From Candidatus Poriferisocius sp. (lineage in GTDB: Bacteria > Actinomycetota > Acidimicrobiia > Acidimicrobiales > Bin134), in contig OZ244918.1 of NCBI GenBank assembly GCA_965221865.1, positions 1,318,724-1,382,723 of the forward strand: a stretch of 64,000 bases of DNA. Direction: 5' to 3'. The notes beneath the pieces are model-generated. The model was not told the origin of the DNA. It saw nothing but the letters and a program-made list of their open reading frames with translations, and did not search any database. The translations under genes were made by a program, and so were the position numbers. This document shows, piece after piece, positions 1 to 64,000 of the stretch (position 1 is its first letter; each line of letters starts with the position of its first letter).

Positions 1-198
1 TAAAGCCAGCACGTTAGGATCGTCCATTCGTACTTCAGATCGCGCATGATCGCGCGATGTCCATGTCTTACCTGTACCTCTTGCCCCTTGAATCAGCACT
101 GCGCCACGTCGCTGTAAAGCCAATCGAACTTCCTCATCAACAACCCGCTTCCGATAACCGGGCATCGACAACACGTTTGGCGAGTTTGCCTTGCTCAT
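1..198 (-). CDS. AAA+ ATPase, DUF4143-type; only the N-terminal 66 codons are here and the gene runs off the left edge
   Basis: My translation from the ATG at 198 on the minus strand is MSKANSPNVLSMPGYRKRVVDEEVRLALQRRGAVLIQGARGTGKTWTSR... It has a Walker A motif (GARGTGKT) and the same N-terminal layout as the full-length paralog at 56554-57822. It is missing from the ORF track because no stop falls inside the window. Confidence 0.55.
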   Translation of the reverse strand, partial: MSKANSPNVLSMPGYRKRVVDEEVRLALQRRGAVLIQGARGTGKTWTSRDHARSEVRMDDPNVLAL

Positions 199-222
199 AT
201 AGCTATCGTACTAAATGAAGAA

Positions 223-262
223 TTTTTATCTTTAGTTTTAGGGATTTTTTATCTTTAGTTTT
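223..262. repeat. 17-nt perfect direct repeat tttttatctttagtttt in two copies (223-239 and 246-262)
   Basis: Read directly from the sequence. It lies in the AT-rich spacer just upstream of the minus-strand ATPase start at 198. Confidence 0.8.
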
Positions 263-286
263 GTGGAATCTGAGTGGTTGATTAAC

Positions 287-379
287 TCAACACAGGGTAA
301 ACGGATTTAGTACTGGCACATCAAAGCGTTCAAAGTCACGTGGTAGTTCAGAAACAACATTGGTGTCAAGAAGGTACAT
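287..379 (-). pseudogene. vapC (PIN-domain toxin) remnant with an internal deletion; 30 codons remain
   Basis: The minus-strand ATG at 379 lies 7 nt after the antitoxin stop. The translation is MYLLDTNVVSELPRDFERFDVPVLNPFTLC*. MYLLDTNVVSEL is the canonical VapC N-terminus and includes the first catalytic Asp. Full-length VapC proteins are about 130 aa. Confidence 0.6.
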
Positions 380-386
380 AGAAGGA

Positions 387-665
387 CTATTCCAAAATCA
401 AAGGTTCTCTTTGATGCATCTCCTGCCGCAGTGGCGTCAACGATTCTGTGCGACCTTCAGATGCTAGAAGCAACTCCTTCAGGCTTGGCTGCGCCCTATC
501 AACAAGGCGATACCAATGGTCGATAGGGACGACCACAGCCATTTCTACTCCTCGTTTGGAGACAACTTGGGGGCCTTCAACCAAGCTGGTTTCTAGTAAC
601 TCGCTAAATCGCGCCTTTGCCTCCTGTACTTGCCAAACTTTTCTTGTCGAATCTTTTTGCATACT
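387..665 (-). CDS. Type II antitoxin, Phd/YefM-like (VapB-type)
   Basis: The ORF track gives ...MQKDSTRKVWQVQEAKARFSELLETSLVEGPQVVSKRGVEMAVVVPIDHWYRL..., which is a typical Phd/YefM fold signature. I placed the start at the internal ATG (665), which follows an aggaag Shine-Dalgarno sequence. Confidence 0.65.
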   Translation of the reverse strand, partial: SMQKDSTRKVWQVQEAKARFSELLETSLVEGPQVVSKRGVEMAVVVPIDHWYRLVDRAQPSLKELLLASEGRTESLTPLRQEMHQREPLILE

Positions 666-910
666 ACTTCCTAACTGTTTTCTGATATGTGGCAAGTTCT
701 AGTGGTGGTCGCGACATAGTTGATTGTAGTCGGTTTGGAAATAGACTAAAGGTTGGAGATTTGCAATCCGATCTCGCAGCTCAGAGATTTCTAGCGTGCT
801 GTCAGTCCTCATTTCTCCAGACACGCCTTTCTATGCTGCTTTTTGCTGTAACAGATATTAGCAGGAGTTGTCGCTGCATCAAGAGAGAAAAATGCTAGTG
901 GATTGAATAC

Positions 911-976
911 GTGCGATGTGCGGTATTGATGTGCGCTACAAGTCAATCCTGTGCGATGTGCGGTGTTCGAGTGCGC
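911..976. repeat. Two 26-nt imperfect direct repeats (911-936 and 951-976) spaced 40 nt apart; possible regulator binding sites
   Basis: The copies are gtgcgatgtgcggtattgatgtgcgc and gtgcgatgtgcggtgttcgagtgcgc, identical at 22 of 26 positions. They sit immediately upstream of an extended -10 element. Confidence 0.7.
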
Positions 977-982
977 GTTTTC

Positions 983-991
983 TGTTATAAT
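983..991 (+). promoter_or_regulatory. Extended -10 promoter element TGtTATAAT
   Basis: The sequence tgttataat occupies 983-991. An in-frame GTG at 998 lies 6 nt downstream of the hexamer, which is consistent with a leaderless transcript. Confidence 0.4.
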
Positions 992-997
992 CACAAA

Positions 998-2278
998 GTG
1001 GCTTGGGATAAAGAACTGCCTCAAAATCCTTTTACACCTGATTTTGGAATAAGACCCAATCGTATGGTGGGCACAGATGCATTATTAGACGAAATTTCAA
1101 GTTCTTTGGTAGCAGGACCACGCAATATCGGATTCACTAGAGTTCTGATTGGGCAGCGAGGGTCAGGTAAGACTTCTCTACTGTCTGAAATAGGCGAGCA
1201 GGCATCGCAGCACGGTTTTCTGGTTATAAGCGTTGATGCGGCCACTAGCGGTTTGCCTCAACGGATTATTGCCAAAACACCATCAGCAGTTCGAAAACTG
1301 GCAGACACTGGTTTTAGAGGCAAAAACAGATTGAGTAATCTTGGTGTTGAGCCTTTGAGTTTCGGCTGGGATCGAACAGATACTGGCGATCCTGCAACGG
1401 ATTTGCACTCCCACTTAGACCTTCTAGCAGATCGGGCTGCAGAGAGAGGCTTCTCTGTGTTGTTGACTGTTGATGAACTGCACGCTGGAGACAGAGAGGA
1501 ACTGCGTAGACTGTCCGCTGATTTGCAAGACATCATCAAGATCAATCAGAAACCTTTAGCTCTGCTCAGCGCAGGTTTGCCTCAAATCAAATATACGATT
1601 TTGAGAGATATAAAAATGACGTTTTTTCACAGATGCATGAAAAACGATACCCCTATTACGAGTTATAGTGATGCTTGGAAGTGTTTGCGTTTCACAGTAG
1701 AAAACGCTGGGGGAAGCATTGATGATGATGCGCTTGCAGAGTTGGCTCAAGCGTGTGACAATTCTACGCCTTACCGATTGCAGAGTATTGGTTACCACGC
1801 TTGGGAACTTGCCGACGCCCCATCTCGTAGTATCACAATGCAATCTGTTAGCGCTGCTATCCGCTTATCAGACGCAGAGGTAGATGAAAAAATCCTAACT
1901 CCTATGTGGTACGACATGGGGGAGATTGAACAAGAATACTTGGCTGTTGTCGCCCGACTAGGAGGGAAAGCGCATCTGCAAGATGTCAAGCAACGCATGC
2001 CGCACGTGTCAAGGAAAAATTTCAACTTGGCTAGAGACAGGTTAGAAGACGAGGGACATCTCAGAGTGTGTGAAAACACAAAAACAGTGCAAATGATTGG
2101 TGCATTAACACTGGAACATGTTACGAAACAACAAGAAATCGACTTTTTCAATGAACAAGAGCGAGAAACACCTGTTGTAGTGGCACAAGGTATGATTTGT
2201 AATGATTATATGCCTGTAGCGCAGGCACGCTGCGTATTGCCTCAAGGACATTCAGGGCGGCATAGGTCACGAAAATAA
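998..2278 (+). CDS. P-loop ATPase of the ORC/Cdc6 / Arch_ATPase (STAND-like) type with a C-terminal winged-helix domain
   Basis: Features seen: the N-terminal motif NPFTPDFGIRPNRMVG, Walker A GQRGSGKTS, Walker B LLTVDELH, and a C-terminal wHTH-like stretch LQDVKQRMPHVSRKNFNLARDRLEDEGHL. The ORF track starts at 911, but those codons simply translate the direct repeats. GTG at 998 is my preferred start. Confidence 0.6.
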   Translation: MAWDKELPQNPFTPDFGIRPNRMVGTDALLDEISSSLVAGPRNIGFTRVLIGQRGSGKTSLLSEIGEQASQHGFLVISVDAATSGLPQRIIAKTPSAVRKLADTGFRGKNRLSNLGVEPLSFGWDRTDTGDPATDLHSHLDLLADRAAERGFSVLLTVDELHAGDREELRRLSADLQDIIKINQKPLALLSAGLPQIKYTILRDIKMTFFHRCMKNDTPITSYSDAWKCLRFTVENAGGSIDDDALAELAQACDNSTPYRLQSIGYHAWELADAPSRSITMQSVSAAIRLSDAEVDEKILTPMWYDMGEIEQEYLAVVARLGGKAHLQDVKQRMPHVSRKNFNLARDRLEDEGHLRVCENTKTVQMIGALTLEHVTKQQEIDFFNEQERETPVVVAQGMICNDYMPVAQARCVLPQGHSGRHRSRK

Positions 2279-2424
2279 TCGTTGCTGTGTTGCACTTCTC
2301 AGCCCATACAAGAAGCTAATCTGCACCAGCTACACCTTCTTCCTCATTATCTATCGCTGCCATCACGTCACCCAAACACAGAGCTAACAACCTCTAAGGA
2401 CACTACACCTAGTATTGAACGGGT

Positions 2425-2454
2425 TTGACGGAGCAGTGAATTTTGCTCTAGTTT
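2425..2454 (+). promoter_or_regulatory. Putative promoter (ttgacg, 18-nt spacer, tagttt) placing the transcription start at or near the GTG start of the methyltransferase
   Basis: The -35-like ttgacg is at 2425-2430 and a TANNNT-type -10 (tagttt) is at 2449-2454. The GTG at 2462 follows 7 nt later, and no Shine-Dalgarno sequence lies between them. Confidence 0.3.
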
Positions 2455-2461
2455 TACTCGG

Positions 2462-5400
2462 GTGCCCGGGCCGTCGGATCAGCAAATGCGGGAATACTTG
2501 GACGCTGGCGATTTCAACGGCTTATTTCGACTACTGGGCTGGGATAACCCCATTGAGGGGCTAACGGCGACAGCTGAGGCCGAACACTCGGAGTGGACCG
2601 CCACGTCAGTGGCCGATAAGCGGGGTGTGACAGTGTGGCTGGTGGAAGCAGACAAGATTCCACCCCGGTCGGTTCAACACCAGATAGTGAAAGCAGCTAA
2701 GCGGTATTCGCGGGATCAACTTATGGTGTTTGCCTCAACAAAGACACAACTTTGGCTGTGGCCCGAGCAACGTCCCTCTGGGGTAGGCCACCGGTTGGTC
2801 GACCACCATTATCACCCCCACCACAGCAACGATGCCCTACTTCAGCGGCTGCACGATGTGTGTTTCACCCTGGCCGAAGAACCGAAGCTCACCGCAACAA
2901 AGGTGCTCGAACGTGTGCGCCGGTCTTTCAACGTTGAGAAGGTGACAAAATTTTTCTTCCGAGAGTTCAAAAAGCACCACGAGCAACTAGCAACTCAAAT
3001 TGAGGGTATACCTCGGCTAGACGATCAGCGTTGGTACGCATCGGTGCTAATGAACCGTCTAATGTTTGTGTACTTCATCCAGCGCAAGGGCTTTGTGGCT
3101 AACGATACCGGCTACCTCCGTAACCGGCTGACCATGGTGCGAGAGCGCTTGGGGAAAGACCAGTTCTACAGCTTCTTCCGCCAGTTCCTGCTACCACTGT
3201 TCCACGAAGGGCTGGGCAGCCCGCCCCCAGTTCGTCGCTATGGCGACGACCCGGTAATAGAGGAGATTATCGGCGAGGTGCCCTATGTAAACGGTGGCAT
3301 ATTTGAGAGCCACCGGCTTGAAGAGACCTACGACATCCAGATTCCAGATACAGTATTTGAATCCCTGTTTGATTTCTTTGACGAATGGCGTTGGCATCTT
3401 GACGAGCGTCCCAGTGGTCATGACAAAGAGATCAACCCTGATATTTTGGGGTTCATCTTTGAGCAGTACGTCAACAAAAAACAAAAGGGGGCCTACTACA
3501 CCAAACCCGATGTGACCGGCTATATGGCTACCTCGACCATCATTCCTGCTTTAGTAGATCGGCTGGTGGATGCTGGCTTAGCTGATCCCTGCGAACTGCT
3601 GCCCAACAGTGGCGACGATTACCTGCACGATGCTATGGGATATGGCTGCGATAAGCCTCTGCCCGAGGGCGACTTGCCGCCCAGCGAGTTCCCCGACGCA
3701 ACACTGGAGATCGCCCTGCCTGGTGAACGGTGGTGCGATGTAACTCACCGCCGCAAGCGTTATGCCGAACAAAAAGAACTGGTGGACTTTGGCAAGGTAG
3801 CTAACATCAACGATACCATCACCCAAAACTTAGATATTGCTGCGTTGCTGGCCGATTATTTCTACACTTTGACCTCGGCCGATGAATGCCAACGCGCTTT
3901 TGAGGTGCTGCGCTCGCTAACCGTTTGCGATCCAACAGTGGGATCAGGCGCATTTCTTCTTGCCGCACTTGACGTGTTAGATCCTCTCTACAGCACAGTA
4001 TTTTACCGCGCTGAAGAGATTGCTGTTGCTGGGGGGGGGGGGGGGCAACCCGCATTCTTGGCCGAAGCTCGAACCCATCCCAGCAAACGCTATTGGCTGC
4101 TTAAAACTCTTTGCCTAAACAACCTTTACGGCGTGGACCTCATGGCCGAGGCCGCCGAAATTGCCAAGCTGCGGCTGTTTTTGAAACTAGCCGCTCAGCT
4201 TAATGACCACACCCAAATCGAACCGCTGCCCGACCTAGATTTCAACATCAAAAGTGGAAACCTTTTGGTAGGCATTGCCGATGAAGATGACATCAAAAGA
4301 CGATTTTCAGATAGAGGAGTACTGCCGTTTGGTTTGGATCCAGCTATGGATGCCGCTCAATCAGTTGCTGCCGCCTATGACGACTTTATAGCTGCCCAAG
4401 CTGCTGAAACCGGTGCAGAAGGCGAACAACACGCTAAAGGCTTGTTACAAGGCAAAATCAAAGCTATCAGCCAACAAGTCGACGCGGCACTCTATGAAAT
4501 GCGAAACGAAAGCCAAAACTTTGAGGAATGGCGAAAATCGCACCAGCCGTTCCACTGGTTTGCCGAGTTCCCCACCGTCTGGCGCAACGGCGGCTTTGAT
4601 GTAATCATCGGCAACCCACCTTATATCGCCGTCTCAAAAAAGAAACGCGACCAGTTCAACTACAAGTGGGTCGGGTACAAAACCGAAAACTGCCCAGACA
4701 TTTATGCCGTATGCGCAGAACGAGCCTCAACCCTGCTCAACAATCGGGGTCGCTTTGCGATGATAGTAATGCACTCGTTGTGTTTTGGGGAAAAATATGT
4801 CTCTCTACGATCTTATCTAAGTGAACATTTTCCCTGCATTTGGGTTTCCTCTTTTGCTCGTATACCTGATTGTCTGTTTTATGGTAGCGCTAAAGTGCGT
4901 AATTCTATTATTATAGGATCACAATACAATGCAAAAAAAATATTTATAACTCGATGTCAGAGATGGTTGACTGAAAGCCGATCTTATTTATTCCCTCAGC
5001 TTAAGTATGCACAAATGCAAAGTGAGCTTCAAAGGAATGATAAGTTCAAAAGATGGCCTTTTTGTGACTCGCAATCAACTATACAAGCATTCTCATTACT
5101 ACATCAGAGTCAAAAAAATATCAATGACTCACTTATTCTAGATTCTCAATTCAAACTTGCGGTAGCAGATAATGCAGGGTATATGATAGGCATATACCCT
5201 GATCCGCCTTTAGATATTCTTGAAGATGGATCTAAAGAACTTTCAAAAAAGTATAACTGGCTTTATTTTTTGAATAGCATCGAGAGAAATATTGCTAGAT
5301 TAGTTCTCAACGGACGCTGGGGATATTTGTGGTGGCTAATGTGGGATGATGAATATCATGTCAAATGTAATGTCCTAACTCGCTTTCCAGCCGACATCAA

Positions 5401-5650
5401 AGGCTTGACAAGCTTAAATACCTCTGAGCAGTTGATAGCCCTCGCAGAACAGCTCAATCAAGAACTGCCTCTACATCTTGCTTATAAGAAAAATGCCAGT
5501 AGAAAAGTAGCTCGTCTTGACATAAATAAGTGCCGTCACATTACTGATGAGGCGGATTGGCTACTGGCTCAGGCTTGGGGATTGACGCGGGAGCAATATG
5601 AGGCGGCTGGCAACCTGCGTGACAGGATGACGTTTGGTAACAGGGACTAA
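2462..5650 (+). CDS. Large N6-adenine DNA methyltransferase (Eco57I / PglX / DrmMI-like, gamma-class) with a C-terminal target-recognition region
   Basis: The SAM-binding motif I DPTVGSGAFLLAAL is at about 3930. The catalytic motif IV is GNPPY, with the NPPY codons at 4613-4624. The protein is 1062 aa and shows no recognisable nuclease motif. Its stop lies 3 nt before the next gene. Confidence 0.85.
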   Translation: MPGPSDQQMREYLDAGDFNGLFRLLGWDNPIEGLTATAEAEHSEWTATSVADKRGVTVWLVEADKIPPRSVQHQIVKAAKRYSRDQLMVFASTKTQLWLWPEQRPSGVGHRLVDHHYHPHHSNDALLQRLHDVCFTLAEEPKLTATKVLERVRRSFNVEKVTKFFFREFKKHHEQLATQIEGIPRLDDQRWYASVLMNRLMFVYFIQRKGFVANDTGYLRNRLTMVRERLGKDQFYSFFRQFLLPLFHEGLGSPPPVRRYGDDPVIEEIIGEVPYVNGGIFESHRLEETYDIQIPDTVFESLFDFFDEWRWHLDERPSGHDKEINPDILGFIFEQYVNKKQKGAYYTKPDVTGYMATSTIIPALVDRLVDAGLADPCELLPNSGDDYLHDAMGYGCDKPLPEGDLPPSEFPDATLEIALPGERWCDVTHRRKRYAEQKELVDFGKVANINDTITQNLDIAALLADYFYTLTSADECQRAFEVLRSLTVCDPTVGSGAFLLAALDVLDPLYSTVFYRAEEIAVAGGGGGQPAFLAEARTHPSKRYWLLKTLCLNNLYGVDLMAEAAEIAKLRLFLKLAAQLNDHTQIEPLPDLDFNIKSGNLLVGIADEDDIKRRFSDRGVLPFGLDPAMDAAQSVAAAYDDFIAAQAAETGAEGEQHAKGLLQGKIKAISQQVDAALYEMRNESQNFEEWRKSHQPFHWFAEFPTVWRNGGFDVIIGNPPYIAVSKKKRDQFNYKWVGYKTENCPDIYAVCAERASTLLNNRGRFAMIVMHSLCFGEKYVSLRSYLSEHFPCIWVSSFARIPDCLFYGSAKVRNSIIIGSQYNAKKIFITRCQRWLTESRSYLFPQLKYAQMQSELQRNDKFKRWPFCDSQSTIQAFSLLHQSQKNINDSLILDSQFKLAVADNAGYMIGIYPDPPLDILEDGSKELSKKYNWLYFLNSIERNIARLVLNGRWGYLWWLMWDDEYHVKCNVLTRFPADIKGLTSLNTSEQLIALAEQLNQELPLHLAYKKNASRKVARLDINKCRHITDEADWLLAQAWGLTREQYEAAGNLRDRMTFGNRD
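4031..4045 (+). repeat. Homopolymeric G15 tract inside the methyltransferase ORF, encoding the Gly run in AGGGGGQ
   Basis: I counted the tract directly: gct, then 15 g, then caaccc. It lies between motif I and motif IV and is currently in frame. Confidence 0.9.
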
Positions 5651-5653
5651 CCA

Positions 5654-8600
5654 GTGCCGCTGATTTTAGACAACATCGACTCTTCGCTTGAAGAGACGAT
5701 GCTCAAATCGCTGGCATCATCACACTCACTAGATGCAGCAGTAGGATACTTCAACCTTCGCGGATGGCGGCTTATTGCCAATGCGGTAGACGCGTTACCT
5801 CGCCAACAAAGTAACCAACCCAAAGTGCGTCTGCTAGTAGGTATGACCGAAAATCCCACCGACGAAATGCGCCGCTTAATGCGCCTACGCCCTACACAGC
5901 CGGTTACCAACGAAATAGCCGAACAACACCGCAACAAAGTCATAAAAGAACTGCGAGCCCAGCTCCAAGTGGGCTTGCCCACCGCCCAAGACGAAGCCGC
6001 ACTACAACAACTACGCCAGCAAATAGCCACTGGCGATGTAGAAATACGGCTGTTTCTAGCCCACCGCCTCCACGCCAAGCTCTACCTCTGCCACCGTGAC
6101 GACACTGCGGCACCCAGAGTGGGTTATGTAGGGTCGTCCAACCTCACCAAAGCAGGACTGCGGGAACAAGGCGAGCTAAACGTAGACGTACTCGACACCG
6201 ATGCCACAACCAAACTCGCTAACTGGTTCAACGACCGCTGGAACGACCAGTTCACCGTGCCTGCCAACCCTCAACTAATCAACCTGCTAGACGAGTCGTG
6301 GGCATCCGAAAAGCTGCTAGACCCATACCTGGTATACCTCAAAATGGCCTATCACCTATCGTCTGAAGCCCGTGAAGGGCTCATACAATACGGCCTGCCA
6401 GCATCAATGGCCGAAAAACTGCTGGACTTTCAGGTAGCCGCAGTAAAAATTGCTGCCCGAATCGTCCATCAGCGGGGCGGAGCCATGGTGGGTGATGTAG
6501 TTGGGCTAGGCAAAACAATAGTGGGCACCGCCATAGCACGGCTGCTGCAAGAAGAAAACGGCTTCGAAACCCTCATCATATGTCCCAAAAACCTAGTGGC
6601 CATGTGGGAATCGTACCGTCACGAGTACCGCCTCCACGGGCGGGTGCTGTCACTGTCGATGGCCACAAAAGAGTTACCCAGCATGCGGCGACACCGGCTG
6701 GTGCTTGTAGACGAATCGCACAACCTACGCAACCCCAAACGAAAGGACTACCAAGTTCTTCACGACTACATCACTGCCAACGACTCTAAAGTGTTGCTGC
6801 TTACCGCCACTCCTTACAACAAAGAATTCGCAGACGTAGCAGCACAAATCGCCCTGTTCACAAGACCCGATACCGACTTAGGCATTCGCCCAACACAAGC
6901 AATCGCCGAACACACCGAAGCTGAGTTTGCCGCGCTGTGCGAGGGGCAAACATCCACGTTGGCAGCATTCCAGAAATCAGATCACCTTGGCGACTGGCAA
7001 GCGCTGATGTCGCAGTTTCTGGTTAGGCGCACCCGCCGCTTCATTCAAGACAACTACGCCCGCCAAGACGAGAAGGGTCGCCCCTACTTAACTTTTGGTA
7101 ACGGCGGGCGTTTCCACTTCCCCGAACGCCAAGCACATCCAGTAGAGCGGGAAGTAGCACCCAGCGATCCTGCTGCGGCAATGATGAGCCCAAACACCAT
7201 CGATGCCATCGCCAACTTGTTGCTGCCCCGCTACAACTTAGCCCGTTACCTCAACCCAAAAGAGACCCCAACCGAAGCTGAACAGGCGGTGATAGATGAC
7301 CTCCATAACTCGGCCAACGGCAACCTCAGCGGATTCAATCGGATTATGATGTTCAAACGTCTCACTTCCTCGGGGCCAGCATTTCTAGCCACCCTGCGCC
7401 GCCACGCACTCCGCAACCTTGTTGCCCTCCACGCTATTAACCATCAAGAACCACTACCAGTGGGCTCGGTAGACAACTCACTATGGTCGGCTGAGTTAGA
7501 TGCCGAAGAAGGCGATCTGTTTGAAGAAGGACTGTTCAGCCCCAGTGAAGTGCCCGATATCTCAGTACCAATGCGAGCATACCAAAAACTAGCCGAAACC
7601 CGACATGGCCGAGTGCGCTGGCTCAGACCCGAACTGTTCACCGAAGAATTTGGCGATGCGTTGCGCACCGACACTCAGGCCATCAAGGAGTTGCTTAGCG
7701 AATTCGGTGCTTGGAATGCCAAACATGATGGCAAAATAGCCTCGCTAATGGAGCTAATCACCCGAAAACACCCTACAGAAAAAGTGCTGGTGTTCACCGA
7801 AGCAGCAGACACTGCGGCCTATCTAGACGAGGAGCTGTCCCGGCGAGGGTTGGAGGATGTAGCCGCGGTAACCGGGAACTCCGAGAACCCTACCGCGCTG
7901 GCCTGTCGTTTCTCGCCCCAATCAAACCAGGGTGTAGATGCAGGCCGAAACCAGCCCGAGTTACGAGTGCTAATCTCAACCGACGTTTTATCGGAAGGCC
8001 AAAACCTGCAAGATGCCCGCATAGTGGTGAACTACGACCTGCCTTGGGCCATCGTACGGTTGGTGCAACGAGCGGGTCGTGTGGATCGCATCGGTCAGCA
8101 AGCCAAAACCGTGCTGGTCTACTCGCTAATGCCATCTGGGTCGGTAGATGAAGAAATCAACCTCCGGAGCCGTATTCGTGGGCGGCTAGAAGAAAACGCC
8201 GAGCTGCTGGGCTCCGACGAGAAGTTCTTTGGCGACGATACTGAGCGCGCAGTCATCTCGGGACTTTATGACGAGAACTCTGATTACCGGTTTACCGATG
8301 GCGGTGAAGAGGTAGATCCAGTGTCTATGGCCTACGAAATCTGGCGCCAAGCTGCCGAAAACTACCCAGACATAGCTAAACAAGTGGAGGCTCTGCCCAA
8401 TGTAGTGTACGCCACGATGGCGAAACAGCCCGGCGGTTTGCAAGAAGGACTGCTTGCGGGAGTGGTAGTACATTCGCAAACAGTGAGCGGAGCAGATGCT
8501 TTCGCATTCACAGACATCGACGGCGAATCGCAACATATCACTCCTCAAGAAGCGCTAAGAACTACCTATTGCACACCCGAGACCAAGCCTGCTAATCGTC

Positions 8601-8977
8601 TAGAAGACCACCACGACATGGTGGCAATTGCGCTTGATGGTCCGTTGCGAGCGCCCCCAAACAAAGCTACCGGTGCGCTGCTAGGCGTGAGGGCAAAGTG
8701 TTGGCAAAAGCTCAACGACCACCGCGCCACCATGACACCAAGCCTATTGGTAAACCCCGAAGAGCTAGACGCAGCCCTCGATACTATTACCCAGCGTCCC
8801 CTGCTTGAAGCTGTCAAACAAAAACTGTCCAACGCTATCCGTAACCGCACCCCCGAAGATTTGGCCGCGCTGGTAATCGACCTCCACAAAGACAACCAAC
8901 TCTGCGTACCAGTCTCCCAAAATAACACGCAAGCCGAGCCCAGCATCATCTGCTCGATGGGACTCCAACCCAAATAG
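5654..8977 (+). CDS. Fusion protein: N-terminal PLD-family (single HKD) nuclease domain, SNF2/DExH helicase and a C-terminal domain of about 300 aa
   Basis: The HKD motif is LHAKLYLCHRDD...VGSSNLT (residues about 139-165). Helicase motifs are I GLGKT, II DESH, III TATP, and VI QRAGRVDRIGQ in the Helicase_C part. Confidence 0.85.
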   Translation: MPLILDNIDSSLEETMLKSLASSHSLDAAVGYFNLRGWRLIANAVDALPRQQSNQPKVRLLVGMTENPTDEMRRLMRLRPTQPVTNEIAEQHRNKVIKELRAQLQVGLPTAQDEAALQQLRQQIATGDVEIRLFLAHRLHAKLYLCHRDDTAAPRVGYVGSSNLTKAGLREQGELNVDVLDTDATTKLANWFNDRWNDQFTVPANPQLINLLDESWASEKLLDPYLVYLKMAYHLSSEAREGLIQYGLPASMAEKLLDFQVAAVKIAARIVHQRGGAMVGDVVGLGKTIVGTAIARLLQEENGFETLIICPKNLVAMWESYRHEYRLHGRVLSLSMATKELPSMRRHRLVLVDESHNLRNPKRKDYQVLHDYITANDSKVLLLTATPYNKEFADVAAQIALFTRPDTDLGIRPTQAIAEHTEAEFAALCEGQTSTLAAFQKSDHLGDWQALMSQFLVRRTRRFIQDNYARQDEKGRPYLTFGNGGRFHFPERQAHPVEREVAPSDPAAAMMSPNTIDAIANLLLPRYNLARYLNPKETPTEAEQAVIDDLHNSANGNLSGFNRIMMFKRLTSSGPAFLATLRRHALRNLVALHAINHQEPLPVGSVDNSLWSAELDAEEGDLFEEGLFSPSEVPDISVPMRAYQKLAETRHGRVRWLRPELFTEEFGDALRTDTQAIKELLSEFGAWNAKHDGKIASLMELITRKHPTEKVLVFTEAADTAAYLDEELSRRGLEDVAAVTGNSENPTALACRFSPQSNQGVDAGRNQPELRVLISTDVLSEGQNLQDARIVVNYDLPWAIVRLVQRAGRVDRIGQQAKTVLVYSLMPSGSVDEEINLRSRIRGRLEENAELLGSDEKFFGDDTERAVISGLYDENSDYRFTDGGEEVDPVSMAYEIWRQAAENYPDIAKQVEALPNVVYATMAKQPGGLQEGLLAGVVVHSQTVSGADAFAFTDIDGESQHITPQEALRTTYCTPETKPANRLEDHHDMVAIALDGPLRAPPNKATGALLGVRAKCWQKLNDHRATMTPSLLVNPEELDAALDTITQRPLLEAVKQKLSNAIRNRTPEDLAALVIDLHKDNQLCVPVSQNNTQAEPSIICSMGLQPK

Positions 8978-9020
8978 CCTAGAACCCAGCACATACTTTG
9001 CTTGATATAATTGAGATTAC

Positions 9021-9041
9021 TTGACATTTTATTGATGTCAA
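9021..9041. promoter_or_regulatory. Inverted repeat ttgacat-N7-atgtcaa overlapping a -35-like TTGACA; candidate operator for the RHH antitoxin
   Basis: A perfect 7-bp palindrome was read from the sequence, about 40 nt upstream of the antitoxin start. A strong Shine-Dalgarno sequence (aaaggagg) lies at 9068-9075. Confidence 0.35.
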
Positions 9042-9078
9042 CACACTTAATTAGCTTCTAACTGCTAAAGGAGGCCGC

Positions 9079-9300
9079 ATGAACCAAATAACTGCTAGGA
9101 TTTCTGATGAATTAGTTGAAACACTAGATGCAGTTGCCCAAGATTTAAGGCGCAGTCGAGCTGATGTTGTTCGCCAAGCTTTGGAACACTACTTAGAGGA
9201 CTATAGCGATCTCAAAGTTGCTCTTGAACGTCTCAGAGATCCAACTGACCCGGTGCTTGACTGGGACCAAGTCAGACATGAGCTACTCGATTCGGATTAA
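9079..9300 (+). CDS. Ribbon-helix-helix (CopG/RelB-like) antitoxin
   Basis: The translation MNQITARISDELVETLDAVAQDLRRSRADVVRQALEHYLED shows the classic RHH pattern. The gene overlaps the downstream toxin gene. Confidence 0.75.
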   Translation: MNQITARISDELVETLDAVAQDLRRSRADVVRQALEHYLEDYSDLKVALERLRDPTDPVLDWDQVRHELLDSD

Positions 9301-9538
9301 ACGCAGCGCAACCAAAGATTTAACGCAAATTACTCACAAAGATCACAAACGAATTATCTATGCTATAAACCGACTTGGCGAACATCCACACATGGGCTAC
9401 CTATTAAAAGGAGATTTACGGGGACTGCGTCGCGTACGTGTAGGTGAGTATAGAATAATTTATGAAGTCATTGATGATGAGCTAGTGGTTATCGTTATTC
9501 GAGCTGCACACCGAAGAGAAGTCTACCGCCATCATTAA
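9278..9538 (+). CDS. RelE/ParE-family toxin
   Basis: The translation is MSYSIRIKRSATKDLTQITHKDHKRIIYAINRLGEHPHMGYLLKGDLRGLRRVRVGEYRIIYEVIDDELVVIVIRAAHRREVY. I placed the start at ATG 9278 within ORF 9218-9538, which overlaps the antitoxin by 23 nt. Confidence 0.75.
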   Translation: MSYSIRIKRSATKDLTQITHKDHKRIIYAINRLGEHPHMGYLLKGDLRGLRRVRVGEYRIIYEVIDDELVVIVIRAAHRREVYRHH

Positions 9539-9770
9539 AACAGATAAAACAGTGGCTCATCATTGATTAAGCTAAATGCATTACTTAACAACAGACTTGC
9601 CAAGCCAAAAGTAAAGGCAAAACATTCAGTAAATCTCAAGCACCCATGCCTAATCAGTTTGCCTGCCACAATAGAACTGTTAAATCAGCTGCAACCTAAC
9701 CAAACCCCTAGAAGCCTAAAAACCCAACGGCTAAGATTGGCCGATGTTGATATTTGCAGAAAACCAGTTT

Positions 9771-10235
9771 ATGACAAGGCGGATGAGGATCGCCCATCTT
9801 GTGGGGACTGGCCTTTCGGCAGTCATGACAGGCGTGCTGGTGTTAACCTGGCTTCTTGTTGCCGATGCATCAGACAAGTCACCACTAGTTGCTCGATGGT
9901 GGTTACCGCTAATTGCCTTGGTGAGTTTAGGAACTTCGCTGATGCTGCAAATCCGCATCCGGGTTGATACCACTCAGTATTGTGTACAGCTTTGGCCCTG
10001 GCCTATAAAAACGAAGATTCCAGTTGCTGAAATCACAGCTGCTTGCATTGGTACGGTACGCCCATTTAGAGAGTTCGGGGGTTGGGGCTATAGGGCTAGA
10101 CCGGGCCGCAGGCTCTACAGTTTGGGTGGCCGCCACGGAGTAACCGTTGAATATCAGCACAAAAATAAACCCCGCAAGCTCACCGTAACCACGCAACAAG
10201 CGGACGGGCTGCTCAGCGCTTTGCAAAAAAATTAG
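9771..10235 (+). CDS. Hypothetical membrane protein with two predicted TM helices and a small C-terminal soluble domain
   Basis: Hydrophobic stretches are IAHLVGTGLSAVMTGVLVLTWLLV and WWLPLIALVSLGTSLMLQI. I recognise no family, and the start at the internal ATG 9771 is a choice. Confidence 0.35.
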   Translation: MTRRMRIAHLVGTGLSAVMTGVLVLTWLLVADASDKSPLVARWWLPLIALVSLGTSLMLQIRIRVDTTQYCVQLWPWPIKTKIPVAEITAACIGTVRPFREFGGWGYRARPGRRLYSLGGRHGVTVEYQHKNKPRKLTVTTQQADGLLSALQKN

Positions 10236-11326
10236 GGGCCAAGCACTCCAGCAGGGATTATCGCGACACCATTTTCATCGCGATAAGACTCTTGCCCTGA
10301 GGTGATTACAACAGTGTCTACTAGCTTTGGTCCGAGACGATCTCGCAACCAAGGCAAATGACGAGTGTCGTGGCTATCTATATCTGCTCCAAACTTAACC
10401 TCCGCAGCTAATAGCCGACCCCGATGCTCAATCACTGCATCTACCTCACGCTCATCGTTCCAAGTTCGCATATGGAATACTTTGGCATCTGCGGCCTGTG
10501 CATACACGCGAAGATCGTGAACCACCATCGACTCAAATAGGGAACCAACTAAAGCCGGTCTAGCAGAATTAGACATATCTTGTAGCTGAAAATCCTGCTC
10601 CTGCATAGACTCAGCAGACAGGCTTAGCAAATGAGCTGCAAGTGCGGTGTCTGCTAAGTGATGTTTTGGTTTGCGCTTTAGGCGACTTAAGTGACTGCCT
10701 ACGGGAAGCCAAGCTAGTTGGGGCTCTAGTATCCACATTGCCTCAAGCGTGTCACGGTAGGCAATTGTGGTAGTTTTTGCAGGTTTATCGCTCTCGCCAA
10801 AAGTAGCTGCATCGCGGATTGTTTCATAAGAAGCAGTGCTAGCGGTTGCAGCAGCATAGGCAGTTAGCCAACGAAGCAACGCAGCAGGATTGCGAACTTG
10901 ATAGCCTGCAAGAGGAAAATCATGCTCTACTAATCTGTGAATATAGCTATCTAGCAGCAAACTTCGGGCTCGGCCGCTGATGTTATGCCACCCAGGAAAA
11001 CCCCCTACTACGATCTCATCTAGATAATCCTGTTGCGTTAGTTCACAGTGCTTAACCTCTACAAATTGGTCTCCTGCAAGCAAAGATTTCAAGCTAATCT
11101 TCGACACGTTTGGATAACGCTCGGCCAAAGTGGTAGTCCACATGCGTAAAGTGATAATCCGTCCAGCGCCCGAGTGCGCGGGAGGGGTTTCTGGCAGAGC
11201 TGAACCAGTCAAAATAAATTTCCCGGGGCTGAAATCCTTATCCACAGCTCTACGCACAATGTCCCAAGACTCGGGAAAACGCTGCCACTCATCGATCAAA
11301 ATCGGCGGCTCTCCCTCTAGCAGCAA
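10232..11326 (-). pseudogene. DUF4143-type ATPase lacking its N-terminal P-loop segment (5'-truncated remnant)
   Basis: The ORF begins at (L)LLEGEPPILIDEWQRF, which is the Walker B region. Reading upstream in frame gives ...GAEVQADPR, preceded by a TGA at 11354-11356. No Walker A is encoded upstream. The C-terminal part is DUF4143-like and aligns with the paralog at 56554-57822. Confidence 0.6.
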
Positions 11327-11385
11327 GCGAGGATCGGCTTGTACTTCTGCTCCTCACATAGCCTACTTTTTCTCAGATAGGTTGG

Positions 11386-11622
11386 TTAGCCAAATGATTC
11401 CCTGACAAGCACACTGGCCTGATCGAAAACCATATCGGGAACACGCACTCCTATGGGCCTCACTACCGACTTTGAATGTGGATCCACTACAGCGGTAACC
11501 GAGCCCATCACCACCTCAACCATGCCATCGGGGAGCAACGTTAAGGTGTGCGTTACCTGACCGGTGCAATCAACCATCTGCGTAGATGCTAAGTACTTAG
11601 ACAAATCCACTAAAACCTCCAT
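11386..11622 (-). CDS. Hypothetical small protein
   Basis: This is supported only by an ORF (MEVLVDLSKYLASTQMVDCTGQ...). It is divergent from the Fur-family gene and has no motif I recognise. Confidence 0.25.
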   Translation of the reverse strand: MEVLVDLSKYLASTQMVDCTGQVTHTLTLLPDGMVEVVMGSVTAVVDPHSKSVVRPIGVRVPDMVFDQASVLVRESFG

Positions 11623-11669
11623 GTTTGTCAACAACCATAACAACCAAAGTACTTGAGTAATATGTTGTA

Positions 11670-12113
11670 ATGGCTCCGCGGCTTATCAAAACCCACGATT
11701 TAGTAGCAGCGCGCCTACGTGAAGCTAGCCAAATCTATACTAGAGGGCGCCGCGAGTTAGTAGATCTGCTTTTGAGCACCGGTCGCCCAGCAACTATCTC
11801 TGAAATACTAGAACTACACCCTCGGCTAACACAAAGCTCCCTGTACCGGAACATGGCCGACCTCGAAAACGTAGGCATAGTAAGACGGGTTGTTGGTGTG
11901 GATGACCTAACTCGCTATGAGTTCTCCGTTGACATAATCGGCCACCACCACCACACCATCTGCACCAAATGTGGCGGAGTTGACGACTTCCTAATACCTC
12001 CTGAAGCCGAAAGCAGCCTAGAAACAGCACTTGACAAAGCGTTGAGCGCAAATGGATTCCAGCCCAACTCTCACCGCCTAGACGTATACGGCACCTGCCC
12101 CAACTGTTGCTAA
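11670..12113 (+). CDS. Fur-family metalloregulator (Fur/Zur/PerR type)
   Basis: The protein has an N-terminal wHTH, a His-rich site (GHHHHTICTKCG) and paired CxxC motifs (CTKC ... CPNCC). Confidence 0.8.
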   Translation: MAPRLIKTHDLVAARLREASQIYTRGRRELVDLLLSTGRPATISEILELHPRLTQSSLYRNMADLENVGIVRRVVGVDDLTRYEFSVDIIGHHHHTICTKCGGVDDFLIPPEAESSLETALDKALSANGFQPNSHRLDVYGTCPNCC

Positions 12114-12290
12114 CCCGCTCTACGTGTTGGATCGATTATTCATACCATAGGAAAACAAAATTTTCTTGGGCACTAGGCAAAACACGCACGCCTATATATG
12201 CTGAAGTTGAACCAAACCAGCCCTTTCCCTTATACACATTGAACAAAACTACTAAGCTGCCAGTCATCTCAAGGGACGGTCATAATACAA

Positions 12291-12596
12291 ATGGAAGGCA
12301 ACTTAACCGTGACAGAAACAATTTCAGTTCACCATAACAGTCCTACCCAAATACGTAAAGACGACTATCTCTACGATTTCTCCAATCCTTTCGAAGCTTT
12401 TGATGAGGCAGTTCAACAATTAAATACAGAGCTTATCCACATTGTTGCCGGTGTTCATCCCGGCCAATTTTCTCCAACACAAGAATGGCGAAGAAGAGAT
12501 GAGAATATTCATGCCCACTTCAAACGTGTCAGCGACCATATTGTTTACGCTACCGTTTCTGCCTGCAAAGAACCCTTGTCTAGAAAAGCACGTTAA
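12291..12596 (+). CDS. Hypothetical protein
   Basis: This is supported only by an ORF in a lower-GC stretch, with no recognised motif. Confidence 0.2.
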   Translation: MEGNLTVTETISVHHNSPTQIRKDDYLYDFSNPFEAFDEAVQQLNTELIHIVAGVHPGQFSPTQEWRRRDENIHAHFKRVSDHIVYATVSACKEPLSRKAR

Positions 12597-12610
12597 GACA
12601 CTCTAACTAG

Positions 12611-12825
12611 ATAAACGATACTGCCAATAACCACTCAGACGAAAACGAACTGCGAGAGATTCACTCTGCTAACCCGCTGATCCCTGAGGAAGTTATTAGC
12701 CAGATTCAAGAGATCATTAGAGAAACAATTTCCATCGAATATTCTTGACGGGGACCGTTACCCCACCCGAGGCACTTGAAGCTTATGCAAAAGTCGTCCC
12801 AAACATGCCTGTTGTGTTTGACTAG
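12611..12825 (+). pseudogene. Fragment of a DUF2335-like (phage-associated membrane protein) gene with an in-frame TGA and a frameshift
   Basis: My translation is ...SQIQEIIRETISIEYS*RGPLPHP followed, after a frame change, by PPEALEAYAKVVPNMPVVFD*. GPLPxPExLExYxxxxP is the hallmark DUF2335 motif. The fragment has no start codon. Confidence 0.35.
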
Positions 12826-13013
12826 CTTCATCAGCGACCTACCGACAGAGTGTTTAGTGTGGTACAGTGTTTGTTCGTATCATGTCGGGTGATTGCATAA
12901 AATCAGCTATACAACAATCACCACAGAAGTTGCATTGTTATGTAAATTATGCATAAATCAAGCTATTTTTACTAACTGTTTAAAAAAATACATAACTTAT
13001 GTAAACTGCCAAG

Positions 13014-13448
13014 ATGGACGCAGATACAATACGTGAACTGCTTGCGGCAGGTGAAACCCTGACGGTGGATTGCAAAAACGAAAAAATCAACCAAGACGAA
13101 CCAGCAGCAGCAGTTATCGCTTGGTAGACCTGCTCCTGATTACACCCGTAGTACACCCGTAGTAATGATACATCAGTAGTGGCCCAGGTACGGTCTGGTC
13201 TAGCTGATGCCAAGTTAGCTGGCTATATCGTCCAAGTTCGTGAATCAGGTAGAGAGATGACTCTGGAGGATCTGCTAACCCTGCACAAGCTACGGGCTGA
13301 ACGTAGAATTACTACAGAGCGAGCTGCGGCATTATTTCAGGTTGATCAAACCTCAGCAAGAGCTACCCTCAACTCGTTGGTTGAGCGTGGCTTGTTAGAA
13401 TCTCGCGGCGAACGACGTGGGACAAGATACAAGCTGGCGGATCACTAG
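13014..13448 (+). pseudogene. Internally deleted AlbA_2/Schlafen-type putative DNA-binding regulator (annotated 'RecG-like' in some databases)
   Basis: The N-terminal piece 13014-13127 reads MDADTIRELLAAGETLTVDCKNE..., an AlbA_2-type start. The C-terminal piece, ORF 13179-13448, reads ...LEDLLTLHKLRAERRITTERAAALFQVDQTSARATLNSLVERGLLESRGERRGTRYKL, a terminal wHTH. The central ATPase-like part is absent. Confidence 0.45.
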
Positions 13449-13460
13449 TTTGAGTGTGCC

Positions 13461-14555
13461 TTATTTATCTTTAATAGCACTCGCTACAGAACCAGCGGGA
13501 TAGCTAAGACCAATAAGCACAATCGCAGCAACCATCGCAGTAAAAGACTGAAACGCTAGTATTTGCCCATGATTTAGGCTGCTAACACGGGTGATGGTAT
13601 GAAGTAGCGAAGCCACAACAAAAGCAGCTGCACTGATAAGCACTAACTCTACTACCACCACTAGTTTGGCTGATGTTTTTGTTGCACCCGTAAGACGATA
13701 CAGGGCGATCTCAGCTCTGCGCCTAGTCATCGCTCCAAAGACAACCAAAGCACCAATCGCAGTCGCACCAAAAGGCAGCAACCTACTTGCACGATTAGCA
13801 TAACGATACGAAAGAGAGTCCTCACCCTGTGGAACCCGCACAAAACGTGAAAAATCGGGTGGGTTCCCAGCAGCGGTTACTAAAGATGCGACAGCCCGCT
13901 GCACGCTCTCATCTACCCACGGCTCAAACTCCACCAAACAGCTTTCTGCTTCACCAGTTTCCGATGCCAAAAGCCACAAACCAGCATCACTTAGCAAGCC
14001 AAACCGTTTTAGGTTCGCCACAGCAACTTTTCCAACCACATTGACTTTGGCACTTCCTAATCTGCTGCGTGCAATATCTGCTGCAATGTAACTACCAGCA
14101 GCGATGCCAAGCTGTGCAGCACCCTTATTTCCCAACACTGCCACGCTATTTGCCAGCGGGGTTTTGCCCGCTACTAACTGCACTAGCGATGGGGATATTT
14201 GCCCTGCAGTTAACTCTGCCGCAAAAGGAGATTTGCTAAAAGTAGCCCGAGCATTACGACTTATGATTAGGCCAGTTCCAAGCGTCCCTTGTGTAGCTGC
14301 AAGCGCACCACATCGTGTGCCAGAAATCACAGCCCCATCGTCCGAGCGCAAGGCGAGTACCGCCCAAGCACCCTCGTGCTGCAACCGTTGCTCACTTTTC
14401 ACAAGTGCCTCTACCTCACGCTGCTCAGCATGAGCTATAAACCAGTAAACCAAACTAAAAACAACAGCAAGAACCACCGAAATAAACAACGAAGATCGCA
14501 TATTACGGCAAGCTTCAAGCAACCACACTCCGGTTTTCCAGCTATGGTTTTGCAT
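13461..14555 (-). CDS. ABC transporter permease, FtsX/MacB-like
   Basis: The protein has an N-terminal TM helix, a large extracytoplasmic domain and three C-terminal TM helices. It lies directly downstream of an ABC ATPase. Confidence 0.65.
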   Translation of the reverse strand: MQNHSWKTGVWLLEACRNMRSSLFISVVLAVVFSLVYWFIAHAEQREVEALVKSEQRLQHEGAWAVLALRSDDGAVISGTRCGALAATQGTLGTGLIISRNARATFSKSPFAAELTAGQISPSLVQLVAGKTPLANSVAVLGNKGAAQLGIAAGSYIAADIARSRLGSAKVNVVGKVAVANLKRFGLLSDAGLWLLASETGEAESCLVEFEPWVDESVQRAVASLVTAAGNPPDFSRFVRVPQGEDSLSYRYANRASRLLPFGATAIGALVVFGAMTRRRAEIALYRLTGATKTSAKLVVVVELVLISAAAFVVASLLHTITRVSSLNHGQILAFQSFTAMVAAIVLIGLSYPAGSVASAIKDK

Positions 14556-14575
14556 AGTTATTTAGGGGGAAAATT

Positions 14576-15226
14576 TCAGTAGGATTGGTGAATTCGGCCG
14601 TCAACAACCTCTACAACCCGGTCGCAACGCTCAGCTAACAACAGATCATGGGTTGCAAGCAGCAACCCTTGCCCATAATCAGCACTGCACCTCAAAATTA
14701 TATTAGCAACGCTTGTAGATGTGGAAAGATCGAGTTGTCCAGTGGGCTCATCTGCAAAAATAAAAGCACTCCGACCGAGAATAGCTCGACAAATTGCCAC
14801 CCTCTGGCGTTCGCCCCCGCTAAGGCGACGCAAAGGTACGTAAGGCGACACAGCAAGCCCTAATTCTCGCAGCAGTCCTAATGCTACTTTGCGATCCACC
14901 TTACGTTGGCGACCTCGAACATTGGACACCACCAAAACGTTGTCTAAAACCGAACGACGGGGCAACATCGTATCTGCCTGTGGTATCCACGACACCAACC
15001 TCTGTGCATCACATGGCTCGCCATGATAATCTGCAAACACACGCCCATAAGTAGGCTTTTCTATCCCACCAAACAAAGACAAAAGTGTGCTCTTCCCGGA
15101 ACCGCTGGGGCCTACCACTGCCACCGACTCACCTGATTGCACCTTGAAGCTCACATCAAACAGAATTGCCTTTGCAAGCCCCTTTGGGTGAAACGAAACC
15201 GACTCAACAGCTATAAAACTACTCAT
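14576..15226 (-). CDS. ABC transporter ATP-binding protein (MacB/LolD-like)
   Basis: Walker A is GPSGSGKST, the ABC signature is LSGGERQR, and Walker B is FIFADEPTGQLD. Confidence 0.9.
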   Translation of the reverse strand: MSSFIAVESVSFHPKGLAKAILFDVSFKVQSGESVAVVGPSGSGKSTLLSLFGGIEKPTYGRVFADYHGEPCDAQRLVSWIPQADTMLPRRSVLDNVLVVSNVRGRQRKVDRKVALGLLRELGLAVSPYVPLRRLSGGERQRVAICRAILGRSAFIFADEPTGQLDLSTSTSVANIILRCSADYGQGLLLATHDLLLAERCDRVVEVVDGRIHQSY

Positions 15227-16235
15227 TTACAACTTTGCTCCCACAGTTAGTTAAACCTAAATCAATAGGATTAGCTAACACCTCAGCTTCAATTATTGGC
15301 GCAAGATACACTAAAGCAGCTTCACCGCCCACAATATCTACATTTTGAACTTTTTGTGTACTGGTATATATGCAAGCAGTACCTGCTGCAGATCGTTGAA
15401 CTGCTGTGACAGGCACTAAAGACACATTGCCTAAACGTTGCTCCACCCGCACACTTAAGGCATCTACGCCAGTCGCCACCACAGCTTCTAGTGCCGACAG
15501 TGCAGTAGAAGGTACTTGCCCTTCATCGTTAAGAGCAATCTCTGTGCCATCAGGTAAAACAATCCAAGTTTGCTCCCAGCTAGAAAGCTGTTTAGAAAAA
15601 TCACGCAAATTAGCTGCTAATAATTCTGGGCGAGTTGTAAACCCAGAAGTCCTTCCAAATAGCTCTTGTCCAATCTGTACATCGCTGCTAGCAATCCATA
15701 CAGGATCAGACGGCAACCAAACAATTTTAGTGTGATCAAAATCAGAACTATCGCTTAATTCAAAACGTTGATTAAAGCTAAAAACTGCATCCGCTAGCGT
15801 AGAATCAAAGTAAGTTACTTGCTTGTCACCCGAAAACAAAATGCCTGTAGAGATCAAAATATCTGCCAGCATCTGCACATCTATCCCTCTATCGCCCTCT
15901 ACTAAAGAGCGATGAAATGGCGCTGGAGTATGCCAGCCTACAACAGGTAAAGCATCTACAGCTAAAATGGGTGTGCTTGAACTTACAGAATCGCCTGCTT
16001 CAACATATATTGCTGTTACTAAACCAGGCGTAGCAATCCAAAGACCATTAACACTACTCCATTTCATTCCTAAAGTAGCAAACGAGGTATTTGTTGCCTG
16101 CTGCTTTAGCACAGCTACTACTATGGGTTCAGGTTGAGCATCTTGAGCTAGAGGGCTTTGCGCACAACCTGCAAGCAATAGCCACAGCGCTATTACTTTT
16201 GTGATGTACTGCAAAAACCCTCTGTGAAGAATCAA
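15219..16235 (-). CDS. Lipoprotein of the membrane-fusion / periplasmic-adaptor type with a peptidoglycan-binding-like segment
   Basis: The lipobox is LLLAGCAQ. A lipoyl-like hairpin reads GLVTAIYVEAGDSVSSSTPILAVD, and a PG_binding_1-like stretch reads GDRGIDVQMLADILISTG. The gene overlaps the ABC ATPase gene by 8 nt. Confidence 0.5.
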   Translation of the reverse strand: MILHRGFLQYITKVIALWLLLAGCAQSPLAQDAQPEPIVVAVLKQQATNTSFATLGMKWSSVNGLWIATPGLVTAIYVEAGDSVSSSTPILAVDALPVVGWHTPAPFHRSLVEGDRGIDVQMLADILISTGILFSGDKQVTYFDSTLADAVFSFNQRFELSDSSDFDHTKIVWLPSDPVWIASSDVQIGQELFGRTSGFTTRPELLAANLRDFSKQLSSWEQTWIVLPDGTEIALNDEGQVPSTALSALEAVVATGVDALSVRVEQRLGNVSLVPVTAVQRSAAGTACIYTSTQKVQNVDIVGGEAALVYLAPIIEAEVLANPIDLGLTNCGSKVVNE

Positions 16236-16861
16236 CTAGCTGCTTGCTGGGCTGCATCCCAGCAATCTGCCTCTTGACTTAACCATTTATCACTGTTGTC
16301 AAACTCACCTAGTTGTTCTACGCAATTTTCAAAGGCTGTATCTATTGCTTCACGAGCATCAGCAGGTAACAAATTTTGCCATTGCCATAGCCAACCTATT
16401 GCTTCAAAATGCTTTCTTTCGCAAAACATAAATAGCTTACTCGCAGCAATACTAGTTTCACTAATTCCAGAAAAATCTCTATCAATATGAGCTATAGAAT
16501 CCAAAAAATGATCGGGTAAACGCCAACCTTCAGGAAAGTTATATCCAAAAGTCCAGTCATCTTGTTCAGAGTTAAATTTAAATTGAACATTCGTTAAGCC
16601 TGAATCAGATATACAACGTTCAGTTGCAAGACCCGCTGATTCAAGTTCAGAAAACTCAATAAGACCATCTGCTAGTGCTTCTCTTTGTTGTTCTGAAACT
16701 ATTTCATCTGACAAAACATCGTTAATCAATGCATCATATTGACGCTTTGTTTCAATATCTGATGCATCTGCACTGCCACCGGTCGAACTTCCACAAGCAG
16801 CAAGCAAAGTAACGATAACTACCCCAAATATTACTCTACGGATGTGCATGGTAGAAAACAC
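16232..16861 (-). CDS. Hypothetical acidic lipoprotein
   Basis: It has a signal peptide and the lipobox LLAACGSS. It overlaps the next gene in the operon by 4 nt. Confidence 0.45.
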   Translation of the reverse strand: MFSTMHIRRVIFGVVIVTLLAACGSSTGGSADASDIETKRQYDALINDVLSDEIVSEQQREALADGLIEFSELESAGLATERCISDSGLTNVQFKFNSEQDDWTFGYNFPEGWRLPDHFLDSIAHIDRDFSGISETSIAASKLFMFCERKHFEAIGWLWQWQNLLPADAREAIDTAFENCVEQLGEFDNSDKWLSQEADCWDAAQQAAS

Positions 16862-17256
16862 ACACTACCGATGAACAAAACGACAGAACTGTGTATGACG
16901 AATTTCGCATCCGCCACCAACTAACCAATCTGTACCAAACCCAGCATCCGACTTTGCAGCAATCTTACAGGATTCTCAGCTTGTGTGGAACTGGCTTGAA
17001 ACACTGCTGACTGCCCACTACTCGTTTCAGCAAGTGTGGTTATGGAATGGGTGATCAGCATTAAACTACCTCCTATGTGCTGCAAAATGTGCAGATACCT
17101 CAAACGTAGCTACTACACAGCCTCAAAGCAATAAAATTTGCTGTCAAAAAGTGACACGTTTTTGGTATTTTTGACATTTGATTAACTCTAAACTATTCAT
17201 ACTTGAAAGCTATGACAGAATCTCATAACCAAGTTTGTATGCTAAAGGTATGAATA

Positions 17257-17275
17257 CCAAAGGATGTTCCTTTGG
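17257..17275. promoter_or_regulatory. Perfect palindrome ccaaagga-tgt-tcctttgg upstream of the LuxR-type gene
   Basis: The 8-bp arms were read directly. The site lies 65 nt upstream of the predicted start at 17340. Confidence 0.3.
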
Positions 17276-17339
17276 AACTTCTCGGACTAACCTGAACCGC
17301 TACAACCTGATCAGCTGCTTTGCCCTGCAAGTCGGTTGC

Positions 17340-18248
17340 ATGAGCAAACAGGTACTCAAAGCGCAAAAACTAGGCTACGGCCCAGGTAAATACAGCGACC
17401 CGTGGGATCCACGCTTTCAATACCTAGCAGCAAAACTCTATGCTACAACCTTTACTCCTGCATATTGCCGAGGCTTAGCTGACTCTTGCTTGCAAGTTGC
17501 AAAAGTTATGGAAAACACAGCGTGTTCGGACGACATTGACTTCGCGTGGGGCGTGTTGCGAATCTACCTCAGATCTGCTGCTCAAAGTATCCTTGCCGAC
17601 CCAGAGGTCAAGACGATAGATCGCGCAGCAAACGGAATCCAGATTATGTCTACCCTGCCAGGTCATCTGCACCATGAAGTATTTGCTGCTTTACTAAGTA
17701 AACAAGGCGCAAAACGTCTCTATGATGCAGCAAGCTCTGTTATGCAATTCTGTAACAACCAATTACCATCTGCTCCTTCAGGGTCAGAGCTAGAATGGGT
17801 CGTTGCAGTTGCTAAAGATGAGCCCATCCAACTACTTGCTCAGCAATATAATTTGCCTCTTCGCAGTGCCTATCGACGATTACAAGACCTTTGGGCTCAC
17901 TTTGAAGTGAAAAATGCTGTGCAAGGTGTGGCTTTAGCAGTGCAGCGCAGGTGGATAGCCCCACCGCCAAAAGCTTACGTCTGCTCTCCCACCACAGATA
18001 ATGTTGAGTGGATACCAACCAAACGCAGTTGGCAAGCACAAAAAGGAATCCCCAGTGAAGAACAACTTATGTGCTTACAAGGACTTGCTCTTGGAGAATC
18101 GCACCAAGAAATAGCTCATAATCTCTCCTATTCAACAAGACAATTAGAGCGGATGCTCAACAAGATGCGAGGCAAACTAGAAGTAGCTACCTCTACTGAA
18201 GCTTTAGCCTTAGCTGTCAATGAAGGTTGGGTGACTGTCCAACACTAA
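17340..18248 (+). CDS. LuxR/GerE-family transcriptional regulator with two HTH-like modules
   Basis: The C-terminal module LMCLQGLALGESHQEIAHNLSYSTRQLERMLNKMRGKLEVATSTEALALAVNEGWV is a GerE HTH. A second, degenerate copy reads IQLLAQQYNLPLRSAYRRLQDLWAHFEVKNAVQGVALAVQRRWI. I chose the start at ATG 17340 (MSKQVL...). Confidence 0.65.
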   Translation: MSKQVLKAQKLGYGPGKYSDPWDPRFQYLAAKLYATTFTPAYCRGLADSCLQVAKVMENTACSDDIDFAWGVLRIYLRSAAQSILADPEVKTIDRAANGIQIMSTLPGHLHHEVFAALLSKQGAKRLYDAASSVMQFCNNQLPSAPSGSELEWVVAVAKDEPIQLLAQQYNLPLRSAYRRLQDLWAHFEVKNAVQGVALAVQRRWIAPPPKAYVCSPTTDNVEWIPTKRSWQAQKGIPSEEQLMCLQGLALGESHQEIAHNLSYSTRQLERMLNKMRGKLEVATSTEALALAVNEGWVTVQH

Positions 18249-18381
18249 ATAGGCTGCCCAAGCTGAACCGTTCCCTAATCTATGAGAACAAGATGATCGC
18301 AGTGGATATAAACATACAAGTACAACTAGCCTCTTCTGTATGACGACTAACGGCAACACACGCCGAATGAAATGAGGCCTT

Positions 18382-18855
18382 ATGTCAATCCTTGAATCCG
18401 ATTTAGCAACTGCCCGAGATGCTTGGGGTCTGGGGCTAATTGCGATCTCACAAGCCTACGAATCTGCTGGTATCGATGGTGCTAGCGCAGAAGCCTCTCG
18501 CCTATTAGACAACCTCTATGGCTACAACTTAGGTCCGGTGCTGTTCAAACCAACCATGGCAAGCGGCAAGCAAACGTTTCGCCTCACCAAGCAAGGAGCT
18601 TTAGCCTATTTCGTAGGCCACAGTATGGAATATCCCCTCGACAGCGGGTTCGGGCTCAAAGGATGGCGAGATGTCCAATCAGAAACCGCTGCTAACTTCA
18701 CCCACGAAGATGTAGCTATGTGGATGGGCAAGATGACACTAACAGACAAAAACAGCGCAATCACCCAAGTTGATAAGAGCTTTGGCTACAAAAAAGATAA
18801 CGCAGGTGTGCTGCGTATCGTGTTACATCACTCGTCACTGCCTTACCTGCCATAA
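18382..18855 (+). CDS. Hypothetical protein, probably with an NTF2/SnoaL-like fold
   Basis: The call rests on the ORF and on overall resemblance to small NTF2-like proteins. It has no catalytic motif I can name. Confidence 0.3.
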   Translation: MSILESDLATARDAWGLGLIAISQAYESAGIDGASAEASRLLDNLYGYNLGPVLFKPTMASGKQTFRLTKQGALAYFVGHSMEYPLDSGFGLKGWRDVQSETAANFTHEDVAMWMGKMTLTDKNSAITQVDKSFGYKKDNAGVLRIVLHHSSLPYLP

Positions 18856-18945
18856 GGATACACAGTAGAGTCTTATGCTCCAACACAAGCCAACTTTCCG
18901 TCGGGTGACAGCACCAAAACAAGCTCAGCTTATGTGCCTAGAGCT

Positions 18946-20142
18946 TTAGTCGTTGTAAGCGGTCTCAGCATGCAAAAATCTGTCTAAACCAATGATCTCT
19001 GCTTCGGTAGAGGTGCGAATAATCATCGTGCGATTCAATACCCAGACGATGCAGTAGGTGACCACAAAGCTATAGGACATCACCGCCACGATTGACAAAA
19101 TCTGATTCCAAAACAGCTCGCCACCACCAAAGAAAATGCCGTTAATAAAATCGCCGCCGTCAACAGCCCCAGAATCAGCAAACAGGCCAATCAAAACGCC
19201 GCCAACAATGCCGCCAAACATATGAATGCCCACCACATCTAAACTGTCGTCGTACTTGTAGCGCAGCTTCAAGCCAATAGCCATGTAACACACCACCCCA
19301 GCTAAAGCCCCAATCACAATTGCCGACATAGCGCCCACAAAACCCGCAGCCGGTGTGATAGCAACCAAACCGGCAACAATGCCTGATGCCATACCCAAAG
19401 CCGTAGGCTTACCATCTCTAACGGTTTCTGCAACCATCCATGCACATAACGCAGCTGCGCCAGCCAAAAACGTTGTCAGGAATGCATGAGCAGCTGTAGT
19501 GTCAGCAGCTAAAGCAGAACCAGCATTGAACCCAAACCACCCAAACCACAAGATGCCTGCACCCAACAACACCAGCGGCAAACTGTTAGGAAAATCCACA
19601 TCACCAGGCCAGTTCTTGCGAGGCCCAAGCACTAACACTACCGCTAACGCTGCAGCACCGGCATTAATGTGAATTGCGGTACCGCCTGCAAAATCGTGAG
19701 CTGGCAGGTTGGCAATCCACCCCTTACCTCCATAAATCCAATACACAACTGGTGAATAAACCAGAAACGACCAAATCGGCACAAAAATAGCCCAGGCCGA
19801 AAACTTCATCCGCCCTGCTACAGCACCAGAAATAAGAGCAGGAGTAATCACAGCGAAAGTAAGTCCAAAAACAAACTCCCTCTTCGCCACCACATCATCG
19901 ATGCCACTAAGCCAGAACGCATCAAAATTGCCAAAAAGAGGAAAATCCCAATCACCTGAAGCAAACCCAAAACCAGCTACCGCCCATAACAGAGGCACAA
20001 TACCCAAACAGTAAAGATTCATATTCATCATGTTGAGCACGTTTTTCCGACCGACCATGCCCCCGTAAAACAGTGCAAGGCCCGGTACCATAAACATAAC
20101 CAGCGCTGCCGAAATAAGCACCCAAGCAGTATCAGCCTCCAT
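18946..20142 (-). CDS. amt: Ammonium transporter (Amt family)
   Basis: Amt signatures are present: DFAGGTAIHINAGAAALA, WFGWFGFNAGSA and DDSLDVVGIHMFGGIVG. The protein has about 11 TM helices. Confidence 0.92.
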   Translation of the reverse strand: MEADTAWVLISAALVMFMVPGLALFYGGMVGRKNVLNMMNMNLYCLGIVPLLWAVAGFGFASGDWDFPLFGNFDAFWLSGIDDVVAKREFVFGLTFAVITPALISGAVAGRMKFSAWAIFVPIWSFLVYSPVVYWIYGGKGWIANLPAHDFAGGTAIHINAGAAALAVVLVLGPRKNWPGDVDFPNSLPLVLLGAGILWFGWFGFNAGSALAADTTAAHAFLTTFLAGAAALCAWMVAETVRDGKPTALGMASGIVAGLVAITPAAGFVGAMSAIVIGALAGVVCYMAIGLKLRYKYDDSLDVVGIHMFGGIVGGVLIGLFADSGAVDGGDFINGIFFGGGELFWNQILSIVAVMSYSFVVTYCIVWVLNRTMIIRTSTEAEIIGLDRFLHAETAYND

Positions 20143-20240
20143 TGTGTATCCCCTTAGATGTGCAATGCTTTTTCTAGATTAGCCAGCAGTGGCGTTTTGG
20201 ATCTGCTGGCATACTTCACAATATGGCAGACCACAGCAAC

Positions 20241-21032
20241 CTATTCCAAAAGAGCCTGATTCAAGTTGCCTGAACGCAGTCCAGCTAAATCCAAGGTTAC
20301 ATAACGGTAGCCAGCTTCTTGCACAGCCGCTACCACTGCTTCGCGCTTTACAACTACATCTGCAAGTTGTTGCTGAGGCACCTCAATACGAGCTAAATCC
20401 CCATAGTGACGCACCCGTAGCTCAGCAAAACCTAGCTTTTTTAGTGCAGCCTCAGCACTGCCAACCGAGGCTAATGCTCCCAGCGAAACTGGCGTGCCAT
20501 AAGGAATGCGTGATGCCAAACAAGGTGCAGCAGGCTTATCCCAAGTGCGTAACCCCAAGCGTTTAGACCACTGACGCACATCAGCTTTAGAAAAACCAGC
20601 CTCTACTAAAGGAAAAACCGCACCGCGCTCTTGAGCTGCTTGTTGCCCGGGACGATGATCGCTCAGGTCATCGGTGTTTACACCCAAAACTATTTTGGCA
20701 GACGATGCCTCAGCCAACGGGCCAAAAGCCTCCATTAGAGCCTCTTTACACCAGTAACAGCGGTCACCGGTGTTAGCCACATAAGCCTTATTTGTTATCT
20801 CAGAAGTGGCTACCTCGCTGTGCCGCAAACCCCATTCTTTAGCTAGTGCCACGCAGTCAGCCCGCGCCGTAGCTCCCAAAGATTCAGAAACCGCTGTTAC
20901 TGCCTGACATCTGTCCCCCAATACATCGTGAGCCACCCAAACCAACAGTGCAGAATCCACGCCCCCGCTGAAGGCCACCACAACCGAGCCTAAGCTCTCT
21001 AAGTGTTTACGAAGCTGAGCCATGTCACCCAC
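20241..21032 (-). CDS. PP-loop ATP pyrophosphatase, LarE / TIGR00268-like
   Basis: The PP-loop is AFSGGVDSALL and a conserved Cys-containing segment reads GDRCYWCK. The length of about 263 aa is typical of the family. Confidence 0.6.
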   Translation of the reverse strand: MGDMAQLRKHLESLGSVVVAFSGGVDSALLVWVAHDVLGDRCQAVTAVSESLGATARADCVALAKEWGLRHSEVATSEITNKAYVANTGDRCYWCKEALMEAFGPLAEASSAKIVLGVNTDDLSDHRPGQQAAQERGAVFPLVEAGFSKADVRQWSKRLGLRTWDKPAAPCLASRIPYGTPVSLGALASVGSAEAALKKLGFAELRVRHYGDLARIEVPQQQLADVVVKREAVVAAVQEAGYRYVTLDLAGLRSGNLNQALLE

Positions 21033-21110
21033 AGCTCTAGTTTGCCCACTTGCCTAGCAGCAGTGCGACTTTATACAAATCTAATAACAAATTGCTAGCC
21101 TAAACAGGTA

Positions 21111-23447
21111 ATGACTGTTGGCGAAACAAAGCAAAACAACCTGCAACGCAGCCAACTTCTAGCCGACAATACCATGTCGGGGGCAACGCTGTGTCGGGCA
21201 TTGGCTCGGCGGATGGACGAGTGGCTAGCCCACAACTTCAACACAGTAGTACACAACCACCGCAACATTGCGCTGCTAGCAGTAGGTGGATACGGCCGAG
21301 CCGAGTTATGCCCAGGCAGCGATATTGACTTGTTGTTGTTGCACAACAATCGGGCTGACATAGATGACATTGCCCCAAAACTCTGGTATCCCATCTGGGA
21401 CGAAGGACTGAAGCTGGGCTATGCCGTTCGTACTCCTAAAGAATCTAGAGACCTATCCAAAACCGATATGGATACGGCAACAGCTTTGCTAGATGCCCGC
21501 CACATTGCAGGCGACAGCGAGCTTACCGCCGAGGTAACCGCTGAAAACTCCACATACTGGAAACGCACTGCTAAACGTTGGCTTCCTCAACTTGCTAACG
21601 ATGTGGCTAAACGACATGGCCACAGCGGAGAGGTGGCCTACAAACTTGAACCCGATCTTAAACAAGGTAGAGGAGGGCTACGCGATGTTCATGCTCTGCG
21701 CTGGGCTGAGGCTGCCTTATTAAATATAGCGGACTCAGGAAGCCGTAAAGTTTGGTCGGCCTATGAGGTGATCTTGGCTGCGCGCGTGGAATTGCATCGC
21801 ACCACTGGGCGAGCTGGAGATCTGCTGCTACTTCAAGAACAAGATGGTGTAGCCGATGCACTGGGCTATGCAGATGCCGACAAAATGATGGCCGAAATTT
21901 CTAGCGCAGCCCGGTGGATTGCTTGGCATAGCGATGAGGTTTGGGCGTGGCTGCGCGAAACAGAATTCCCTGGCGACCGCCGCTTGGCTCTGCGCCGTCG
22001 CGCTAGTCGTAACAGCGAAGCGCTAGCCGAGGGAGTAGCCGTTTTAGAAGGCCGTGCGGTTTTAGCTGGCAACGCTCAATACTCCAACCCTTGCACAGCC
22101 TTACGCCTAGCTAACGCGGCTGCTCGCAACAAGCTACGCATGGGGCGTAACAGCCTAGAGATGTTACGCGACCAGATGTTGCCGCTGCCCGACCCATGGC
22201 CTGATGAGGCACGCCGCTTGTTTGTAGATTTATTGCTCACAGGTAGAGCTGCTGTGCAAATCATCGAGGCACTCGATCAGATGGAACTCTTCGTGCGTAT
22301 CCTGCCTGAGTGGGAGCCCAATCGAAGTCGCCCACAACGCAACGCCTACCATCAGTTCACGGTAGATCGGCACCTCTGTGAGGCAGCAGCGCTAGCAGCA
22401 GAACTTACCGACAGGGTAGATAGGTCTGATTTGTTGGTTTTAGGGGCACTGCTACACGATATCGGCAAAGGCTACCCTGGGGATCACACCGAAGTGGGCA
22501 TGGTGCTAGTGGCAGATATAGCTCACCGAATGGGCTTACCACCCACTGATGTAGATGTGCTAGTAGCAATGGTGCAGCATCACTTGCTGTTACCTGATGT
22601 TGCTACTCGGCGAGATTTGGAAGACCCTGACACCATCGCTGAAGTTGCCCGCCAAGTCGGGTCGGTAGAAACCTTGCGATTGTTAGGTGCGCTAACCGAA
22701 GCTGATTCGTTAGCAACCGGGCCTTCTGCGTGGAGCGATTGGAAAGCTAGCTTGGTGCGCTCGCTTGTGGCCCGCTGCGCCCACGTTTTAGAAGGCGGCG
22801 ATATTGAGGAGATCACCGCTAGATTCCCCACCCAAGAACATCGTCAGATGATGGAAGCAGGCGAGAGCTTGGTGCTAGGCGAGGGCGACACATTGCTAGT
22901 AATCGCCCCCGATCAACATGGCATGTTTTCGAGAGTGGCTGGCGTGCTAGCCCTTAGTGGTTTAAGGGTGCTTTTGGCAGGAGCGCACACCGAGTATGGA
23001 ATGGCACTTGAGCAGTTCCGGGTGGAGAGCGTTCTAGGCTTAGAGATCGACTGGACACAGGTTACTGACTACGTACAGTTAGCGCTGTCGCGACGCCTAG
23101 CTCTAGAAGCTCGACTGGCCGAGAAAATTGATGCATACCAGTCGTCAACAACTTTTCGGCCACGCCCAATAGTGACCCCTAAAGTCACCATCGACAACGA
23201 AGCATCTTCTACAGCAACCATTATCGAGGTGGCTGCTCAAGCTCATATGGGCTTGCTGAGCAGAGTAACTAGCGCCCTTTCACAAATAGATTTAGATATT
23301 CTCACAGCCAAAATGCAAGACCTAGGCGGCGATGTGATTCACGCCTACTACGTGCGCGACGGTCAGGGCAACAAGGTGATCGACAGCAAACATCAACAAG
23401 AAATACAGCTAGCCTTGAAACACGCTATAGATGCTTGTAGCCCATGA
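21111..23447 (+). CDS. glnD: [Protein-PII] uridylyl/adenylyl-transferase GlnD
   Basis: The nucleotidyltransferase motif is AVGGYGRAELCPGSDIDLLLL and the HD domain reads LGALLHDIGKG. Two C-terminal ACT-like domains are present, and the protein is 778 aa. Confidence 0.88.
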   Translation: MTVGETKQNNLQRSQLLADNTMSGATLCRALARRMDEWLAHNFNTVVHNHRNIALLAVGGYGRAELCPGSDIDLLLLHNNRADIDDIAPKLWYPIWDEGLKLGYAVRTPKESRDLSKTDMDTATALLDARHIAGDSELTAEVTAENSTYWKRTAKRWLPQLANDVAKRHGHSGEVAYKLEPDLKQGRGGLRDVHALRWAEAALLNIADSGSRKVWSAYEVILAARVELHRTTGRAGDLLLLQEQDGVADALGYADADKMMAEISSAARWIAWHSDEVWAWLRETEFPGDRRLALRRRASRNSEALAEGVAVLEGRAVLAGNAQYSNPCTALRLANAAARNKLRMGRNSLEMLRDQMLPLPDPWPDEARRLFVDLLLTGRAAVQIIEALDQMELFVRILPEWEPNRSRPQRNAYHQFTVDRHLCEAAALAAELTDRVDRSDLLVLGALLHDIGKGYPGDHTEVGMVLVADIAHRMGLPPTDVDVLVAMVQHHLLLPDVATRRDLEDPDTIAEVARQVGSVETLRLLGALTEADSLATGPSAWSDWKASLVRSLVARCAHVLEGGDIEEITARFPTQEHRQMMEAGESLVLGEGDTLLVIAPDQHGMFSRVAGVLALSGLRVLLAGAHTEYGMALEQFRVESVLGLEIDWTQVTDYVQLALSRRLALEARLAEKIDAYQSSTTFRPRPIVTPKVTIDNEASSTATIIEVAAQAHMGLLSRVTSALSQIDLDILTAKMQDLGGDVIHAYYVRDGQGNKVIDSKHQQEIQLALKHAIDACSP

Positions 23448-24139
23448 GCACTGATCACTCGTCAATCGTTGGACGCGATGAACTGCGCCGCTGGTCGGAA
23501 GCATTATCTGGTATTGCGCGTACAGGATTAGCTTTCACCACAAACGGCTACGAACGTGAACGCTTTGAAGAAGTTCTGCAGATAGCTGCTGAAATATCTG
23601 CAGTAATCAACGAAGGGTGGGAAGCACCTAGTTTCGTAGAGGAATGGATGAAGTCGATAGGCAAGGGGGTTGCGGGCTATGTGACGCCTAAAGTAGCTGT
23701 GGGAGCCATAGTTGGAAACGACAAAGGTGAACTCTTGTTGATACAGCGAGCCGATTCGGGTGTGTGGCTTTATCCCACTGGTTGGGCAGATGTGGGCTAT
23801 TCTCCCTCTGAGATAGTGGTAAAAGAAGTAGCAGAAGAAACGGGTATCATCTGTGAAGTGCTGCGGCCTATGGCCATCCATGATGGCATGAGACGTGGTT
23901 TTACCACAGTGCCGATGTACTCATTGGTGTTCTTATGCAAAGCTATAGGCGGGGAACTTAAACCACATCCCTTAGAGTGCTCAGACTTAGGGTTTTTTGG
24001 CCCCGACAACCTACCCGGCAAGATGACTGGAAACGAGTGGTGGTTAGAACACGCTTTTGCCAACATTAGAGGCGAAACCACCCCTTTCCTCTTTGACCCG
24101 CCTAGAAACCCGCCGTGGCGAACGCCGCAAAGCACCTAG
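23444..24139 (+). CDS. NUDIX hydrolase with an N-terminal Nudix_N_2-type domain
   Basis: The Nudix box is GWADVGYSPSEIVVKEVAEETG. The N-terminal segment reads WSEALSGIARTGLAFTTNGYERERFEEVLQIA. The start overlaps the glnD stop in an ATGA. Confidence 0.8.
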   Translation: MSTDHSSIVGRDELRRWSEALSGIARTGLAFTTNGYERERFEEVLQIAAEISAVINEGWEAPSFVEEWMKSIGKGVAGYVTPKVAVGAIVGNDKGELLLIQRADSGVWLYPTGWADVGYSPSEIVVKEVAEETGIICEVLRPMAIHDGMRRGFTTVPMYSLVFLCKAIGGELKPHPLECSDLGFFGPDNLPGKMTGNEWWLEHAFANIRGETTPFLFDPPRNPPWRTPQST

Positions 24140-24160
24140 GAGTGTTTAGCCTAAAAGGAC

Positions 24161-26286
24161 TTAAGGGCGTGTCTTTTTCCCGCCATGAACAGAAGGCTCA
24201 GCACACCACTGCGTTCGCAGCGTTGCTAGCGATTCGCAGATTGTGTCTGGCAGCCCAAGCACCCCGCGCAGCACCCGCTCATCTAACTGCTGGCGAACTT
24301 CATCACGATAAACCTCATTAGCAGCCAACATAGGCTGATGTTCAAACTCGTCAAACACAGCGGCTACCCCCTGTACCTGTTCGAATGAGATTGCCCGCAA
24401 ATCCAGAACTGGAATGTTGCCTATAGTGGTAATTGTGAGGTTCGCCCGACCCGTTTGCTGGCGATTAGAAACCCACCGTCTTCCAAGCTGTACCCGAGAC
24501 AAAAGATGCAGGCAATATCAATGCCAGCACGCCACCGGGCTTAAGCTTGACATGAGCTAGATCGATGAAGTTAGAGGCTATGCCAGCATTACCGTGACTA
24601 GCTTTGATTCCACTGATCCTCGCTGTGTTGGCAGCTAGCGCGTCGGCCATTGCTTTCTGATCATCGGGGTCGTTGCCTAACCCTGCAAATGCTGGGTTAG
24701 GCACTTCTGCATGAGCAGCTTCATGGTTGGTAGGGCGGGTAAAAGGCGGGTTCATGATGGCAATGTCTAATGAATTGGCGGGAATATCAGCTAACGCCAG
24801 CGCCTGTTCTCCTTGCGCAGCAGCAGCCAGTGTTCCATCGCCCCAAAGAGCGTTTCGCGTGTTGGAGTGCATCAAATCTAAAGCCCCTATGCGGTACCCA
24901 AAGACGCCTTCGGTGTCGGCTACCTTGCCATAGGGCATCACCCATGTTTTAGTGCTGGTGTAATCGATATCGGGACGCTCGCCAGATAAACGGGCTGCCG
25001 TTAAATGCACAGCGGCAGCCATGATGTCACAGCCGATCATCACATCTTCCATTAGCGACTGATGTATATCAGCATCATCTCCCCCCCTCAACCCGATATC
25101 GCTCTGCAATCCGCCTGTACACCGCGGTTAACAGTGCGCCGGTACCACAAGCCATGTCACCCACCCGCAGCTTGGCAATCGCCGCAGGATCCGACCAATC
25201 CACATCTAAGCGGCTCACCGCTAACTCAGCTAAAAGTGCTGCTGAAGCTGGCTGAGTGTAAAAGGTAGCTAAAAACTTACGGTCGCCAATTAACTCGCCG
25301 AAGAGCCGCCCCACTAACCCTGAAGAATTTAGATCTTCAGCTATCTCACCAGCCGTAGTACATAAAATTTCAAGCGCCCGCTTAGCACCCACAAAGCTGT
25401 TCATTGCCCGCAATAACTGCCGGCTTACTCCAAAAATTGGCCAGTAGTTCACCTCCAAAACGTGATCCCACATCAACAGCACATGTAACTGATCTAACTT
25501 ATTGTCAGACCGCATCTGCGCGGGCGTGGGTATTTCGGGATGGTGCCTCGCAATGTGGAACTGGAACAGCACAGCATTAAACACAATCGCCATAGCCATA
25601 CGATTGGTTTGCTCCCCTGGCTCTTGAGCTAGCACATCTCCAAAAGCCTCAGCAGTGCCAGCCCCTTCTATAGCCCATACCGCCGCTGCTGCTAAACGTT
25701 GTTGCAATAACTCAGCTACTGGGCCGACATCAGCACCATGCGCGCCAGCACGATCGATAAAAGCAGCCAACTCAGCGATCCTGCCATCCAACCAACCAGA
25801 CTCAGGAAATCTGACAGGCGAGCCGCTACCATTTACCGACCACATAGCCCACTGGAAAGTAATCTCAGCAAATGCTCCACTAACAAGATCCTCATCAGAG
25901 AAATCGTTCAAACGCTCTGGGCTTCTCATACCTACCACCACACGGACTGGGCGCTGATCGCTAGCCCACAATGAGCCAAAATGCGCCGCGCACTGCTTCT
26001 CTAACTCCCGAGCAGACACACCGGCATATTTGTTTTCCACCAGCACCCGCTCACGACCTGGAGCAGTAACCACTATGTCAGGCTGTTTAGCCGATCCTTC
26101 CAAACTGCCAGAACGTTCAGCCTCCACAACAGCGCGCGGATGACAACGCCCGATCGCGGTAGCAATAGCATGGTTCAAGGCTTTCTCATCGCGGTGCCCA
26201 AATCCAGAAGACGTTTGTGAAGCCACCGCTGGAACAACATCGGCATCAGAAGCATCAGCTACAGAAGCGGAATCAACAGAAGACAT
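24161..26286 (-). pseudogene. Frameshifted N6-adenine DNA methyltransferase with an N-terminal PD-(D/E)xK-like nuclease domain (decayed Type IIG-like enzyme)
   Basis: Three consecutive minus-strand ORFs (25075-26286, 24465-25109, 24161-24502) together read as one protein. The pieces include QPDIVV...VLVENKY (PD...ExK), motif I DMACGTGALL and motif IV IMNPPF. There are frame breaks at a G7 run and near 24480. Confidence 0.75.
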
Positions 26287-26417
26287 AAAGGGAGTTTAGA
26301 GAAAGGGTGTGACAAGTATGCTGCAATGGGCTTTGAATGCATGGCCGATTAGCAAAGTTAAATGGAACATCGTGCTTGGGCGAAGGATTCAGCGGGCAGA
26401 AGTGGTATTAAATAGCT

Positions 26418-26918
26418 ATGGCACAAATTATGTTTCGCGACAATCCCGTAAACACCAATGGCGATTTGCCAGCGGTAGGATCGGCTGCACCGGCTTTAAC
26501 CCTTACAGGCAGCGATTTATCCCCAATCACCCTAGATGCTTTAGCTGGACGCAATGTGGTGCTCAACATATTTCCTAGCATTGACACTGGCGTATGCGCG
26601 ACCAGCGTGCGAGCGTTCAACGAACGGGCCGCCAACTTAGATAACACCACTGTCATCTGCGCGTCTTTAGATTTACCTTTTGCTGGGTCACGCTTCTGCG
26701 GTGCTGAGGGGATCGAAAACGTTACCGTTGGCTCCATCTTCCGTAACCGCGAGTTTCTAGATAACTACGGCGTAGAAATGACCGACGGTCCCTTAGCAGG
26801 CTTAACAGCTAGAGCCGTTGTTGTAATCGCCCCCGACGGAACCGTGGCCCACACCGAACTAGTTAGCGATATTGCCTCAGAACCAAACTACGACGCCGCC
26901 CTAGCTAGCTGCAGCTAA
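26418..26918 (+). CDS. tpx: Thiol peroxidase (atypical 2-Cys peroxiredoxin)
   Basis: The segment NIFPSIDTGVCATSVRAFN contains the peroxidatic Cys. LDLPFAGSRFCGAEGIENV contains the resolving Cys. The protein is 166 aa. Confidence 0.9.
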   Translation: MAQIMFRDNPVNTNGDLPAVGSAAPALTLTGSDLSPITLDALAGRNVVLNIFPSIDTGVCATSVRAFNERAANLDNTTVICASLDLPFAGSRFCGAEGIENVTVGSIFRNREFLDNYGVEMTDGPLAGLTARAVVVIAPDGTVAHTELVSDIASEPNYDAALASCS

Positions 26919-26965
26919 ACTTCTGGTCCAACAACAAATGGACTTAGACGTAAAGCACAATCGGG

Positions 26966-27625
26966 ATGACCACACCAAGACAGCTTCAAGATGGATTCTC
27001 GCTTGTAGTACTTGGTGCATTTAATCCCACTATCTTTCAACCGTCATGGTTTGCGCAAGAAGATCTGCTCCAGCAAGAGGAAGCCGACAGGGCCACTATT
27101 GAGATCATTCATCGAGAAGTAACTGCTTTTAAGTTGGACTGGCTCAAACTGCAAATCACACGTGACCTGCTTATTTTGCACTCAAACCGAGAGTCTCATT
27201 ACGAAACCACAAGAGATTTGCTTATTGGCACGCTTACCCTTCTCAGGCACACACCTACTCAAGCATTAGGGGTGAATCACGATTGGATACTTGAATGCAA
27301 ATCGCAAGATAGTTTCAATCAGCTAGGGTGGAGCCTTGTACCTAAAGACAACTGGTGTCCAGTTCTCCAGCGGCCTGGCATGATAAGAGTAGAGGAACAA
27401 GGAGAACGAACCGACAACCACAGCGGACACATGCGAGTAAGAATAGAACCATTCTTAGATGGAGGGACAAAAATAATATGTGCAATTAACGATCACTTCA
27501 GTGTCTCTCAAGAGAACAACCCAAATTCAACAATGGCAATAAGTGAATTACTGAATGCTGAGTGGAACCACATATCAGAACGCGCTAGCCAAATTCATGA
27601 TCATGTCAAAGGACTGATTAAATGA
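26966..27625 (+). CDS. Hypothetical protein, first gene of an orphan two-gene cassette
   Basis: The ORF is 219 aa. Its GC is lower than the flanks, about 43% in the stretch I counted. I recognise no motif. Confidence 0.5.
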   Translation: MTTPRQLQDGFSLVVLGAFNPTIFQPSWFAQEDLLQQEEADRATIEIIHREVTAFKLDWLKLQITRDLLILHSNRESHYETTRDLLIGTLTLLRHTPTQALGVNHDWILECKSQDSFNQLGWSLVPKDNWCPVLQRPGMIRVEEQGERTDNHSGHMRVRIEPFLDGGTKIICAINDHFSVSQENNPNSTMAISELLNAEWNHISERASQIHDHVKGLIK

Positions 27626-28188
27626 CACAAACCAACACGATGGGAGATTTTGAGAGTGATTACCTTAATAAAGGAGTTCCTATTACACCTGCATACGAAA
27701 TACCCCAGCAGGCTCAGCTACTGCTTAGCACAGCAGCACCCGAAACAATACCCGAAAGTGTTCAGATAACTACCACAAGCCGCGCGTTGCCTCGGCCACC
27801 TGTAATTGCGCCTGTTGCCCTGCCCAATCGCACTCAGCTCCAACCCCACTTTCGTGCCCTCCAAAAGTGGCAGGGGATAGTTTCTGAAGTGACAGATGAG
27901 ACTTTTACTGCACAGCTATTAGATCTCTTTAAGCCTTCAATTGAAGAAGTTGCCGAGTTTGAGTTAGAGGAAGTGAGCCGCGGCGATCTGTGTCTCGTTC
28001 AGCCAGGCGCAGTGTTTTACTGGAGTATTGGCTACCTCACTGAACCTTCTGGCTCACGAAGCCGAACGTCTGTTCTTGTCTTCCGACGTCTGCCAGCGTG
28101 GAGTGAGAAAGACATAGAGCAAGCTAAAAGTCGAGCAAGGGAACTTCGAAATAGTTTCGGATGGTGCAATAACAGATTCTATTTCTGA
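27622..28188 (+). CDS. Hypothetical protein, second gene of the cassette
   Basis: The ORF is 188 aa and overlaps the upstream gene by 4 nt in an ATGA. It has a Pro/Ala-rich low-complexity N-terminus and a compact C-terminal domain. Confidence 0.5.
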   Translation: MTQTNTMGDFESDYLNKGVPITPAYEIPQQAQLLLSTAAPETIPESVQITTTSRALPRPPVIAPVALPNRTQLQPHFRALQKWQGIVSEVTDETFTAQLLDLFKPSIEEVAEFELEEVSRGDLCLVQPGAVFYWSIGYLTEPSGSRSRTSVLVFRRLPAWSEKDIEQAKSRARELRNSFGWCNNRFYF

Positions 28189-28285
28189 ATTCAGTGCGCT
28201 CATCGCAAAGCCTAAGCAACCAAAACGTGCTGTGCCTCGCCCACAGCGAAATCCATCATGCAGCTAGGAGTTTGGTGTGTAACAA

Positions 28286-29503
28286 CTAGGGCTTGCGCTG
28301 TCTAGCGAACAACCTTAGTAAGCGGCGTTTAGCCACAGAATCGCCACCCACTAAGCGGCGACGTCTATGAGCAGCTTCAGCATCTGTAAGTTCTTGCACT
28401 ACCTCGCCTCGCTCTAAATAACTCGACAAAAACGCTTGCATGGTTGCCGCAGCAGGCAATGCCAGCACAGCTCCTACCGGACCTAACAACAACCCGCCCG
28501 CAATAACCGAACCAAAAGCAACCGTTACATGAATCTCCATGGTTTGTGCGGTTACCTTTGGTTGCAACAAATAGTTCTCCACCTGCTGATATGCAGCAAT
28601 AGCTATCAGCACTCCCAACCCAGTGGAAGGCTGATCCAACAAACCGACCAGCACCGGCAAAGCCCCAGCAATGTAAGTTCCGATTACCGGCACAAACTGC
28701 GACACCAACCCTACCCATAGTGCTAAAGGCAGTGGAAACGGCACCCCTAACAGCCAGAAAACCAGCCAATGCACTAAAGAGCTAATCACAGCTAAAATCA
28801 AACGACTGTATATGTAGCCACCAGTTTTTTCGATAGCCAAATCCCAAACCTTAAGCACCTGACGCTGGTGCTGCGGCTTCAGCAGCGAGCAGATATTGCG
28901 GCGTAGCTTTGGCCCCTCTGCCACCAAATAAAAGGTGAACAACAAAATCGTGAGTGCTTGAAACAGCGCCTGCAAAACGGTTGCACCTAGATTTACCAGA
29001 TTGTCTGCCAAACGAGTAGCTAAATTGGCAACTGCGCCACCCTCTTGAAACTCGCCAATCAAACCCTCGGCATCCACCTCTATCGCAAAGGTGTCTTCTA
29101 GCCAATCCTCAATATCGCTGATGTAGCTAGGGCCGTTATCGGCAAACTCAACTACCTGATCGGCAAGTACCGTCCCAATAGCCCACAAAAATAGTCCCAG
29201 CGCAACAAACAACAACAAGAACATCAACCCTGTACCAGCACCGCGACGCACACCCATGCGCTCTAAACGGTTAACTGCTGGCTCTAATGCAAACGACAAA
29301 AACAAAGACACCAAAACAATCACCAGCAACATCTGTAACTGTTGCAACAACCAACCCAATACGTATAGGCCTGCTAATGCCGCAGCGCCCACCAAAATAG
29401 CTCTCAGCAACCAAGGTGGTAGCTTTTTTGCAGGATCAGACTGCAGAACTAACGGCTCATCAGCATGAGCAGGTAAACCAGCTTCAGGCACAAAATCTGA
29501 CAC
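28286..29503 (-). CDS. AI-2E family transporter (PerM/YhhT, UPF0118)
   Basis: The protein is a polytopic membrane protein of 405 aa with a typical AI-2E pattern (...GGYIYSRLILAVISSL..., ...YQQVENYLLQPKV...). Confidence 0.75.
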   Translation of the reverse strand: MSDFVPEAGLPAHADEPLVLQSDPAKKLPPWLLRAILVGAAALAGLYVLGWLLQQLQMLLVIVLVSLFLSFALEPAVNRLERMGVRRGAGTGLMFLLLFVALGLFLWAIGTVLADQVVEFADNGPSYISDIEDWLEDTFAIEVDAEGLIGEFQEGGAVANLATRLADNLVNLGATVLQALFQALTILLFTFYLVAEGPKLRRNICSLLKPQHQRQVLKVWDLAIEKTGGYIYSRLILAVISSLVHWLVFWLLGVPFPLPLALWVGLVSQFVPVIGTYIAGALPVLVGLLDQPSTGLGVLIAIAAYQQVENYLLQPKVTAQTMEIHVTVAFGSVIAGGLLLGPVGAVLALPAAATMQAFLSSYLERGEVVQELTDAEAAHRRRRLVGGDSVAKRRLLRLFARQRKP

Positions 29504-29671
29504 TTCATCTCACGCTATACCTGCTTGATACTTCATAAAGGGATTTAGCTAAAAGCCCTTACCAAAGATTTCTTCACACTGAGATTTGGCTATTTCACTT
29601 CTACCGGTTATCATTTCCCTGCTGCATTTGTTTCCGCAAATGTTGCTCGTTTCAAACGATGTCTGTTAAGG

Positions 29672-29767
29672 CCTGTTTGGTGTTTTTACTGCAAACAGGA
29701 ACCAAACAGCAAAACCGAAAACCGCTCCGCCGGAGGGTGCCCACATGGGCCTTGATCCGTGCGGAGC
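29672..29767 (+). promoter_or_regulatory. Structured leader upstream of rplC with mutually exclusive hairpins and a second stem
   Basis: cctgtttg (29672-29679) can pair with caaacagg (29692-29699). Alternatively, ctgtttggt (29673-29681) can pair with accaaacag (29701-29709). A further stem is gctccgc (29724-29730) with gcggagc (29761-29767). Confidence 0.3.
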
Positions 29768-29790
29768 TTTCGCGTAAAGGCAGGTTCGCG

Positions 29791-30435
29791 GTGGTTGCTA
29801 AGGCGATTGTCGGCGAAAAACTTGGAATGACTCAGGTCTGGGACGACGAGGACTGCGTCGTGCCTGTAACCGTGCTCAAAGTTGAATCCTGTCGAATTGT
29901 GCAGGTTAAACGGCCAGAAACCGACGGTTACTCAGCTTTACAAGTTACCTACGGCACCCAAAAGCCCGAAAGGTTAACGCAAGCACAGATAGGTCACCTG
30001 AACAAAGCAAATGTGACGCCGGGACGCCAGCTACTAGAGCTTCGTATTGACGATGTAGGTAGCTACGAACCAGGTCAAGAACTTGGTGCAGAGGTTTTTG
30101 ATGGAGGTGAGCTAGTAGACGTAACCGGCATAAGCAAAGGTAAGGGCTTCGCTGGAGCAATGAAGCGACATAACTTCAGCGGGCAAAAAGCTAGCCACGG
30201 AGCACACAAAGTGCATCGCAAGCCTGGTGCAGTAGGGCAGTGCGCTACACCATCTAGAATCTTTAAAGGCAAACGGATGCCCGGTCGCACTGGTGCCGAA
30301 AAGGTGACCACCCTTAACCTAAAAGTAGTTCGCGTGGACAGCGATAACCACCTCATCTTAGTAAAAGGTTCGGTGCCCGGCCGCCGAGGATCTACCGTTT
30401 TGATCCGCAGCGCCATCAAAGGGCAAGCCCAATGA
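29791..30435 (+). CDS. rplC: 50S ribosomal protein L3
   Basis: The translation is (V)VAKAIVGEKLGMTQVWDDE...FAGAMKRHNFSGQKASHG. I placed the start at GTG 29791, which follows aaaggcagg. Confidence 0.95.
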   Translation: MVAKAIVGEKLGMTQVWDDEDCVVPVTVLKVESCRIVQVKRPETDGYSALQVTYGTQKPERLTQAQIGHLNKANVTPGRQLLELRIDDVGSYEPGQELGAEVFDGGELVDVTGISKGKGFAGAMKRHNFSGQKASHGAHKVHRKPGAVGQCATPSRIFKGKRMPGRTGAEKVTTLNLKVVRVDSDNHLILVKGSVPGRRGSTVLIRSAIKGQAQ

Positions 30436-31055
30436 CAACCATTACTGTTCGCAACCCCTCCTCTGGCGCACAAACAGGATCGGTAGATTTAGACCCCGCA
30501 GTGTTTGCTATTGAGCCCAACGTAGCGGTGATGCATCAAGTAATTACCGCACAACTAGCAGCTCGCCGCAAAGGCACTCAAAGCACTCGCACTCGCGCTG
30601 AGGTAAAAGGTGGTGCTAGCAAACCGTGGCGGCAAAAAGGCACTGGTCGAGCACGCCATGGCTCTATTCGTACCCCTCAATGGCGAGGAGGTGGCATAGC
30701 GCTTGGCCCCAAACCCCGAAGTTATCGCCAGCGCACTCCAAAACGCATGATTCGCTTAGCACTGTGGTCAGCGCTCTCAGATAGGGCACGCAATAACAAG
30801 GTGATAGTGATAGACGAATGGCACTTTTCAGCCCCTCGCACAAAAGACGCCATCGCAGCACTAGACGTTTTGGAGATCCAAGGGCGGGTGCTAGTGGTTG
30901 CCGATATTAGCCAGCGCGAGGTTTGGAAAAGCTTTAGCAACCTTAGCGAAGTACATGTAATCAGCCCTACAGAACTAAACGCCTACGACGTTCTAATAAC
31001 CGATTCGGTAGTGTTTAGCCTTGACACACTACCAACTGCGGAGAAATCCTCATGA
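30432..31055 (+). CDS. rplD: 50S ribosomal protein L4
   Basis: The segment GGASKPWRQKGTGRARHGSIRTPQWRGGG is characteristic of L4, and the operon position fits. Confidence 0.96.
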   Translation: MTTITVRNPSSGAQTGSVDLDPAVFAIEPNVAVMHQVITAQLAARRKGTQSTRTRAEVKGGASKPWRQKGTGRARHGSIRTPQWRGGGIALGPKPRSYRQRTPKRMIRLALWSALSDRARNNKVIVIDEWHFSAPRTKDAIAALDVLEIQGRVLVVADISQREVWKSFSNLSEVHVISPTELNAYDVLITDSVVFSLDTLPTAEKSS

Positions 31056-31342
31056 AAGACCCCCGCGACATAGTGATGGCACCTATCGTATCTGAGAAGT
31101 CTTACGAACTTCTAGAAGCCAACGTCTACACATTCAAGGTCAACCCCGCTGCTACCAAGCCTGAAATCAAAGATGCTGTGGAATCGCTGTTTGGCGTGAC
31201 CGTGCTGAAAATAAACACCATCAATCGCAAAGGCAAACGCCGCCGCAACCGGCGGAGTCCCACTTTTGGTCGCCGTCCCGATGTGAAACGGGCTTTAGTT
31301 ACACTAGCCGAAGGTGATCAAATTGAGTTGTTCGATGTATAA
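31052..31342 (+). CDS. rplW: 50S ribosomal protein L23
   Basis: The translation is MKDPRDIVMAPIVSEKSYELLEANVYTFKV..., and the operon position fits. Confidence 0.95.
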   Translation: MKDPRDIVMAPIVSEKSYELLEANVYTFKVNPAATKPEIKDAVESLFGVTVLKINTINRKGKRRRNRRSPTFGRRPDVKRALVTLAEGDQIELFDV

Positions 31343-31366
31343 GGCACACTATGTATAAGGCACACT
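31335..31366 (+). repeat. Perfect 16-nt tandem duplication (atgtataaggcacact x2) spanning the rplW stop and the rplW-rplB spacer
   Basis: Read directly: 31335-31350 is identical to 31351-31366, followed by the rplB ATG at 31367. Confidence 0.9.
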
Positions 31367-32203
31367 ATGGCTACGCGTAGAAGAAACCCCACCAGCCCAG
31401 GTCGCCGCTTCCAAACCGTTTCAGACTTTGCAGGCATCACCACATCACAACCCGAACGGTCGCTGCTAACAAAAAAACCTGCTACTGGCGGGCGCAACAA
31501 TGTGGGACGCAAAACAGCCCGCCATCGTGGGGGTGGCCATAAACAGCGTTACCGTATAATCGACTTTAAACGCGTTAAAGACGGTGTGCCCGCCACAGTC
31601 GCCTCGGTGGAGTACGATCCCAACCGCAACTGCCGCATCTTGTTGCTACACTTTCACGATGGCGAAAAACGCTATGTGCTTGCGCCAGAAGGCGTAGGTG
31701 TAGGCGATGTCCTGCAAAATGGGCCCCGCGCCGAAATCAGGCCAGGTAATGCTCTACCGCTGCGCTATATCCCAGTTGGTACAACCGTCCACGCGATAGA
31801 ACTCAAACCGGGAGCTGGTGCGCGAATGGCTCGCTCAGCTGGTTCTAGTGCTCAGCTTGTCGCAAAAGAAGGCAGCTTTGCCACGCTGCGTCTGCCTAGC
31901 ACAGAAATGCGTCGCGTTAATTTAGATTGCCGCGCCACTGTGGGTGCTGTTGGTAATGCTGAAGCGGAGTTAATTAAGCTAGGGAAAGCTGGACGCGCAC
32001 GATGGAAAGGTATTCGTCCTCAAACTAGAGGCGTTGCAATGAACCCGGTAGACCACCCCTTAGGTGGTGGCGAGGGTAAGTCTTCGGGTGGCCGCCATCC
32101 TGTATCGCCTTGGGGCACCCCAGAAGGTCGTACCCGTAACCCCAAAAAGAAGTCGCAAGAAATGATCGTAAGACGTCGCCGCACCCGCGGTAAGCGCCGC
32201 TAG
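31367..32203 (+). CDS. rplB: 50S ribosomal protein L2
   Basis: Characteristic segments are [22 protein letters not shown] and [28 protein letters not shown]. Confidence 0.97.
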
Positions 32204-32232
32204 GAAGCTAAGGCGAAAGGAGGGAACCAGCA

Positions 32233-32511
32233 ATGCCCAGAAGCTTAAAGAAAGGCCCGTTTGTAGATGGTCATCTACTCAAAAAAGTAGATGCACTAAA
32301 TGAGGAGAACAAAAAGCAGGTCATTCGTACTTGGTCCCGTCGCTCTACCATTATCCCCGACATGGTTGGGCACACAATTGCAGTACATGACGGTCGCAAA
32401 CATGTGCCGGTTTACATTACCGAAACCATGGTTGGACACAAACTAGGCGAGTTCGCTCCCACCCGCACATTCCGAGCCCATGCAGGACAAGAGCGAGGAT
32501 CACGCCGCTAA
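32233..32511 (+). CDS. rpsS: 30S ribosomal protein S19
   Basis: The translation is [19 protein letters not shown]...[19 protein letters not shown]. Confidence 0.97.
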
Positions 32512-33275
32512 TGGCAACTTTCACCGTAGGCGCCGAAACCCGTCCGGGCAGCAAAGCCGTAGCTAAATATGTGCGCTCTTCGGCATATAAGGCTCGCGAG
32601 GTACTAGATCTAGTTCGAGGTAAGCCCTACAACGAAGCCCGTCAAATTCTAACTTTTTCTGAAAGAGGCATCTCTAACACAATTGCTAAATGCTTGGACT
32701 CTGCTGTCGCTAATGCCGAACATAATGATGACCTAGACGGTGATGATCTTTTTGTGGCCGCTTGTTATGCCGATGAAGGCCCAACGCTGAAACGCTGGCG
32801 GCCTCGGGCTAGAGGTAGGGCTACCCGAATTCGCAAACGTACCTGCCATATAACAGTAATTTTGGCCCGCTATACCGAAGACGAACTTGAAGCTAGAGAT
32901 AACCGTATGGCGCTCAAAGGCAGTGGTGGGCAACGTGCCTCTGCCGCCGAAGCTCGCAGGCGCCGGGTAGAAGCCAGCCGGCAACGAGATGCAGAAACAG
33001 ATGAAGAAACTGAGACTGAAACTGAAACAACGGAAGCTGCTGAGATTGAAAGAGCCGAGGTAACTGAAACCGAACCAGCTGAGACTTCAGCGGCTGAAGC
33101 AGATGAAGTAAGCCCAGACGCAACCGCTGAGGATGCTTCTAGCAGCGAAACACCCTCTGAAGAAGTTGAAACCGAAGTTGAAAATACCAAAGAAACCGCA
33201 AACCTAGATACCCCAGAAAATCCACCTCAAGCTACAGAACCCACAGAAGATACGCCTAAAGAAAGAGAATCCTGA
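32511..33275 (+). CDS. rplV: 50S ribosomal protein L22 with a long acidic C-terminal extension
   Basis: The core is [21 protein letters not shown]...[27 protein letters not shown]. It is followed by an E/T/A/D-rich tail of about 130 aa. Confidence 0.93.
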
Positions 33276-34177
33276 TGGGCCAAAAGATCAACCCCTATGG
33301 ATTCCGCTTAGGGGTAACCACCGACTGGAAGTCTCGTTGGTTTGCCAACCGCCGTGAGTACGGCGACTTCATCATCGAAGACTGGAAAGTACGCAACTAC
33401 CTGATGACGGAATTGCCACATGCCGCTATTAGCCGCATTGAAATCGAGCGTACTCGCGACCGCCTTCGCGTAGATGTTCACACCGCCCGCCCAGGAATCG
33501 TTATAGGCCGCAAAGGTAGCGAGGCTGACCGCCTCCGCAGCGGGTTAACAGAAATCACCGGCAACAACCGTGTGCAACTTAACATTCAAGAAATCAAGCA
33601 GCCAGAGTTGGATGCTGCGCTGATATCTCAAGGCGTAGCAGATCAGCTTGCCAACCGGGTTGCCTTCCGCAGAGCGATGAAACGAGCAGTACAAAACGCC
33701 CAGAAAGCTGGAGCCCTCGGAATCCGCGTGCAATGCTCAGGCCGTTTAGGTGGCTCTGAAATGGCTCGCACCGAGTGGTACCGCGAAGGCCGTGTACCGC
33801 TTCACACCCTGCGCGCCGATATTGACTATGGGTTTAGAGAAGCTCACACCACCTACGGGCGTATAGGTGTGAAAGTTTGGATTTACAAGGGTGATATCTT
33901 GCCCTACAAAACTCAAGCCGAAGATAAGATCAGCCGCGAAGCAGCCATGGCAGTAGGCGAAACCTCAGGCAGCCAAATAAACCGCAGCGTGATCTCCTCA
34001 GCAGCAGCACCTCGACCAAACGATATAGATCGTATTGACGAAACCGAAGAACCTGCCCCACTCATCAAAGAAGCCGACCCGGAGTTTGAAAAGCTGCTCG
34101 AGGAAGAAGAAGATATCCTTCGCACCACCCGAGAACACCGCGAAGCCCCCCACTTTAGACCCGGCGACGCAGACTAA
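33275..34177 (+). CDS. rpsC: 30S ribosomal protein S3 with a C-terminal extension
   Basis: The translation is [24 protein letters not shown]... with a KH domain. The protein is 300 aa. Confidence 0.96.
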
Positions 34178-34259
34178 CCCCTATGAACCCCACGATGCAG
34201 CCAGCCAACTTAGCTAGCCCAAACTCCACAAACCCAAACTTAACAAACAGAGCAAAACC

Positions 34260-34673
34260 ATGTTGATGCCAAAAAAAGTAAAACACCGCAAGCACCATCG
34301 AGGTCGCACCCGCGGCATCGCCAAAGGAGGCACCACCGTTACCTTTGGTGAGTACGGCATCAAAGCCCTTGAGCCGGGCTGGCTCACCGCGCGCCAAATT
34401 GAAGCCACCCGCGTTGCTATTACCCGCCACATTCGTAGAGGAGGCAAAGTTTGGATCAACGTTTTCCCAGATAAACCAGTTACTGAAAAACCAGCCGAAA
34501 CCCGCATGGGTTCTGGTAAAGGTAACCCTGAACGCTGGGTAGCTGTGGTACGCCCGGGAAGAATTCTCTTTGAATTGTCCTATCACGACCGCGACGTTGC
34601 CAAAACAGCTATTGAGCGCGGCATCCAAAAACTACCCATCAAAGCTCGCTTCGTAGAAAGACAGGAGGGCTAA
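34260..34673 (+). CDS. rplP: 50S ribosomal protein L16
   Basis: The translation is [19 protein letters not shown]...[19 protein letters not shown]. Confidence 0.96.
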
Positions 34674-34678
34674 GCCTC

Positions 34679-34939
34679 ATGGCCCGCACAACTAACTGGC
34701 CAAGCCTCAGCGATGCCGATCTCCTGCAACAGCTTGACGAAGCTAAAGAAGATTTATTCAAACTGCGTTTCCAAATAGTCACTGGTCGATTAACCAACAA
34801 CGCACGCCTAAAAGAAGCTAAAAAAGAGGTTGCCCGCGCTATGACAGAGCTACGAATGAGAGAAATCCGCGCTGCTGAAGACCTCCAAAATCAACTGACC
34901 AATACTACGTCAACTACCGATGCGCAGGAGGCTGGGTAA
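34679..34939 (+). CDS. rpmC: 50S ribosomal protein L29
   Basis: The segment LLQQLDEAKEDLFKLRFQIVTGRLTNNARLKEAKKEVAR is characteristic, and the operon position fits. Confidence 0.92.
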   Translation: MARTTNWPSLSDADLLQQLDEAKEDLFKLRFQIVTGRLTNNARLKEAKKEVARAMTELRMREIRAAEDLQNQLTNTTSTTDAQEAG

Positions 34940-35199
34940 TGTCTGAACGCGATAACAGGCGCAAAGTGCGCGAGGGCTTGGTGTCAGCAGTCAAAATGGA
35001 CAAAACAGTCATTGTGGTCTCTACAGACCGAGTTCGCCACCGCCGCTACAACAAAACGGTACAGCGCACCACACGGCTTTACGTTCACGACGAATCTAAC
35101 CAATTAGCAATAGGCGACAGGGTCCGCGTGCAAGAAACCCGTCCCCTATCTAAAACAAAGCGCTGGCGGCTTCTAGAAATTGTGGAGCGTGCTCGATGA
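34939..35199 (+). CDS. rpsQ: 30S ribosomal protein S17
   Basis: The translation is [42 protein letters not shown]. Confidence 0.95.
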
Positions 35200-35570
35200 T
35201 CCAACAAGAAACCAGAGTTAAAGTGGCCGACAACTCGGGCGCTAGAGAGGTTCTTTGCATTCGTGTTTTAGGGGCCTCCCGCATGCGCTATGCCAGCATC
35301 GGCGATGTCTTCATTGCAACTGTAAAAGACGCTCTGCCCGGCGCTTCAGTTCATAAAGGCGATGTGGTGCGCTGTGTGCTGGTGAGGGCCAAAAAAGAAA
35401 AACGCCGCAAAGACGGCTCATATATACGCTTTGATGAGAACGCGGCTGTGCTGCTGAGCGATCAAGACAACATGCAACCGCGCGGTACACGCATCTTCGG
35501 CCCAGTAGGGCGCGAACTGCGCGACAAGCGTTTCATGCGCATCGTTTCGCTCGCACCGGAGGTGCTTTAG
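35196..35570 (+). CDS. rplN: 50S ribosomal protein L14
   Basis: The translation is [26 protein letters not shown]... Confidence 0.97.
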
Positions 35571-35574
35571 CACT

Positions 35575-35883
35575 ATGAAAATCCGCAAAGGCGACCGTGT
35601 CAGAGTGCTTAGCGGCAAAGACCGCGGCAAAGAAGGCGAGGTCATGTTTGCTTTCCCATCTGAAGGGACTGTCATTATCGACGGTGTGAACATAGCTAAA
35701 AAACACCAAGGCCCTCGCCAAGGAATAATGCAAACCGGCATCATAGACAAGGAAATGCCCATCCGCGTTTCTAACGTAGCTGTGCTTAGCCCAGCCGATA
35801 ACAAGCCCACCAGAGTGGCCTACCGTTTTGATAGCAACGGTGAAAAAATCCGCATTTGCCGCCGCACTGGGGTGGATCTCTAA
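35575..35883 (+). CDS. rplX: 50S ribosomal protein L24
   Basis: The translation is [23 protein letters not shown]..., which contains a KOW motif. Confidence 0.95.
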
Positions 35884-36461
35884 TGGCCACCGCAACACCC
35901 ACTACAACAATCACACCGCGGCTGCACACGCAATACCAAGCTGAGATTCGTCAACAACTACAAAACCAGTTGGGCTTGTCTAACATCATGCAAGTGCCAC
36001 GTTTTGAAAAAATCGTGCTTAACATGGGCGTAGGTGAAGCCGTAGCTCAAGCCAAGCTGCTAGACGGTGCCCTAGCCGATCTAAACACCATAGCCGGGCA
36101 ACGTCCCGTGATTACCCGTGCTAAACAATCTATAGCGAACTTTAAAATCCGCGAAGGCAATCCCATCGGCGCCAAAGTCACATTACGTGGAGTTCGCATG
36201 TGGGAGTTCTTAGATAGGCTCATCAACCTAGCCATCCCCCGCATTCGCGACTTCCGCGGGCTATCACCACGCTCATTTGACGGCAACGGCAACTACACCT
36301 TTGGCGTTAACGAACAGCTTATCTTTCCCGAGGTGGACTACGACTCTATCGACACCATTCGGGGTATGGATATAACCATCGTCACAACAGCAACTACCGA
36401 TGCAGAAGGCCAAGCCCTGCTTGAAGCCTTCTCGTTTCCTTTCCGCAAAGAAGGGCAGTAA
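35883..36461 (+). CDS. rplE: 50S ribosomal protein L5
   Basis: The translation is [19 protein letters not shown]...[16 protein letters not shown]...[20 protein letters not shown]. The start ATG at 35883 overlaps the rplX stop (taATG). Confidence 0.94.
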
Positions 36462-36465
36462 CTAA

Positions 36466-36651
36466 ATGGCAAAAAAGGCACTTGTGCAAAAGCAACAAAA
36501 AACGCCTAAGTTTAAGGTGCGGGGCTACACCCGCTGCCGGCGTTGCGGACGACCACGAGCCGTGTACCGCAAGTTTGGCCTTTGTCGAGTATGCCTGCGG
36601 GAACTCGCCCACGCAGGTGAAATCCCTGGTTTAACCAAAGCAAGCTGGTGA
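36466..36651 (+). CDS. rpsZ: 30S ribosomal protein S14, type Z (zinc-binding, 61 aa)
   Basis: The translation is [46 protein letters not shown], with CxxC...CxxC. Confidence 0.95.
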
Positions 36652-36664
36652 GGGGAATGCAACA

Positions 36665-37069
36665 ATGACCATGACCGACCCCATCGCCGACATGCTCACA
36701 CGCATCCGCAACGCCAACACGGCTATGCGAGATGAAGTAAAGATGCCCTACTCCAAGCTGAAAGTGGCACTAGCCAATGTGCTGCAACAAGAAGGCTACA
36801 TCAAAAGCTTTGATGTAGCTCAAGCTGCCTCAGGCCCAGGGCAGACCCTCATAATCGACATGAAATACTCTACAGAACGTGAGCGCGTGATTTCAGGTAT
36901 AACCCGTGTGTCTAAACCTGGGCTACGGGTTTACTCCAAATCTGACAAGATTCCCCGTGTGCTAGGCGGCCTCGGCATAGCCATAGTGTCTACTAGCAAG
37001 GGTTTGATGAGCGACCGGGAGGCTCGCCGTCGTCGTATTGGCGGCGAAGTAGTCTGCGTGGTCTGGTAA
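36665..37069 (+). CDS. rpsH: 30S ribosomal protein S8
   Basis: The translation is [20 protein letters not shown]... Confidence 0.96.
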
Positions 37070-37082
37070 AAGGAGGTTTACA

Positions 37083-37622
37083 GTGTCACGCGTAGGGTCC
37101 AACCCAATTCCTGTACCTAACGGAGTGGAAGTAACAATTCACCACACCAACATCACCGTAAAAGGAAGCCGCGGCACTCTGTCCCACACGCTGCCTGACA
37201 CAATCACAGCTCGCCTACAAGACAACATCTTGCTAGTTGAACGTACTAGCGAGTTCCGCCAAAGCAAAGCACTACATGGGCTTAACCGTTCGCTGCTTGC
37301 CAACATGATCATTGGCGTAAGCGAGGGTTTTCGTAAAAAACTAGAAATCGTAGGCACCGGCTACAGGGCTATAGCGCAAGGCAACACCAAAATTGAACTG
37401 CAACTAGGCTTTAGCCACCCTGTGCATGTGCAAGCACCAGATGGCATTACCTTTGAAGTACCCGACCAAACCAGCATTCATGTGCTAGGTATAGACAAAC
37501 AAACAGTTGGGCAAGTAGCAGCAGACATTCGCGCCATACGCAAACCCGAACCCTACCGTGGTAAAGGCGTCAGATACGCTGGAGAGCAGATAATCCGTAA
37601 AGCTGGCAAGGCTGCTAAGTGA
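37083..37622 (+). CDS. rplF: 50S ribosomal protein L6
   Basis: The translation is (GTG)SRVGSNPIPVPNGVEVTI...EPYRGKGVRYAGE. Confidence 0.95.
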   Translation: MSRVGSNPIPVPNGVEVTIHHTNITVKGSRGTLSHTLPDTITARLQDNILLVERTSEFRQSKALHGLNRSLLANMIIGVSEGFRKKLEIVGTGYRAIAQGNTKIELQLGFSHPVHVQAPDGITFEVPDQTSIHVLGIDKQTVGQVAADIRAIRKPEPYRGKGVRYAGEQIIRKAGKAAK

Positions 37623-37699
37623 TGCCCATGTTGTGTGGCTTCTGCAAACCTCAGCAACACCATAACCCCGGCGTGTACACCACAGGGAGACCAATCTAA

Positions 37700-38062
37700 A
37701 TGAGCAGCATTAAGCACAAGCACCAAAGCCGCATCAGACGGCACCGCCGGGTACGCAAGAAGATCCAAGGAACTCCTGAACGTCCCCGTTTGGCGGTGTA
37801 CCGCTCAAATCGCCATATCCTTGCACAAATTATTGACGACACTGCTGGTCATACTCTGGTAGCAGTTTCTACTACTGAGCCAGAATTGCGTTCAGGACCA
37901 ACCAGCAATACTGCTGGCGCAGCCGCAGCAGGCAAACTTTTAGCCCAACGCGCCACAGATAAAAACATCAAAACAGTGGTTTTCGATCGGGGGGGCTTTC
38001 GCTACCACGGTCGCGTTGCTGCCTTAGCCGACTCGGCCCGCGCGGCTGGACTGGAGTTTTAA
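37700..38062 (+). CDS. rplR: 50S ribosomal protein L18
   Basis: Characteristic segments are [37 protein letters not shown] and [20 protein letters not shown]. Confidence 0.95.
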
Positions 38063-38655
38063 TGCTAGAAACCAACACCACCTCATCTAACACCCCAGTT
38101 GGAGATTCGCAGCTACGCGACTCCCGAGTCATAAACATCAACCGAGTAGCTAAGGTGGTAAAAGGTGGTCGTCGTTTTTCTTTTACTGCTTTGGTGGTTA
38201 TCGGTGATGGAGCTGGCCGTGTCGGTTTAGGCTACGGCAAAGCCAAAGAAGTGCCTTTAGCTATCCAAAAAGGTACCGAAGAAGCGCGACGAAACCTGTT
38301 TAGAGTTCCTTTAGCCTCCTCCACAATCACACATCCAGTTATTGGCGAGATGGGAGCTGGACGGGTACTGCTTAAGCCCGCAGCCCCTGGTACAGGGGTA
38401 ATTGCTGGTGGAGCGGCCCGTGCTATCTTAGAAGAAGCAGGCATCGGCGATGTTCTTTGTAAATCGTTGGGCTCACCCAACCACATCAACGTGGCTAGGG
38501 CTACCATTGCAGGACTGCAAGCGCTCAAAAGACCCGACCAAGTAGCCAAACAACGTGGCTTACCTGCCGACGAGTTTGTGCCTGCAGGAATGCTAACGGC
38601 CTACCGTGAGTCTGAGCGTACCACCACAAATACTGTTAGCAGAACAGAAGAATAA
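38062..38655 (+). CDS. rpsE: 30S ribosomal protein S5
   Basis: The translation is [42 protein letters not shown]. Confidence 0.96.
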
Positions 38656-38657
38656 TA

Positions 38658-38843
38658 ATGACACTTAAGGTCACCCAGATTCGTTCGGCCATAGGCAGTC
38701 GCCCTAAACAACGTGGCACCCTTAGAGCTTTAGGCTTGCGTGGTATCGGCCAAACCAATACCTTGCCTGATGCCCCAGAAATACGTGGAATGATCAACAA
38801 AGTAGCTCACTTAGTGTCCTGCGAGGAGATAAAAGACTCATGA
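38658..38843 (+). CDS. rpmD: 50S ribosomal protein L30
   Basis: The translation is MTLKVTQIRSAIGSRPKQRGTLRALGLRGIGQTN. Confidence 0.94.
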   Translation: MTLKVTQIRSAIGSRPKQRGTLRALGLRGIGQTNTLPDAPEIRGMINKVAHLVSCEEIKDS

Positions 38844-39325
38844 AACTACACGACCTAACGCCTCCGGCAGGAGCCCACAAAAAACCACAACGCAAGGCTC
38901 GTGGTATTGCTGGCAAAGGGGGTAAAACCGCTGGCCGAGGCTCTAAAGGTCAACGTGCCCGCAGCAAAATTCCAGTGGGTTTTGAAGGTGGACAAATGCC
39001 TTTAGCGCGACGCGTGCCCAAACTGCGTGGCTTCAAAAACCCATTTAGGGTGGAATATCAAGCCATCAACTTGGATGTAATTGAAGCAACCACACTAGAT
39101 GAAATCTCCCCTGAGATACTGCAGCAACATGGCTTGCTGCATAAAGGAGCTTTAGCCAAAGTGTTAGGGCGCGGCGAGCTAACCCGGGCAGTAACTGTAA
39201 AAGCCCATGCGTTTTCTGCATCTGCAAAAAACGCTATCGAAACAGCGGGCGGCAGTACAGAAGAACTGCCCAAACCGCATCGTAGTAGACCACCGGCGCA
39301 GGGCAACGCCCTTACCAACCGCTAA
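38840..39325 (+). CDS. rplO: 50S ribosomal protein L15
   Basis: The translation is MKLHDLTPPAGAHKKPQRKARGIAGKGGKTAGRGSKGQ. Confidence 0.95.
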   Translation: MKLHDLTPPAGAHKKPQRKARGIAGKGGKTAGRGSKGQRARSKIPVGFEGGQMPLARRVPKLRGFKNPFRVEYQAINLDVIEATTLDEISPEILQQHGLLHKGALAKVLGRGELTRAVTVKAHAFSASAKNAIETAGGSTEELPKPHRSRPPAQGNALTNR

Positions 39326-39364
39326 CACAACTAATCAAACCAACTGTAAGGAGCAAAACACATC

Positions 39365-40714
39365 GTGCTTACAAGGGTGGCAAACATGTTCCGAGTTGCG
39401 GATCTCCGCAACAAGATTTTGTTCACCTTGTCTATGTTGGTGATCTTTCGGATTGGCGTAGCTATACCTTCCCCGGGTGTAGACTTAGACGCGGTAGATC
39501 AACTTCGTAACACAGCCGATGCTGGTGGCGTGACTGGGCTATTGGACTTCTTCTCGGGCGGTGCTTTATCGCAATTTGCGATATTCGCACTTGGCATCTT
39601 TCCCTACATCACTGCCTCAATCATTATGCAAGTGCTAGGCGTGGTCATCCCTCGAATCGAGCAGTGGCAAAATCAAGGGGCAGTAGGGCAGCGCAAGATC
39701 ACTCAGTGGACTCGTTACCTAACCATTGCCATAGCCATTGTGCAAGCCACATCTTTTGCTTTCTTATTCCACAACGGTGGCGGTGGTCTGGGTCTTACTG
39801 GTGGCAATGCCAGCCAACCAATAGACCTACTACCTAACTTCACCGCCCCCCGAGTGTTCTTAGTTGTGCTCACCCTCACAGCAGGCACCGCGCTGTTAAT
39901 GTGGATGGGCGAGTTGATCACCCAAAAAGGCATCGGCAACGGCATGTCCCTAATCATCTTTGCCTCGGTGGTTTCCACAATCCCCAACCAGTTCTCGTTA
40001 GTTAAAGCCTCAGAAGGCTGGGGAGCAACCTTCGTCATCGGCGCTATGTACCTAGTACTGCTAGTAGCAATAGTGTTCGTAGAAAACGGTCAGCGACAGA
40101 TTCCAGTGCAATTTGCCAAGCGGGTAGTGGGTCGCCGCATAGCTGGAGGTCAGAGCACCTACATTCCTTTAAAAGTTAATCAGTCAGGCGTAATTCCTAT
40201 CATCTTTGCAAGTTCGGTGCTTTACTTACCTATTTTGTTGTCAGCTGTTCTGCCGTCTGACTCTAACCCTGATCACAACACTTGGGGTGAAAGCGTCCAA
40301 AACTGGGTGAACGTTCATTTAGGCGACCCCGCCGATGTTGTTTACCTGATCACATTTGCCATCATGATCGTAGGCTTCGCCTACTTTTATACCGCAATTA
40401 CTTTTGACCCTGTAAAACAAGCCGATCAAATTCGCAAACAAGGTGGTTTCATTCCTGGTATTCGTCCCGGCCGACCAACCGAACGGCATTTAGCACATAT
40501 CTTGTCGCGAATTACCTTACCGGGAGCGTTGTTCATTGCTGCTGTGGCTGTCATACCAGCCATTGCCTTAGCACAGTACATACCATCGCAAAGCACTTCG
40601 GCATATAGCTTTAGTGGCATCTCAATATTGATCGCTGTAGGCGTGGCTCTAGAAACTATGAAGCAGATTGATAGTCAGCTAATGATGAGAAACTATGAGG
40701 GCTTTTTGAAATAA
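39365..40714 (+). CDS. secY: Preprotein translocase subunit SecY
   Basis: The protein has 10 TM helices. Characteristic segments are FRVADLRNKILFTL and ALGIFPYITASIIMQ, and the position after rplO fits. Confidence 0.96.
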   Translation: MLTRVANMFRVADLRNKILFTLSMLVIFRIGVAIPSPGVDLDAVDQLRNTADAGGVTGLLDFFSGGALSQFAIFALGIFPYITASIIMQVLGVVIPRIEQWQNQGAVGQRKITQWTRYLTIAIAIVQATSFAFLFHNGGGGLGLTGGNASQPIDLLPNFTAPRVFLVVLTLTAGTALLMWMGELITQKGIGNGMSLIIFASVVSTIPNQFSLVKASEGWGATFVIGAMYLVLLVAIVFVENGQRQIPVQFAKRVVGRRIAGGQSTYIPLKVNQSGVIPIIFASSVLYLPILLSAVLPSDSNPDHNTWGESVQNWVNVHLGDPADVVYLITFAIMIVGFAYFYTAITFDPVKQADQIRKQGGFIPGIRPGRPTERHLAHILSRITLPGALFIAAVAVIPAIALAQYIPSQSTSAYSFSGISILIAVGVALETMKQIDSQLMMRNYEGFLK

Positions 40715-41292
40715 TGCCCCCAGTCTTAGTGATTTTAGGGCGACAAGGCTCAGGGAAAGGCACCCAAGCCGAGTTAATCGTGCAGCGTTACGGAGTTATA
40801 CATGTATCAACCGGTGACATGCTGCGAGCTGCTGAGCAAGCAGGAACACAACTAGGTCTGCAAGCCAGAGCAATCATGGACGCAGGCGAGCTTGTGAGCG
40901 ACGACATAATCATTGGCATTGTGGACGAAAGGCTAAACCAGGCTGACATCCAAAACCACGGTGTGCTGCTAGATGGCTTCCCACGTACCACCGCCCAGGC
41001 AGATGCCCTAGCTGAAATCCTCAAAAAAAAGGGCCCCGACCTAGCCATAAATCTTGAGGTACCTACTAGTGAGGTAACGCAACGCCTGCTAGCCCGCGGC
41101 AGACAAGACGACACTGTCGAGGCTATTGCACGCCGCCTAGAGCTTTACGAAGTCGAAACCGCGCCTTTGTTAGCTTGGTTCCAAAACAACAATTGTCTAC
41201 AAATTGCCAATGGTATAGGCACAGAAGCAGAGGTGTTTGAACGCCTCACAACAATCATTGATGAAGTTATAGACACCCGTAACAGTGTTTGA
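40714..41292 (+). CDS. adk: Adenylate kinase (short form, no zinc lid)
   Basis: Characteristic segments are GRQGSGKGTQAE and VLLDGFPRTTAQADAL. Confidence 0.94.
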   Translation: MPPVLVILGRQGSGKGTQAELIVQRYGVIHVSTGDMLRAAEQAGTQLGLQARAIMDAGELVSDDIIIGIVDERLNQADIQNHGVLLDGFPRTTAQADALAEILKKKGPDLAINLEVPTSEVTQRLLARGRQDDTVEAIARRLELYEVETAPLLAWFQNNNCLQIANGIGTEAEVFERLTTIIDEVIDTRNSV

Positions 41293-41458
41293 GTTTGTGA
41301 GCCCGCTACTGCCCCTGTATGATGTAGGTTCGGCTCTCAGCAAGGGTCGGTTTTGGCGCGGTTAGCTGCAAGTCGGCGAATCCGTCCACCAGTGTATTTG
41401 TCGGTATTTTGGTCAGTTGGCTATCTCACCGTTGTAAACATGTCAGGAGAGTTCGCCC

Positions 41459-41683
41459 TTGGCGAAAAATAAAGAAGATGCCATCATCATGGAAGGTAAA
41501 GTTACCGAATCCCTTCCTAATGCTATGTTTCGAGTTGAACTCGAAAACGGCCATAATGTGCTTACGCACATCTCTGGCAAGATGCGAATGCACTACATCA
41601 GGATACTTCCCGGCGACCGGGTACAAGTAGAGTTAACGCCCTACGACCTGCAAAGAGGCCGCATCACTTATAGATATAAGTAA
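41459..41683 (+). CDS. infA: Translation initiation factor IF-1
   Basis: The start is TTG and the translation is [55 protein letters not shown] Shine-Dalgarno sequence (caggagag) lies upstream. Confidence 0.95.
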
Positions 41684-41741
41684 ACCTAGTCAAAGTCCAT
41701 CAAAAAGCCAACGGGCATATCAGCTAAGCGAAAGGCAAGCA

Positions 41742-41855
41742 TTGAAAGTCCGTCCCAGCATAAAAAAAATGTGTGAAAAGTGCAGGATTATCCGCCGCCA
41801 TGGCAGCGTTCGGGTAATCTGCGTAAACCCGCGCCACAAACAAAGGCAGGGCTAA
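41742..41855 (+). CDS. rpmJ: 50S ribosomal protein L36 (37 aa, zinc-ribbon type), TTG start
   Basis: My translation is (TTG)[36 protein letters not shown]. The gene is below the ORF-track size cutoff and sits in the canonical infA-rpmJ-rpsM position. Confidence 0.92.
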
Positions 41856-41857
41856 GC

Positions 41858-42238
41858 ATGGCTCGTATTGCAGGAGTAGACATCCCCCGCGAGAAACGTA
41901 CCATTGTTTCTCTTACATATGTTTACGGCATCGGGCATGCCCTAGCTAAAGAGGTCTGCACTGAAGCAGGAGTAGATGAGCATTCTCGGGTGCGAGACCT
42001 TACCGACGAAGAAATAGCTCGCCTGCGTAACTACATTGAAGGCAACCTCAGGGTAGAAGGCGACCTTCGTAGAGAAACCAGCCAAGATGTTAAACGCAAA
42101 ATGGAAATCGGCTGCTATCAAGGCATCCGCCATCGGCGTGGTTTACCAGTTCATGGTCAGCGTACCCACACAAATGCACGCACCCGCAAAGGTCCTAAAA
42201 AAGCCATTGCAGGTAAAAAGAAGGTTATGAAGAAGTGA
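41858..42238 (+). CDS. rpsM: 30S ribosomal protein S13
   Basis: The translation is [26 protein letters not shown]... The start at ATG 41858 lies inside ORF 41780-42238. Confidence 0.95.
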
Positions 42239-42630
42239 GCCCCCCAGCACCAACACGCCGTCCCCGCCGCCGTGAACGCAAAAACATCTCCTACGGGGTA
42301 GCTCACATCAAAAGTTCTTTTAACAACACCATCGTAACCATCGCAGATCAGCAAGGCAACGTAATTTCTTGGTCCTCAGCAGGCAACGTCGGGTTCAAAG
42401 GCTCCCGCAAGTCTACCCCTTTTGCGGCTCAAATGGCCGCCGAGGAAGCTGGCCGCAAAGCCATGGAACACGGAATCCGCAAAGTAGATGTGCATGTTCG
42501 AGGCCCCGGCTCTGGCCGTGAAACCGCTATCCGCTCCTTGCAGGGTGTTGGCATAGAAATTACCGGTATTAAAGACGTCACTCCCATCCCTCACAACGGC
42601 TGTAGACCAGCTAAAAGACGGAGAGTCTGA
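42235..42630 (+). CDS. rpsK: 30S ribosomal protein S11
   Basis: The translation is [46 protein letters not shown]. The GTG start overlaps the rpsM stop. Confidence 0.95.
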
Positions 42631-42631
42631 T

Positions 42632-43249
42632 ATGTCACGCTACACAGGCCCTCGGTCCAGGGTTTCACGTCGCCTCGGTGTGAATGTTTGGGGAACCAAA
42701 GGCGAAACACTTGCTTTAGAACGCAGACCTTACCCACCCGGCGAACACGGCAGAACCCGACGGCGGGGCAACGTGTCTGAATATCTGTTGCAACTCCAAG
42801 AAAAGCAAAAAGCCCGCTACACCTACGGCCTTAACGAGCGGCAGTTCCGCAATGTCTTCAAAGAAGCTGCACGCCAAAAAGGGATCACCGGCGAGAACAT
42901 GCTGCGCTTTTTAGAGTTACGCCTCGACAACGTGGTTTACCGGCTGGGCTGGGGCGCTACAAGACCTCAAAGCCGTCAGCTCGTATCTCACGGTCACATA
43001 AGCGTAAACGGGCGCCGCGTAGATATCCCTAGCTATCGACTTCGCAAAAATGATGTGCTTTCATTGCGAGATAAGGCACGCCAAATGGTTGTAGTGGGAT
43101 GGAACCTAGATGTCTTAGATCGAACTCCACCAGCTTGGCTGCAACGTACCGATGATGGATTTGAAGCCACAGTTCGAGAGCTGCCAGTGCGCGAACAAAT
43201 TGACGTGCCAGTGCGCGAACAGCTCATCGTGGAGCTTTACAGCAAATAG
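42632..43249 (+). CDS. rpsD: 30S ribosomal protein S4
   Basis: The translation is MSRYTGPRSRVSRRLGVNV... with an S4 RNA-binding domain (LELRLDNVVYRLGWG). Confidence 0.96.
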   Translation: MSRYTGPRSRVSRRLGVNVWGTKGETLALERRPYPPGEHGRTRRRGNVSEYLLQLQEKQKARYTYGLNERQFRNVFKEAARQKGITGENMLRFLELRLDNVVYRLGWGATRPQSRQLVSHGHISVNGRRVDIPSYRLRKNDVLSLRDKARQMVVVGWNLDVLDRTPPAWLQRTDDGFEATVRELPVREQIDVPVREQLIVELYSK

Positions 43250-43325
43250 TTACACCCCAACCAAGTGCTAACTCATATTGTTCAAACTAACTTGAAACCC
43301 GCCAATCACAATAGGGAGCCGAACC

Positions 43326-44264
43326 ATGCTGGTAATGCAACGCCCCGCCGTTGACACCGTCACCAATCTCATAAACAACCGCCAAAAGTTCTCCATTGGC
43401 CCGCTAGAACCAGGTTTCGGGCACACTCTGGGCAACTCTTTGCGCCGCGCCCTACTGTCGTCTATCCCAGGCGCAGCGGTTATTCGGGTGCGCTTTGATG
43501 ATGCGCTCCACGAGTTTGACACCATTAGCGGTGTCACCGAAGACGTAACCGACATACTGCTAAACCTGAAAGATTTAGTGCTGTGCTGCCACAGTGAAGA
43601 ACCAGTAGATTTGCGTATAGACGAAACAGGGCCAGGCCAAATAACCGGTGCCACCCTCACAACCAATCCAGATGTAGAAGTGCTAAACCCCGAGTTGGTT
43701 ATTGCTCACCTAAACAACTCGGCCCACTTAGCTATGGACATCACCATTTCCAAAGGACGTGGCTATGTCTCTGCAGAAGTAAACAAGTTGGACTCCACTA
43801 TCGGGGTTATCCCAATTGATTCCATCTTCTCGCCAGTGCGTCGGGTTGCCTACACCGTAGAGCCCACCCGAGTGGAACAATCTACAGAGTTTGATCGACT
43901 TGTATTAGACATTGAAACCGACGGTTCTATCTCACCTCAAGAAGCTTTAGCATCGGCTGGAGGCACGCTGCGAGCTTTAGTGCAGCTAGTTGAGGAGATG
44001 AGTGAAAAACCACAAGGTTTAGAAATAGCAGAAGCACCTGCTGCTCCTACCGGTGCCCCCGATCTTGATCTGCCCATTGAAGACCTTGAACTCTCTGAAC
44101 GTCCGCGTAATTGTCTTAAACGTGCTCAGATTAACATGATTGGCGAGCTTTTAACCCGAACCGAAGACGAACTGCTGTCCATCACCAACTTCGGGCAGAA
44201 ATCTTTGGATGAAGTAATTGAAAAATTAGATGAACGGGGCCTAGCCCTAGCTGGTCCCCACTAA
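43326..44264 (+). CDS. rpoA: DNA-directed RNA polymerase subunit alpha
   Basis: Characteristic segments are GPLEPGFGHTLGNSLRRALLSSIPGAAV and, in the C-terminal domain, LELSERPRNCLKRAQINMIGEL. Confidence 0.96.
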   Translation: MLVMQRPAVDTVTNLINNRQKFSIGPLEPGFGHTLGNSLRRALLSSIPGAAVIRVRFDDALHEFDTISGVTEDVTDILLNLKDLVLCCHSEEPVDLRIDETGPGQITGATLTTNPDVEVLNPELVIAHLNNSAHLAMDITISKGRGYVSAEVNKLDSTIGVIPIDSIFSPVRRVAYTVEPTRVEQSTEFDRLVLDIETDGSISPQEALASAGGTLRALVQLVEEMSEKPQGLEIAEAPAAPTGAPDLDLPIEDLELSERPRNCLKRAQINMIGELLTRTEDELLSITNFGQKSLDEVIEKLDERGLALAGPH

Positions 44265-44282
44265 CTCACAAGAGCAGCAACC

Positions 44283-44636
44283 ATGCCAGCAAGACCCCGT
44301 AAAGCCCGCCGTTTCGGTGGAAGCTCACAACACCAAAAACTAATGATGGCCAACCTAGTGGCATCACTTATTGCTGCTGAAGGCATCACAACAACCGAAG
44401 CCAAAGCAAAAGCGATGCGGCCCCTAGCAGAAAAACTTATTACTAAAGCCAAAAAAGGCGGGCTTCACAATCACCGCCAAATCCTCGCCCACCTTGGCGA
44501 CCCAGAAATCGCCGACAAACTTATGGTAGACATAGGCCCCCGCTATGCCAACCGACCTGGCGGCTACACTCGTATCCTCAAACTAGGCCCTCGTCAAGGC
44601 GACAACGCCCCTATGGCTAGAATCGAGCTAGTCTAG
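44283..44636 (+). CDS. rplQ: 50S ribosomal protein L17
   Basis: Characteristic segments are [23 protein letters not shown] and [22 protein letters not shown]. Confidence 0.95.
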
Positions 44637-44657
44637 CTAACAACACCTACCACTGAT

Positions 44658-45464
44658 ATGCGCCTGCGAGCTACGGTTGCTTACGATGGTGGTTTGTTTC
44701 ATGGTTTTGCTGCTAATCGTGGCGTTCGCACCGTAAGTGGCGATATTACCGCTGCCCTGTCGCGCTGCTTAGGACAACCAGTACAGCTAACCTGCGCAGG
44801 GCGCACCGATGCTGGTGTACATGCCCGTGGCCAAGTAATCAGCTTTGATTTGCCCGCACCCTATACCAGCACACCTAACACGAAAAAGATCGACTTAGTT
44901 AAACTCCGCAACTCTCTAAACAAAATGCTGTCCCCCTCTATTGCTGTTCAAGCTCTCACGCATGCTCCCAACGGATTCGATGCCCGCTTTGATGCCCTAA
45001 GCCGCACATACCGTTACAGTGTGCTAAACGATGAAGCTCCCGATCCGTTCCTCGCCAACACAACATGGCACTACCCCCATCGCCTAGACATACAAGCAAT
45101 GAACACAGCCGCTCAACACCTGTTAGGTACACACGATTTTACTTCTTTTTGTCGTCGCCAGCATTCCCGCGACGGCAGCGAAAAATCGCGTGTCCGACAC
45201 ATACATAATGCGTGTTGGCACACCCACCACGTGTGTGGGTACAACAAGCAAATACTACAGTTTGAAATTACAGCTTCTTCGTTTTGCCATCAGATGGTGC
45301 GATCCATCACCGGCACCTTGGTACATATCGGCGCCAACCACCAAAAAGCCGCTGACATAATCTCTATTTTATCCGCCAAAGATCGCGCTCAAGCCCCAAA
45401 CCTAGCACCCCCACAAGGTTTGTGTCTGTGGGAAGTTACCTACCCCGCTGATTTGAGTTTTTAG
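44658..45464 (+). CDS. truA: tRNA pseudouridine(38-40) synthase
   Basis: The translation is [18 protein letters not shown]...[14 protein letters not shown], which includes the catalytic Asp. Confidence 0.92.
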
Positions 45465-45519
45465 CAATTTTCGCTTTGCCCACAAAGAAGATAGAATCAC
45501 AGATTGCAAAGGATGGCCA

Positions 45520-45978
45520 ATGCCCACTTACAGCCCTAAAACCAAAGAAACACAACGCGCTTGGCATGTAGTTGATGCTGAGGGACTAGTGCTAGGTCGT
45601 ATGGCCACCGAAGTAGCTCGACTGTTGCGCGGTAAACATAAACCCGAGTTTGCCCCCCACATTGACACAGGGGATCATGTGATAATCGTTAACGCTGATA
45701 AGGTGATTCTTACCGGCAGCAAAGCTACTGGCAAAAAGGTTTATCGGCACTCTGGCTTTCCTGGAGGTTTACGCCAAAACAGTTATGGGGATTTGCTTGC
45801 AACCCAACCTGCTGAAGCTGTGCGTGGATCAATTAAAGGTATGCTGCCAAAAAACCGCCTCGGCCGTCAGATGCTCCAAAAACTCAAGGTGTATGCGGGG
45901 CCTAACCACCCTCATGCTGCTCAGCAACCGCAACCACACCTAATTCCCGCCGCCCGCGCACAAGTTGGAGATTCGTAA
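45520..45978 (+). CDS. rplM: 50S ribosomal protein L13
   Basis: The translation is [45 protein letters not shown]. Confidence 0.96.
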
Positions 45979-46371
45979 ATGTCCGCTCCACTCACCCAAA
46001 CCACCGGCAGACGCAAACGCGCTGTGGCTAGAGTCTGTTTACGGCCTGGTACTGGCCAAATCACAGTCAACAAACGTCAAGCAGACGACTACTTTCCTTC
46101 CCGCAGTCATCGGATGGCCTTTATGGAACCACTGCGAATCACCAACACCATCAACAAGTACGACATTGCAGTAAACATTCACGGGGGAGGCTCTAACGGG
46201 CAAGCAGGAGCGCTACGTCTGGGCATAGCCCGAGCCCTAGTAGACCTTGAACCAGAACTACGCGAAACGCTCAAACAAGCTGGGTTCCTAACACGTGACG
46301 ACCGCAAAAAAGAGTCCAAGAAGTACGGCCTTAAAAAAGCACGTAAAGCGCCTCAGTATTCTAAGCGCTAA
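45979..46371 (+). CDS. rpsI: 30S ribosomal protein S9
   Basis: The translation is TGRRKRAVARVCLRPGTGQITVN...RKKESKKYGLKKARKAPQYSKR. Confidence 0.96.
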   Translation: MSAPLTQTTGRRKRAVARVCLRPGTGQITVNKRQADDYFPSRSHRMAFMEPLRITNTINKYDIAVNIHGGGSNGQAGALRLGIARALVDLEPELRETLKQAGFLTRDDRKKESKKYGLKKARKAPQYSKR

Positions 46372-46427
46372 TAAGTGCTAACGACTCCTGTAATAGCAGC
46401 CCTGTAGCAAAGCTAAGACTTAGCCAA

Positions 46428-47738
46428 GTGTTACGCTTCGGCACTGACGGAGTTCGCGCAAGAGCGTACGAAGACCTCTTCCCTGAGGACTTCATTCGTC
46501 TAGCGCAAGCTGCCGCAGAGGTCCTAGCCCCTACTAACCCGGTAATCATCGGACGCGACACCCGCCACTCGAGCCCCGATTTTGCTAACGCCCTCATGTC
46601 TGGGTTCAGCGCGGTGGGAGTAAGCACAATCAACCTGGGCATAGCCCCCACTCCTGCTGTGGCTTGGGCTGCAGCGCATGCCGACACGCTTGGCGTTATG
46701 GTTTCGGCTTCACACAACCCTTGGAGAGATAATGGCCTCAAGCTATTCAACGCTGAAGGGCTCAAGCTGCAAGACGAGGTACAAGCCGCGCTTGAAGCCA
46801 CTTTGGCTAACGATAAGTGGCAGCCTGTATCTACGCTTGGAGTGCCTAATCGAGCCTTTAGCGGTGCCGATTTACTACAACAATACCAGCATGATTTAAC
46901 CAACAGTGTGAGCTTTAGCACACACAACCTAAAGGTTGTAGTGGATGCGGCTAACGGTGCTGTAACCCCTATGCTCCCTGAACCGCTAACAGCACACGGC
47001 ATAAACGTGATCACAATTAATACTAATCCCGATGGTAAAAACATCAATCGAAAATGTGGCTCAACCTACCATCAAACCGTGGCGCGCGCGGTGATTGCAA
47101 ACAAAGCCGACTTAGGTCTCACCTTTGATGGTGATGCTGATCGAGTGCTCGCGGTAGACCATACAGGCGAGCTAATAGACGGGGACCAAATTATTGCTAT
47201 CTGCGCTGTCGACCGCCAACAACGCAATGCACTGGCAGATAACACTGTGGTGGTAACCGTAATGACCAACCTCGGCTTTCATCGGGCCATGGCGCAGCGA
47301 AATATAGTTGTGGTTACCACCCCAGTGGGTGATCGCAACGTTTTAGCAGCCCTTCAAAAATACCGCTGGGGGCTAGGCGGAGAACAGTCTGGTCATGTTA
47401 TCTTCCCAGAACTAGCCACCACTGGAGACGGCATGATCACAGCCCTGCAACTTCTTGAAGTAATAGCCCGGCATGATATTTCGCTACAAGATATAGCAAA
47501 ACAAGCTATGACCAAGATGCCGCAAGTGCTGCACAATGTAAAGATTGGCCCAACACCTATAGATGAAGCTGTCTTGCAAACAGCAGTAACATCAGCAGAA
47601 CAAACTCTCAACGGCAGCGGACGGGTTCTTGTGCGACCTTCTGGCACCGAACCGGTCATCAGAATCATGGTGGAGGCCGACACCCCGCATTTAGCTGAAT
47701 CCGTTGCCAGCAACGTAGCCGCCGCAATAAACCAATAA
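46428..47738 (+). CDS. glmM: Phosphoglucosamine mutase
   Basis: The translation is (TTG)LRFGTDGVRA... The active-site loop is VMVSASHNPWRDNG and the metal site is FDGDADR. Confidence 0.93.
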   Translation: MLRFGTDGVRARAYEDLFPEDFIRLAQAAAEVLAPTNPVIIGRDTRHSSPDFANALMSGFSAVGVSTINLGIAPTPAVAWAAAHADTLGVMVSASHNPWRDNGLKLFNAEGLKLQDEVQAALEATLANDKWQPVSTLGVPNRAFSGADLLQQYQHDLTNSVSFSTHNLKVVVDAANGAVTPMLPEPLTAHGINVITINTNPDGKNINRKCGSTYHQTVARAVIANKADLGLTFDGDADRVLAVDHTGELIDGDQIIAICAVDRQQRNALADNTVVVTVMTNLGFHRAMAQRNIVVVTTPVGDRNVLAALQKYRWGLGGEQSGHVIFPELATTGDGMITALQLLEVIARHDISLQDIAKQAMTKMPQVLHNVKIGPTPIDEAVLQTAVTSAEQTLNGSGRVLVRPSGTEPVIRIMVEADTPHLAESVASNVAAAINQ

Positions 47739-47766
47739 GAATGGCACACCACTAACCTTGTTTTAG

Positions 47767-50748
47767 ATGTGCGGCATCATCGCAATAGTCCGGCGTAAAT
47801 CGCAAAGAACTGTTCCACAACCATCTGAGGTATTGGCCTTAGTTGATCTGGCTATGCGCTGCTTGCAGAACCTACCTACCAATCTAAAAAGCACATCGCA
47901 ACTACAACAAGCAACAAGCCACCTCAACCAAGCTAACCAGCTTCTAGATGGCATCGCGGGGCTACGGTTACTTTTGTCAGATAAAGTTCTGCGTGAACGC
48001 GTCTACCAGACCATCGCTGAAGTCCACAATCTCATTGAAAACATCCAACACAGCACTAAAAACACAAATCACCTCACCCTAGAAGCCGCAAACGCAGCCC
48101 TAATCAAACTCAAAGATGCAGCTTGGTCCATAAGCAACGACAAGCTACAAACTGCCGAGGCTGTAGCTAACTTCAGCGGATACGCTCCCAGCAAAGCTGC
48201 TATAAGTGCCTTCTGGTCGATTCAAGTAGCTCTAGCCGCATTAGACCGTCTAGAGATACGCGGGCGCGACTCTGCGGGGCTTCACTTGCTAATCCAAAAT
48301 CATGGTCTCAACGTTACCGAACCCGCTATCGCAGATGTTTTGCAACAACGCAGCAACGATCCCAGCTTTCAGTCAAGGTCGGTGCGCTGGGTAGAAGGCC
48401 ACTTGAGTTTCGTTTACAAAACAGCAGCAGAAATCGGCGAACTGGGCGATAACACGAAAGCTCTGCGCGCTGCTATAAGTAACGACACCTTTCTTAAAGC
48501 AGCACTTGCTAACGAAGATGCATCTGTAGTGGTGCTAGGTCATACCCGCTGGGCCAGCGTAGGCACGATCAACGAAGCCAACGCCCATCCGCTCAACTCC
48601 GAACTTACAACCCAGCTGCACTCGGCCAATCAACCGCATACACCATATGCGGTTGCAGCTCTCAACGGTGATGTTGATAACCATGCCAATCTAAGCTCGC
48701 AAAACTCGCTGTCCATTCACCCTGCAATTACCACCGATGCAAAAGTAATACCCACCCTTTGGGCTTGCCGCCTAGCAGCTTACGGCACCCCACTCAGCCT
48801 ACAAAACGTCGTTAATGCTTTCCGTGAAACTGCTAATGAACTACATGGCTCAGTAGCAGTAGCTGCTCAAACTGCCACCCACCCTAACCATATGATGTTG
48901 GCATTACGTGGTAGCGGCCAAGCCCTTTATGTAGGTGCTAGCGAGGATGCCTATGTTGTAGCAAGCGAACCCTACGGCCTTGTAGAGCAATGCAGCAGCT
49001 ACCTGCGTATGGATGGCGAAACTCCAGCTCACCCTAACCATCCCGCAGATAGCAGCGGTCAGATCGTGGTGCTCAACCTTCATGAAGCTGGCAACCTTCA
49101 CACCGCTCAACGGCTCTCCTACAGCGGTACACCGCTGCCCATAACACAAGCTGATATTGCTACCACAGAAATCACCACACGAGATCTCGACCGGCGCGGC
49201 TACCGCCATTACCTGCTAAAAGAAATCAGCGAATCCCAAGAGTCGGTTCGCAAAACTCTACGTGGTCGCCTGATTTCAACTCCGCAATCTGTGCCCCCAT
49301 CAGGCAACTCCCAAAACCAACTCGAACCCGCACTCACTGTTTTGTTTGGCACCGATACCTTGCCTGAAACCCTGTGCCAAAAACTAGCCAGCGGCAAAAT
49401 AACTAAAATTGTTACCATCGGGCAAGGCACAGCAGCAGTAGCCGGACAAGCCCTCGCCTATTTTTTGCGCCAAGAACTCCCACAAATCCATGTCAGCGGC
49501 CTTACTGCTGCTGAGCTATCAGGGTTTGGCCTTAGCGATGATATGGCCAACACTTTAGTTATAGCTATCAGCCAGTCTGGAACCACTACCGACACTAACC
49601 GAACAGTGGACCTTGCTAAACGCCGCGGCGCGTTGGTTATCGGCATCGTCAACCGTCGCAATAGCGAGCTGTGCGAAAAAGCTGACGGCGTGCTTTACAC
49701 CTCCGATGGCCGTGATGTTGAGATGAGCGTTGCCTCTACTAAAGCTTTCTACGCTCAAGTAACCGCTGGTGTGCTTTTAGCTGTTGGGCTAGCCAACATC
49801 ATCAACGGTGCAACTCCTGTGGATGCTTCATCAACTAATGATGCAGCAAACGCAGCACGCCAGCTGCGCCGTCAAAAGCTGCTAGCCACGCTAGCTGCCC
49901 TTCCCACACAGATGGCCGAGGTGCTTGAATCGCAAAACCATATTGCTGAAGTAGTTCGCCGCAGAGGGCTAGGACGCACCTATTGGGCGGTGGTAGGCAA
50001 CGGCCTTAACCAAATCGCTGCCGAAGAAGTGCGTATCAAGCTCTCAGAGCTTTGCTACAAATCCATCTCCTCAGATAGTACCGAAGATAAAAAACATATT
50101 GACTTATCCTCTGAACCGCTTATCTTGGTGTGCGCTTGTGGCCTGTCGGACTCTAACGCCGAAGATGTGGCTAAAGAAGTAGCCATATTTAAAGCCCATC
50201 GCGCGATGCCTATCGTGGTTACAAACCCTTCCCAAGCCCATCTGTATCAAACAGTTGAAGTGCTAAGCGCTCCCACCACGCAATGCCCCGAACTAGCCTT
50301 TGTGCTAACCACCATGGTGGGTCATTTGTTTGGCTACGAATCGGCCTTGGCCATCAACGAGCTAGCTCAACCCCTGCGCGCTACCCGTGCTGTTATCCAA
50401 GATGCTCTAAGCAAAAACCTGCACACTGCTAATATCCAAACCCTAAACACTTCGTTAGAGCCTTTAGCTCAAAAGTTTCTAAACGACCTTAACGAAGGCT
50501 GTTACAACGGTTGTTTACAAGCTAGTACTGCGGTTGCTGTGGCTAACTTGTACCACTTTGCTATAGGAAAAACCCCGCTAGATACCTACCAAATATCCTC
50601 AAATACCATTGATACCATTAGTACTGTTCAGGCAGTTCTAGAAAACTTCCTAACCTGTCTGACTGTAGCTATTGACGAACTAACCCGCCCGATTGACGCA
50701 ATCCGCCATCAAGCAAAAACCGTCACAGTGGGCATTACCCGCCGCTAA
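47767..50748 (+). CDS. Glutamine--fructose-6-phosphate aminotransferase-like protein, unusually large at 993 aa
   Basis: The N-terminal nucleophile is MCGIIAIV. Class-II GATase motifs are RGRDSAG, GHTRWASVG...NAHP and NGDVDNH. Two SIS domains are present (ISQSGTTTDT, VASTKAFYAQ). The C-terminal AKTVTVG is related to the GlmS AKSVTVE tail. Large insertions are described in the findings. Confidence 0.7.
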   Translation: MCGIIAIVRRKSQRTVPQPSEVLALVDLAMRCLQNLPTNLKSTSQLQQATSHLNQANQLLDGIAGLRLLLSDKVLRERVYQTIAEVHNLIENIQHSTKNTNHLTLEAANAALIKLKDAAWSISNDKLQTAEAVANFSGYAPSKAAISAFWSIQVALAALDRLEIRGRDSAGLHLLIQNHGLNVTEPAIADVLQQRSNDPSFQSRSVRWVEGHLSFVYKTAAEIGELGDNTKALRAAISNDTFLKAALANEDASVVVLGHTRWASVGTINEANAHPLNSELTTQLHSANQPHTPYAVAALNGDVDNHANLSSQNSLSIHPAITTDAKVIPTLWACRLAAYGTPLSLQNVVNAFRETANELHGSVAVAAQTATHPNHMMLALRGSGQALYVGASEDAYVVASEPYGLVEQCSSYLRMDGETPAHPNHPADSSGQIVVLNLHEAGNLHTAQRLSYSGTPLPITQADIATTEITTRDLDRRGYRHYLLKEISESQESVRKTLRGRLISTPQSVPPSGNSQNQLEPALTVLFGTDTLPETLCQKLASGKITKIVTIGQGTAAVAGQALAYFLRQELPQIHVSGLTAAELSGFGLSDDMANTLVIAISQSGTTTDTNRTVDLAKRRGALVIGIVNRRNSELCEKADGVLYTSDGRDVEMSVASTKAFYAQVTAGVLLAVGLANIINGATPVDASSTNDAANAARQLRRQKLLATLAALPTQMAEVLESQNHIAEVVRRRGLGRTYWAVVGNGLNQIAAEEVRIKLSELCYKSISSDSTEDKKHIDLSSEPLILVCACGLSDSNAEDVAKEVAIFKAHRAMPIVVTNPSQAHLYQTVEVLSAPTTQCPELAFVLTTMVGHLFGYESALAINELAQPLRATRAVIQDALSKNLHTANIQTLNTSLEPLAQKFLNDLNEGCYNGCLQASTAVAVANLYHFAIGKTPLDTYQISSNTIDTISTVQAVLENFLTCLTVAIDELTRPIDAIRHQAKTVTVGITRR

Positions 50749-50796
50749 AGTTGCCCAATAAGATGATCGCTATTATTAGATAATCCCACTAGTTAA

Positions 50797-52230
50797 ATGA
50801 TTCCCATAGTTACCCCCGCTGAGATGGCCGTTATAGACACTGCTGCACCCGAGCCAATGAAGGTGCTGATCCGACGAGCTGGCTTTGCGCTCGCTAAAAC
50901 TGCGTTGCAAATACTAGGCGGTAGCTATGGGCGGCGAGTAACGGTAATAGCTGGCAAAGGTAACAATGGGGCCGACGGGCGAGCTGCTGCTAACTACTTA
51001 AGTCAAAAAGGTGTGCGTGTAGCGATTGTAGATGCCGCCAAGCCGCCAGCAATCCTACCCCCGGCACACCTCACCATAGACGCTGCCTACGGCACCGGCT
51101 TGCATAAGCCCTACCACCCTGAGGCGCCTCCCGCATTGCTGCAGCCTGCATTGTTGCAACACCCGGCTAGGCCAGCGCCGATACTAGCTGCCGACATTGC
51201 GTCGGGTGTCCACGGGCTAACTGGCGAACTTATTGGCACACCTTGGCAAGCAACCCAAACCCTCACCTTTGGTGCCCTCAAACCTGGTTTGTTGTTGCAC
51301 CCTGGGGCACAATATTGCGGCAAAATAGCATTAGAAACGCTAGGTTTAGATACCTCTCAAGCTACAGCCCACCTAGTTACCGAAGCAACGGTTGCTAGCT
51401 GGCTACCAAAACGTCCACCAGATGCCCACAAATGGCATACCGCTTGCTGGATCATCGCTGGGTCGCCAAATATGTTTGGTGCAGCCTCGCTTGCGGCTAG
51501 TGCTGCGCTGCGTGGCGGCTCAGGGTACGTCCGCTTAAGCATTCCCAGCTACAGTGGTAGCAGCTATAAACCCAGCGAGGCAGTTAGCCACCCTCTCCCT
51601 GCTAGCGATTGGTGGCAACACATCAACCAACAAGACCTGTCCCGCTTTAAAGTTATGCTAGTAGGCCCGGGTCTAGGCACCGATGCAGCAACCACCGCAA
51701 CCATAAAAGATCTTGCTACCAAAACACCGCTTACTTTGATTTTGGATGGAGATGGACTAACAGCTCTAGGCCAAAATGCGGCTGCTGTGTTGCAGGAACG
51801 CCAAGCACCTACCATCCTTACCCCTCATGACGGCGAATACCGCAGCCTCACTGGAACTTCACCCGGCTCCGACCGATTTGCTGCCGCACGACATCTAGCA
51901 ACAAGCACTGGTGCAACAGTTTTGCTGAAAGGCCCCTGCACTGTTGTAGCACAACCTGATGGCACTGCTTTAGCTGTAAACAACGGTGATGCCCGCTTAG
52001 CCACTGCTGGTACAGGCGATGTTTTGGCCGGACTTATTTGCGGCTTGGCTAGCGCTGCTGTATCGCCAATGCAAGCAGCAGCTAGTGCTGGATGGCTACA
52101 TGGCCAAGCCGCACAAGCGCTACCAGCAGCACCCATAGTAGCTGCCGATTTGCTAAGCACTCTGCCACTCATCTGGCAAAAAACTGCTTTTGCACAAACA
52201 TCCCGGCCAAGCTGGCAAAGTGCCTTATGA
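50797..52230 (+). CDS. nnr: Bifunctional NAD(P)H-hydrate repair enzyme (epimerase / ADP-dependent dehydratase)
   Basis: The YjeF N-terminal motif is GKGNNGADG. C-terminal carbohydrate-kinase motifs are VGPGLG and AGTGDVLAG. Confidence 0.85.
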   Translation: MIPIVTPAEMAVIDTAAPEPMKVLIRRAGFALAKTALQILGGSYGRRVTVIAGKGNNGADGRAAANYLSQKGVRVAIVDAAKPPAILPPAHLTIDAAYGTGLHKPYHPEAPPALLQPALLQHPARPAPILAADIASGVHGLTGELIGTPWQATQTLTFGALKPGLLLHPGAQYCGKIALETLGLDTSQATAHLVTEATVASWLPKRPPDAHKWHTACWIIAGSPNMFGAASLAASAALRGGSGYVRLSIPSYSGSSYKPSEAVSHPLPASDWWQHINQQDLSRFKVMLVGPGLGTDAATTATIKDLATKTPLTLILDGDGLTALGQNAAAVLQERQAPTILTPHDGEYRSLTGTSPGSDRFAAARHLATSTGATVLLKGPCTVVAQPDGTALAVNNGDARLATAGTGDVLAGLICGLASAAVSPMQAAASAGWLHGQAAQALPAAPIVAADLLSTLPLIWQKTAFAQTSRPSWQSAL

Positions 52231-53336
52231 GACGAACTTGGGTTGAAGTCAACCTAGCTGCAATCGCACATAATGCAGGATTGCTAGCTGAGCTAGTCTA
52301 CCCTGCCAAGCTGTGCGCCGTAGTTAAAGCCAACGGCTACGGGCATGGCCTTGTTCCAGTAGCCCGCACAGCCATAGATGCCGGTGCGGCTATGTTAGCG
52401 GTGGCCTTAGTAGAAGAAGGTCAGCAGCTACGCAAAGCAGACATTCAAACTCCCATCTTGGTGCTATCTGAACCGCATCCTAAACAGTTCCCCGAAGTAG
52501 TCGCCCATGGCCTTACGCCCACTGTTTACCAGCCAGCAAGCATCAGCGCAGCCAATACCGCCGCAAAAGCAACCAACACAAAACTGCCGGTGCATCTTAA
52601 GGTTGATACTGGCATGGCTCGTGTGGGGGTGGCACCTGACCAAATATTTGGGCTAGCTAACGTTATTGCTGCTTACGACTCTTTGGAACTAGCCGGTGTG
52701 TGGACACACTGTCCGCTAGCTGATACGCCAGACAACAGCTTCACCAAAAACCAAATTCAACGTTTCACAAAAATCTTGTCACAACTCAGAAACGACGACC
52801 ATCACGGTTTTTGCGCTCATTTAGGTAACTCAGCGGTGGCTATGGCATATCCTAACGGCCATCTAGACATGGTGCGTTGTGGTATTGCTCTTTATGGGAT
52901 CGCACCATCGCTAGCATTAGATGGACACATAACTCTCAAATCAGCAATGACAGTTCGTAGCGAGGTGGCTATGGTCAAACGCATCGCTGCGGGCACACCG
53001 GTGTCTTATGGACACCGCTACCGCGCGCCGCAAGATACCCTGCTGGCTACCATTCCTGTGGGCTATGGGGATGGCTGGTCTCGCCAGCTTGGCCTGTGCG
53101 GTGGCGAAGTGCTCATCGGTGGACAGCGCCGGCCTATCGCTGGGGTCATAACGATGGATCAAACCATGGTGGAGTGCAGCCTTGCACACCCTGTGGAACC
53201 TGGCGACGAGGTAATTCTGCTTGGGCGACAAGGCTCAGAGGAGATCACCGCCACTGAAATCGCTACTCGGCTAGATACCATCGGCTACGAAGTCGTTTGT
53301 AAGCTTACCCAACGTATGCCGCTACGGTACAGCTAA
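52227..53336 (+). CDS. alr: Alanine racemase
   Basis: The translation is MRRTWVEVNLAAIAHNAGLL...AVVKANGYGHG, which includes the PLD-independent PLP-binding Lys. The start ATG at 52227 overlaps the nnr stop, and the ORF track extends further upstream. Confidence 0.92.
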   Translation: MRRTWVEVNLAAIAHNAGLLAELVYPAKLCAVVKANGYGHGLVPVARTAIDAGAAMLAVALVEEGQQLRKADIQTPILVLSEPHPKQFPEVVAHGLTPTVYQPASISAANTAAKATNTKLPVHLKVDTGMARVGVAPDQIFGLANVIAAYDSLELAGVWTHCPLADTPDNSFTKNQIQRFTKILSQLRNDDHHGFCAHLGNSAVAMAYPNGHLDMVRCGIALYGIAPSLALDGHITLKSAMTVRSEVAMVKRIAAGTPVSYGHRYRAPQDTLLATIPVGYGDGWSRQLGLCGGEVLIGGQRRPIAGVITMDQTMVECSLAHPVEPGDEVILLGRQGSEEITATEIATRLDTIGYEVVCKLTQRMPLRYS

Positions 53337-53403
53337 CCCCAGCTAAACAAAACCACTGTCTACTGCCCACACGTCTGCTGACTTTCATATTGCAAACTAA
53401 CGC

Positions 53404-54303
53404 CTACACGGTACGAATAGCTTGTTCCACCGCAGCAGCTGTCATAACTTCTAACAACCCTCGTGGAGCTTCTAACTCACCGGTAGCTGCTATTACCAGC
53501 GCATCGCCATCGCTAGCAGTGTGAGCTGGAAAAAGCGCCCTAGCCATACCAGCATGCCCACTGCGTGCTAATCGGTAGCAACCTAGCTTGTCTACTACAG
53601 CGTTAGTTACCACCACTCCTATGGTGGTATTGACTGGCCCCACGGCCCCAGCATCATCAGCATCACTCGCTAATGGGTCAGATGCAAAGGGATCAACTAC
53701 ACGATGCTCATAAGTGCCCGCCACCAAATCTGCTACCACACTGCCGTCGTTTAGGTCTCCAGAAGAGTTCACAGCTACCAGCGCTGTAACTTTTACCTCT
53801 CCTACCTCGACCAGGGCTGCACTCACACCACCGGACTTACGATATTGTGGCCCACGCCATTTGTTCATGGTGGCTCCAGCGCCTACACCCACCATCCCTA
53901 CAGAAGGCCACTGCTCGCTTGCGTTGCGTGCTGCCATATATCCAGCTTCGCGGCCTGGTCGCACCGTGGCATCTCCTTGTGCTAAATCATACAAAGCCAA
54001 ACCAACTACAATCGGTACTTTGCCAGCGCTTGTTTGAAAGCCTCGGCTGTGCTCCTCACACCAAGTCATGACCCCATCGGCAGCGGCTAACCCAAACGCC
54101 GATCCACCTGCTAAAACCACAGCATCTATGCCTTGTACAGTTCGCTCTGGTGCTAACAATGCAAAGTCTCTAGACGCAGGCGCTCCCCCACGAATCTCTC
54201 CGGATGCCACAGTCCCTTCTGGCAACAACACAACCGTGCAGCCGGTGCGCGCCAACTCATCAGTCCAGTGGCCTACTAGCAGCCCACTACCTACGCTCAA
54301 CAC
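53404..54303 (-). CDS. Peptidase family S58 (DmpA/P1 aminopeptidase-like)
   Basis: Characteristic segments are LLVGHWTDELARTGCTVVL, GGAPASRDFALL, LAGGSAFGL and NTTIGVVVTNA. Confidence 0.75.
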   Translation of the reverse strand: MLSVGSGLLVGHWTDELARTGCTVVLLPEGTVASGEIRGGAPASRDFALLAPERTVQGIDAVVLAGGSAFGLAAADGVMTWCEEHSRGFQTSAGKVPIVVGLALYDLAQGDATVRPGREAGYMAARNASEQWPSVGMVGVGAGATMNKWRGPQYRKSGGVSAALVEVGEVKVTALVAVNSSGDLNDGSVVADLVAGTYEHRVVDPFASDPLASDADDAGAVGPVNTTIGVVVTNAVVDKLGCYRLARSGHAGMARALFPAHTASDGDALVIAATGELEAPRGLLEVMTAAAVEQAIRTV

Positions 54304-54400
54304 CAGCTTTCACCCCACAAACTCCCTCTGATAGCAAAATATCATAAACTTTGTGTTACCGCTGATCGCCGGCACTAGCAGTATCTAAGCCAAGTTTGTG

Positions 54401-54733
54401 TCAAGCAGCTTCGGCTGGAGGGTCGATATCAAGTTTGGCCTCGATGCGAGCTAAACGTTCGCCGTGCTCTTTGAACTGCGCGGTGAACTTGTCGGTAAGC
54501 CTGATCTCCATGTCTTTCATCTGGCCAGTGAACTTAATATCCAAGTCCTTAACTTGACCAGTGAACTTAGTGTCTAAAGCATGAATGGCGTTACTAAGTT
54601 CACCAAACTTAGTGTCCATGCTATCTAGCTTGGCGCTAAAGGTTCGCATGAAATGAAACAACATCCCATACAAACCACCAAACAAACCAGCACCCAAAAC
54701 ACTAATCAACGTGGTTGCTATAACAATATTCAT
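54401..54733 (-). CDS. Small membrane-anchored coiled-coil protein with 11-residue repeats
   Basis: The N-terminal TM helix is MNIVIATTLISVLGAGLFGGLYGMLF. It is followed by the repeats LDTKFTGQVKD / LDIKFTGQMKD / MEIRLTDKFTAQFKE. Confidence 0.5.
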   Translation of the reverse strand: MNIVIATTLISVLGAGLFGGLYGMLFHFMRTFSAKLDSMDTKFGELSNAIHALDTKFTGQVKDLDIKFTGQMKDMEIRLTDKFTAQFKEHGERLARIEAKLDIDPPAEAA

Positions 54734-54886
54734 TGTGGAACTCCCTCAAAGAGAGTAAAACACGGGGGAAGTAGCCACCACCCTACCAGCCCACCCAAAA
54801 CAATCAAACAAAAAAACAGCGTCAACTCATCCTGCTAGCAGCGTAACGCGATGGCGAGCCAGATAAGGCGCCACCAGCCAAGACAC

Positions 54887-55791
54887 TCAAAGCACTTCGC
54901 AGCTTGTAGCACGGATGCCACAAGATGTGCAGCGTTGATCTCGTTTGTAAAGGGCATATAGCTGGGTTTTAGTATATTTGCGTTGCGTGCGACCCAAATA
55001 CAATGGTTGAGCTTTGTTGTTGAATATTGCCGGCAAAATGTTGGCTTCACAGGCTAAACGGCGGATTTCTTCTATGCTGATTGGTGTGCCGTCTATGAGG
55101 CCTGCTGTTTTTAGTTGACCAACGATGGTGTCGTAGTCTGCTGTGAGGATAATAGTTGTCTGTTGCGGTTGCGGTTCATAGGTTTCGTTGCCTGTTGAGA
55201 GTTCAGTGTTTACGGTGATTAAGTGTACTAACGCATCTGCGTTGCGTTGCTCATAAGAACGTTCCCTGCCAGTGCGGTAATCTTGTTTGAACATTTGTGT
55301 GGTCATAGCGTCTATAGCGGTTTTCACTCTTTCGCCTGCAACTTGATCAAGCTCAGCGTGTAGGACAACCATGTCATTGTCACCGCTGAATATTTTCGCG
55401 CTGCGACGCTTATGTTGTTGTTCGGTAGGGTTCAACCCTTCAGCAGCTAAACGTTGTGTTTCTGCTTCAAGCACTGTGTTTTTGAAAACATCGCAGATTT
55501 GTTGCACGCCTAAAGCTAGCAGGTCTAGTTGTTCTTCGGTGCTCATTGGTGCTCGGCGATGTGAAGCAACACCAACACAGCACTCAAATAACTTTCAGCG
55601 CGTTGACGCACATCATTAACCTGCAAAGCCAGTTTTACGAGTTCACCAGCATCACAACCAGAAAAATCATTGAAACCAAACCCGTCAACACTAAAACCAG
55701 TATCAGCAGGCAACCCGTCTAAAACATTTAAATTAGTTTGAAAACTATTATATAAACTCATAAACACAAGTATACTCATAAACAATGACAA
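54887..55791 (-). pseudogene. DUF222 / HNH endonuclease gene (13E12-repeat type), split and truncated inside the HNH motif
   Basis: Two abutting ORFs (55543-55791 and 54887-55546) make up the remnant. The conserved part is LIDGTPISIEEIRRLACEANILPAIFNNKAQPLYLGRTQRKYTKTQLYALYKRDQRCTSCG. The protein ends at ...SCEVL*, before the HH...N..LLC part of the HNH motif. Confidence 0.65.
54907..54984. repeat. Copy 1 of a repeat of about 78 nt (HNH-gene 3' fragment); copy 2 is at 56347-56424
   Basis: I aligned the copies by eye at a constant offset of 1440 nt and found about 90% identity. Confidence 0.8.
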
Positions 55792-55834
55792 TACCTACTA
55801 AAAACATAAGAAAATATAGAAATAAAAAAGATAG

Positions 55835-56083
55835 GTGAACTCCATCGGTGATCGCGACGAATCGACCATAATGATCGGTCTGAAGTATCAGTGGCCAACC
55901 GAACGCAGCAACCGTCAAACCCTTGTAGTCGGCTTAGATGACAGCTACGACGCTGCCAACACCACTAAAACTGTTACCGAAGCACTAGCCCGGCAACCCA
56001 CACACATGATGAAAACCCTCACCTGGGACCACCGCAGAGAAATGGCTAGACGGGCAGACATTGAGAAAAACCTCAAAAAATAA
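55835..56083 (+). mobile_element. IS30-family transposase fragment (central DDE-region remnant)
   Basis: The translation is ...GDRDESTIMIGLKYQ...ERSNRQTLVVGLDD...TVTEALARQPTHMMKTLTWDHRREMARRADIEKNL. This resembles the IS30 pattern GDLI.G....ERsSR....L......lP....kTLTWDnG.EMA.H. Only about 80 aa remain, against about 350 aa in an intact transposase. Confidence 0.4.
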
Positions 56084-56130
56084 CAAGTGCCTTGTCAACT
56101 AATAGATAATGCAATAATATAAAAACACTC

Positions 56131-56161
56131 ACCCGGCTCCATGAGGGCCGGGTCTTTTTTT
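56131..56161 (+). terminator. Rho-independent terminator
   Basis: The stem is acccggc (56131-56137) with gccgggt (56147-56153), around a 9-nt loop. It is followed by c and then a T7 run. Confidence 0.6.
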
Positions 56162-56169
56162 AACCACAG

Positions 56170-56436
56170 CTAAAAACCACCGATGCCGTCGCCAGTAAGA
56201 GTGGCAAACAGTGGGTACATTAGCATTGCCGTCGATGGGTTAGCCTCAGCCGAAACCTGCTGAACAACCAACACAATCCAAGCCTGAACCACCTGATCTA
56301 ACTCAACTCGAGCCCGCCTAGCAGTGTCACGAACTCCAAGCGCTGCTAGCACGGATGCCACAAGATGCGCAGCGTTTATCTCGTTTGTAAAGGGCGTGTA
56401 GCTAGGTTTTAGTGTGTTTACGTTACTATCCAACAT
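56170..56436 (-). pseudogene. Second HNH/DUF222 3'-fragment (repeat copy 2 at 56347-56424) embedded in an 88-codon ORF
   Basis: In the HNH reading frame the repeat reads KT*LHALYKRDKRCASCGIRASS, which contains an in-frame stop. The ORF-track protein is in a different frame and has no recognisable family. Confidence 0.4.
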
Positions 56437-56553
56437 AAAGCGTCAAATGGCTTGATAGTGCGCCACTGCTCAGATAGGCAAAATTGCGGATGTGTACTAC
56501 AGGCACACAGAACTCTTCATTGGCAAATCGACGGGCAGCGATTGTTGCGAGGT

Positions 56554-57822
56554 CTAAAAAGTTCTTGGGGGACTCCACAACGCACTAAGGGGTAATGCCC
56601 ATACCCGATCCTCAATTTGAAAAGGCACAGAGGCACTGCTCAAAATCACACCGCCAGCAAAGTCATCTCCCAGTTGTTCCCTCAACCACAAAAGCCCTTT
56701 GGCGTCATTACGACTTACACTATTTGAAGACTTAACTTCAATACCTACAATTTTGCCACGACTCTCTAACACAATGTCCACCTCCTTACCATCGCGGTTT
56801 CGCAGGTGAAACATCTGCACCTCTTCTTGTGCAGTTTCAAGATGTGCCAGCAATTCTGTGGCTACAAAAGTTTCAAACATCTGCCCCACTAATGCAGCAT
56901 TTCGCCCCAGCGAAACACTGTCAACGTTAAGTAAGTAGGCAGCCATTCCAGGATCGAGCAAAAATACCCGAGGCGATCGAGTTAATCGTTGCAACCGCTT
57001 TGAGTGCCACGCAGGAATGCGTCTAATAACGCTAAGATCTTCAAGCAAACCGAGATAGCCATCTGCTGTCTTGAAATCAACACCAGCATCGCGCGCTACA
57101 GCCTGCTTATTGAGTTCCAAGCCTGTTCTAATAGCGCACGACTCCAGCACTGAACGTAACTTTCCCGCAAGCAACGAGCGGGCGGTAACTTGTAAAGAAT
57201 CCCGATCCAAAAGCTGTTCGACATAAGAGCGGTACCATCTGCGAAGATTCCTTCCGCTCAAATCGACAGCTACTGGGAATCGCCCACCCACGATTGCCTC
57301 AAGATAATCGTTGCGAGTCCACTGCGACTGCTCGAATTGCACCCCACTAAGGCGGAACAAAACATCAAGCGGGTTATACCTCTCAATGCCTGCAATTTCC
57401 GCTCGGGTCAAGCCGTGCATCCGAACCCGAATAAAACGTCCCGTTCCCGGCCATGTGGCAACCTGCTGAGCTGCCCGAACCGAACCAGTTACGATAAACC
57501 GCCCCAGACGGCGAGAACGGTCGAAATCCACAGCTCGCTTAATCGCCCCAAGTATTTCAGGTACTTCTTGCCATTCATCTACTAACAACGTGCCATCGGT
57601 TATTGCCAACACGCCGTCAGGGTCTTCCGTTGCAGCTAAACGATCTCCAGGCGCAGACAAATCTAAAACAGAATCAGCAAAGCGTCCCATCGATGTGGAC
57701 TTCCCGCAACCGCGCGGGCCGATAACCATAAGCGCAGGAAAAACCGGCAACAACTCTTCAATGGCCAGCCATTCCACGGCGCGGGGATATAAACTTTCTG
57801 GCTCATTGCCCGAAACAATCAC
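56554..57822 (-). CDS. AAA+ ATPase, DUF4143-type (full length)
   Basis: Walker A is GPRGCGKST and Walker B is LLVDEWQEVPE. The C-terminal DUF4143 / PD-(D/E)xK-like part reads ...GKEVDIVLESRGKIVGIEVKSS. Confidence 0.75.
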   Translation of the reverse strand: MIVSGNEPESLYPRAVEWLAIEELLPVFPALMVIGPRGCGKSTSMGRFADSVLDLSAPGDRLAATEDPDGVLAITDGTLLVDEWQEVPEILGAIKRAVDFDRSRRLGRFIVTGSVRAAQQVATWPGTGRFIRVRMHGLTRAEIAGIERYNPLDVLFRLSGVQFEQSQWTRNDYLEAIVGGRFPVAVDLSGRNLRRWYRSYVEQLLDRDSLQVTARSLLAGKLRSVLESCAIRTGLELNKQAVARDAGVDFKTADGYLGLLEDLSVIRRIPAWHSKRLQRLTRSPRVFLLDPGMAAYLLNVDSVSLGRNAALVGQMFETFVATELLAHLETAQEEVQMFHLRNRDGKEVDIVLESRGKIVGIEVKSSNSVSRNDAKGLLWLREQLGDDFAGGVILSSASVPFQIEDRVWALPLSALWSPPRTF

Positions 57823-58084
57823 AAGAAAATCCTACATCTGCTGGCTCGAAAATCCTATGATTGCCGCTACCAGCAATCGACATACACATGCTGTGCTTTA
57901 GCAAAAAACTCTATCCCTTGGTCGCTATGATAGTTCAAGCCGAACATACGTTCAGTCCGTTATAGTCACCGACGGGTCATGCCTATCTACGTAGACAGGT
58001 GGATAATCGCCTCACACACATCTGCACAACTTCTCCACCTAGCTGCGATATGGTTACGGTAAAAGGAGGTAAGCCCTGAAACTC

Positions 58085-58797
58085 ATGAACGACACCCGGT
58101 TCAATGTACCGATTTACACTGTCAGCGAAGCGGCACGAATCGTAGATGTCCCTGCTGCAACCCTCGGTAACTGGGCAAAGGGGTACACCCGACACCCCCT
58201 GGCCGTCCTAAAGTGACTAGCAAACCTATACTCACCTACTTGCCCGCCAACATAGCAAGAGAACCTACAATCCCATTCGTTGGCCTAGCAGAAGGATTGG
58301 TGCTTGCAGCCATCCGCCGCAGCGGGATTCCTATGCAGCGGGTGCGTCCCGCTTTAGATAAATTGCAACAACAAATGGGCGTTGAGCATGCCCTTGCCTC
58401 CCAAAAGCTTTACACCGACGGCGTTGAACTTCTGTTCGATTATGCCAAGCAAAACCAAAAATCCGAGCTAAAACCAAGCGCCAAAACCTTGGTAGTAATC
58501 CGAAACGGCCAAAGAGTATTTACAGAGATAATTGAACAATACCTCAAATGCATTCACTACGGTTCAGACGGATATGCCTCCACTATCCGTGTTCCTGTAT
58601 ATCAACATGCGCAAGTTGTAGCCGACCCAACTCGATCATTCGGCTCTCCTATTTTTGAGCACGGCGGCTCACGTGTATCTGATGTACTTGAGCGTTTCTG
58701 GGCCGGTGAATCTCTCAATGACCTAAACAAAGAATTTGGCGTTCCCCATCACCAGCTAGAAGACGTCGTCCGTGCTACATCCCAACGGGCTGCCTGA
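58085..58797 (+). pseudogene. MerR-like HTH + DUF433 protein (antitoxin-like), read in two frames; either frameshifted or a GTGA-coupled split
   Basis: 58085-58216 reads MNDTRFNVPIYTVSEAARIVDVPAATLGNWAKGYTRHPLAVLK*. ORF 58213-58797 ends with the DUF433 motif VADPTRSFGSPIFEHGGSRVSDVLERFWAGESLNDLNKEFGV. A 1-nt change in the C5 run at 58195-58199 would fuse the two pieces (…TRHPPGRPKVTSKP…). Confidence 0.5.
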
Positions 58798-58958
58798 CCT
58801 CTTCAGTGACACATTTATACTATGGCTGCGCATGAATATGCTATTATTAAAGCATGCGTGCCACAGTAACGCTTGCTGATGATAGAGCCGCTGTAGTAGC
58901 ACAACATAGAAACAGACTCGTTAAAAAATGCTCACCTTTTCAAAATATCTGTCGCTAG

Positions 58959-59498
58959 ATGCATGCCGCAACTAAATCGCCAGCTGAAACCCGTAACCTA
59001 GCTGCCGCCCTAGCATCCCTAGCCGAACCGGGAGATCTAATCTTACTAGTGGGCGATTTAGGCGCTGGCAAAACCACCTTTACCCAGGGATTTGCTGCAG
59101 CTCTCGGTGTGTCCACCCAAGTAACCAGCCCAACTTTTACTTTAGCCAACCAATATCAAGGGAAACTGCTAATACATCATCTAGATGTATTTCGACTAGA
59201 GCAGATCTCCGAAGTGTTGGATTTAGATTTATTTGAGCTATTAGACAGCGAAGGAGTAACCCTCATTGAGTGGGGAAACGTAGTACGCCAAACCCTGCCA
59301 GACGAATACCTAGAAATTGCCCTTACATTTGGTAACGCCACCGCAGACCCTGTTGCCCAGCAAACCACAGCAACATCTATAAAAACACCTACAATAACAT
59401 CTGATTATCGGACAATCACATTGCAACCAACCGGTGCCCGCTGGCTAGACAGAACTACACCCATCCAAAACGCCCTACAACCGTGGCTAATCACATAA
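58959..59498 (+). CDS. tsaE: tRNA t6A37 biosynthesis ATPase TsaE
   Basis: The translation is LLVGDLGAGKTTFTQGFAAALGV...VTSPTFTL, and the gene sits in the conserved tsaE-tsaB-rimI-tsaD context. Confidence 0.88.
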   Translation: MHAATKSPAETRNLAAALASLAEPGDLILLVGDLGAGKTTFTQGFAAALGVSTQVTSPTFTLANQYQGKLLIHHLDVFRLEQISEVLDLDLFELLDSEGVTLIEWGNVVRQTLPDEYLEIALTFGNATADPVAQQTTATSIKTPTITSDYRTITLQPTGARWLDRTTPIQNALQPWLIT

Positions 59499-59535
59499 TA
59501 CCACTTAATGCTTAGCCCATGCTGACCCTAAAACA

Positions 59536-60234
59536 ATGCTAATACTAGGCATAGAATCTGCCACTCAACAGGTGGGCTGTGCCTTAGGTGGACACGAAGG
59601 CGTGCTGGCCTCAGCTCACAGTGCGCGTGGGCGCTACCACGCCGAAACCATCACCCCGCAAGTGCAGTTTGTTGCCCAACAAGCTCGCATCAAGCTACAA
59701 GAAGTGAGTTGCATAGCCGTAGATTTAGGCCCTGGTCTTTACACTGGGCTAAGAGTGGGCATTTCCAGCGCTATGGCCATGGCCTATGCCTTAGAGGTGC
59801 CGATGATCGGTGTTTCTAGTTTAGATCTCTTAGCGTTTGCGGTGCGCTACACCAACCGACTCATCGTGACAGCAATCGACGCACGCCGCAGCGAGCTATT
59901 TTATGCCTGCTACCGCCAAGTACCCGGAGGCATCCAGCGGGTAACCGAACCGCAAGTAGGCACACCCACCGACTTAGCAACCGAGCTATCAGCAACCAAC
60001 TCTGAAACACTGCTAGTAGGCGACGGGGCAAGGCGCTACTATGAAACTTTTGCGAGCCTGCAAAAAACCGAAATTGCCGAGCAAGGGCTAGCCCACCCTT
60101 CGGCTGCCTCTCTAGTGCAACTTGCCCACGCTCGCGCAGTGCGTGAGGAGTTTGTAAAACCGTGGGAGTTACGTCCCATCTACCTGCGGGTACCCGATGC
60201 CGACATCAGCTGGCATACACGTAGCTCGCCATGA
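59536..60234 (+). CDS. tsaB: tRNA t6A37 biosynthesis protein TsaB
   Basis: The translation is MLILGIESATQQVGCAL...GPGLYTGLRVGIS, and the operon position fits. Confidence 0.88.
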   Translation: MLILGIESATQQVGCALGGHEGVLASAHSARGRYHAETITPQVQFVAQQARIKLQEVSCIAVDLGPGLYTGLRVGISSAMAMAYALEVPMIGVSSLDLLAFAVRYTNRLIVTAIDARRSELFYACYRQVPGGIQRVTEPQVGTPTDLATELSATNSETLLVGDGARRYYETFASLQKTEIAEQGLAHPSAASLVQLAHARAVREEFVKPWELRPIYLRVPDADISWHTRSSP

Positions 60235-60905
60235 TACTTACAACTAATCCAAAACCCACAAAGCCACCCCTGCAAAATAACCCCACTATCACCATTGAGC
60301 CGATGCGCCGAACATCAATAAACGAAGTAATGGCTATTGACGCTAAGTGCTATCCAAAACCGTGGCCTAAGTCTCTCTACGAAACCGAACTTCGTGCCTC
60401 CTCTAACCGTTGCTATGTAATAGCCCGCTCCCACACAACCAACACCAGTGGCCACAGCACCGGTGGCCATGACCACAACACCGTTGAGCGCAACGTCGTT
60501 AAACACATATATATAGTTGGACACGGGGGTATGGCTTTTGAAAAAGATGCCGCTCACATCACCACATTGGCAGTCGATCCCCAATGGCGCGGCCAAAAAA
60601 TAGGCATCCGCCTGCTGCTAGCACTAGCTATAGCCGCAAGAAAACGCAGCAGCTCTCTGCTGCTAGAAGTTGGAATCGACAACCCAGCGGCCCAAGCTCT
60701 TTACCGACGCTTCGGCTTAGCGCCCATCGGCATCCGCAAAAACTACTACACAGCAATGGGTTTTTTAGCTGCAGGCCTGTCGCCCGATGCACTTGTGATG
60801 CGAGCCGACAACATCAACCAACCCGACTATGCTAACCGCCTTTGCAAAATAGCTTTAGAACTCCCTAAGCCCAGCTACCAAAACAACCCAAGCCCAACCC
60901 ACTAA
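60231..60905 (+). CDS. rimI: GNAT acetyltransferase, RimI-like (ribosomal-protein-alanine N-acetyltransferase)
   Basis: The acetyl-CoA motif is LAVDPQWRGQKIGIRLL...NPAAQALYRRFGL. The position between tsaB and tsaD fits. The protein is longer than a typical RimI, so the start is uncertain. Confidence 0.75.
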   Translation: MILTTNPKPTKPPLQNNPTITIEPMRRTSINEVMAIDAKCYPKPWPKSLYETELRASSNRCYVIARSHTTNTSGHSTGGHDHNTVERNVVKHIYIVGHGGMAFEKDAAHITTLAVDPQWRGQKIGIRLLLALAIAARKRSSSLLLEVGIDNPAAQALYRRFGLAPIGIRKNYYTAMGFLAAGLSPDALVMRADNINQPDYANRLCKIALELPKPSYQNNPSPTH

Positions 60906-60925
60906 CTACACTAGCTACACCTGGA

Positions 60926-61987
60926 TTGCCAATGATCACAGCACCCCCAAACACCTCACAAACTAGCGCCAACATACTGCTCGGCATCGAAACTTCCTGC
61001 GATGAAACAGCCGCAGCAGTGATAGCAGGCCCTAACAACGTGTTGTCTTCGGTTATAAGCAGTCAAGTGGATTTGCACGCGCGCTACGGCGGGGTGGTGC
61101 CAGAAATCGCTAGCCGCGCCCATGTAGAAATGCTTACCCCGGTTGTGGCTCAAGCCGTAGTAGAAGCAGGTATCAAAAACAACGACATTAAAGCAGTAGC
61201 CGCAACGCAAGGCCCCGGGCTGATAGGCGCGCTATTGGTAGGGGTCAGCGCGGCTAAATCGCTAGCACTAGTATGGGATGTACCCTTCGTAGCAGTAAAC
61301 CACCTAGAAGCACACCTTTACTCTTCGTTCTTAGAAGAACCCAACCTAGAACTCCCTGTGGCGATCTTGTTGGTGTCAGGCGGTCACACTCTTTTGGTGC
61401 TGATGGAGGCTTTCGGACAATACCGCCTTGTTGGCCAAACCTTAGACGATGCCGCAGGGGAAGCCTTCGACAAAGTGGCTCGCTTTATGGATTTGGGCTA
61501 CCCGGGCGGCCCTGTAATCGACCAGCTAGCCATTTCCGGCAACCCTGAAGCTGTCCACTTCCCCAGACCTATGTATAACAATGGTTACAACTTTTCCTTC
61601 AGCGGGCTAAAAACCGCAGTAATAAACTACGTGCGCAACAACCCTAGCTTAGATGTGGCTGATGTAGCTGCCTCGTTTCAAGAAGCTGTGGCCGATGTGC
61701 TAATCCACAAAGCTCGCAAAGCTGCACAGCAATATGGTGCCAAAGGGCTATGCCTATCTGGAGGTGTTGCAGCTAACTCGTTGCTGCGAAAACGCCTGAT
61801 AGATGTTTGTGCTGCCGATGGCATCGTTGGGTTTTTGCCTAGCCGCTCTATGTGTACCGATAACGCAGCAATGGTGGCTGCAGCAGGCTGGCACAGGCTG
61901 AACATGGATGGTCCCTCACCTCTAGATACTGGCGCCGATCCCAACCTGCCCTTATCATTTTTAGAGAAATCATTTTTAGAGAAATAA
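60926..61987 (+). CDS. tsaD: tRNA N6-adenosine threonylcarbamoyltransferase TsaD
   Basis: Characteristic segments are LGIETSCDETAAAV, VNHLEAHLYS, LLVSGGHTLL and LSGGVAANSLLR. Confidence 0.93.
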   Translation: MPMITAPPNTSQTSANILLGIETSCDETAAAVIAGPNNVLSSVISSQVDLHARYGGVVPEIASRAHVEMLTPVVAQAVVEAGIKNNDIKAVAATQGPGLIGALLVGVSAAKSLALVWDVPFVAVNHLEAHLYSSFLEEPNLELPVAILLVSGGHTLLVLMEAFGQYRLVGQTLDDAAGEAFDKVARFMDLGYPGGPVIDQLAISGNPEAVHFPRPMYNNGYNFSFSGLKTAVINYVRNNPSLDVADVAASFQEAVADVLIHKARKAAQQYGAKGLCLSGGVAANSLLRKRLIDVCAADGIVGFLPSRSMCTDNAAMVAAAGWHRLNMDGPSPLDTGADPNLPLSFLEKSFLEK

Positions 61988-62027
61988 AACCCCTAAAGTT
62001 GTTGTTAGCAATACCAAAGCCGTAGCA

Positions 62028-62054
62028 TTAGCACTCGCGTACCGAGAGTGCTAA
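62028..62054. promoter_or_regulatory. CIRCE operator (HrcA binding site), perfect TTAGCACTC-N9-GAGTGCTAA
   Basis: Read directly: ttagcactc gcgtaccga gagtgctaa, 31 nt upstream of the groES start. Confidence 0.92.
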
Positions 62055-62084
62055 AACTCAAATCAACCATTGTAGGAGGCCCAA

Positions 62085-64000
<1,916 letters not shown>

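Follow-up and report, generated by a model that had tools for sequence, protein, structure and literature searches.

Two adjacent genes in the window (the whole 64-kb stretch of DNA that was analysed) probably encode a two-subunit, ATP-dependent restriction–modification system, comprising a methyltransferase that carries the specificity domain and a motor-nuclease, PLD-Snf2, with predicted restriction activity. They belong to a widespread family that is already partly known, through Slr6050 and through Milman et al., and is biochemically uncharacterised as a pair. A brief remark in Milman et al. 2023 (PMC9881135) notes the adjacent PLD+SNF gene. A literature search found no mechanistic description of the methyltransferase/PLD-Snf2 pair, in keeping with an earlier note on this DNA that knew of none. 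The features of the locus are:

911–2278, co-oriented with the pair: upstream ATPase, ORF of 455 aa
2462–5650, + strand: methyltransferase/specificity subunit, intact ORF of 1062 aa
3929–3958, + strand: methyltransferase motif I (AdoMet binding), DPTVGSGAFL, aa 490–499 (alignment of 24 homologs)
4031–4045, + strand: G15 homopolymer within the methyltransferase gene, translated as GGGGG (aa 524–528) in a surface loop
4613–4624, + strand: methyltransferase motif IV (catalytic), NPPY, aa 718–721 (alignment of 24 homologs)
4787–5437, + strand: target-recognition domain, about aa 776–992, hypervariable, of low GC content and replaced relative to the sister strain
5654–8977, + strand: PLD-Snf2, ORF of 1107 aa, predicted restriction (motor-nuclease) subunit
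6071–6142, + strand: HKD nuclease motif, H140-A-K142 ... G160-S-S-N163 (22-homolog alignment)
6431–8095, + strand: Snf2 ATPase core (22-homolog alignment, Pfam)
8234–8974, + strand: family-specific C-terminal domain of PLD-Snf2, aa 861–1107 (phmmer)

The three ORFs and the two gap lengths described in the earlier note match the ORF calls. The ATPase and methyltransferase genes lie 183 nt apart, and 3 nt separate the stop of the methyltransferase from the start of PLD-Snf2 (ORF listing); the latter spacing makes co-transcription and translational coupling of these two genes likely. The GC content is 45.9% for the ATPase gene, 49.3% for the methyltransferase gene (52.9% in the conserved part and 36.4% in the recognition domain) and 54.6% for the helicase gene, with 50.3% for the 64-kb window. 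The ATPase gene is lower than the pair, as had been noted, but the figures given at that time (38–45% against 55–65%) are not reproduced. The flanks contain toxin–antitoxin genes, defence-candidate genes and one truncated ATPase gene, in accord with the toxin–antitoxin modules and gene remnants described before. The stated absence of the usual DISARM, BREX and Type I/III partners also stands, with no DrmA/DrmB, PglZ, BrxC/BrxL, HsdS/HsdR or Res found by profile searches within the window; BrxA/B/L and a YprA helicase are absent beside the pair.

The specificity subunit is a PglX/MmeI-like, single-chain N6-adenine DNA methyltransferase of the gamma class. It matches the Pfam families Eco57I (PF07669, E = 1.2e-28), MmeI_Mtase and N6_Mtase, and its elements run in the order motif I, motif IV, recognition domain, which is that of the gamma class; families and order both agree with the earlier classification. 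Over the 24 homologs D490, P491, T492, G494, S495, G496, A497, F498 and L499 of motif I are invariant, as are N718, P719, P720 and Y721 of motif IV. The chain is laid out as an N-terminal REase-like fold without catalytic residues, a helical region, the methyltransferase core, the target-recognition domain and C-terminal helices. A Foldseek search with the AF2 model (pLDDT 82.7, pTM 0.87) places the BREX proteins BrxX/PglX (9ewz and 8c45) on top, over about 1100 columns, followed by CamA, DrdV and MmeI.

The target-recognition domain has a mean identity of 0.30 within the family, against 0.57–0.63 for the methyltransferase core. It cannot be aligned with that of the sister locus (L083), the flanks of which are 92–94% identical, and in comparisons with two further loci (L001 and L003) the alignment breaks at the same domain. 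Judged from these alignments, the domain is swapped relative to the sister strain. Diversification of the recognition domain is typical of restriction–modification specificity subunits, and the location of this variable, swapped domain inside the methyltransferase supports the earlier proposal that this subunit supplies target specificity.

PLD-Snf2 combines one HKD motif with a complete Snf2 helicase, as first described; the Pfam matches, the conserved motifs and the presence of just one HxK triplet in the entire protein agree on this. The Pfam matches are to PLDc_2 (aa 23–196), RE_NgoFVII, SNF2-rel_dom, ResIII and Helicase_C, and the GTG start at 5654 is backed by the N-terminal M-P-x-I-x-D-N, which is invariant among homologs. 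H140, K142, G160, S161, S162 and N163 of the HKD motif are invariant over 22 homologs. The Snf2 motifs are Walker A GLGKT (284–288), DESH (353–356), TATP (384–387), Helicase_C (694–814) and motif VI QRAGRVDRIGQ (805–815), and in the same alignment their residues (GLGKT, D353-E354..H356, A385-T-P387 and Q805-RAGRVDRIGQ-815) are invariant or nearly so. All the catalytic motifs of both proteins are intact. Sequence matches in the PDB are Rad26, SsoRad54, Chd1 and RapA, and Foldseek finds the Snf2 cores of RapA, Chd1, SsoRad54 and CSB. The model used for this search is poor (pLDDT 64), so dimerisation and domain contacts of PLD-Snf2 are taken from knowledge of the family. By the precedent of Nuc, BfiI, SauUSI and MtsD, a single HKD motif per chain implies that two protomers would have to join to make one active site. 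The C-terminal domain has no Pfam match. A phmmer search with it against 1.84 billion representatives gave 284 matches; among the best 150 of these each full-length protein (about 1100 aa) bears the domain at its C-terminus, and the shorter proteins look like fragments.

The pair is a conserved module, co-inherited across phyla. In 76 of 82 loci the PLD-Snf2 gene has a homologous methyltransferase gene as its co-oriented neighbour, the paired loci coming from Acidimicrobiia, Chloroflexota, Latescibacterota, Cyanobacteria, Proteobacteria, Bacteroidota, Planctomycetota and others, and at least 589 stretches are confirmed in GTDB species genomes. The order of the pair varies among clades, and the identities of both proteins co-vary (Spearman 0.49, p = 4e-4). 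The adjacency across genomes that the earlier note had proposed to check is thus found, as is the self-contained character of the pair that it had suggested. Any space between the paired genes is occupied by toxin–antitoxin pairs, DUF3800 and similar small cargo genes, of the kind that restriction–modification operons commonly hold.

The same family is present on the plasmid pSYSX of Synechocystis sp. PCC 6803, as Slr6050 (M.Ssp6803IV) and a neighbouring 'helicase-related protein' (WP_011153866). Over the full length the methyltransferase of the window is 36% identical to Slr6050, and PLD-Snf2 is 41% identical to WP_011153866. The plasmid order is the helicase-related gene, VapBC and then slr6050, the helicase and methyltransferase genes sharing a strand with the helicase first, the reverse of the order in the window; slr6050 lies 0.7 kb from the PLD-Snf2 gene, and its recognition domain differs from that of the window. 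Slr6050, which has a REBASE entry, is assigned to GA(m6A)GGC; recombinant protein could not be made, and motif and strand are given by assignment (PMC6105098). The family motif and strand are known solely through this case, as one adenine of the asymmetric GAAGGC. Published work took Slr6050 as an orphan methyltransferase, leaving the helicase-nuclease aside, and the slr6050 deletion mutant never segregated (PMC6105098). Such a failure is what an active restriction partner would be expected to cause. Type I, Type III and MANTIS systems, which rely on the methyltransferase for targeting, usually tolerate its deletion, and lethality of the slr6050 deletion would therefore fit a model in which the nuclease can act without an intact methyltransferase, or one in which the internal deletion left a targeting-competent fragment.

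In the proposed mechanism the methyltransferase would mark host DNA on one strand of a short asymmetric site, and at unmethylated sites would recruit or license PLD-Snf2. The latter would hydrolyse ATP and translocate on double-stranded DNA, and with one HKD motif per chain cutting would require two protomers to meet. Such a requirement would probably make pairs of unmodified sites the preferred targets, as in Type III, Type ISP and MANTIS systems, and the hemimethylated daughter duplexes formed by replication would escape cutting. Swaps of the recognition domain would change specificity. MANTIS (Gao_RL, BREX-related type 2; MtsABCD) likewise pairs a recognising N6-adenine methyltransferase with an effector in which an N-terminal HKD/PLD domain is joined to an SF2/Snf2-type ATPase, with one HKD per chain. 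It hemimethylates short asymmetric sites. MtsD, its PLD-helicase effector, relies on the methyltransferase for recognition, assembles into a dimer that has one PLD site and favours sites arranged as inverted pairs (bioRxiv 10.64898/2026.09.23.753747). MANTIS also requires MtsA (DUF499 AAA+) and MtsB (DUF3780), neither of which is present here, and its MtsC is an alpha-class DUF1156 methyltransferase whereas that of the window is gamma class and PglX-like. The PADLOC PLD_Helicase profile, which we take to be that of MtsD, matches the helicase C-lobe only (73 bits), and PLD-Snf2 scores 133 bits with NCBIfam phospholipD_antiphage, for a cut-off of 1100.

Type ISP (LlaGI, LlaBIII) and Type III (EcoP15I) enzymes also couple an ATP-driven SF2 motor-nuclease to a methyltransferase and recognition module that hemimethylates asymmetric sites, and for cleavage they require two sites in a defined orientation. 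Type ISP enzymes are single chains with an Mrr (PD-ExK) nuclease, and Type III enzymes combine a beta-class Mod with a Res whose PD-ExK nuclease is C-terminal, whereas the pair in the window consists of two chains and joins a PLD nuclease to a Snf2-clade motor. A PLD nuclease with a helicase-like ATPase and ATP-dependent cleavage is found in SauUSI (Type IV) and CglI/NgoAVII. Unlike the pair, SauUSI is directed to methylated DNA by an SRA-like domain of its own and is without a methyltransferase partner, while in CglI the PLD nuclease and DEAD-Z1 motor are separate proteins, paired with an m5C methyltransferase.

Alternatively, methylation might serve for self-marking in a BREX- or DISARM-style exclusion, where phage replication is blocked without site-specific cleavage, the Snf2 motor displacing or stalling replication proteins and the PLD domain having a minor or non-nucleolytic role. 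BREX PglX/BrxX (types 1 and 3) is the closest structure to the methyltransferase, over its whole length, the next-best curated helicase profiles are DrmD, BrxHI/II and DpdE, and attempts to reconstitute cleavage by MANTIS in vitro did not succeed. BREX type 3 and ARMADA (ArmB/ArmA) also have a PglX-like methyltransferase and a Snf2 (BrxHII-like) helicase (PMC12839542, PMC12458937); the window differs from these in that PglZ, BrxC, BrxA/B/L and the YprA helicase are missing and the helicase bears an active-looking PLD nuclease. Of the five parts of Class 1 DISARM (DrmD, DrmMI, DrmA, DrmB, DrmC) three have counterparts, the Snf2 helicase, the Eco57I-type N6A methyltransferase and the PLD nuclease, but here PLD and Snf2 form one polypeptide and the defining core of DrmA and DrmB (DUF1998) is absent. 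Scores with the DrmD and DrmMI profiles are far below cut-offs (130 bits versus 610), and NCBIfam BREX methyltransferase profiles give at most 68 bits for cut-offs of 400–900. The earlier description as a minimal DISARM/BREX system therefore holds as a resemblance but not as membership, the curated DrmD and PglX profiles falling so far short. Against exclusion, the invariant HKD residues argue for a nuclease site that is used, MANTIS restriction in vivo requires the PLD histidine, and PglZ, BrxC, BrxL, DrmA and DrmB are all absent; this explanation is unlikely.

It is quite unlikely that the methyltransferase alone is a complete Type IIG/IIL enzyme (MmeI/Eco57I-like) cutting with its N-terminal region, and PLD-Snf2 a separate or accessory defence gene. 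The PADLOC profile 'REase_MTase_IIG' (PDLC03628) spans the whole methyltransferase (6.7e-180; 1056 bits for the homolog of locus L043), and because of this end-to-end match a classifier would probably label that protein alone a complete Type IIG system. The N-terminal 120 aa are predicted to form an alpha-beta-beta-beta-alpha-beta, REase-like fold (AF2 model), the structural matches include MmeI and DrdV, and Hagemann et al. noted weak HSDR_N similarity in Slr6050 (PMC6105098). Type IIG/IIL enzymes (MmeI, DrdV, Eco57I) share the homologous gamma methyltransferase core, helical spacer and recognition-domain layout, but act alone and without ATP through an active N-terminal PD-ExK nuclease. In the present family the D...(D/E)xK triad is not conserved over the 24 homologs, where the invariant N-terminal residues are K53, E102 and several tryptophans, and the N-terminal 140 aa have no match to Pfam nuclease families or MmeI_N even at E ≤ 10, as expected from the earlier remark that the protein has no nuclease motif. 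Moreover, the best structural matches, PglX/BrxX, do not cleave, and the near-obligate linkage to PLD-Snf2 (76/82) would be left unexplained. Since a nuclease domain is undetectable, the Type IIG label looks like a mislabel; REBASE formerly gave PglX the same one (PMC12707154), and gives the Synechocystis member the prefix 'M.'. Assignment to a known complete system, which the earlier note had set against its own proposal, thus extends to the methyltransferase only and appears mistaken.

The G15 tract is the sole homopolymer of ≥8 nt in the window, and its sequence suggests a candidate slipped-strand phase-variation switch. Only lengths of 12, 15 and 18 are in frame, the others leading to a stop near aa 547–553. 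Related loci have G9–G21 or C11–C17 tracts inside the homologous gene, including one on an Illumina/SPAdes contig, and several appear frame-shifted as assembled; the sister strain has G21, out of frame as assembled. Because homopolymer lengths in long-read metagenomes are error-prone, the ON/OFF state of single loci is uncertain. In the proposed restriction–modification system frameshifting at G15 would turn the system on and off. The tract and its varying length could also indicate that the methyltransferase is mainly a phase-variable epigenetic regulator ('phasevarion'), with PLD-Snf2 decayed or engaged in DNA repair and no defence function in the organism. This is very unlikely given two intact ORFs with all their catalytic motifs, a setting among toxin–antitoxin and defence-candidate genes, and a recognition domain diversified like those of specificity subunits.

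The upstream ATPase is an unrelated neighbour in the island, outside the module. It has a Walker A motif (GQRGSGKT), a C-terminal wHTH-like segment and modest Pfam matches to AAA_16/AAA_22 (E about 1e-7, near the cut-offs). It is highly improbable that an ORC/Cdc6-like ATPase loads the methyltransferase on DNA in a three-gene, miniature MANTIS/Gao_RL or Hma system, for although the gene is adjacent and co-oriented here and in the sister strain, its P-loop region gives modest matches to ORC4/Cdc6/ClpB (E 2e-7 to 9e-3) and a weak one to BrxC_BrxD (Pfam, E 0.0012, below cut-off), and its layout is similar to that of the first 480 aa of MtsA/BrxC, homologs are present at 0 of the 82 related loci, the 71 homologs include copies standing alone in unrelated contexts, the GC content differs (45.9% versus 53–55%), the 183-nt gap holds a terminator-like hairpin (weak evidence), profile searches gave no DUF499, DUF3780 or HmaC-type matches, and the methyltransferase is gamma class where MtsC is alpha. 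The doubt already raised about its membership is borne out by the lack of co-occurrence. The window's clade has no conserved third gene. Downstream of the methyltransferase come larger cargo genes (AAA_21 ATPases, Macro, AlbA_2, RhuM/Fic), which precede the DprA-like gene wherever one exists; such a gene is additionally present in another clade, in 29 of the 82 loci, and for this reason the module may originally have comprised three genes.

The locus is built around two genes that follow one another with a gap of 3 nt, and a gene for an AAA+ ATPase lies 183 nt upstream of the first. The three open reading frames are positioned exactly as the earlier note had placed them, all on the forward strand:

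911-2278, forward strand, ATPase (455 aa)
2462-5650, forward strand, methyltransferase (1062 aa)
5654-8977, forward strand, PLD-Snf2 helicase (1107 aa)

The first protein of the pair had been read as a gamma-class N6-adenine methyltransferase and the second as the fusion of a single HKD phospholipase-D motif to a SNF2 helicase; both readings are confirmed. The methyltransferase matches the Pfam families Eco57I (1.2e-28), MmeI_Mtase and N6_Mtase, and all 24 aligned homologs keep motif I (D490-P-T-x-G-S-G-A-F-L499) and the tetrad N718-P-P-Y721 unchanged. The order of motif I (aa 490), NPPY (aa 718) and a variable recognition domain is that of the gamma class. The PLD-Snf2 protein matches PLDc_2 (aa 23-196), RE_NgoFVII, SNF2-rel_dom, ResIII and Helicase_C. 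HxK occurs once in the whole chain, with the Snf2 core following the PLDc_2 domain, and H140, K142, G160-S-S-N163, G284-L-G-K-T288, D353-E354, H356, A385-T-P387 and Q805...Q815 are invariant or nearly so among 22 homologs. Homologs share an invariant N-terminus, MP-I-DN, which backs the GTG start at 5654; translation of the pair as a single unit is therefore almost certain. Scans for promoters and terminators at the locus did not exceed shuffle expectation, and the case for an operon is accordingly made by the 3-nt spacing and the synteny.

The linkage of the two genes is general. Homologs of the PLD-Snf2 protein were aligned and one genome per GTDB species was then scanned, giving at least 589 confirmed stretches, while a plasmid protein search placed the helicase on 34 plasmids, including those of model cyanobacteria and actinobacteria. 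The window helicase itself had no record in an exact-sequence look-up, and homologs of 83% and 63% identity were used as stand-ins. All three window proteins were compared by tblastn with 82 loci, 80 of them kept from the GTDB species scan and two reached through exact-protein look-ups. At 76 of these the helicase has a co-oriented methyltransferase homolog beside it, bearing out the two-gene unit proposed from the sequence. The gene order of the window is found at 15 loci, all in Acidimicrobiia-type relatives (helicase identity 50-83%), and the reverse order, helicase then methyltransferase, at 61, from Chloroflexota, Latescibacterota, Poribacteria, Cyanobacteria, Proteobacteria, Bacteroidota, Brocadia and others. 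Of the six exceptions, three lie on contigs cut off at the helicase; the remaining ones (L032, L049 and L071) have cargo ATPase genes behind the helicase or a contig that soon ends, and are not clear counter-examples. The closest relatives of the locus are Acidimicrobiia-type metagenome genomes, and a megablast search of complete Escherichia coli genomes gave no match, so that an enterobacterial origin of the window was rejected.

What is established for the pair is its domain content, its intact catalytic motifs and the tight gene linkage across phyla, together with the methyltransferase's own fast-evolving recognition domain. The pair probably constitutes an ATP-dependent restriction-modification system, in which a marking methyltransferase licenses cutting by a PLD-Snf2 motor-nuclease acting as a dimer. 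The methyltransferase would mark host sites, and at unmarked sites would engage its PLD-Snf2 partner. The Snf2 motor would move along duplex DNA, driven by ATP, and two protomers would join half-sites of the PLD nuclease to cut. Cutting by two protomers should favour pairs of unmodified sites and spare newly replicated host DNA.

The predicted structure of the methyltransferase is good (pLDDT 82.7, pTM 0.87). Its best Foldseek matches are the BREX proteins BrxX/PglX (9ewz and 8c45, about 1100 aligned columns), followed by CamA, the Type IIL enzyme DrdV and MmeI, and a PDB sequence search returned PglX only (E 0.002), with no close relative. The AF2 model of the helicase is poor (pLDDT 64, pTM 0.39) and was used to confirm the Snf2 core alone, not domain contacts or dimerisation. 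With this model Foldseek recovers a Swi2/Snf2 core matching RapA, Chd1, SsoRad54 and CSB; the PDB sequence search agrees, returning generic Snf2 cores with no close relative. Residues 861-1107 of the helicase form a C-terminal domain that matched no Pfam family. A search with it recovers 284 representatives of 50%-identity clusters, and among the best 150 of these the full-length chains (about 1100 aa) carry the domain C-terminally. The domain defines the PLD-Snf2 lineage.

A non-cleaving, BREX-like exclusion is an unlikely role for the pair. The methyltransferase model has PglX as its top structural match, yet the protein misses the cut-offs of the curated BREX PglX profiles (best NF033452, 67.8 bits against 500), and neither the PglZ phosphatase nor the BrxC/PglY ATPase of BREX was found here. 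Genes for DrmA/DrmB, PglZ, BrxC/L, DUF499 and DUF3780 proteins were all missing from the scanned window ORFs; for DrmA, DrmB, PglZ, BrxC and BrxL this agrees with what had been read by eye. The upstream ATPase reaches 18 bits with BrxC_BrxD, below the 22.2 cut-off and through its P-loop only. Class 1 DISARM is distinguished by its core of DrmA helicase and DrmB (DUF1998), absent from the locus; the one match to the DrmA profile is the generic C-lobe of PLD-Snf2 itself (49.8 bits). The DISARM DrmD profiles score 130 bits (NF038317, cut-off 610) and 80 bits (NF038318, cut-off 950) against the helicase, and the anti-phage PLD protein profile NF042964 scores 133 bits against a cut-off of 1100. The description as a minimal DISARM/BREX-like system is thus fair for how the pair may work and fails as a statement of membership, with profiles far below their cut-offs and the core genes absent.

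The nearest characterised analogue is MANTIS (formerly Gao_RL or BREX-related type 2, MtsABCD). In that system recognition comes from the methyltransferase, and the effector is a PLD-helicase whose dimer shares a single active site; methylation falls on one strand of a 6-bp site, and inverted pairs of sites are preferred (bioRxiv 10.64898/2026.09.23.753747). MANTIS also requires a DUF499 AAA+ loader and a DUF3780 protein, its methyltransferase is of the alpha class, and its authors' list of PLD-motor restriction enzymes names only SauUSI and CglI (bioRxiv 10.64898/2026.09.23.753747). The window helicase shares with the MANTIS effector an N-terminal single HKD motif and an SF2 ATPase. In contrast, neither MtsA (DUF499 AAA+) nor MtsB (DUF3780) is matched by the three proteins or their neighbours, and MtsC is an alpha-class DUF1156 protein where the window methyltransferase is gamma class with Eco57I/MmeI_Mtase Pfam matches. 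The PADLOC profile PLD_Helicase, which we take to be that of the MANTIS effector, matches the C-lobe of the helicase only, and the similarity to phospholipD_antiphage is likewise partial. The top PADLOC match for the helicase is C3a139 'HKD+Snf2', a type III CRISPR accessory family (PMC6546367). Identity with C3a139 was rejected: the match listed for the window protein is again the C-lobe, and the homolog from the reverse-order locus L043 aligns over aa 116-877 at only 160 bits.

The methyltransferase resembles Type IIG and IIL enzymes in its gamma N6A core of Eco57I/MmeI type and its C-terminal recognition domain, but those enzymes have an active endonuclease domain within the methyltransferase chain itself, and no nuclease signature is apparent here. 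The fold predicted for the first ~120 residues, alpha-beta-beta-beta-alpha-beta, is of restriction-endonuclease type. No D...(D/E)xK triad is conserved among 24 homologs, and the N-terminal 140 aa matched no Pfam nuclease family even at E<=10. The PADLOC profile 'REase_MTase_IIG' (PDLC03628) spans the window protein from end to end (6.7e-180) and gives 1056 bits with the L043 methyltransferase. This profile was evidently built on methyltransferases of the pair family, and a classifier would therefore probably call the protein a one-gene Type IIG system. REBASE likewise assigned PglX to Type IIG, later corrected (PMC12707154). That the methyltransferase is a self-sufficient Type IIG enzyme, as the profile would have it, is quite improbable.

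A studied relative of the methyltransferase is Slr6050 (M.Ssp6803IV), encoded on plasmid pSYSX of Synechocystis sp. PCC 6803, one of the plasmids on which the helicase was found. The annotated genes of this locus (L087) are:

pSYSX 43696-47151, 'helicase-related protein', an unstudied PLD-Snf2 gene
pSYSX 47827-51129, 'DNA methyltransferase' slr6050 (1100 aa), with a VapBC pair between it and the helicase gene

The two genes lie 0.7 kb apart, slr6050 downstream. By BLASTP the window methyltransferase is 36% identical to Slr6050 over 1106 columns and the window helicase 41% identical to the pSYSX helicase over 1166 columns, both full length with E = 0. The two pairs share this full-length homology, same-strand adjacency and the C-terminal domain at aa 861-1107 of the helicase, and on these sequence grounds the window pair is a member of the same unnamed family. 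One-strand adenine methylation and resistance to gene removal have been reported for the homolog only: Hagemann et al. (2018) and REBASE assigned asymmetric GA(m6A)GGC to Slr6050, and the slr6050 deletion mutant never segregated, leading the authors to regard the gene as essential (PMC6105098). The neighbouring helicase-nuclease was not considered in that study, which treated slr6050 as an 'orphan' methyltransferase (PMC6105098). A methyltransferase gene that cannot be removed is as expected beside an active restriction partner, which the failure to segregate may reflect. In Type I, Type III and MANTIS systems the loss of the targeting methyltransferase is usually tolerated, and the slr6050 phenotype therefore raises the question of whether the nuclease is active without its intact partner. 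No mention of slr6047, the inferred old-style tag of the pSYSX helicase gene, was found in the literature, nor any study naming the methyltransferase and PLD-Snf2 pair or describing its mechanism. The slr6050 pair is followed immediately downstream by a ubiquitin-like E1/E2/multiubiquitin cluster.

The locus is a member of a common family that has been catalogued but mislabelled, and this family would represent a novel architecture within ATP-dependent restriction-modification. The concept will not surprise a specialist in restriction-modification; the family is nevertheless widespread and without prior characterisation. More tentatively, the pair might be the prototype of an ATP-dependent restriction-modification class that has no name yet, in which a PglX-like one-strand methyltransferase is combined with a Snf2 protein that carries half a PLD site. 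Such a class could conceivably dispense with the AAA+ loader, PglZ or YprA helicase, unlike BREX, MANTIS and DISARM. In these three systems the mark is placed on a single strand of an asymmetric site, and their four to six components are part of what has made it hard to work out how the marking is read without self-killing. A natural system of just two proteins would reduce the problem to its essential step, the coupling of a PglX-type methyltransferase to a motor-nuclease. The pair would then represent hemimethylation-based defence in its smallest functional form and would be an accessible model of self/non-self discrimination, and the class, present in at least several hundred species, would have phase variation and specificity swapping built in. 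Defence inventories and methylome readings for the family may be systematically off, because classifiers probably file it under Type IIG and the sole study called its member an 'orphan'. The pair also offers a plausible reason why slr6050 resisted deletion in a long-used model organism.

The recognition domain appears to have been exchanged. Between the window and the sister-strain locus L083 the sequence flanking 4787-5437 is 92-94% identical, while 4787-5437 itself cannot be aligned, and the same break is seen against L001 and L003. This segment (aa 776-992) has a GC content of 36.4% and is the least conserved part of the family, with a mean identity of 0.30 against 0.57-0.63 for the core. 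It thus behaves as a swapped target-recognition domain, apparently through recombination. Because Milman et al. (2023) had described 'Type II RM' genes with an adjoining PLD+SNF gene in the context of programmed inversions (PMC9881135), silent recognition-domain cassettes and invertible repeats were sought, and none was found in window 1-13000.

The methyltransferase gene also contains the only homopolymer of 8 nt or longer in the 64-kb window:

4031-4045, forward strand, G15 tract inside the methyltransferase ORF, coding for five glycines in a loop

The frame is kept only at tract lengths of 12, 15 and 18. Related loci have runs of G9-G21 or C11-C17 in the homologous gene at two loop positions, one of them in a short-read SPAdes contig. 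Several are frame-shifted as assembled, including the sister locus L083 (G21, out of frame); single tract lengths from long-read assemblies are not reliable. Such a pattern is typical of phase-variable restriction-modification genes, and the G15 tract is a candidate phase-variation switch. The pair could also be read as mainly a regulatory phasevarion, a reading that we regard as very improbable given the intact catalytic motifs of both proteins.

The ATPase is a co-resident island gene and not part of the pair. Its membership, which the earlier note had itself doubted, did not hold: by tblastn a homolog is present at none of the 82 loci. Its family is small (71 homologs of about 430 aa), and relatives at 43-45% identity stand alone in unrelated neighbourhoods or variable regions. 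The window layout with the ATPase is shared only by the sister strain, where the ATPase protein is 98% identical. The ATPase was said to be much lower in GC than the pair, which is correct in direction; the figures given (about 38-45% against about 55-65%) were too extreme, the measured values being 45.9% for the ATPase, 52.9% for the conserved part of the methyltransferase, 54.6% for the helicase and 50.3% for the window. The protein is an AAA+ ATPase with a wHTH and matches AAA_16/AAA_22 only; its gene may act separately from the pair, in defence or regulation. A 26-nt direct repeat (911-936 and 951-976) lies at the start of its ORF, pointing to a true start further downstream than 911; the homologs begin near an NPFTPDFG motif. 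In Hma the ATPase belongs to the system, whereas the window ATPase is not conserved with the pair. HmaA matches the helicase C-lobe only (70.6 bits), and no Hma profile is found in the best 25 of 50 matches of the methyltransferase or in the single match of the ATPase. The three-gene Hma and four-gene MANTIS models were both rejected on the absence of the ATPase from the 82 loci and the difference in methyltransferase class. A three-gene system that includes the ATPase, as its position in the window would allow, is scarcely credible with no homolog at any of the 82 loci.

At loci where the two genes of the pair are not contiguous, AbrB/PIN or VapBC toxin-antitoxin, DUF3800, GxxExxY and similar proteins are encoded between them, with no gene conserved there among the loci compared. 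An AbrB/SpoVT-type antitoxin (MIVKITSKRQVTFP...) recurs in this gap at L020, L024, L041, L051, L060 and L068, with a PIN-like partner beside it in most of the six. Its recurrence in distant phyla suggests that the gap is a preferred insertion point or that there is a functional association. At 29 of the 82 loci, all in the helicase-then-methyltransferase clade (within L015-L079), a DprA-like gene of ~200 aa lies downstream of the methyltransferase; two examples are:

L043 16637-17284, DprA-like gene
L044 16714-17349, DprA-like gene

The product has a match to PF02481 and, in PADLOC, is similar to the PsyrA/ShosA antitoxins. AAA_21 ATPase, Macro, AlbA_2 and RhuM/Fic cargo is often inserted ahead of the gene; such cargo is commonly found in restriction-modification operons. 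The DprA-like gene may be a third component in the reverse-order clade, and is absent from the window.

The pair lies in a variable island that occupies roughly 1-12.6 kb of the window, as judged from a bordering Fur-family regulator and housekeeping genes from ~14.5 kb on. Its neighbours, and a second AAA_14/DUF4143 gene further along the window, are:

387-695, reverse strand, Phd/YefM-family antitoxin ORF upstream of the ATPase
9079-9538, ribbon-helix-helix antitoxin and ParE toxin pair directly behind the helicase gene
10232-11326, reverse strand, AAA_14/DUF4143 ATPase gene (PADLOC candidate PDC-S01), N-terminally truncated (profile 79-417 of 422)
11670-12113, Fur-family regulator
14576-23447, housekeeping genes (ABC transporter, ammonium transporter, GlnD-like uridylyltransferase)
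56554-57822, reverse strand, AAA_14/DUF4143 ATPase gene (PDC-S01), intact, 370 bits

The segment 8971-9697, which holds the antitoxin/ParE pair, is a recent insertion, since it is missing from the sister locus L083. In L083 intact AAA_14/DUF4143 copies lie on both sides of the pair.

Follow-up and report, generated by a model that had tools for sequence, protein, structure and literature searches.

An uninterrupted run of 15 G (G15, positions 4031-4045, forward strand) lies in frame inside a putative defence methyltransferase gene of the window, by which we mean the whole 64,000-nt stretch of DNA that was analysed. Judged from the sequence of the window and its relatives, the run is very probably a hypermutable contingency locus, which would switch the methyltransferase/recognition subunit of a two-gene restriction-modification-like system by slipped-strand mispairing.

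The G15 tract and its methyltransferase gene

The gene carrying the tract (2462-5650, forward strand) encodes a 1062-aa protein of the PglX/Eco57I/MmeI type, with an N-terminal domain, a gamma-class N6-adenine methyltransferase core and a C-terminal target-recognition region. It matched Eco57I (1.2e-28), MmeI_Mtase and N6_Mtase in Pfam, and the PADLOC model REase_MTase_IIG (PDLC03628) covered aa 10-1047 (E = 6.7e-180). The top PDB fold matches of its AF2 model (pLDDT 87.5) were BREX PglX/BrxX, CamA, DrdV and MmeI, while the PDB sequence search gave only a marginal match to PglX and an exact-protein look-up found no record. As expected of a Type IIG/IIL enzyme, an Eco57I/MmeI-type core and a C-terminal target-recognition domain were found in one polypeptide of ~1000 aa. 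The N-terminal domain was modelled as an alpha/beta fold (strands at 46-117), and a D...ExK triad was absent among the residues that are invariant or at least 90% conserved in the homolog alignment. On the same strand, the SAM-binding motif I DPTVGSGAF (3929-3955; D490-F498, invariant in 41 homologs) is located upstream of the tract; the motif II region NNLYGVD (4118-4138), assigned by alignment, and the catalytic motif IV NPPY (4613-4624; N718-Y721, invariant in the alignment) follow it, and the putative target-recognition region occupies aa ~800-1000 (4859-5461).

In the sequence read, the tract stands as GCTGTTGCT-G15-CAACCCGCA, and it falls in frame 1 of the ORF, contributing five GGG codons (Gly524-528) to the peptide AGGGGGQ; the window thus carries the ON frame. 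The earlier note had placed an in-frame G15 between motif I and NPPY, and all of its positions were correct in both sequence and translation. The length of 15 is that of the assembly, and long G runs are error-prone in long and short reads alike. The G+C content of the window is 50.3%, and apart from G15 its sole run of at least six G is one G7; under independent bases, ~2e-5 G15 runs would be expected. Across 17 long ORFs of the window GGG accounts for 17.5% of the glycine codons, and with five glycines given, the probability of five consecutive GGG codons is ~1.7e-4 under the codon usage of the window. Chance is not the explanation of the run. Atack et al. 2018 (PMC5909438) regard mononucleotide tracts of at least 9 bases as phase-variable, with cited rates of ~1e-3, and the G15 within this ORF is beyond that length.

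The first 21 nt from the tract onward encode a surface loop, here called site B (aa 524-530, 4031-4051, forward strand), between helices 497-523 and 531-537 in the AF2 secondary structure, where the pLDDT is 79, lower than in the blocks on either side (94 and 89). Across an alignment of 120 homologs this loop differs in both length and sequence, with indels of 0-11 aa, and because of this lack of conservation a structural role for the five glycines was rejected. The glycine loop encoded by the tract, which caps a helical hairpin lying between motifs I and II, is probably dispensable, and 3-nt changes would therefore be tolerated. Changes that shift the frame, by 1 or 2 nt, would instead bring a translation stop some 20-25 codons further on, with the loss of motif II (the first conserved block missing after the frameshift), NPPY and the target-recognition domain. 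The computed products of G13, G14, G16 and G17 end at 546-552 aa, ahead of NPPY and the target-recognition domain, as anticipated by the earlier claim that a one-G change truncates the enzyme before catalysis.

Repeat alleles in related genomes

In a full-length search with the methyltransferase no relative exceeded 62% identity, while a search with the N-terminal half alone retrieved a 93% identical truncated ortholog, which the full-length search had missed because full-length proteins were favoured there; a single-protein scan of a metagenome collection gave 3 loci only. The closest ortholog, locus L095 (assembly ERZ25070844), is syntenic (92-95% DNA identity to the window; G+C 49.9%) and keeps the gene order of the window, with an ATPase, the methyltransferase, the helicase, a 163-aa ORF, a DUF4143 gene and a Fur gene. 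Its tract is G21 and out of frame, and G19 or G22 gives back an ORF of 1134 codons. Most of the N-terminal 600 aa are 90-98% identical between the two methyltransferases, as against 24-48% in the target-recognition region, which has been replaced between them; blastn left positions 4786-5534 of the window unaligned to L095.

The comparison of tract length among orthologs, proposed earlier as a check, revealed a tract that is both present and variable: besides the G21 of L095, four further relatives carried G10 (L093, OFF), G8 (L094, OFF), G9 (L004, ON) and G13 (L053, OFF), three of them out of frame, although the ON/OFF call may be off by one for any poly-G allele (8-21 G, including G15 of the window and G21 of L095). 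The flanks of L093 and L094 are identical, and G9 would be ON in both. In the closest subclade (at least 68% N-terminal identity), all database alleles are OFF and the window holds the sole ON allele; relaxed selection and incipient gene loss could be an alternative reading of this OFF excess.

Site B is occupied by other repeats elsewhere in the clade, to which the off-by-one caveat is inapplicable where the units are di-, tetra- or pentanucleotides. L007, the sister of the window in the tree, carries (TG)15 there; five loci (L001, L002, L003, L005 and L085) carry (GA)10-23, and (CT)11, (ACGAC)27 and (TCAGG)13 are found in L098, L096 and L097, respectively. In a sister clade, another hot spot lies near aa 400 and contains G9-G17, C12, (TC)9-12, (TCGG)n, (GGAC)n or (CGAC)27, and L010 has a G11 near aa 314. 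The two hot spots together display at least 10 repeat motifs, the longest tracts reach 27 pentanucleotide and ~56 tetranucleotide units, and sister taxa differ in motif at one and the same site. The methyltransferase gene carries a slippage-prone repeat in 25 of the 29 clade loci (405,760 nt), and 28 of the 33 repeat tracts in these loci lie at its hot spots (27 in the two loops plus the G11 of L010). The 60 loci of distant homologs (720,062 nt) had no repeat at the two loops. All the helicase genes together contain only three repeats. These sequences show that the clade has gained different repeat motifs independently at the same two loops.

Nine ON and 20 OFF alleles were verified in DNA; the ON genomes include the window, L005, L006, L017 and L021, and the OFF genomes include L095, L053, L010 and L065. 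A change of one repeat unit returns every one of the 20 (16 + 4) OFF alleles to an ORF of at least 1070 codons, the repeat being the sole lesion. Frame-blind scans alone gave 5 ON and 14 OFF alleles, near the one-third expected if frames drift freely; targeted look-ups are biased to OFF and were left out of this estimate. Full-length and split alleles occur together within protein clusters of 90% identity. The P0008 cluster has full-length proteins of 1076-1080 aa, differing in the number of Glu-Arg repeats, as well as split pairs of 562+505 and 548+503 aa, each on a single contig; (GA)10 and (GA)14 were both found inside one 90% cluster. Clusters P0065 and P0076 show the same mix of ON and OFF; in P0076, the G9 OFF allele was read in DNA on five contigs and the truncated product was found on eight, and the full-length members presumably carry G10. 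Length polymorphism between close relatives and frame toggling with both ON and OFF alleles, the hallmarks of contingency genes, are thus both present. Separately, L009 has a frameshift away from any repeat, L030 has an inversion, and contig L008 stops 6 nt short of the tract site.

The partner gene and competing explanations

The presumed restriction subunit is an HKD(PLD)-SNF2 nuclease-helicase of 1107 aa (5654-8977, forward strand; Pfam PLDc_2, RE_NgoFVII, SNF2-rel_dom and Helicase_C), with PADLOC matches to 'HKD+Snf2' (C3a139, 3.5e-41), DrmD and BrxH and with the motifs HxK...GSSN (6071-6160), GLGKT (6503) and DESH (6710). Its GTG start at 5654 comes 3 nt after the methyltransferase stop (TAA, 5648-5650), as the earlier reading of the junction had it, and the gene adjoins the methyltransferase in every homolog locus examined. 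Upstream, an ORF at 911-2278 encodes a 455-aa AAA_16/AAA_22 ATPase by Pfam; it was rejected as a third component in the style of Hma or BR, because it is not DUF499 and is kept only in the direct ortholog L095, being absent from the other homolog loci. The organism is an actinobacterium of the class Acidimicrobiia: SecY is ~70% identical to proteins named as Acidimicrobiales/Acidimicrobiia, and the GlnD type is actinobacterial.

The HKD-SNF2 ORF is full length and without stops in all 16 OFF loci checked. This fits the argument that losing the methyltransferase can be tolerated only where the nuclease needs it. Because the HKD-SNF2 gene is genetically intact in OFF genomes, its product presumably relies on the methyltransferase subunit to recognise its sites, like Res on Mod in Type III systems; an OFF cell would therefore lose both methylation and restriction and yet survive, without self-killing. 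Expression of HKD-SNF2 may also drop through lost translational coupling, if polarity acts here. Slippage would be the mechanism, switching would be reversible within a population, and the adaptive value could be bet-hedging against phage or against the cost of autoimmunity, or a phasevarion.

Neutral slippage in tolerant loops, followed by gene decay, is an improbable alternative, in which both loops would take up any low-complexity insert, mutation pressure would create and lengthen the repeats, and the out-of-frame alleles would be young pseudogenes with no adaptive or reversible function. It would be in line with the variable length and sequence and lower pLDDT of the loop, with the greater number of OFF than ON alleles, with the all-OFF database alleles of the closest subclade, and with the lesions of L009 and L030. 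However, decay would scatter stops and indels, whereas the repeat is the only lesion in each OFF allele and the partner gene stays intact; distant homologs share the variable loop and yet lack the repeats, motifs have been replaced at the same site between sister taxa, and the longest tracts far exceed neutral coding repeats. Less probable again is a leaky attenuator, in which RNA polymerase slippage on long G, dinucleotide or pentanucleotide runs, or ribosome frameshifting, would yield a little in-frame product from every allele; the tract would then tune expression, with 'OFF' alleles expressed at a low level. This would account for OFF-frame alleles that are frequent yet otherwise perfectly kept, and transcriptional slippage is established on A/T homopolymer runs; however, nothing in the sequence points to it specifically, and G runs and 4-5 nt units are not known as efficient slippage sites. 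Such an attenuator is, besides, compatible with DNA-level phase variation, for which the length polymorphism of orthologs is direct evidence.

That the G run or its length was made by the sequencing platform or the assembly (a poly-G artefact, or homopolymer compression or expansion) is hardly credible. The error-proneness of long G runs, the end of the L008 contig just before the site and the apparent long-read origin of several relatives, judged by contig names, speak for it. Nevertheless, the ORF that holds the tract in frame is conserved and its sequence matches on either side of the run, at least five independent assemblies have a homologous G tract at this codon, and dinucleotide repeats, which are not prone to homopolymer error, were found on SPAdes/MEGAHIT-style, presumably short-read, contigs. 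An artefact could shift the length by one and could not create the feature.

With phase variation by slippage as the preferred reading, a broader proposal, which we consider an even call, is clade-wide stochastic control in apparently sponge-associated Acidimicrobiia: an uncharacterised PglX-like methyltransferase plus HKD-SNF2 system, in which new mono-, di-, tetra- and pentanucleotide repeats have repeatedly evolved at two fixed surface loops, would be OFF in most natural cells, with a nuclease inert without its methyltransferase, and would give its hosts, which are uncultured mutualistic symbionts, either immunity bet-hedging or a methylation phasevarion. The frequent natural occurrence of methyltransferase-OFF genomes with an intact HKD-SNF2 gene is in itself a genetic constraint, namely that the nuclease would need the methyltransferase/recognition subunit. 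If the tract is a switch, an m6A motif is expected in ON genomes only, and public long-read data include both ON and OFF genomes. There is also a warning for annotation, as MAG catalogues show these genes split into two pieces, both labelled 'hypothetical', and an assembly may end its contig at the site.

Relation to known switching systems

Pathogens with small genomes are the textbook case of restriction-modification methyltransferases switched by repeats, and the same logic would here run through a whole clade of Acidimicrobiia, which are uncultured, have genomes of ~3 Mb and come mostly from sponge microbiomes by record names. If true, stochastic immunity or epigenetic switching reaches environmental symbionts and the Actinomycetota, where few cases are known; in the literature outside subscription journals, no earlier report of phase variation was found for sponge symbionts, for Acidimicrobiia or for MAGs. 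One actinobacterial case is glpK of Mycobacterium tuberculosis, in which reversible frameshifts in a C7 homopolymer produce heritable but unstable phenotypes; glpK is a metabolic gene with C7, whereas the window has G15 in a defence methyltransferase. To our knowledge, Actinobacteria lack MutS/MutL.

Type III systems can afford to lose Mod, since Res does not work without it. As in the Type III mod phasevarions of Haemophilus, Neisseria and Helicobacter (PMC5909438), the methyltransferase/recognition gene precedes the helicase-nuclease gene (mod before res), the repeat is found in the former and not in the latter, and mono-, di-, tetra- and pentanucleotide repeats of many independent origins go together with alleles of the target-recognition domain. 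However, the methyltransferase of the window is gamma-class and PglX/Eco57I-like, with motif I upstream of NPPY, and is not a Type III Mod; its partner combines an N-terminal HKD nuclease with SNF2, whereas Type III Res is an SF2 helicase with a C-terminal PD-(D/E)xK nuclease; and the clade repeats sit at aa ~400 and ~524 of 1062, unlike those of Type III mod. Type III membership was rejected on the Eco57I/MmeI/PglX models and folds and on the HKD/SNF2 partner. Two other assignments were likewise rejected: BREX, whose core genes are missing or of the wrong domain type, and Class 1 DISARM, for which there were only weak DrmMI and DrmD model matches, with DrmA and DrmB (DUF1998) not seen among the genes around the homolog loci.

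PMC12839542 describes a BREX-related 'Type-2 BR' system, predicted to act in a restriction-modification-like manner and composed of a DUF499 ATPase, an N6-MTase, an HKD-Swi2/Snf2 helicase and DUF3780. The fusion of an N-terminal HKD endonuclease to a Swi2/Snf2 helicase, with a PglX-like N6-adenine methyltransferase as partner, is shared with the window, whereas DUF499 and DUF3780, both given there for Type-2 BR, are lacking from the window locus (AAA_16/AAA_22 only, with small ORFs searched by Pfam); repeat-based switching was not found in the searched passages of that paper.

Cj0031 of Campylobacter jejuni NCTC11168 (CjeNIII-type; Anjum et al. 2016, PMC4889913) is likewise an Eco57I-family N6-adenine methyltransferase of >1000 aa, a phase-variable Type IIG enzyme whose target-recognition region varies by strain and whose tract is present in a subset of alleles only. 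Milman et al. 2023 (PMC9881135) reported Cj0031-like methyltransferase genes adjoining a PLD+SNF helicase CDS; those loci vary by programmed inversion, whereas the clade of the window varies by repeats. Endonuclease and methyltransferase activities are described as fused in one polypeptide in Cj0031, whereas in the window system a separate HKD-SNF2 gene is always attached. Furthermore, the host of Cj0031 is a small-genome pathogen and that of the window an uncultured Acidimicrobiia bacterium, and the tracts of the window and L095 (15-21 G) are longer than that of Cj0031, within a clade whose two hot spots harbour ten or more motifs. A restriction-modification methyltransferase switched by simple sequence repeats is a known type, represented by Type III mod and C. 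jejuni Cj0031; its probable occurrence in Acidimicrobiia, and in a two-gene system of this make-up, is new.

The G15 tract and the methyltransferase-nuclease operon

The tract lies in a gene (2462-5650, + strand) encoding an Eco57I/MmeI-type gamma-class N6-adenine DNA methyltransferase, an assignment based on Pfam (Eco57I, 1.2e-28), PADLOC (full-length match to the REase_MTase_IIG model PDLC03628, 6.7e-180) and fold. Its AlphaFold2 model, with 41 homologs, is confident (pLDDT 87.5, pTM 0.91), and the top PDB fold matches are BREX PglX/BrxX, followed by CamA, DrdV and MmeI. Translation of the ORF places motif I (DPTVGSGAF) at 3929-3955, NPPY at 4613-4624 and the stop codon at 5648-5650, and the next ORF starts with GTG at 5654, all on the + strand; the positions that the earlier note had assigned to these landmarks were exact on re-reading. 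This next ORF (5654-8977, +) encodes HKD-SNF2, in which a single-HKD PLD nuclease domain at the N terminus precedes a SNF2 motor. The two genes were neighbours in every related locus inspected, spaced by 0 to about 120 nt, and by 3-8 nt in the closest ON loci (ON, methyltransferase in frame; OFF, out of frame through repeat length).

The 15 uninterrupted G (4031-4045) are read in the frame of the 1062-aa methyltransferase, as first described, and form five GGG codons (Gly524-528, in the context ...EEIAVAGGGGGQPAFL...). The tract is a non-random feature, because window G+C is 50.3%, the longest other G run is G7, only about 2e-5 G15 runs are expected in the window under independent bases, and GGG accounts for only 17.5% of Gly codons in its ORFs. 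With G13, G14, G16 or G17, the computed protein stops after 546-552 aa and lacks motif II, NPPY and the recognition domain, in agreement with the earlier claim that a one-G change would truncate the enzyme before catalysis. In the model, a long helix after motif I (497-523) is predicted to lead into a loop (524-530, site B) and the next helix (531-537), with pLDDT falling to 79 in the site B block from 94 and 89 on either side. Across 120 aligned homologs, the segment separating motif I from motif II (NNLYGVD) was free in both length and sequence only at site B, so in-frame changes of tract length should be harmless to the methyltransferase. An A8 run in the recognition region (4933-4940, aa 824) is below the usual phase-variation threshold and had no counterpart in relatives.

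The window is chromosomal. It comes from an Acidimicrobiia bacterium, as indicated by a SecY about 70% identical to proteins named Acidimicrobiales/Acidimicrobiia (and 94% identical to a protein on a 3.6-Mb contig) and by a GlnD that fits the actinobacterial equivalog. On either side of the operon lie a Phd/YefM antitoxin (387-695, -), a ParE toxin (9218-9538, +) and an AAA_14/DUF4143 ATPase (10232-11326, -; PADLOC candidate PDC-S01, 1.8e-60), surroundings that resemble a small island of defence and toxin-antitoxin genes beside housekeeping genes. Elsewhere, a 993-aa ORF beside glmM (47767-50748) matches GlmS over aa 244-862 only and well under the family cut-off; this could be a GlmS-like protein of unusual length, or the ORF may have been called too long.

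Repeat tracts in related loci

For tract variability we regard L095 as the decisive comparison at the sequence level. This homologous locus, reached via a 545-aa protein 93% identical to the N-terminal half of the window methyltransferase, is syntenic with the window (ATPase, methyltransferase, helicase, 163-aa ORF, DUF4143 gene and Fur gene in the same order), with 92-95% DNA identity and 49.9% G+C. With G21 at the tract, the L095 methyltransferase gene is out of frame, and G19 or G22 would yield a 1134-codon ORF. Homologs with poly-G at site B included L093 (G10, OFF) and L094 (G8, OFF, the same flanks, ON if G9), both about 80% identical to the window in the N-terminal half, L053 (G13, OFF, 68% in that half) and L004 (G9, ON, 59% overall); poly-G lengths in assemblies, those of the window and L095 included, may be off by one, a problem from which di-, tetra- and pentanucleotide alleles are free. 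The comparison of orthologs that the earlier note had proposed thus found the tract present and variable. At site B, L007, the window's sister in the neighbour-joining tree, carries (TG)15 and is OFF, and further relatives carry (GA)10, (GA)11, (GA)14, (AG)17, (AG)23, (CT)11, (ACGAC)27 and (TCAGG)13. Dinucleotide repeats were also found on contigs with SPAdes/MEGAHIT-style names, presumably short-read assemblies.

In a sister clade of Acidimicrobiales homologs (46-54% identity), site B is free of repeats. The repeats of this clade lie at site A, a loop of the N-terminal region at about aa 400, and comprise G9-G17, C12, (TC)9-12, (TCGG)n, (GGAC)n with n about 56, and (CGAC)27, with motifs differing even between close sisters, e.g., C12 versus (CGAC)27. 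A search for units of 1-8 nt (homopolymers of at least 8 bases, dinucleotides of at least 6 units) returned 33 tracts in the 29 loci (405,760 nt) of the Acidimicrobiia clade. Of these, 28 fell on hot spots of the methyltransferase (27 in the two loops, plus a G11 near aa 314 in L010), and 25 of the 29 loci had one or more of these repeats within the methyltransferase gene. Among 60 distant loci from other phyla (33-39% identity; 720,062 nt), 28 repeats were found, none at the two loops. Helicase genes held three repeats altogether in the clade and distant loci.

Several loci showed other kinds of variation. The presumed target-recognition region differs sharply between the window (4786-5534) and L095 (12306-13084), with 24-48% amino acid identity at aa 800-1000 versus 90-98% over most of the N-terminal 600 aa, which suggests that specificity alleles were swapped by recombination, in the manner of Type III mod and Cj0031. 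In L030 (OZ244856.1, an Acidimicrobiia MAG; 5636-6639), the segment for aa 202-525 is inverted, with one breakpoint exactly at the site B loop and an 11-nt inverted repeat (AAGTTCATTTA / TAAATGAACTT) at both junctions; this could be a second, inversion-type off-switch or an assembly artefact. The contig of L008 (75% identical) stops at 6606, 6 nt short of the site B loop, suggesting that assemblies break at the repeat. L009 has no repeat and is frameshifted near aa 353; a short G run there (about 6062-6065, GACGGCTATATG) seems to be one G short, which may reflect either real loss of the gene or an error in sequencing. An intergenic poly-G lies about 94 nt 5' of the methyltransferase start in L087-L091 (e.g., L087 4907-4916; G10 in three samples, G11 in two) and possibly provides the system in protein cluster P0076 with another variable repeat, at promoter level. 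One MAG, GCA_026702705.1, contains two paralogous systems on separate contigs, both OFF, with (GA)14 at site B (L085) and G9 at site A (L088).

Switching versus pseudogene decay

The OFF alleles might be decaying pseudogenes. However, all OFF alleles (16 from scans and four fetched later) are restored to ORFs of at least 1070 codons by one repeat unit more or less, and the HKD-SNF2 ORF is full length and stop-free in 16/16 OFF loci. Moreover, species-level protein clusters (90% identity) hold both full-length and split states. P0008 includes full-length proteins of 1076-1080 aa with varying Glu-Arg repeat number as well as split pairs (562+505 and 548+503 aa) side by side on single contigs, and P0065 includes 1063- and 1064-aa proteins and a 539-aa truncation. 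P0076 includes 1069- and 1089-aa proteins and 414+607-aa fragments split at a G tract; five contigs show G9 (OFF) at the DNA level, eight carry the truncated product, and the ON members presumably have G10. Frame-blind DNA scans gave 5 ON and 14 OFF alleles, compatible with the one-third expected under drifting frames. A reversible slipped-strand switch fits these facts far better than decay, and the comparison supports the original proposal of G15 as a candidate phase-variation switch.

In such a switch, tract length would be altered by slipped-strand mispairing, with 1- or 2-nt steps removing the methyltransferase/recognition subunit and 3-nt steps only lengthening or shortening a surface loop. 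To our knowledge, Actinobacteria lack MutS/MutL, and this would make frequent indels at these tracts more likely. Relatives commonly combine an OFF methyltransferase with an intact nuclease-helicase gene, and therefore the nuclease alone would be unable to attack unmethylated self DNA. It is most likely recruited via the methyltransferase subunit, the bearer of the recognition domain, and the intact HKD-SNF2 genes fit the earlier argument that the OFF state is tolerable only if the nuclease needs the methyltransferase. In Type III systems, the nuclease subunit likewise needs the methyltransferase subunit for recruitment. Polarity might add to the effect, through loss of translational coupling over about 1.6 kb of untranslated mRNA.

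Relation to known systems

Membership of the window system in Type III, DISARM, BREX or BR was rejected. Type-2 BR systems combine an HKD-Swi2/Snf2 helicase and a PglX-like methyltransferase with DUF499 and DUF3780 (PMC12839542); a Pfam search of the locus ORFs found neither DUF, which places the window system outside BR. Like Type III systems, the window system pairs a mod-like with a res-like gene and carries its repeat in the former, and it shares its methyltransferase family with Type IIG/IIL enzymes. Cj0031 of C. jejuni, a Type IIG enzyme of the Eco57I family that is switched by G9 in mid-gene (PMC4889913), is similar in both family and mid-gene G tract. Milman et al. described Cj0031-like methyltransferases adjoining PLD+SNF helicase genes, but those loci vary by programmed inversion (PMC9881135), whereas the window system appears to vary by repeat. 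Repeat-switched restriction-modification methyltransferases are thus already known elsewhere, and no report of them in Acidimicrobiia or sponge symbionts was found in the searchable literature. What is new here is a putative switch site that a whole clade of uncultured symbionts has in common and that has apparently been re-invented there again and again.
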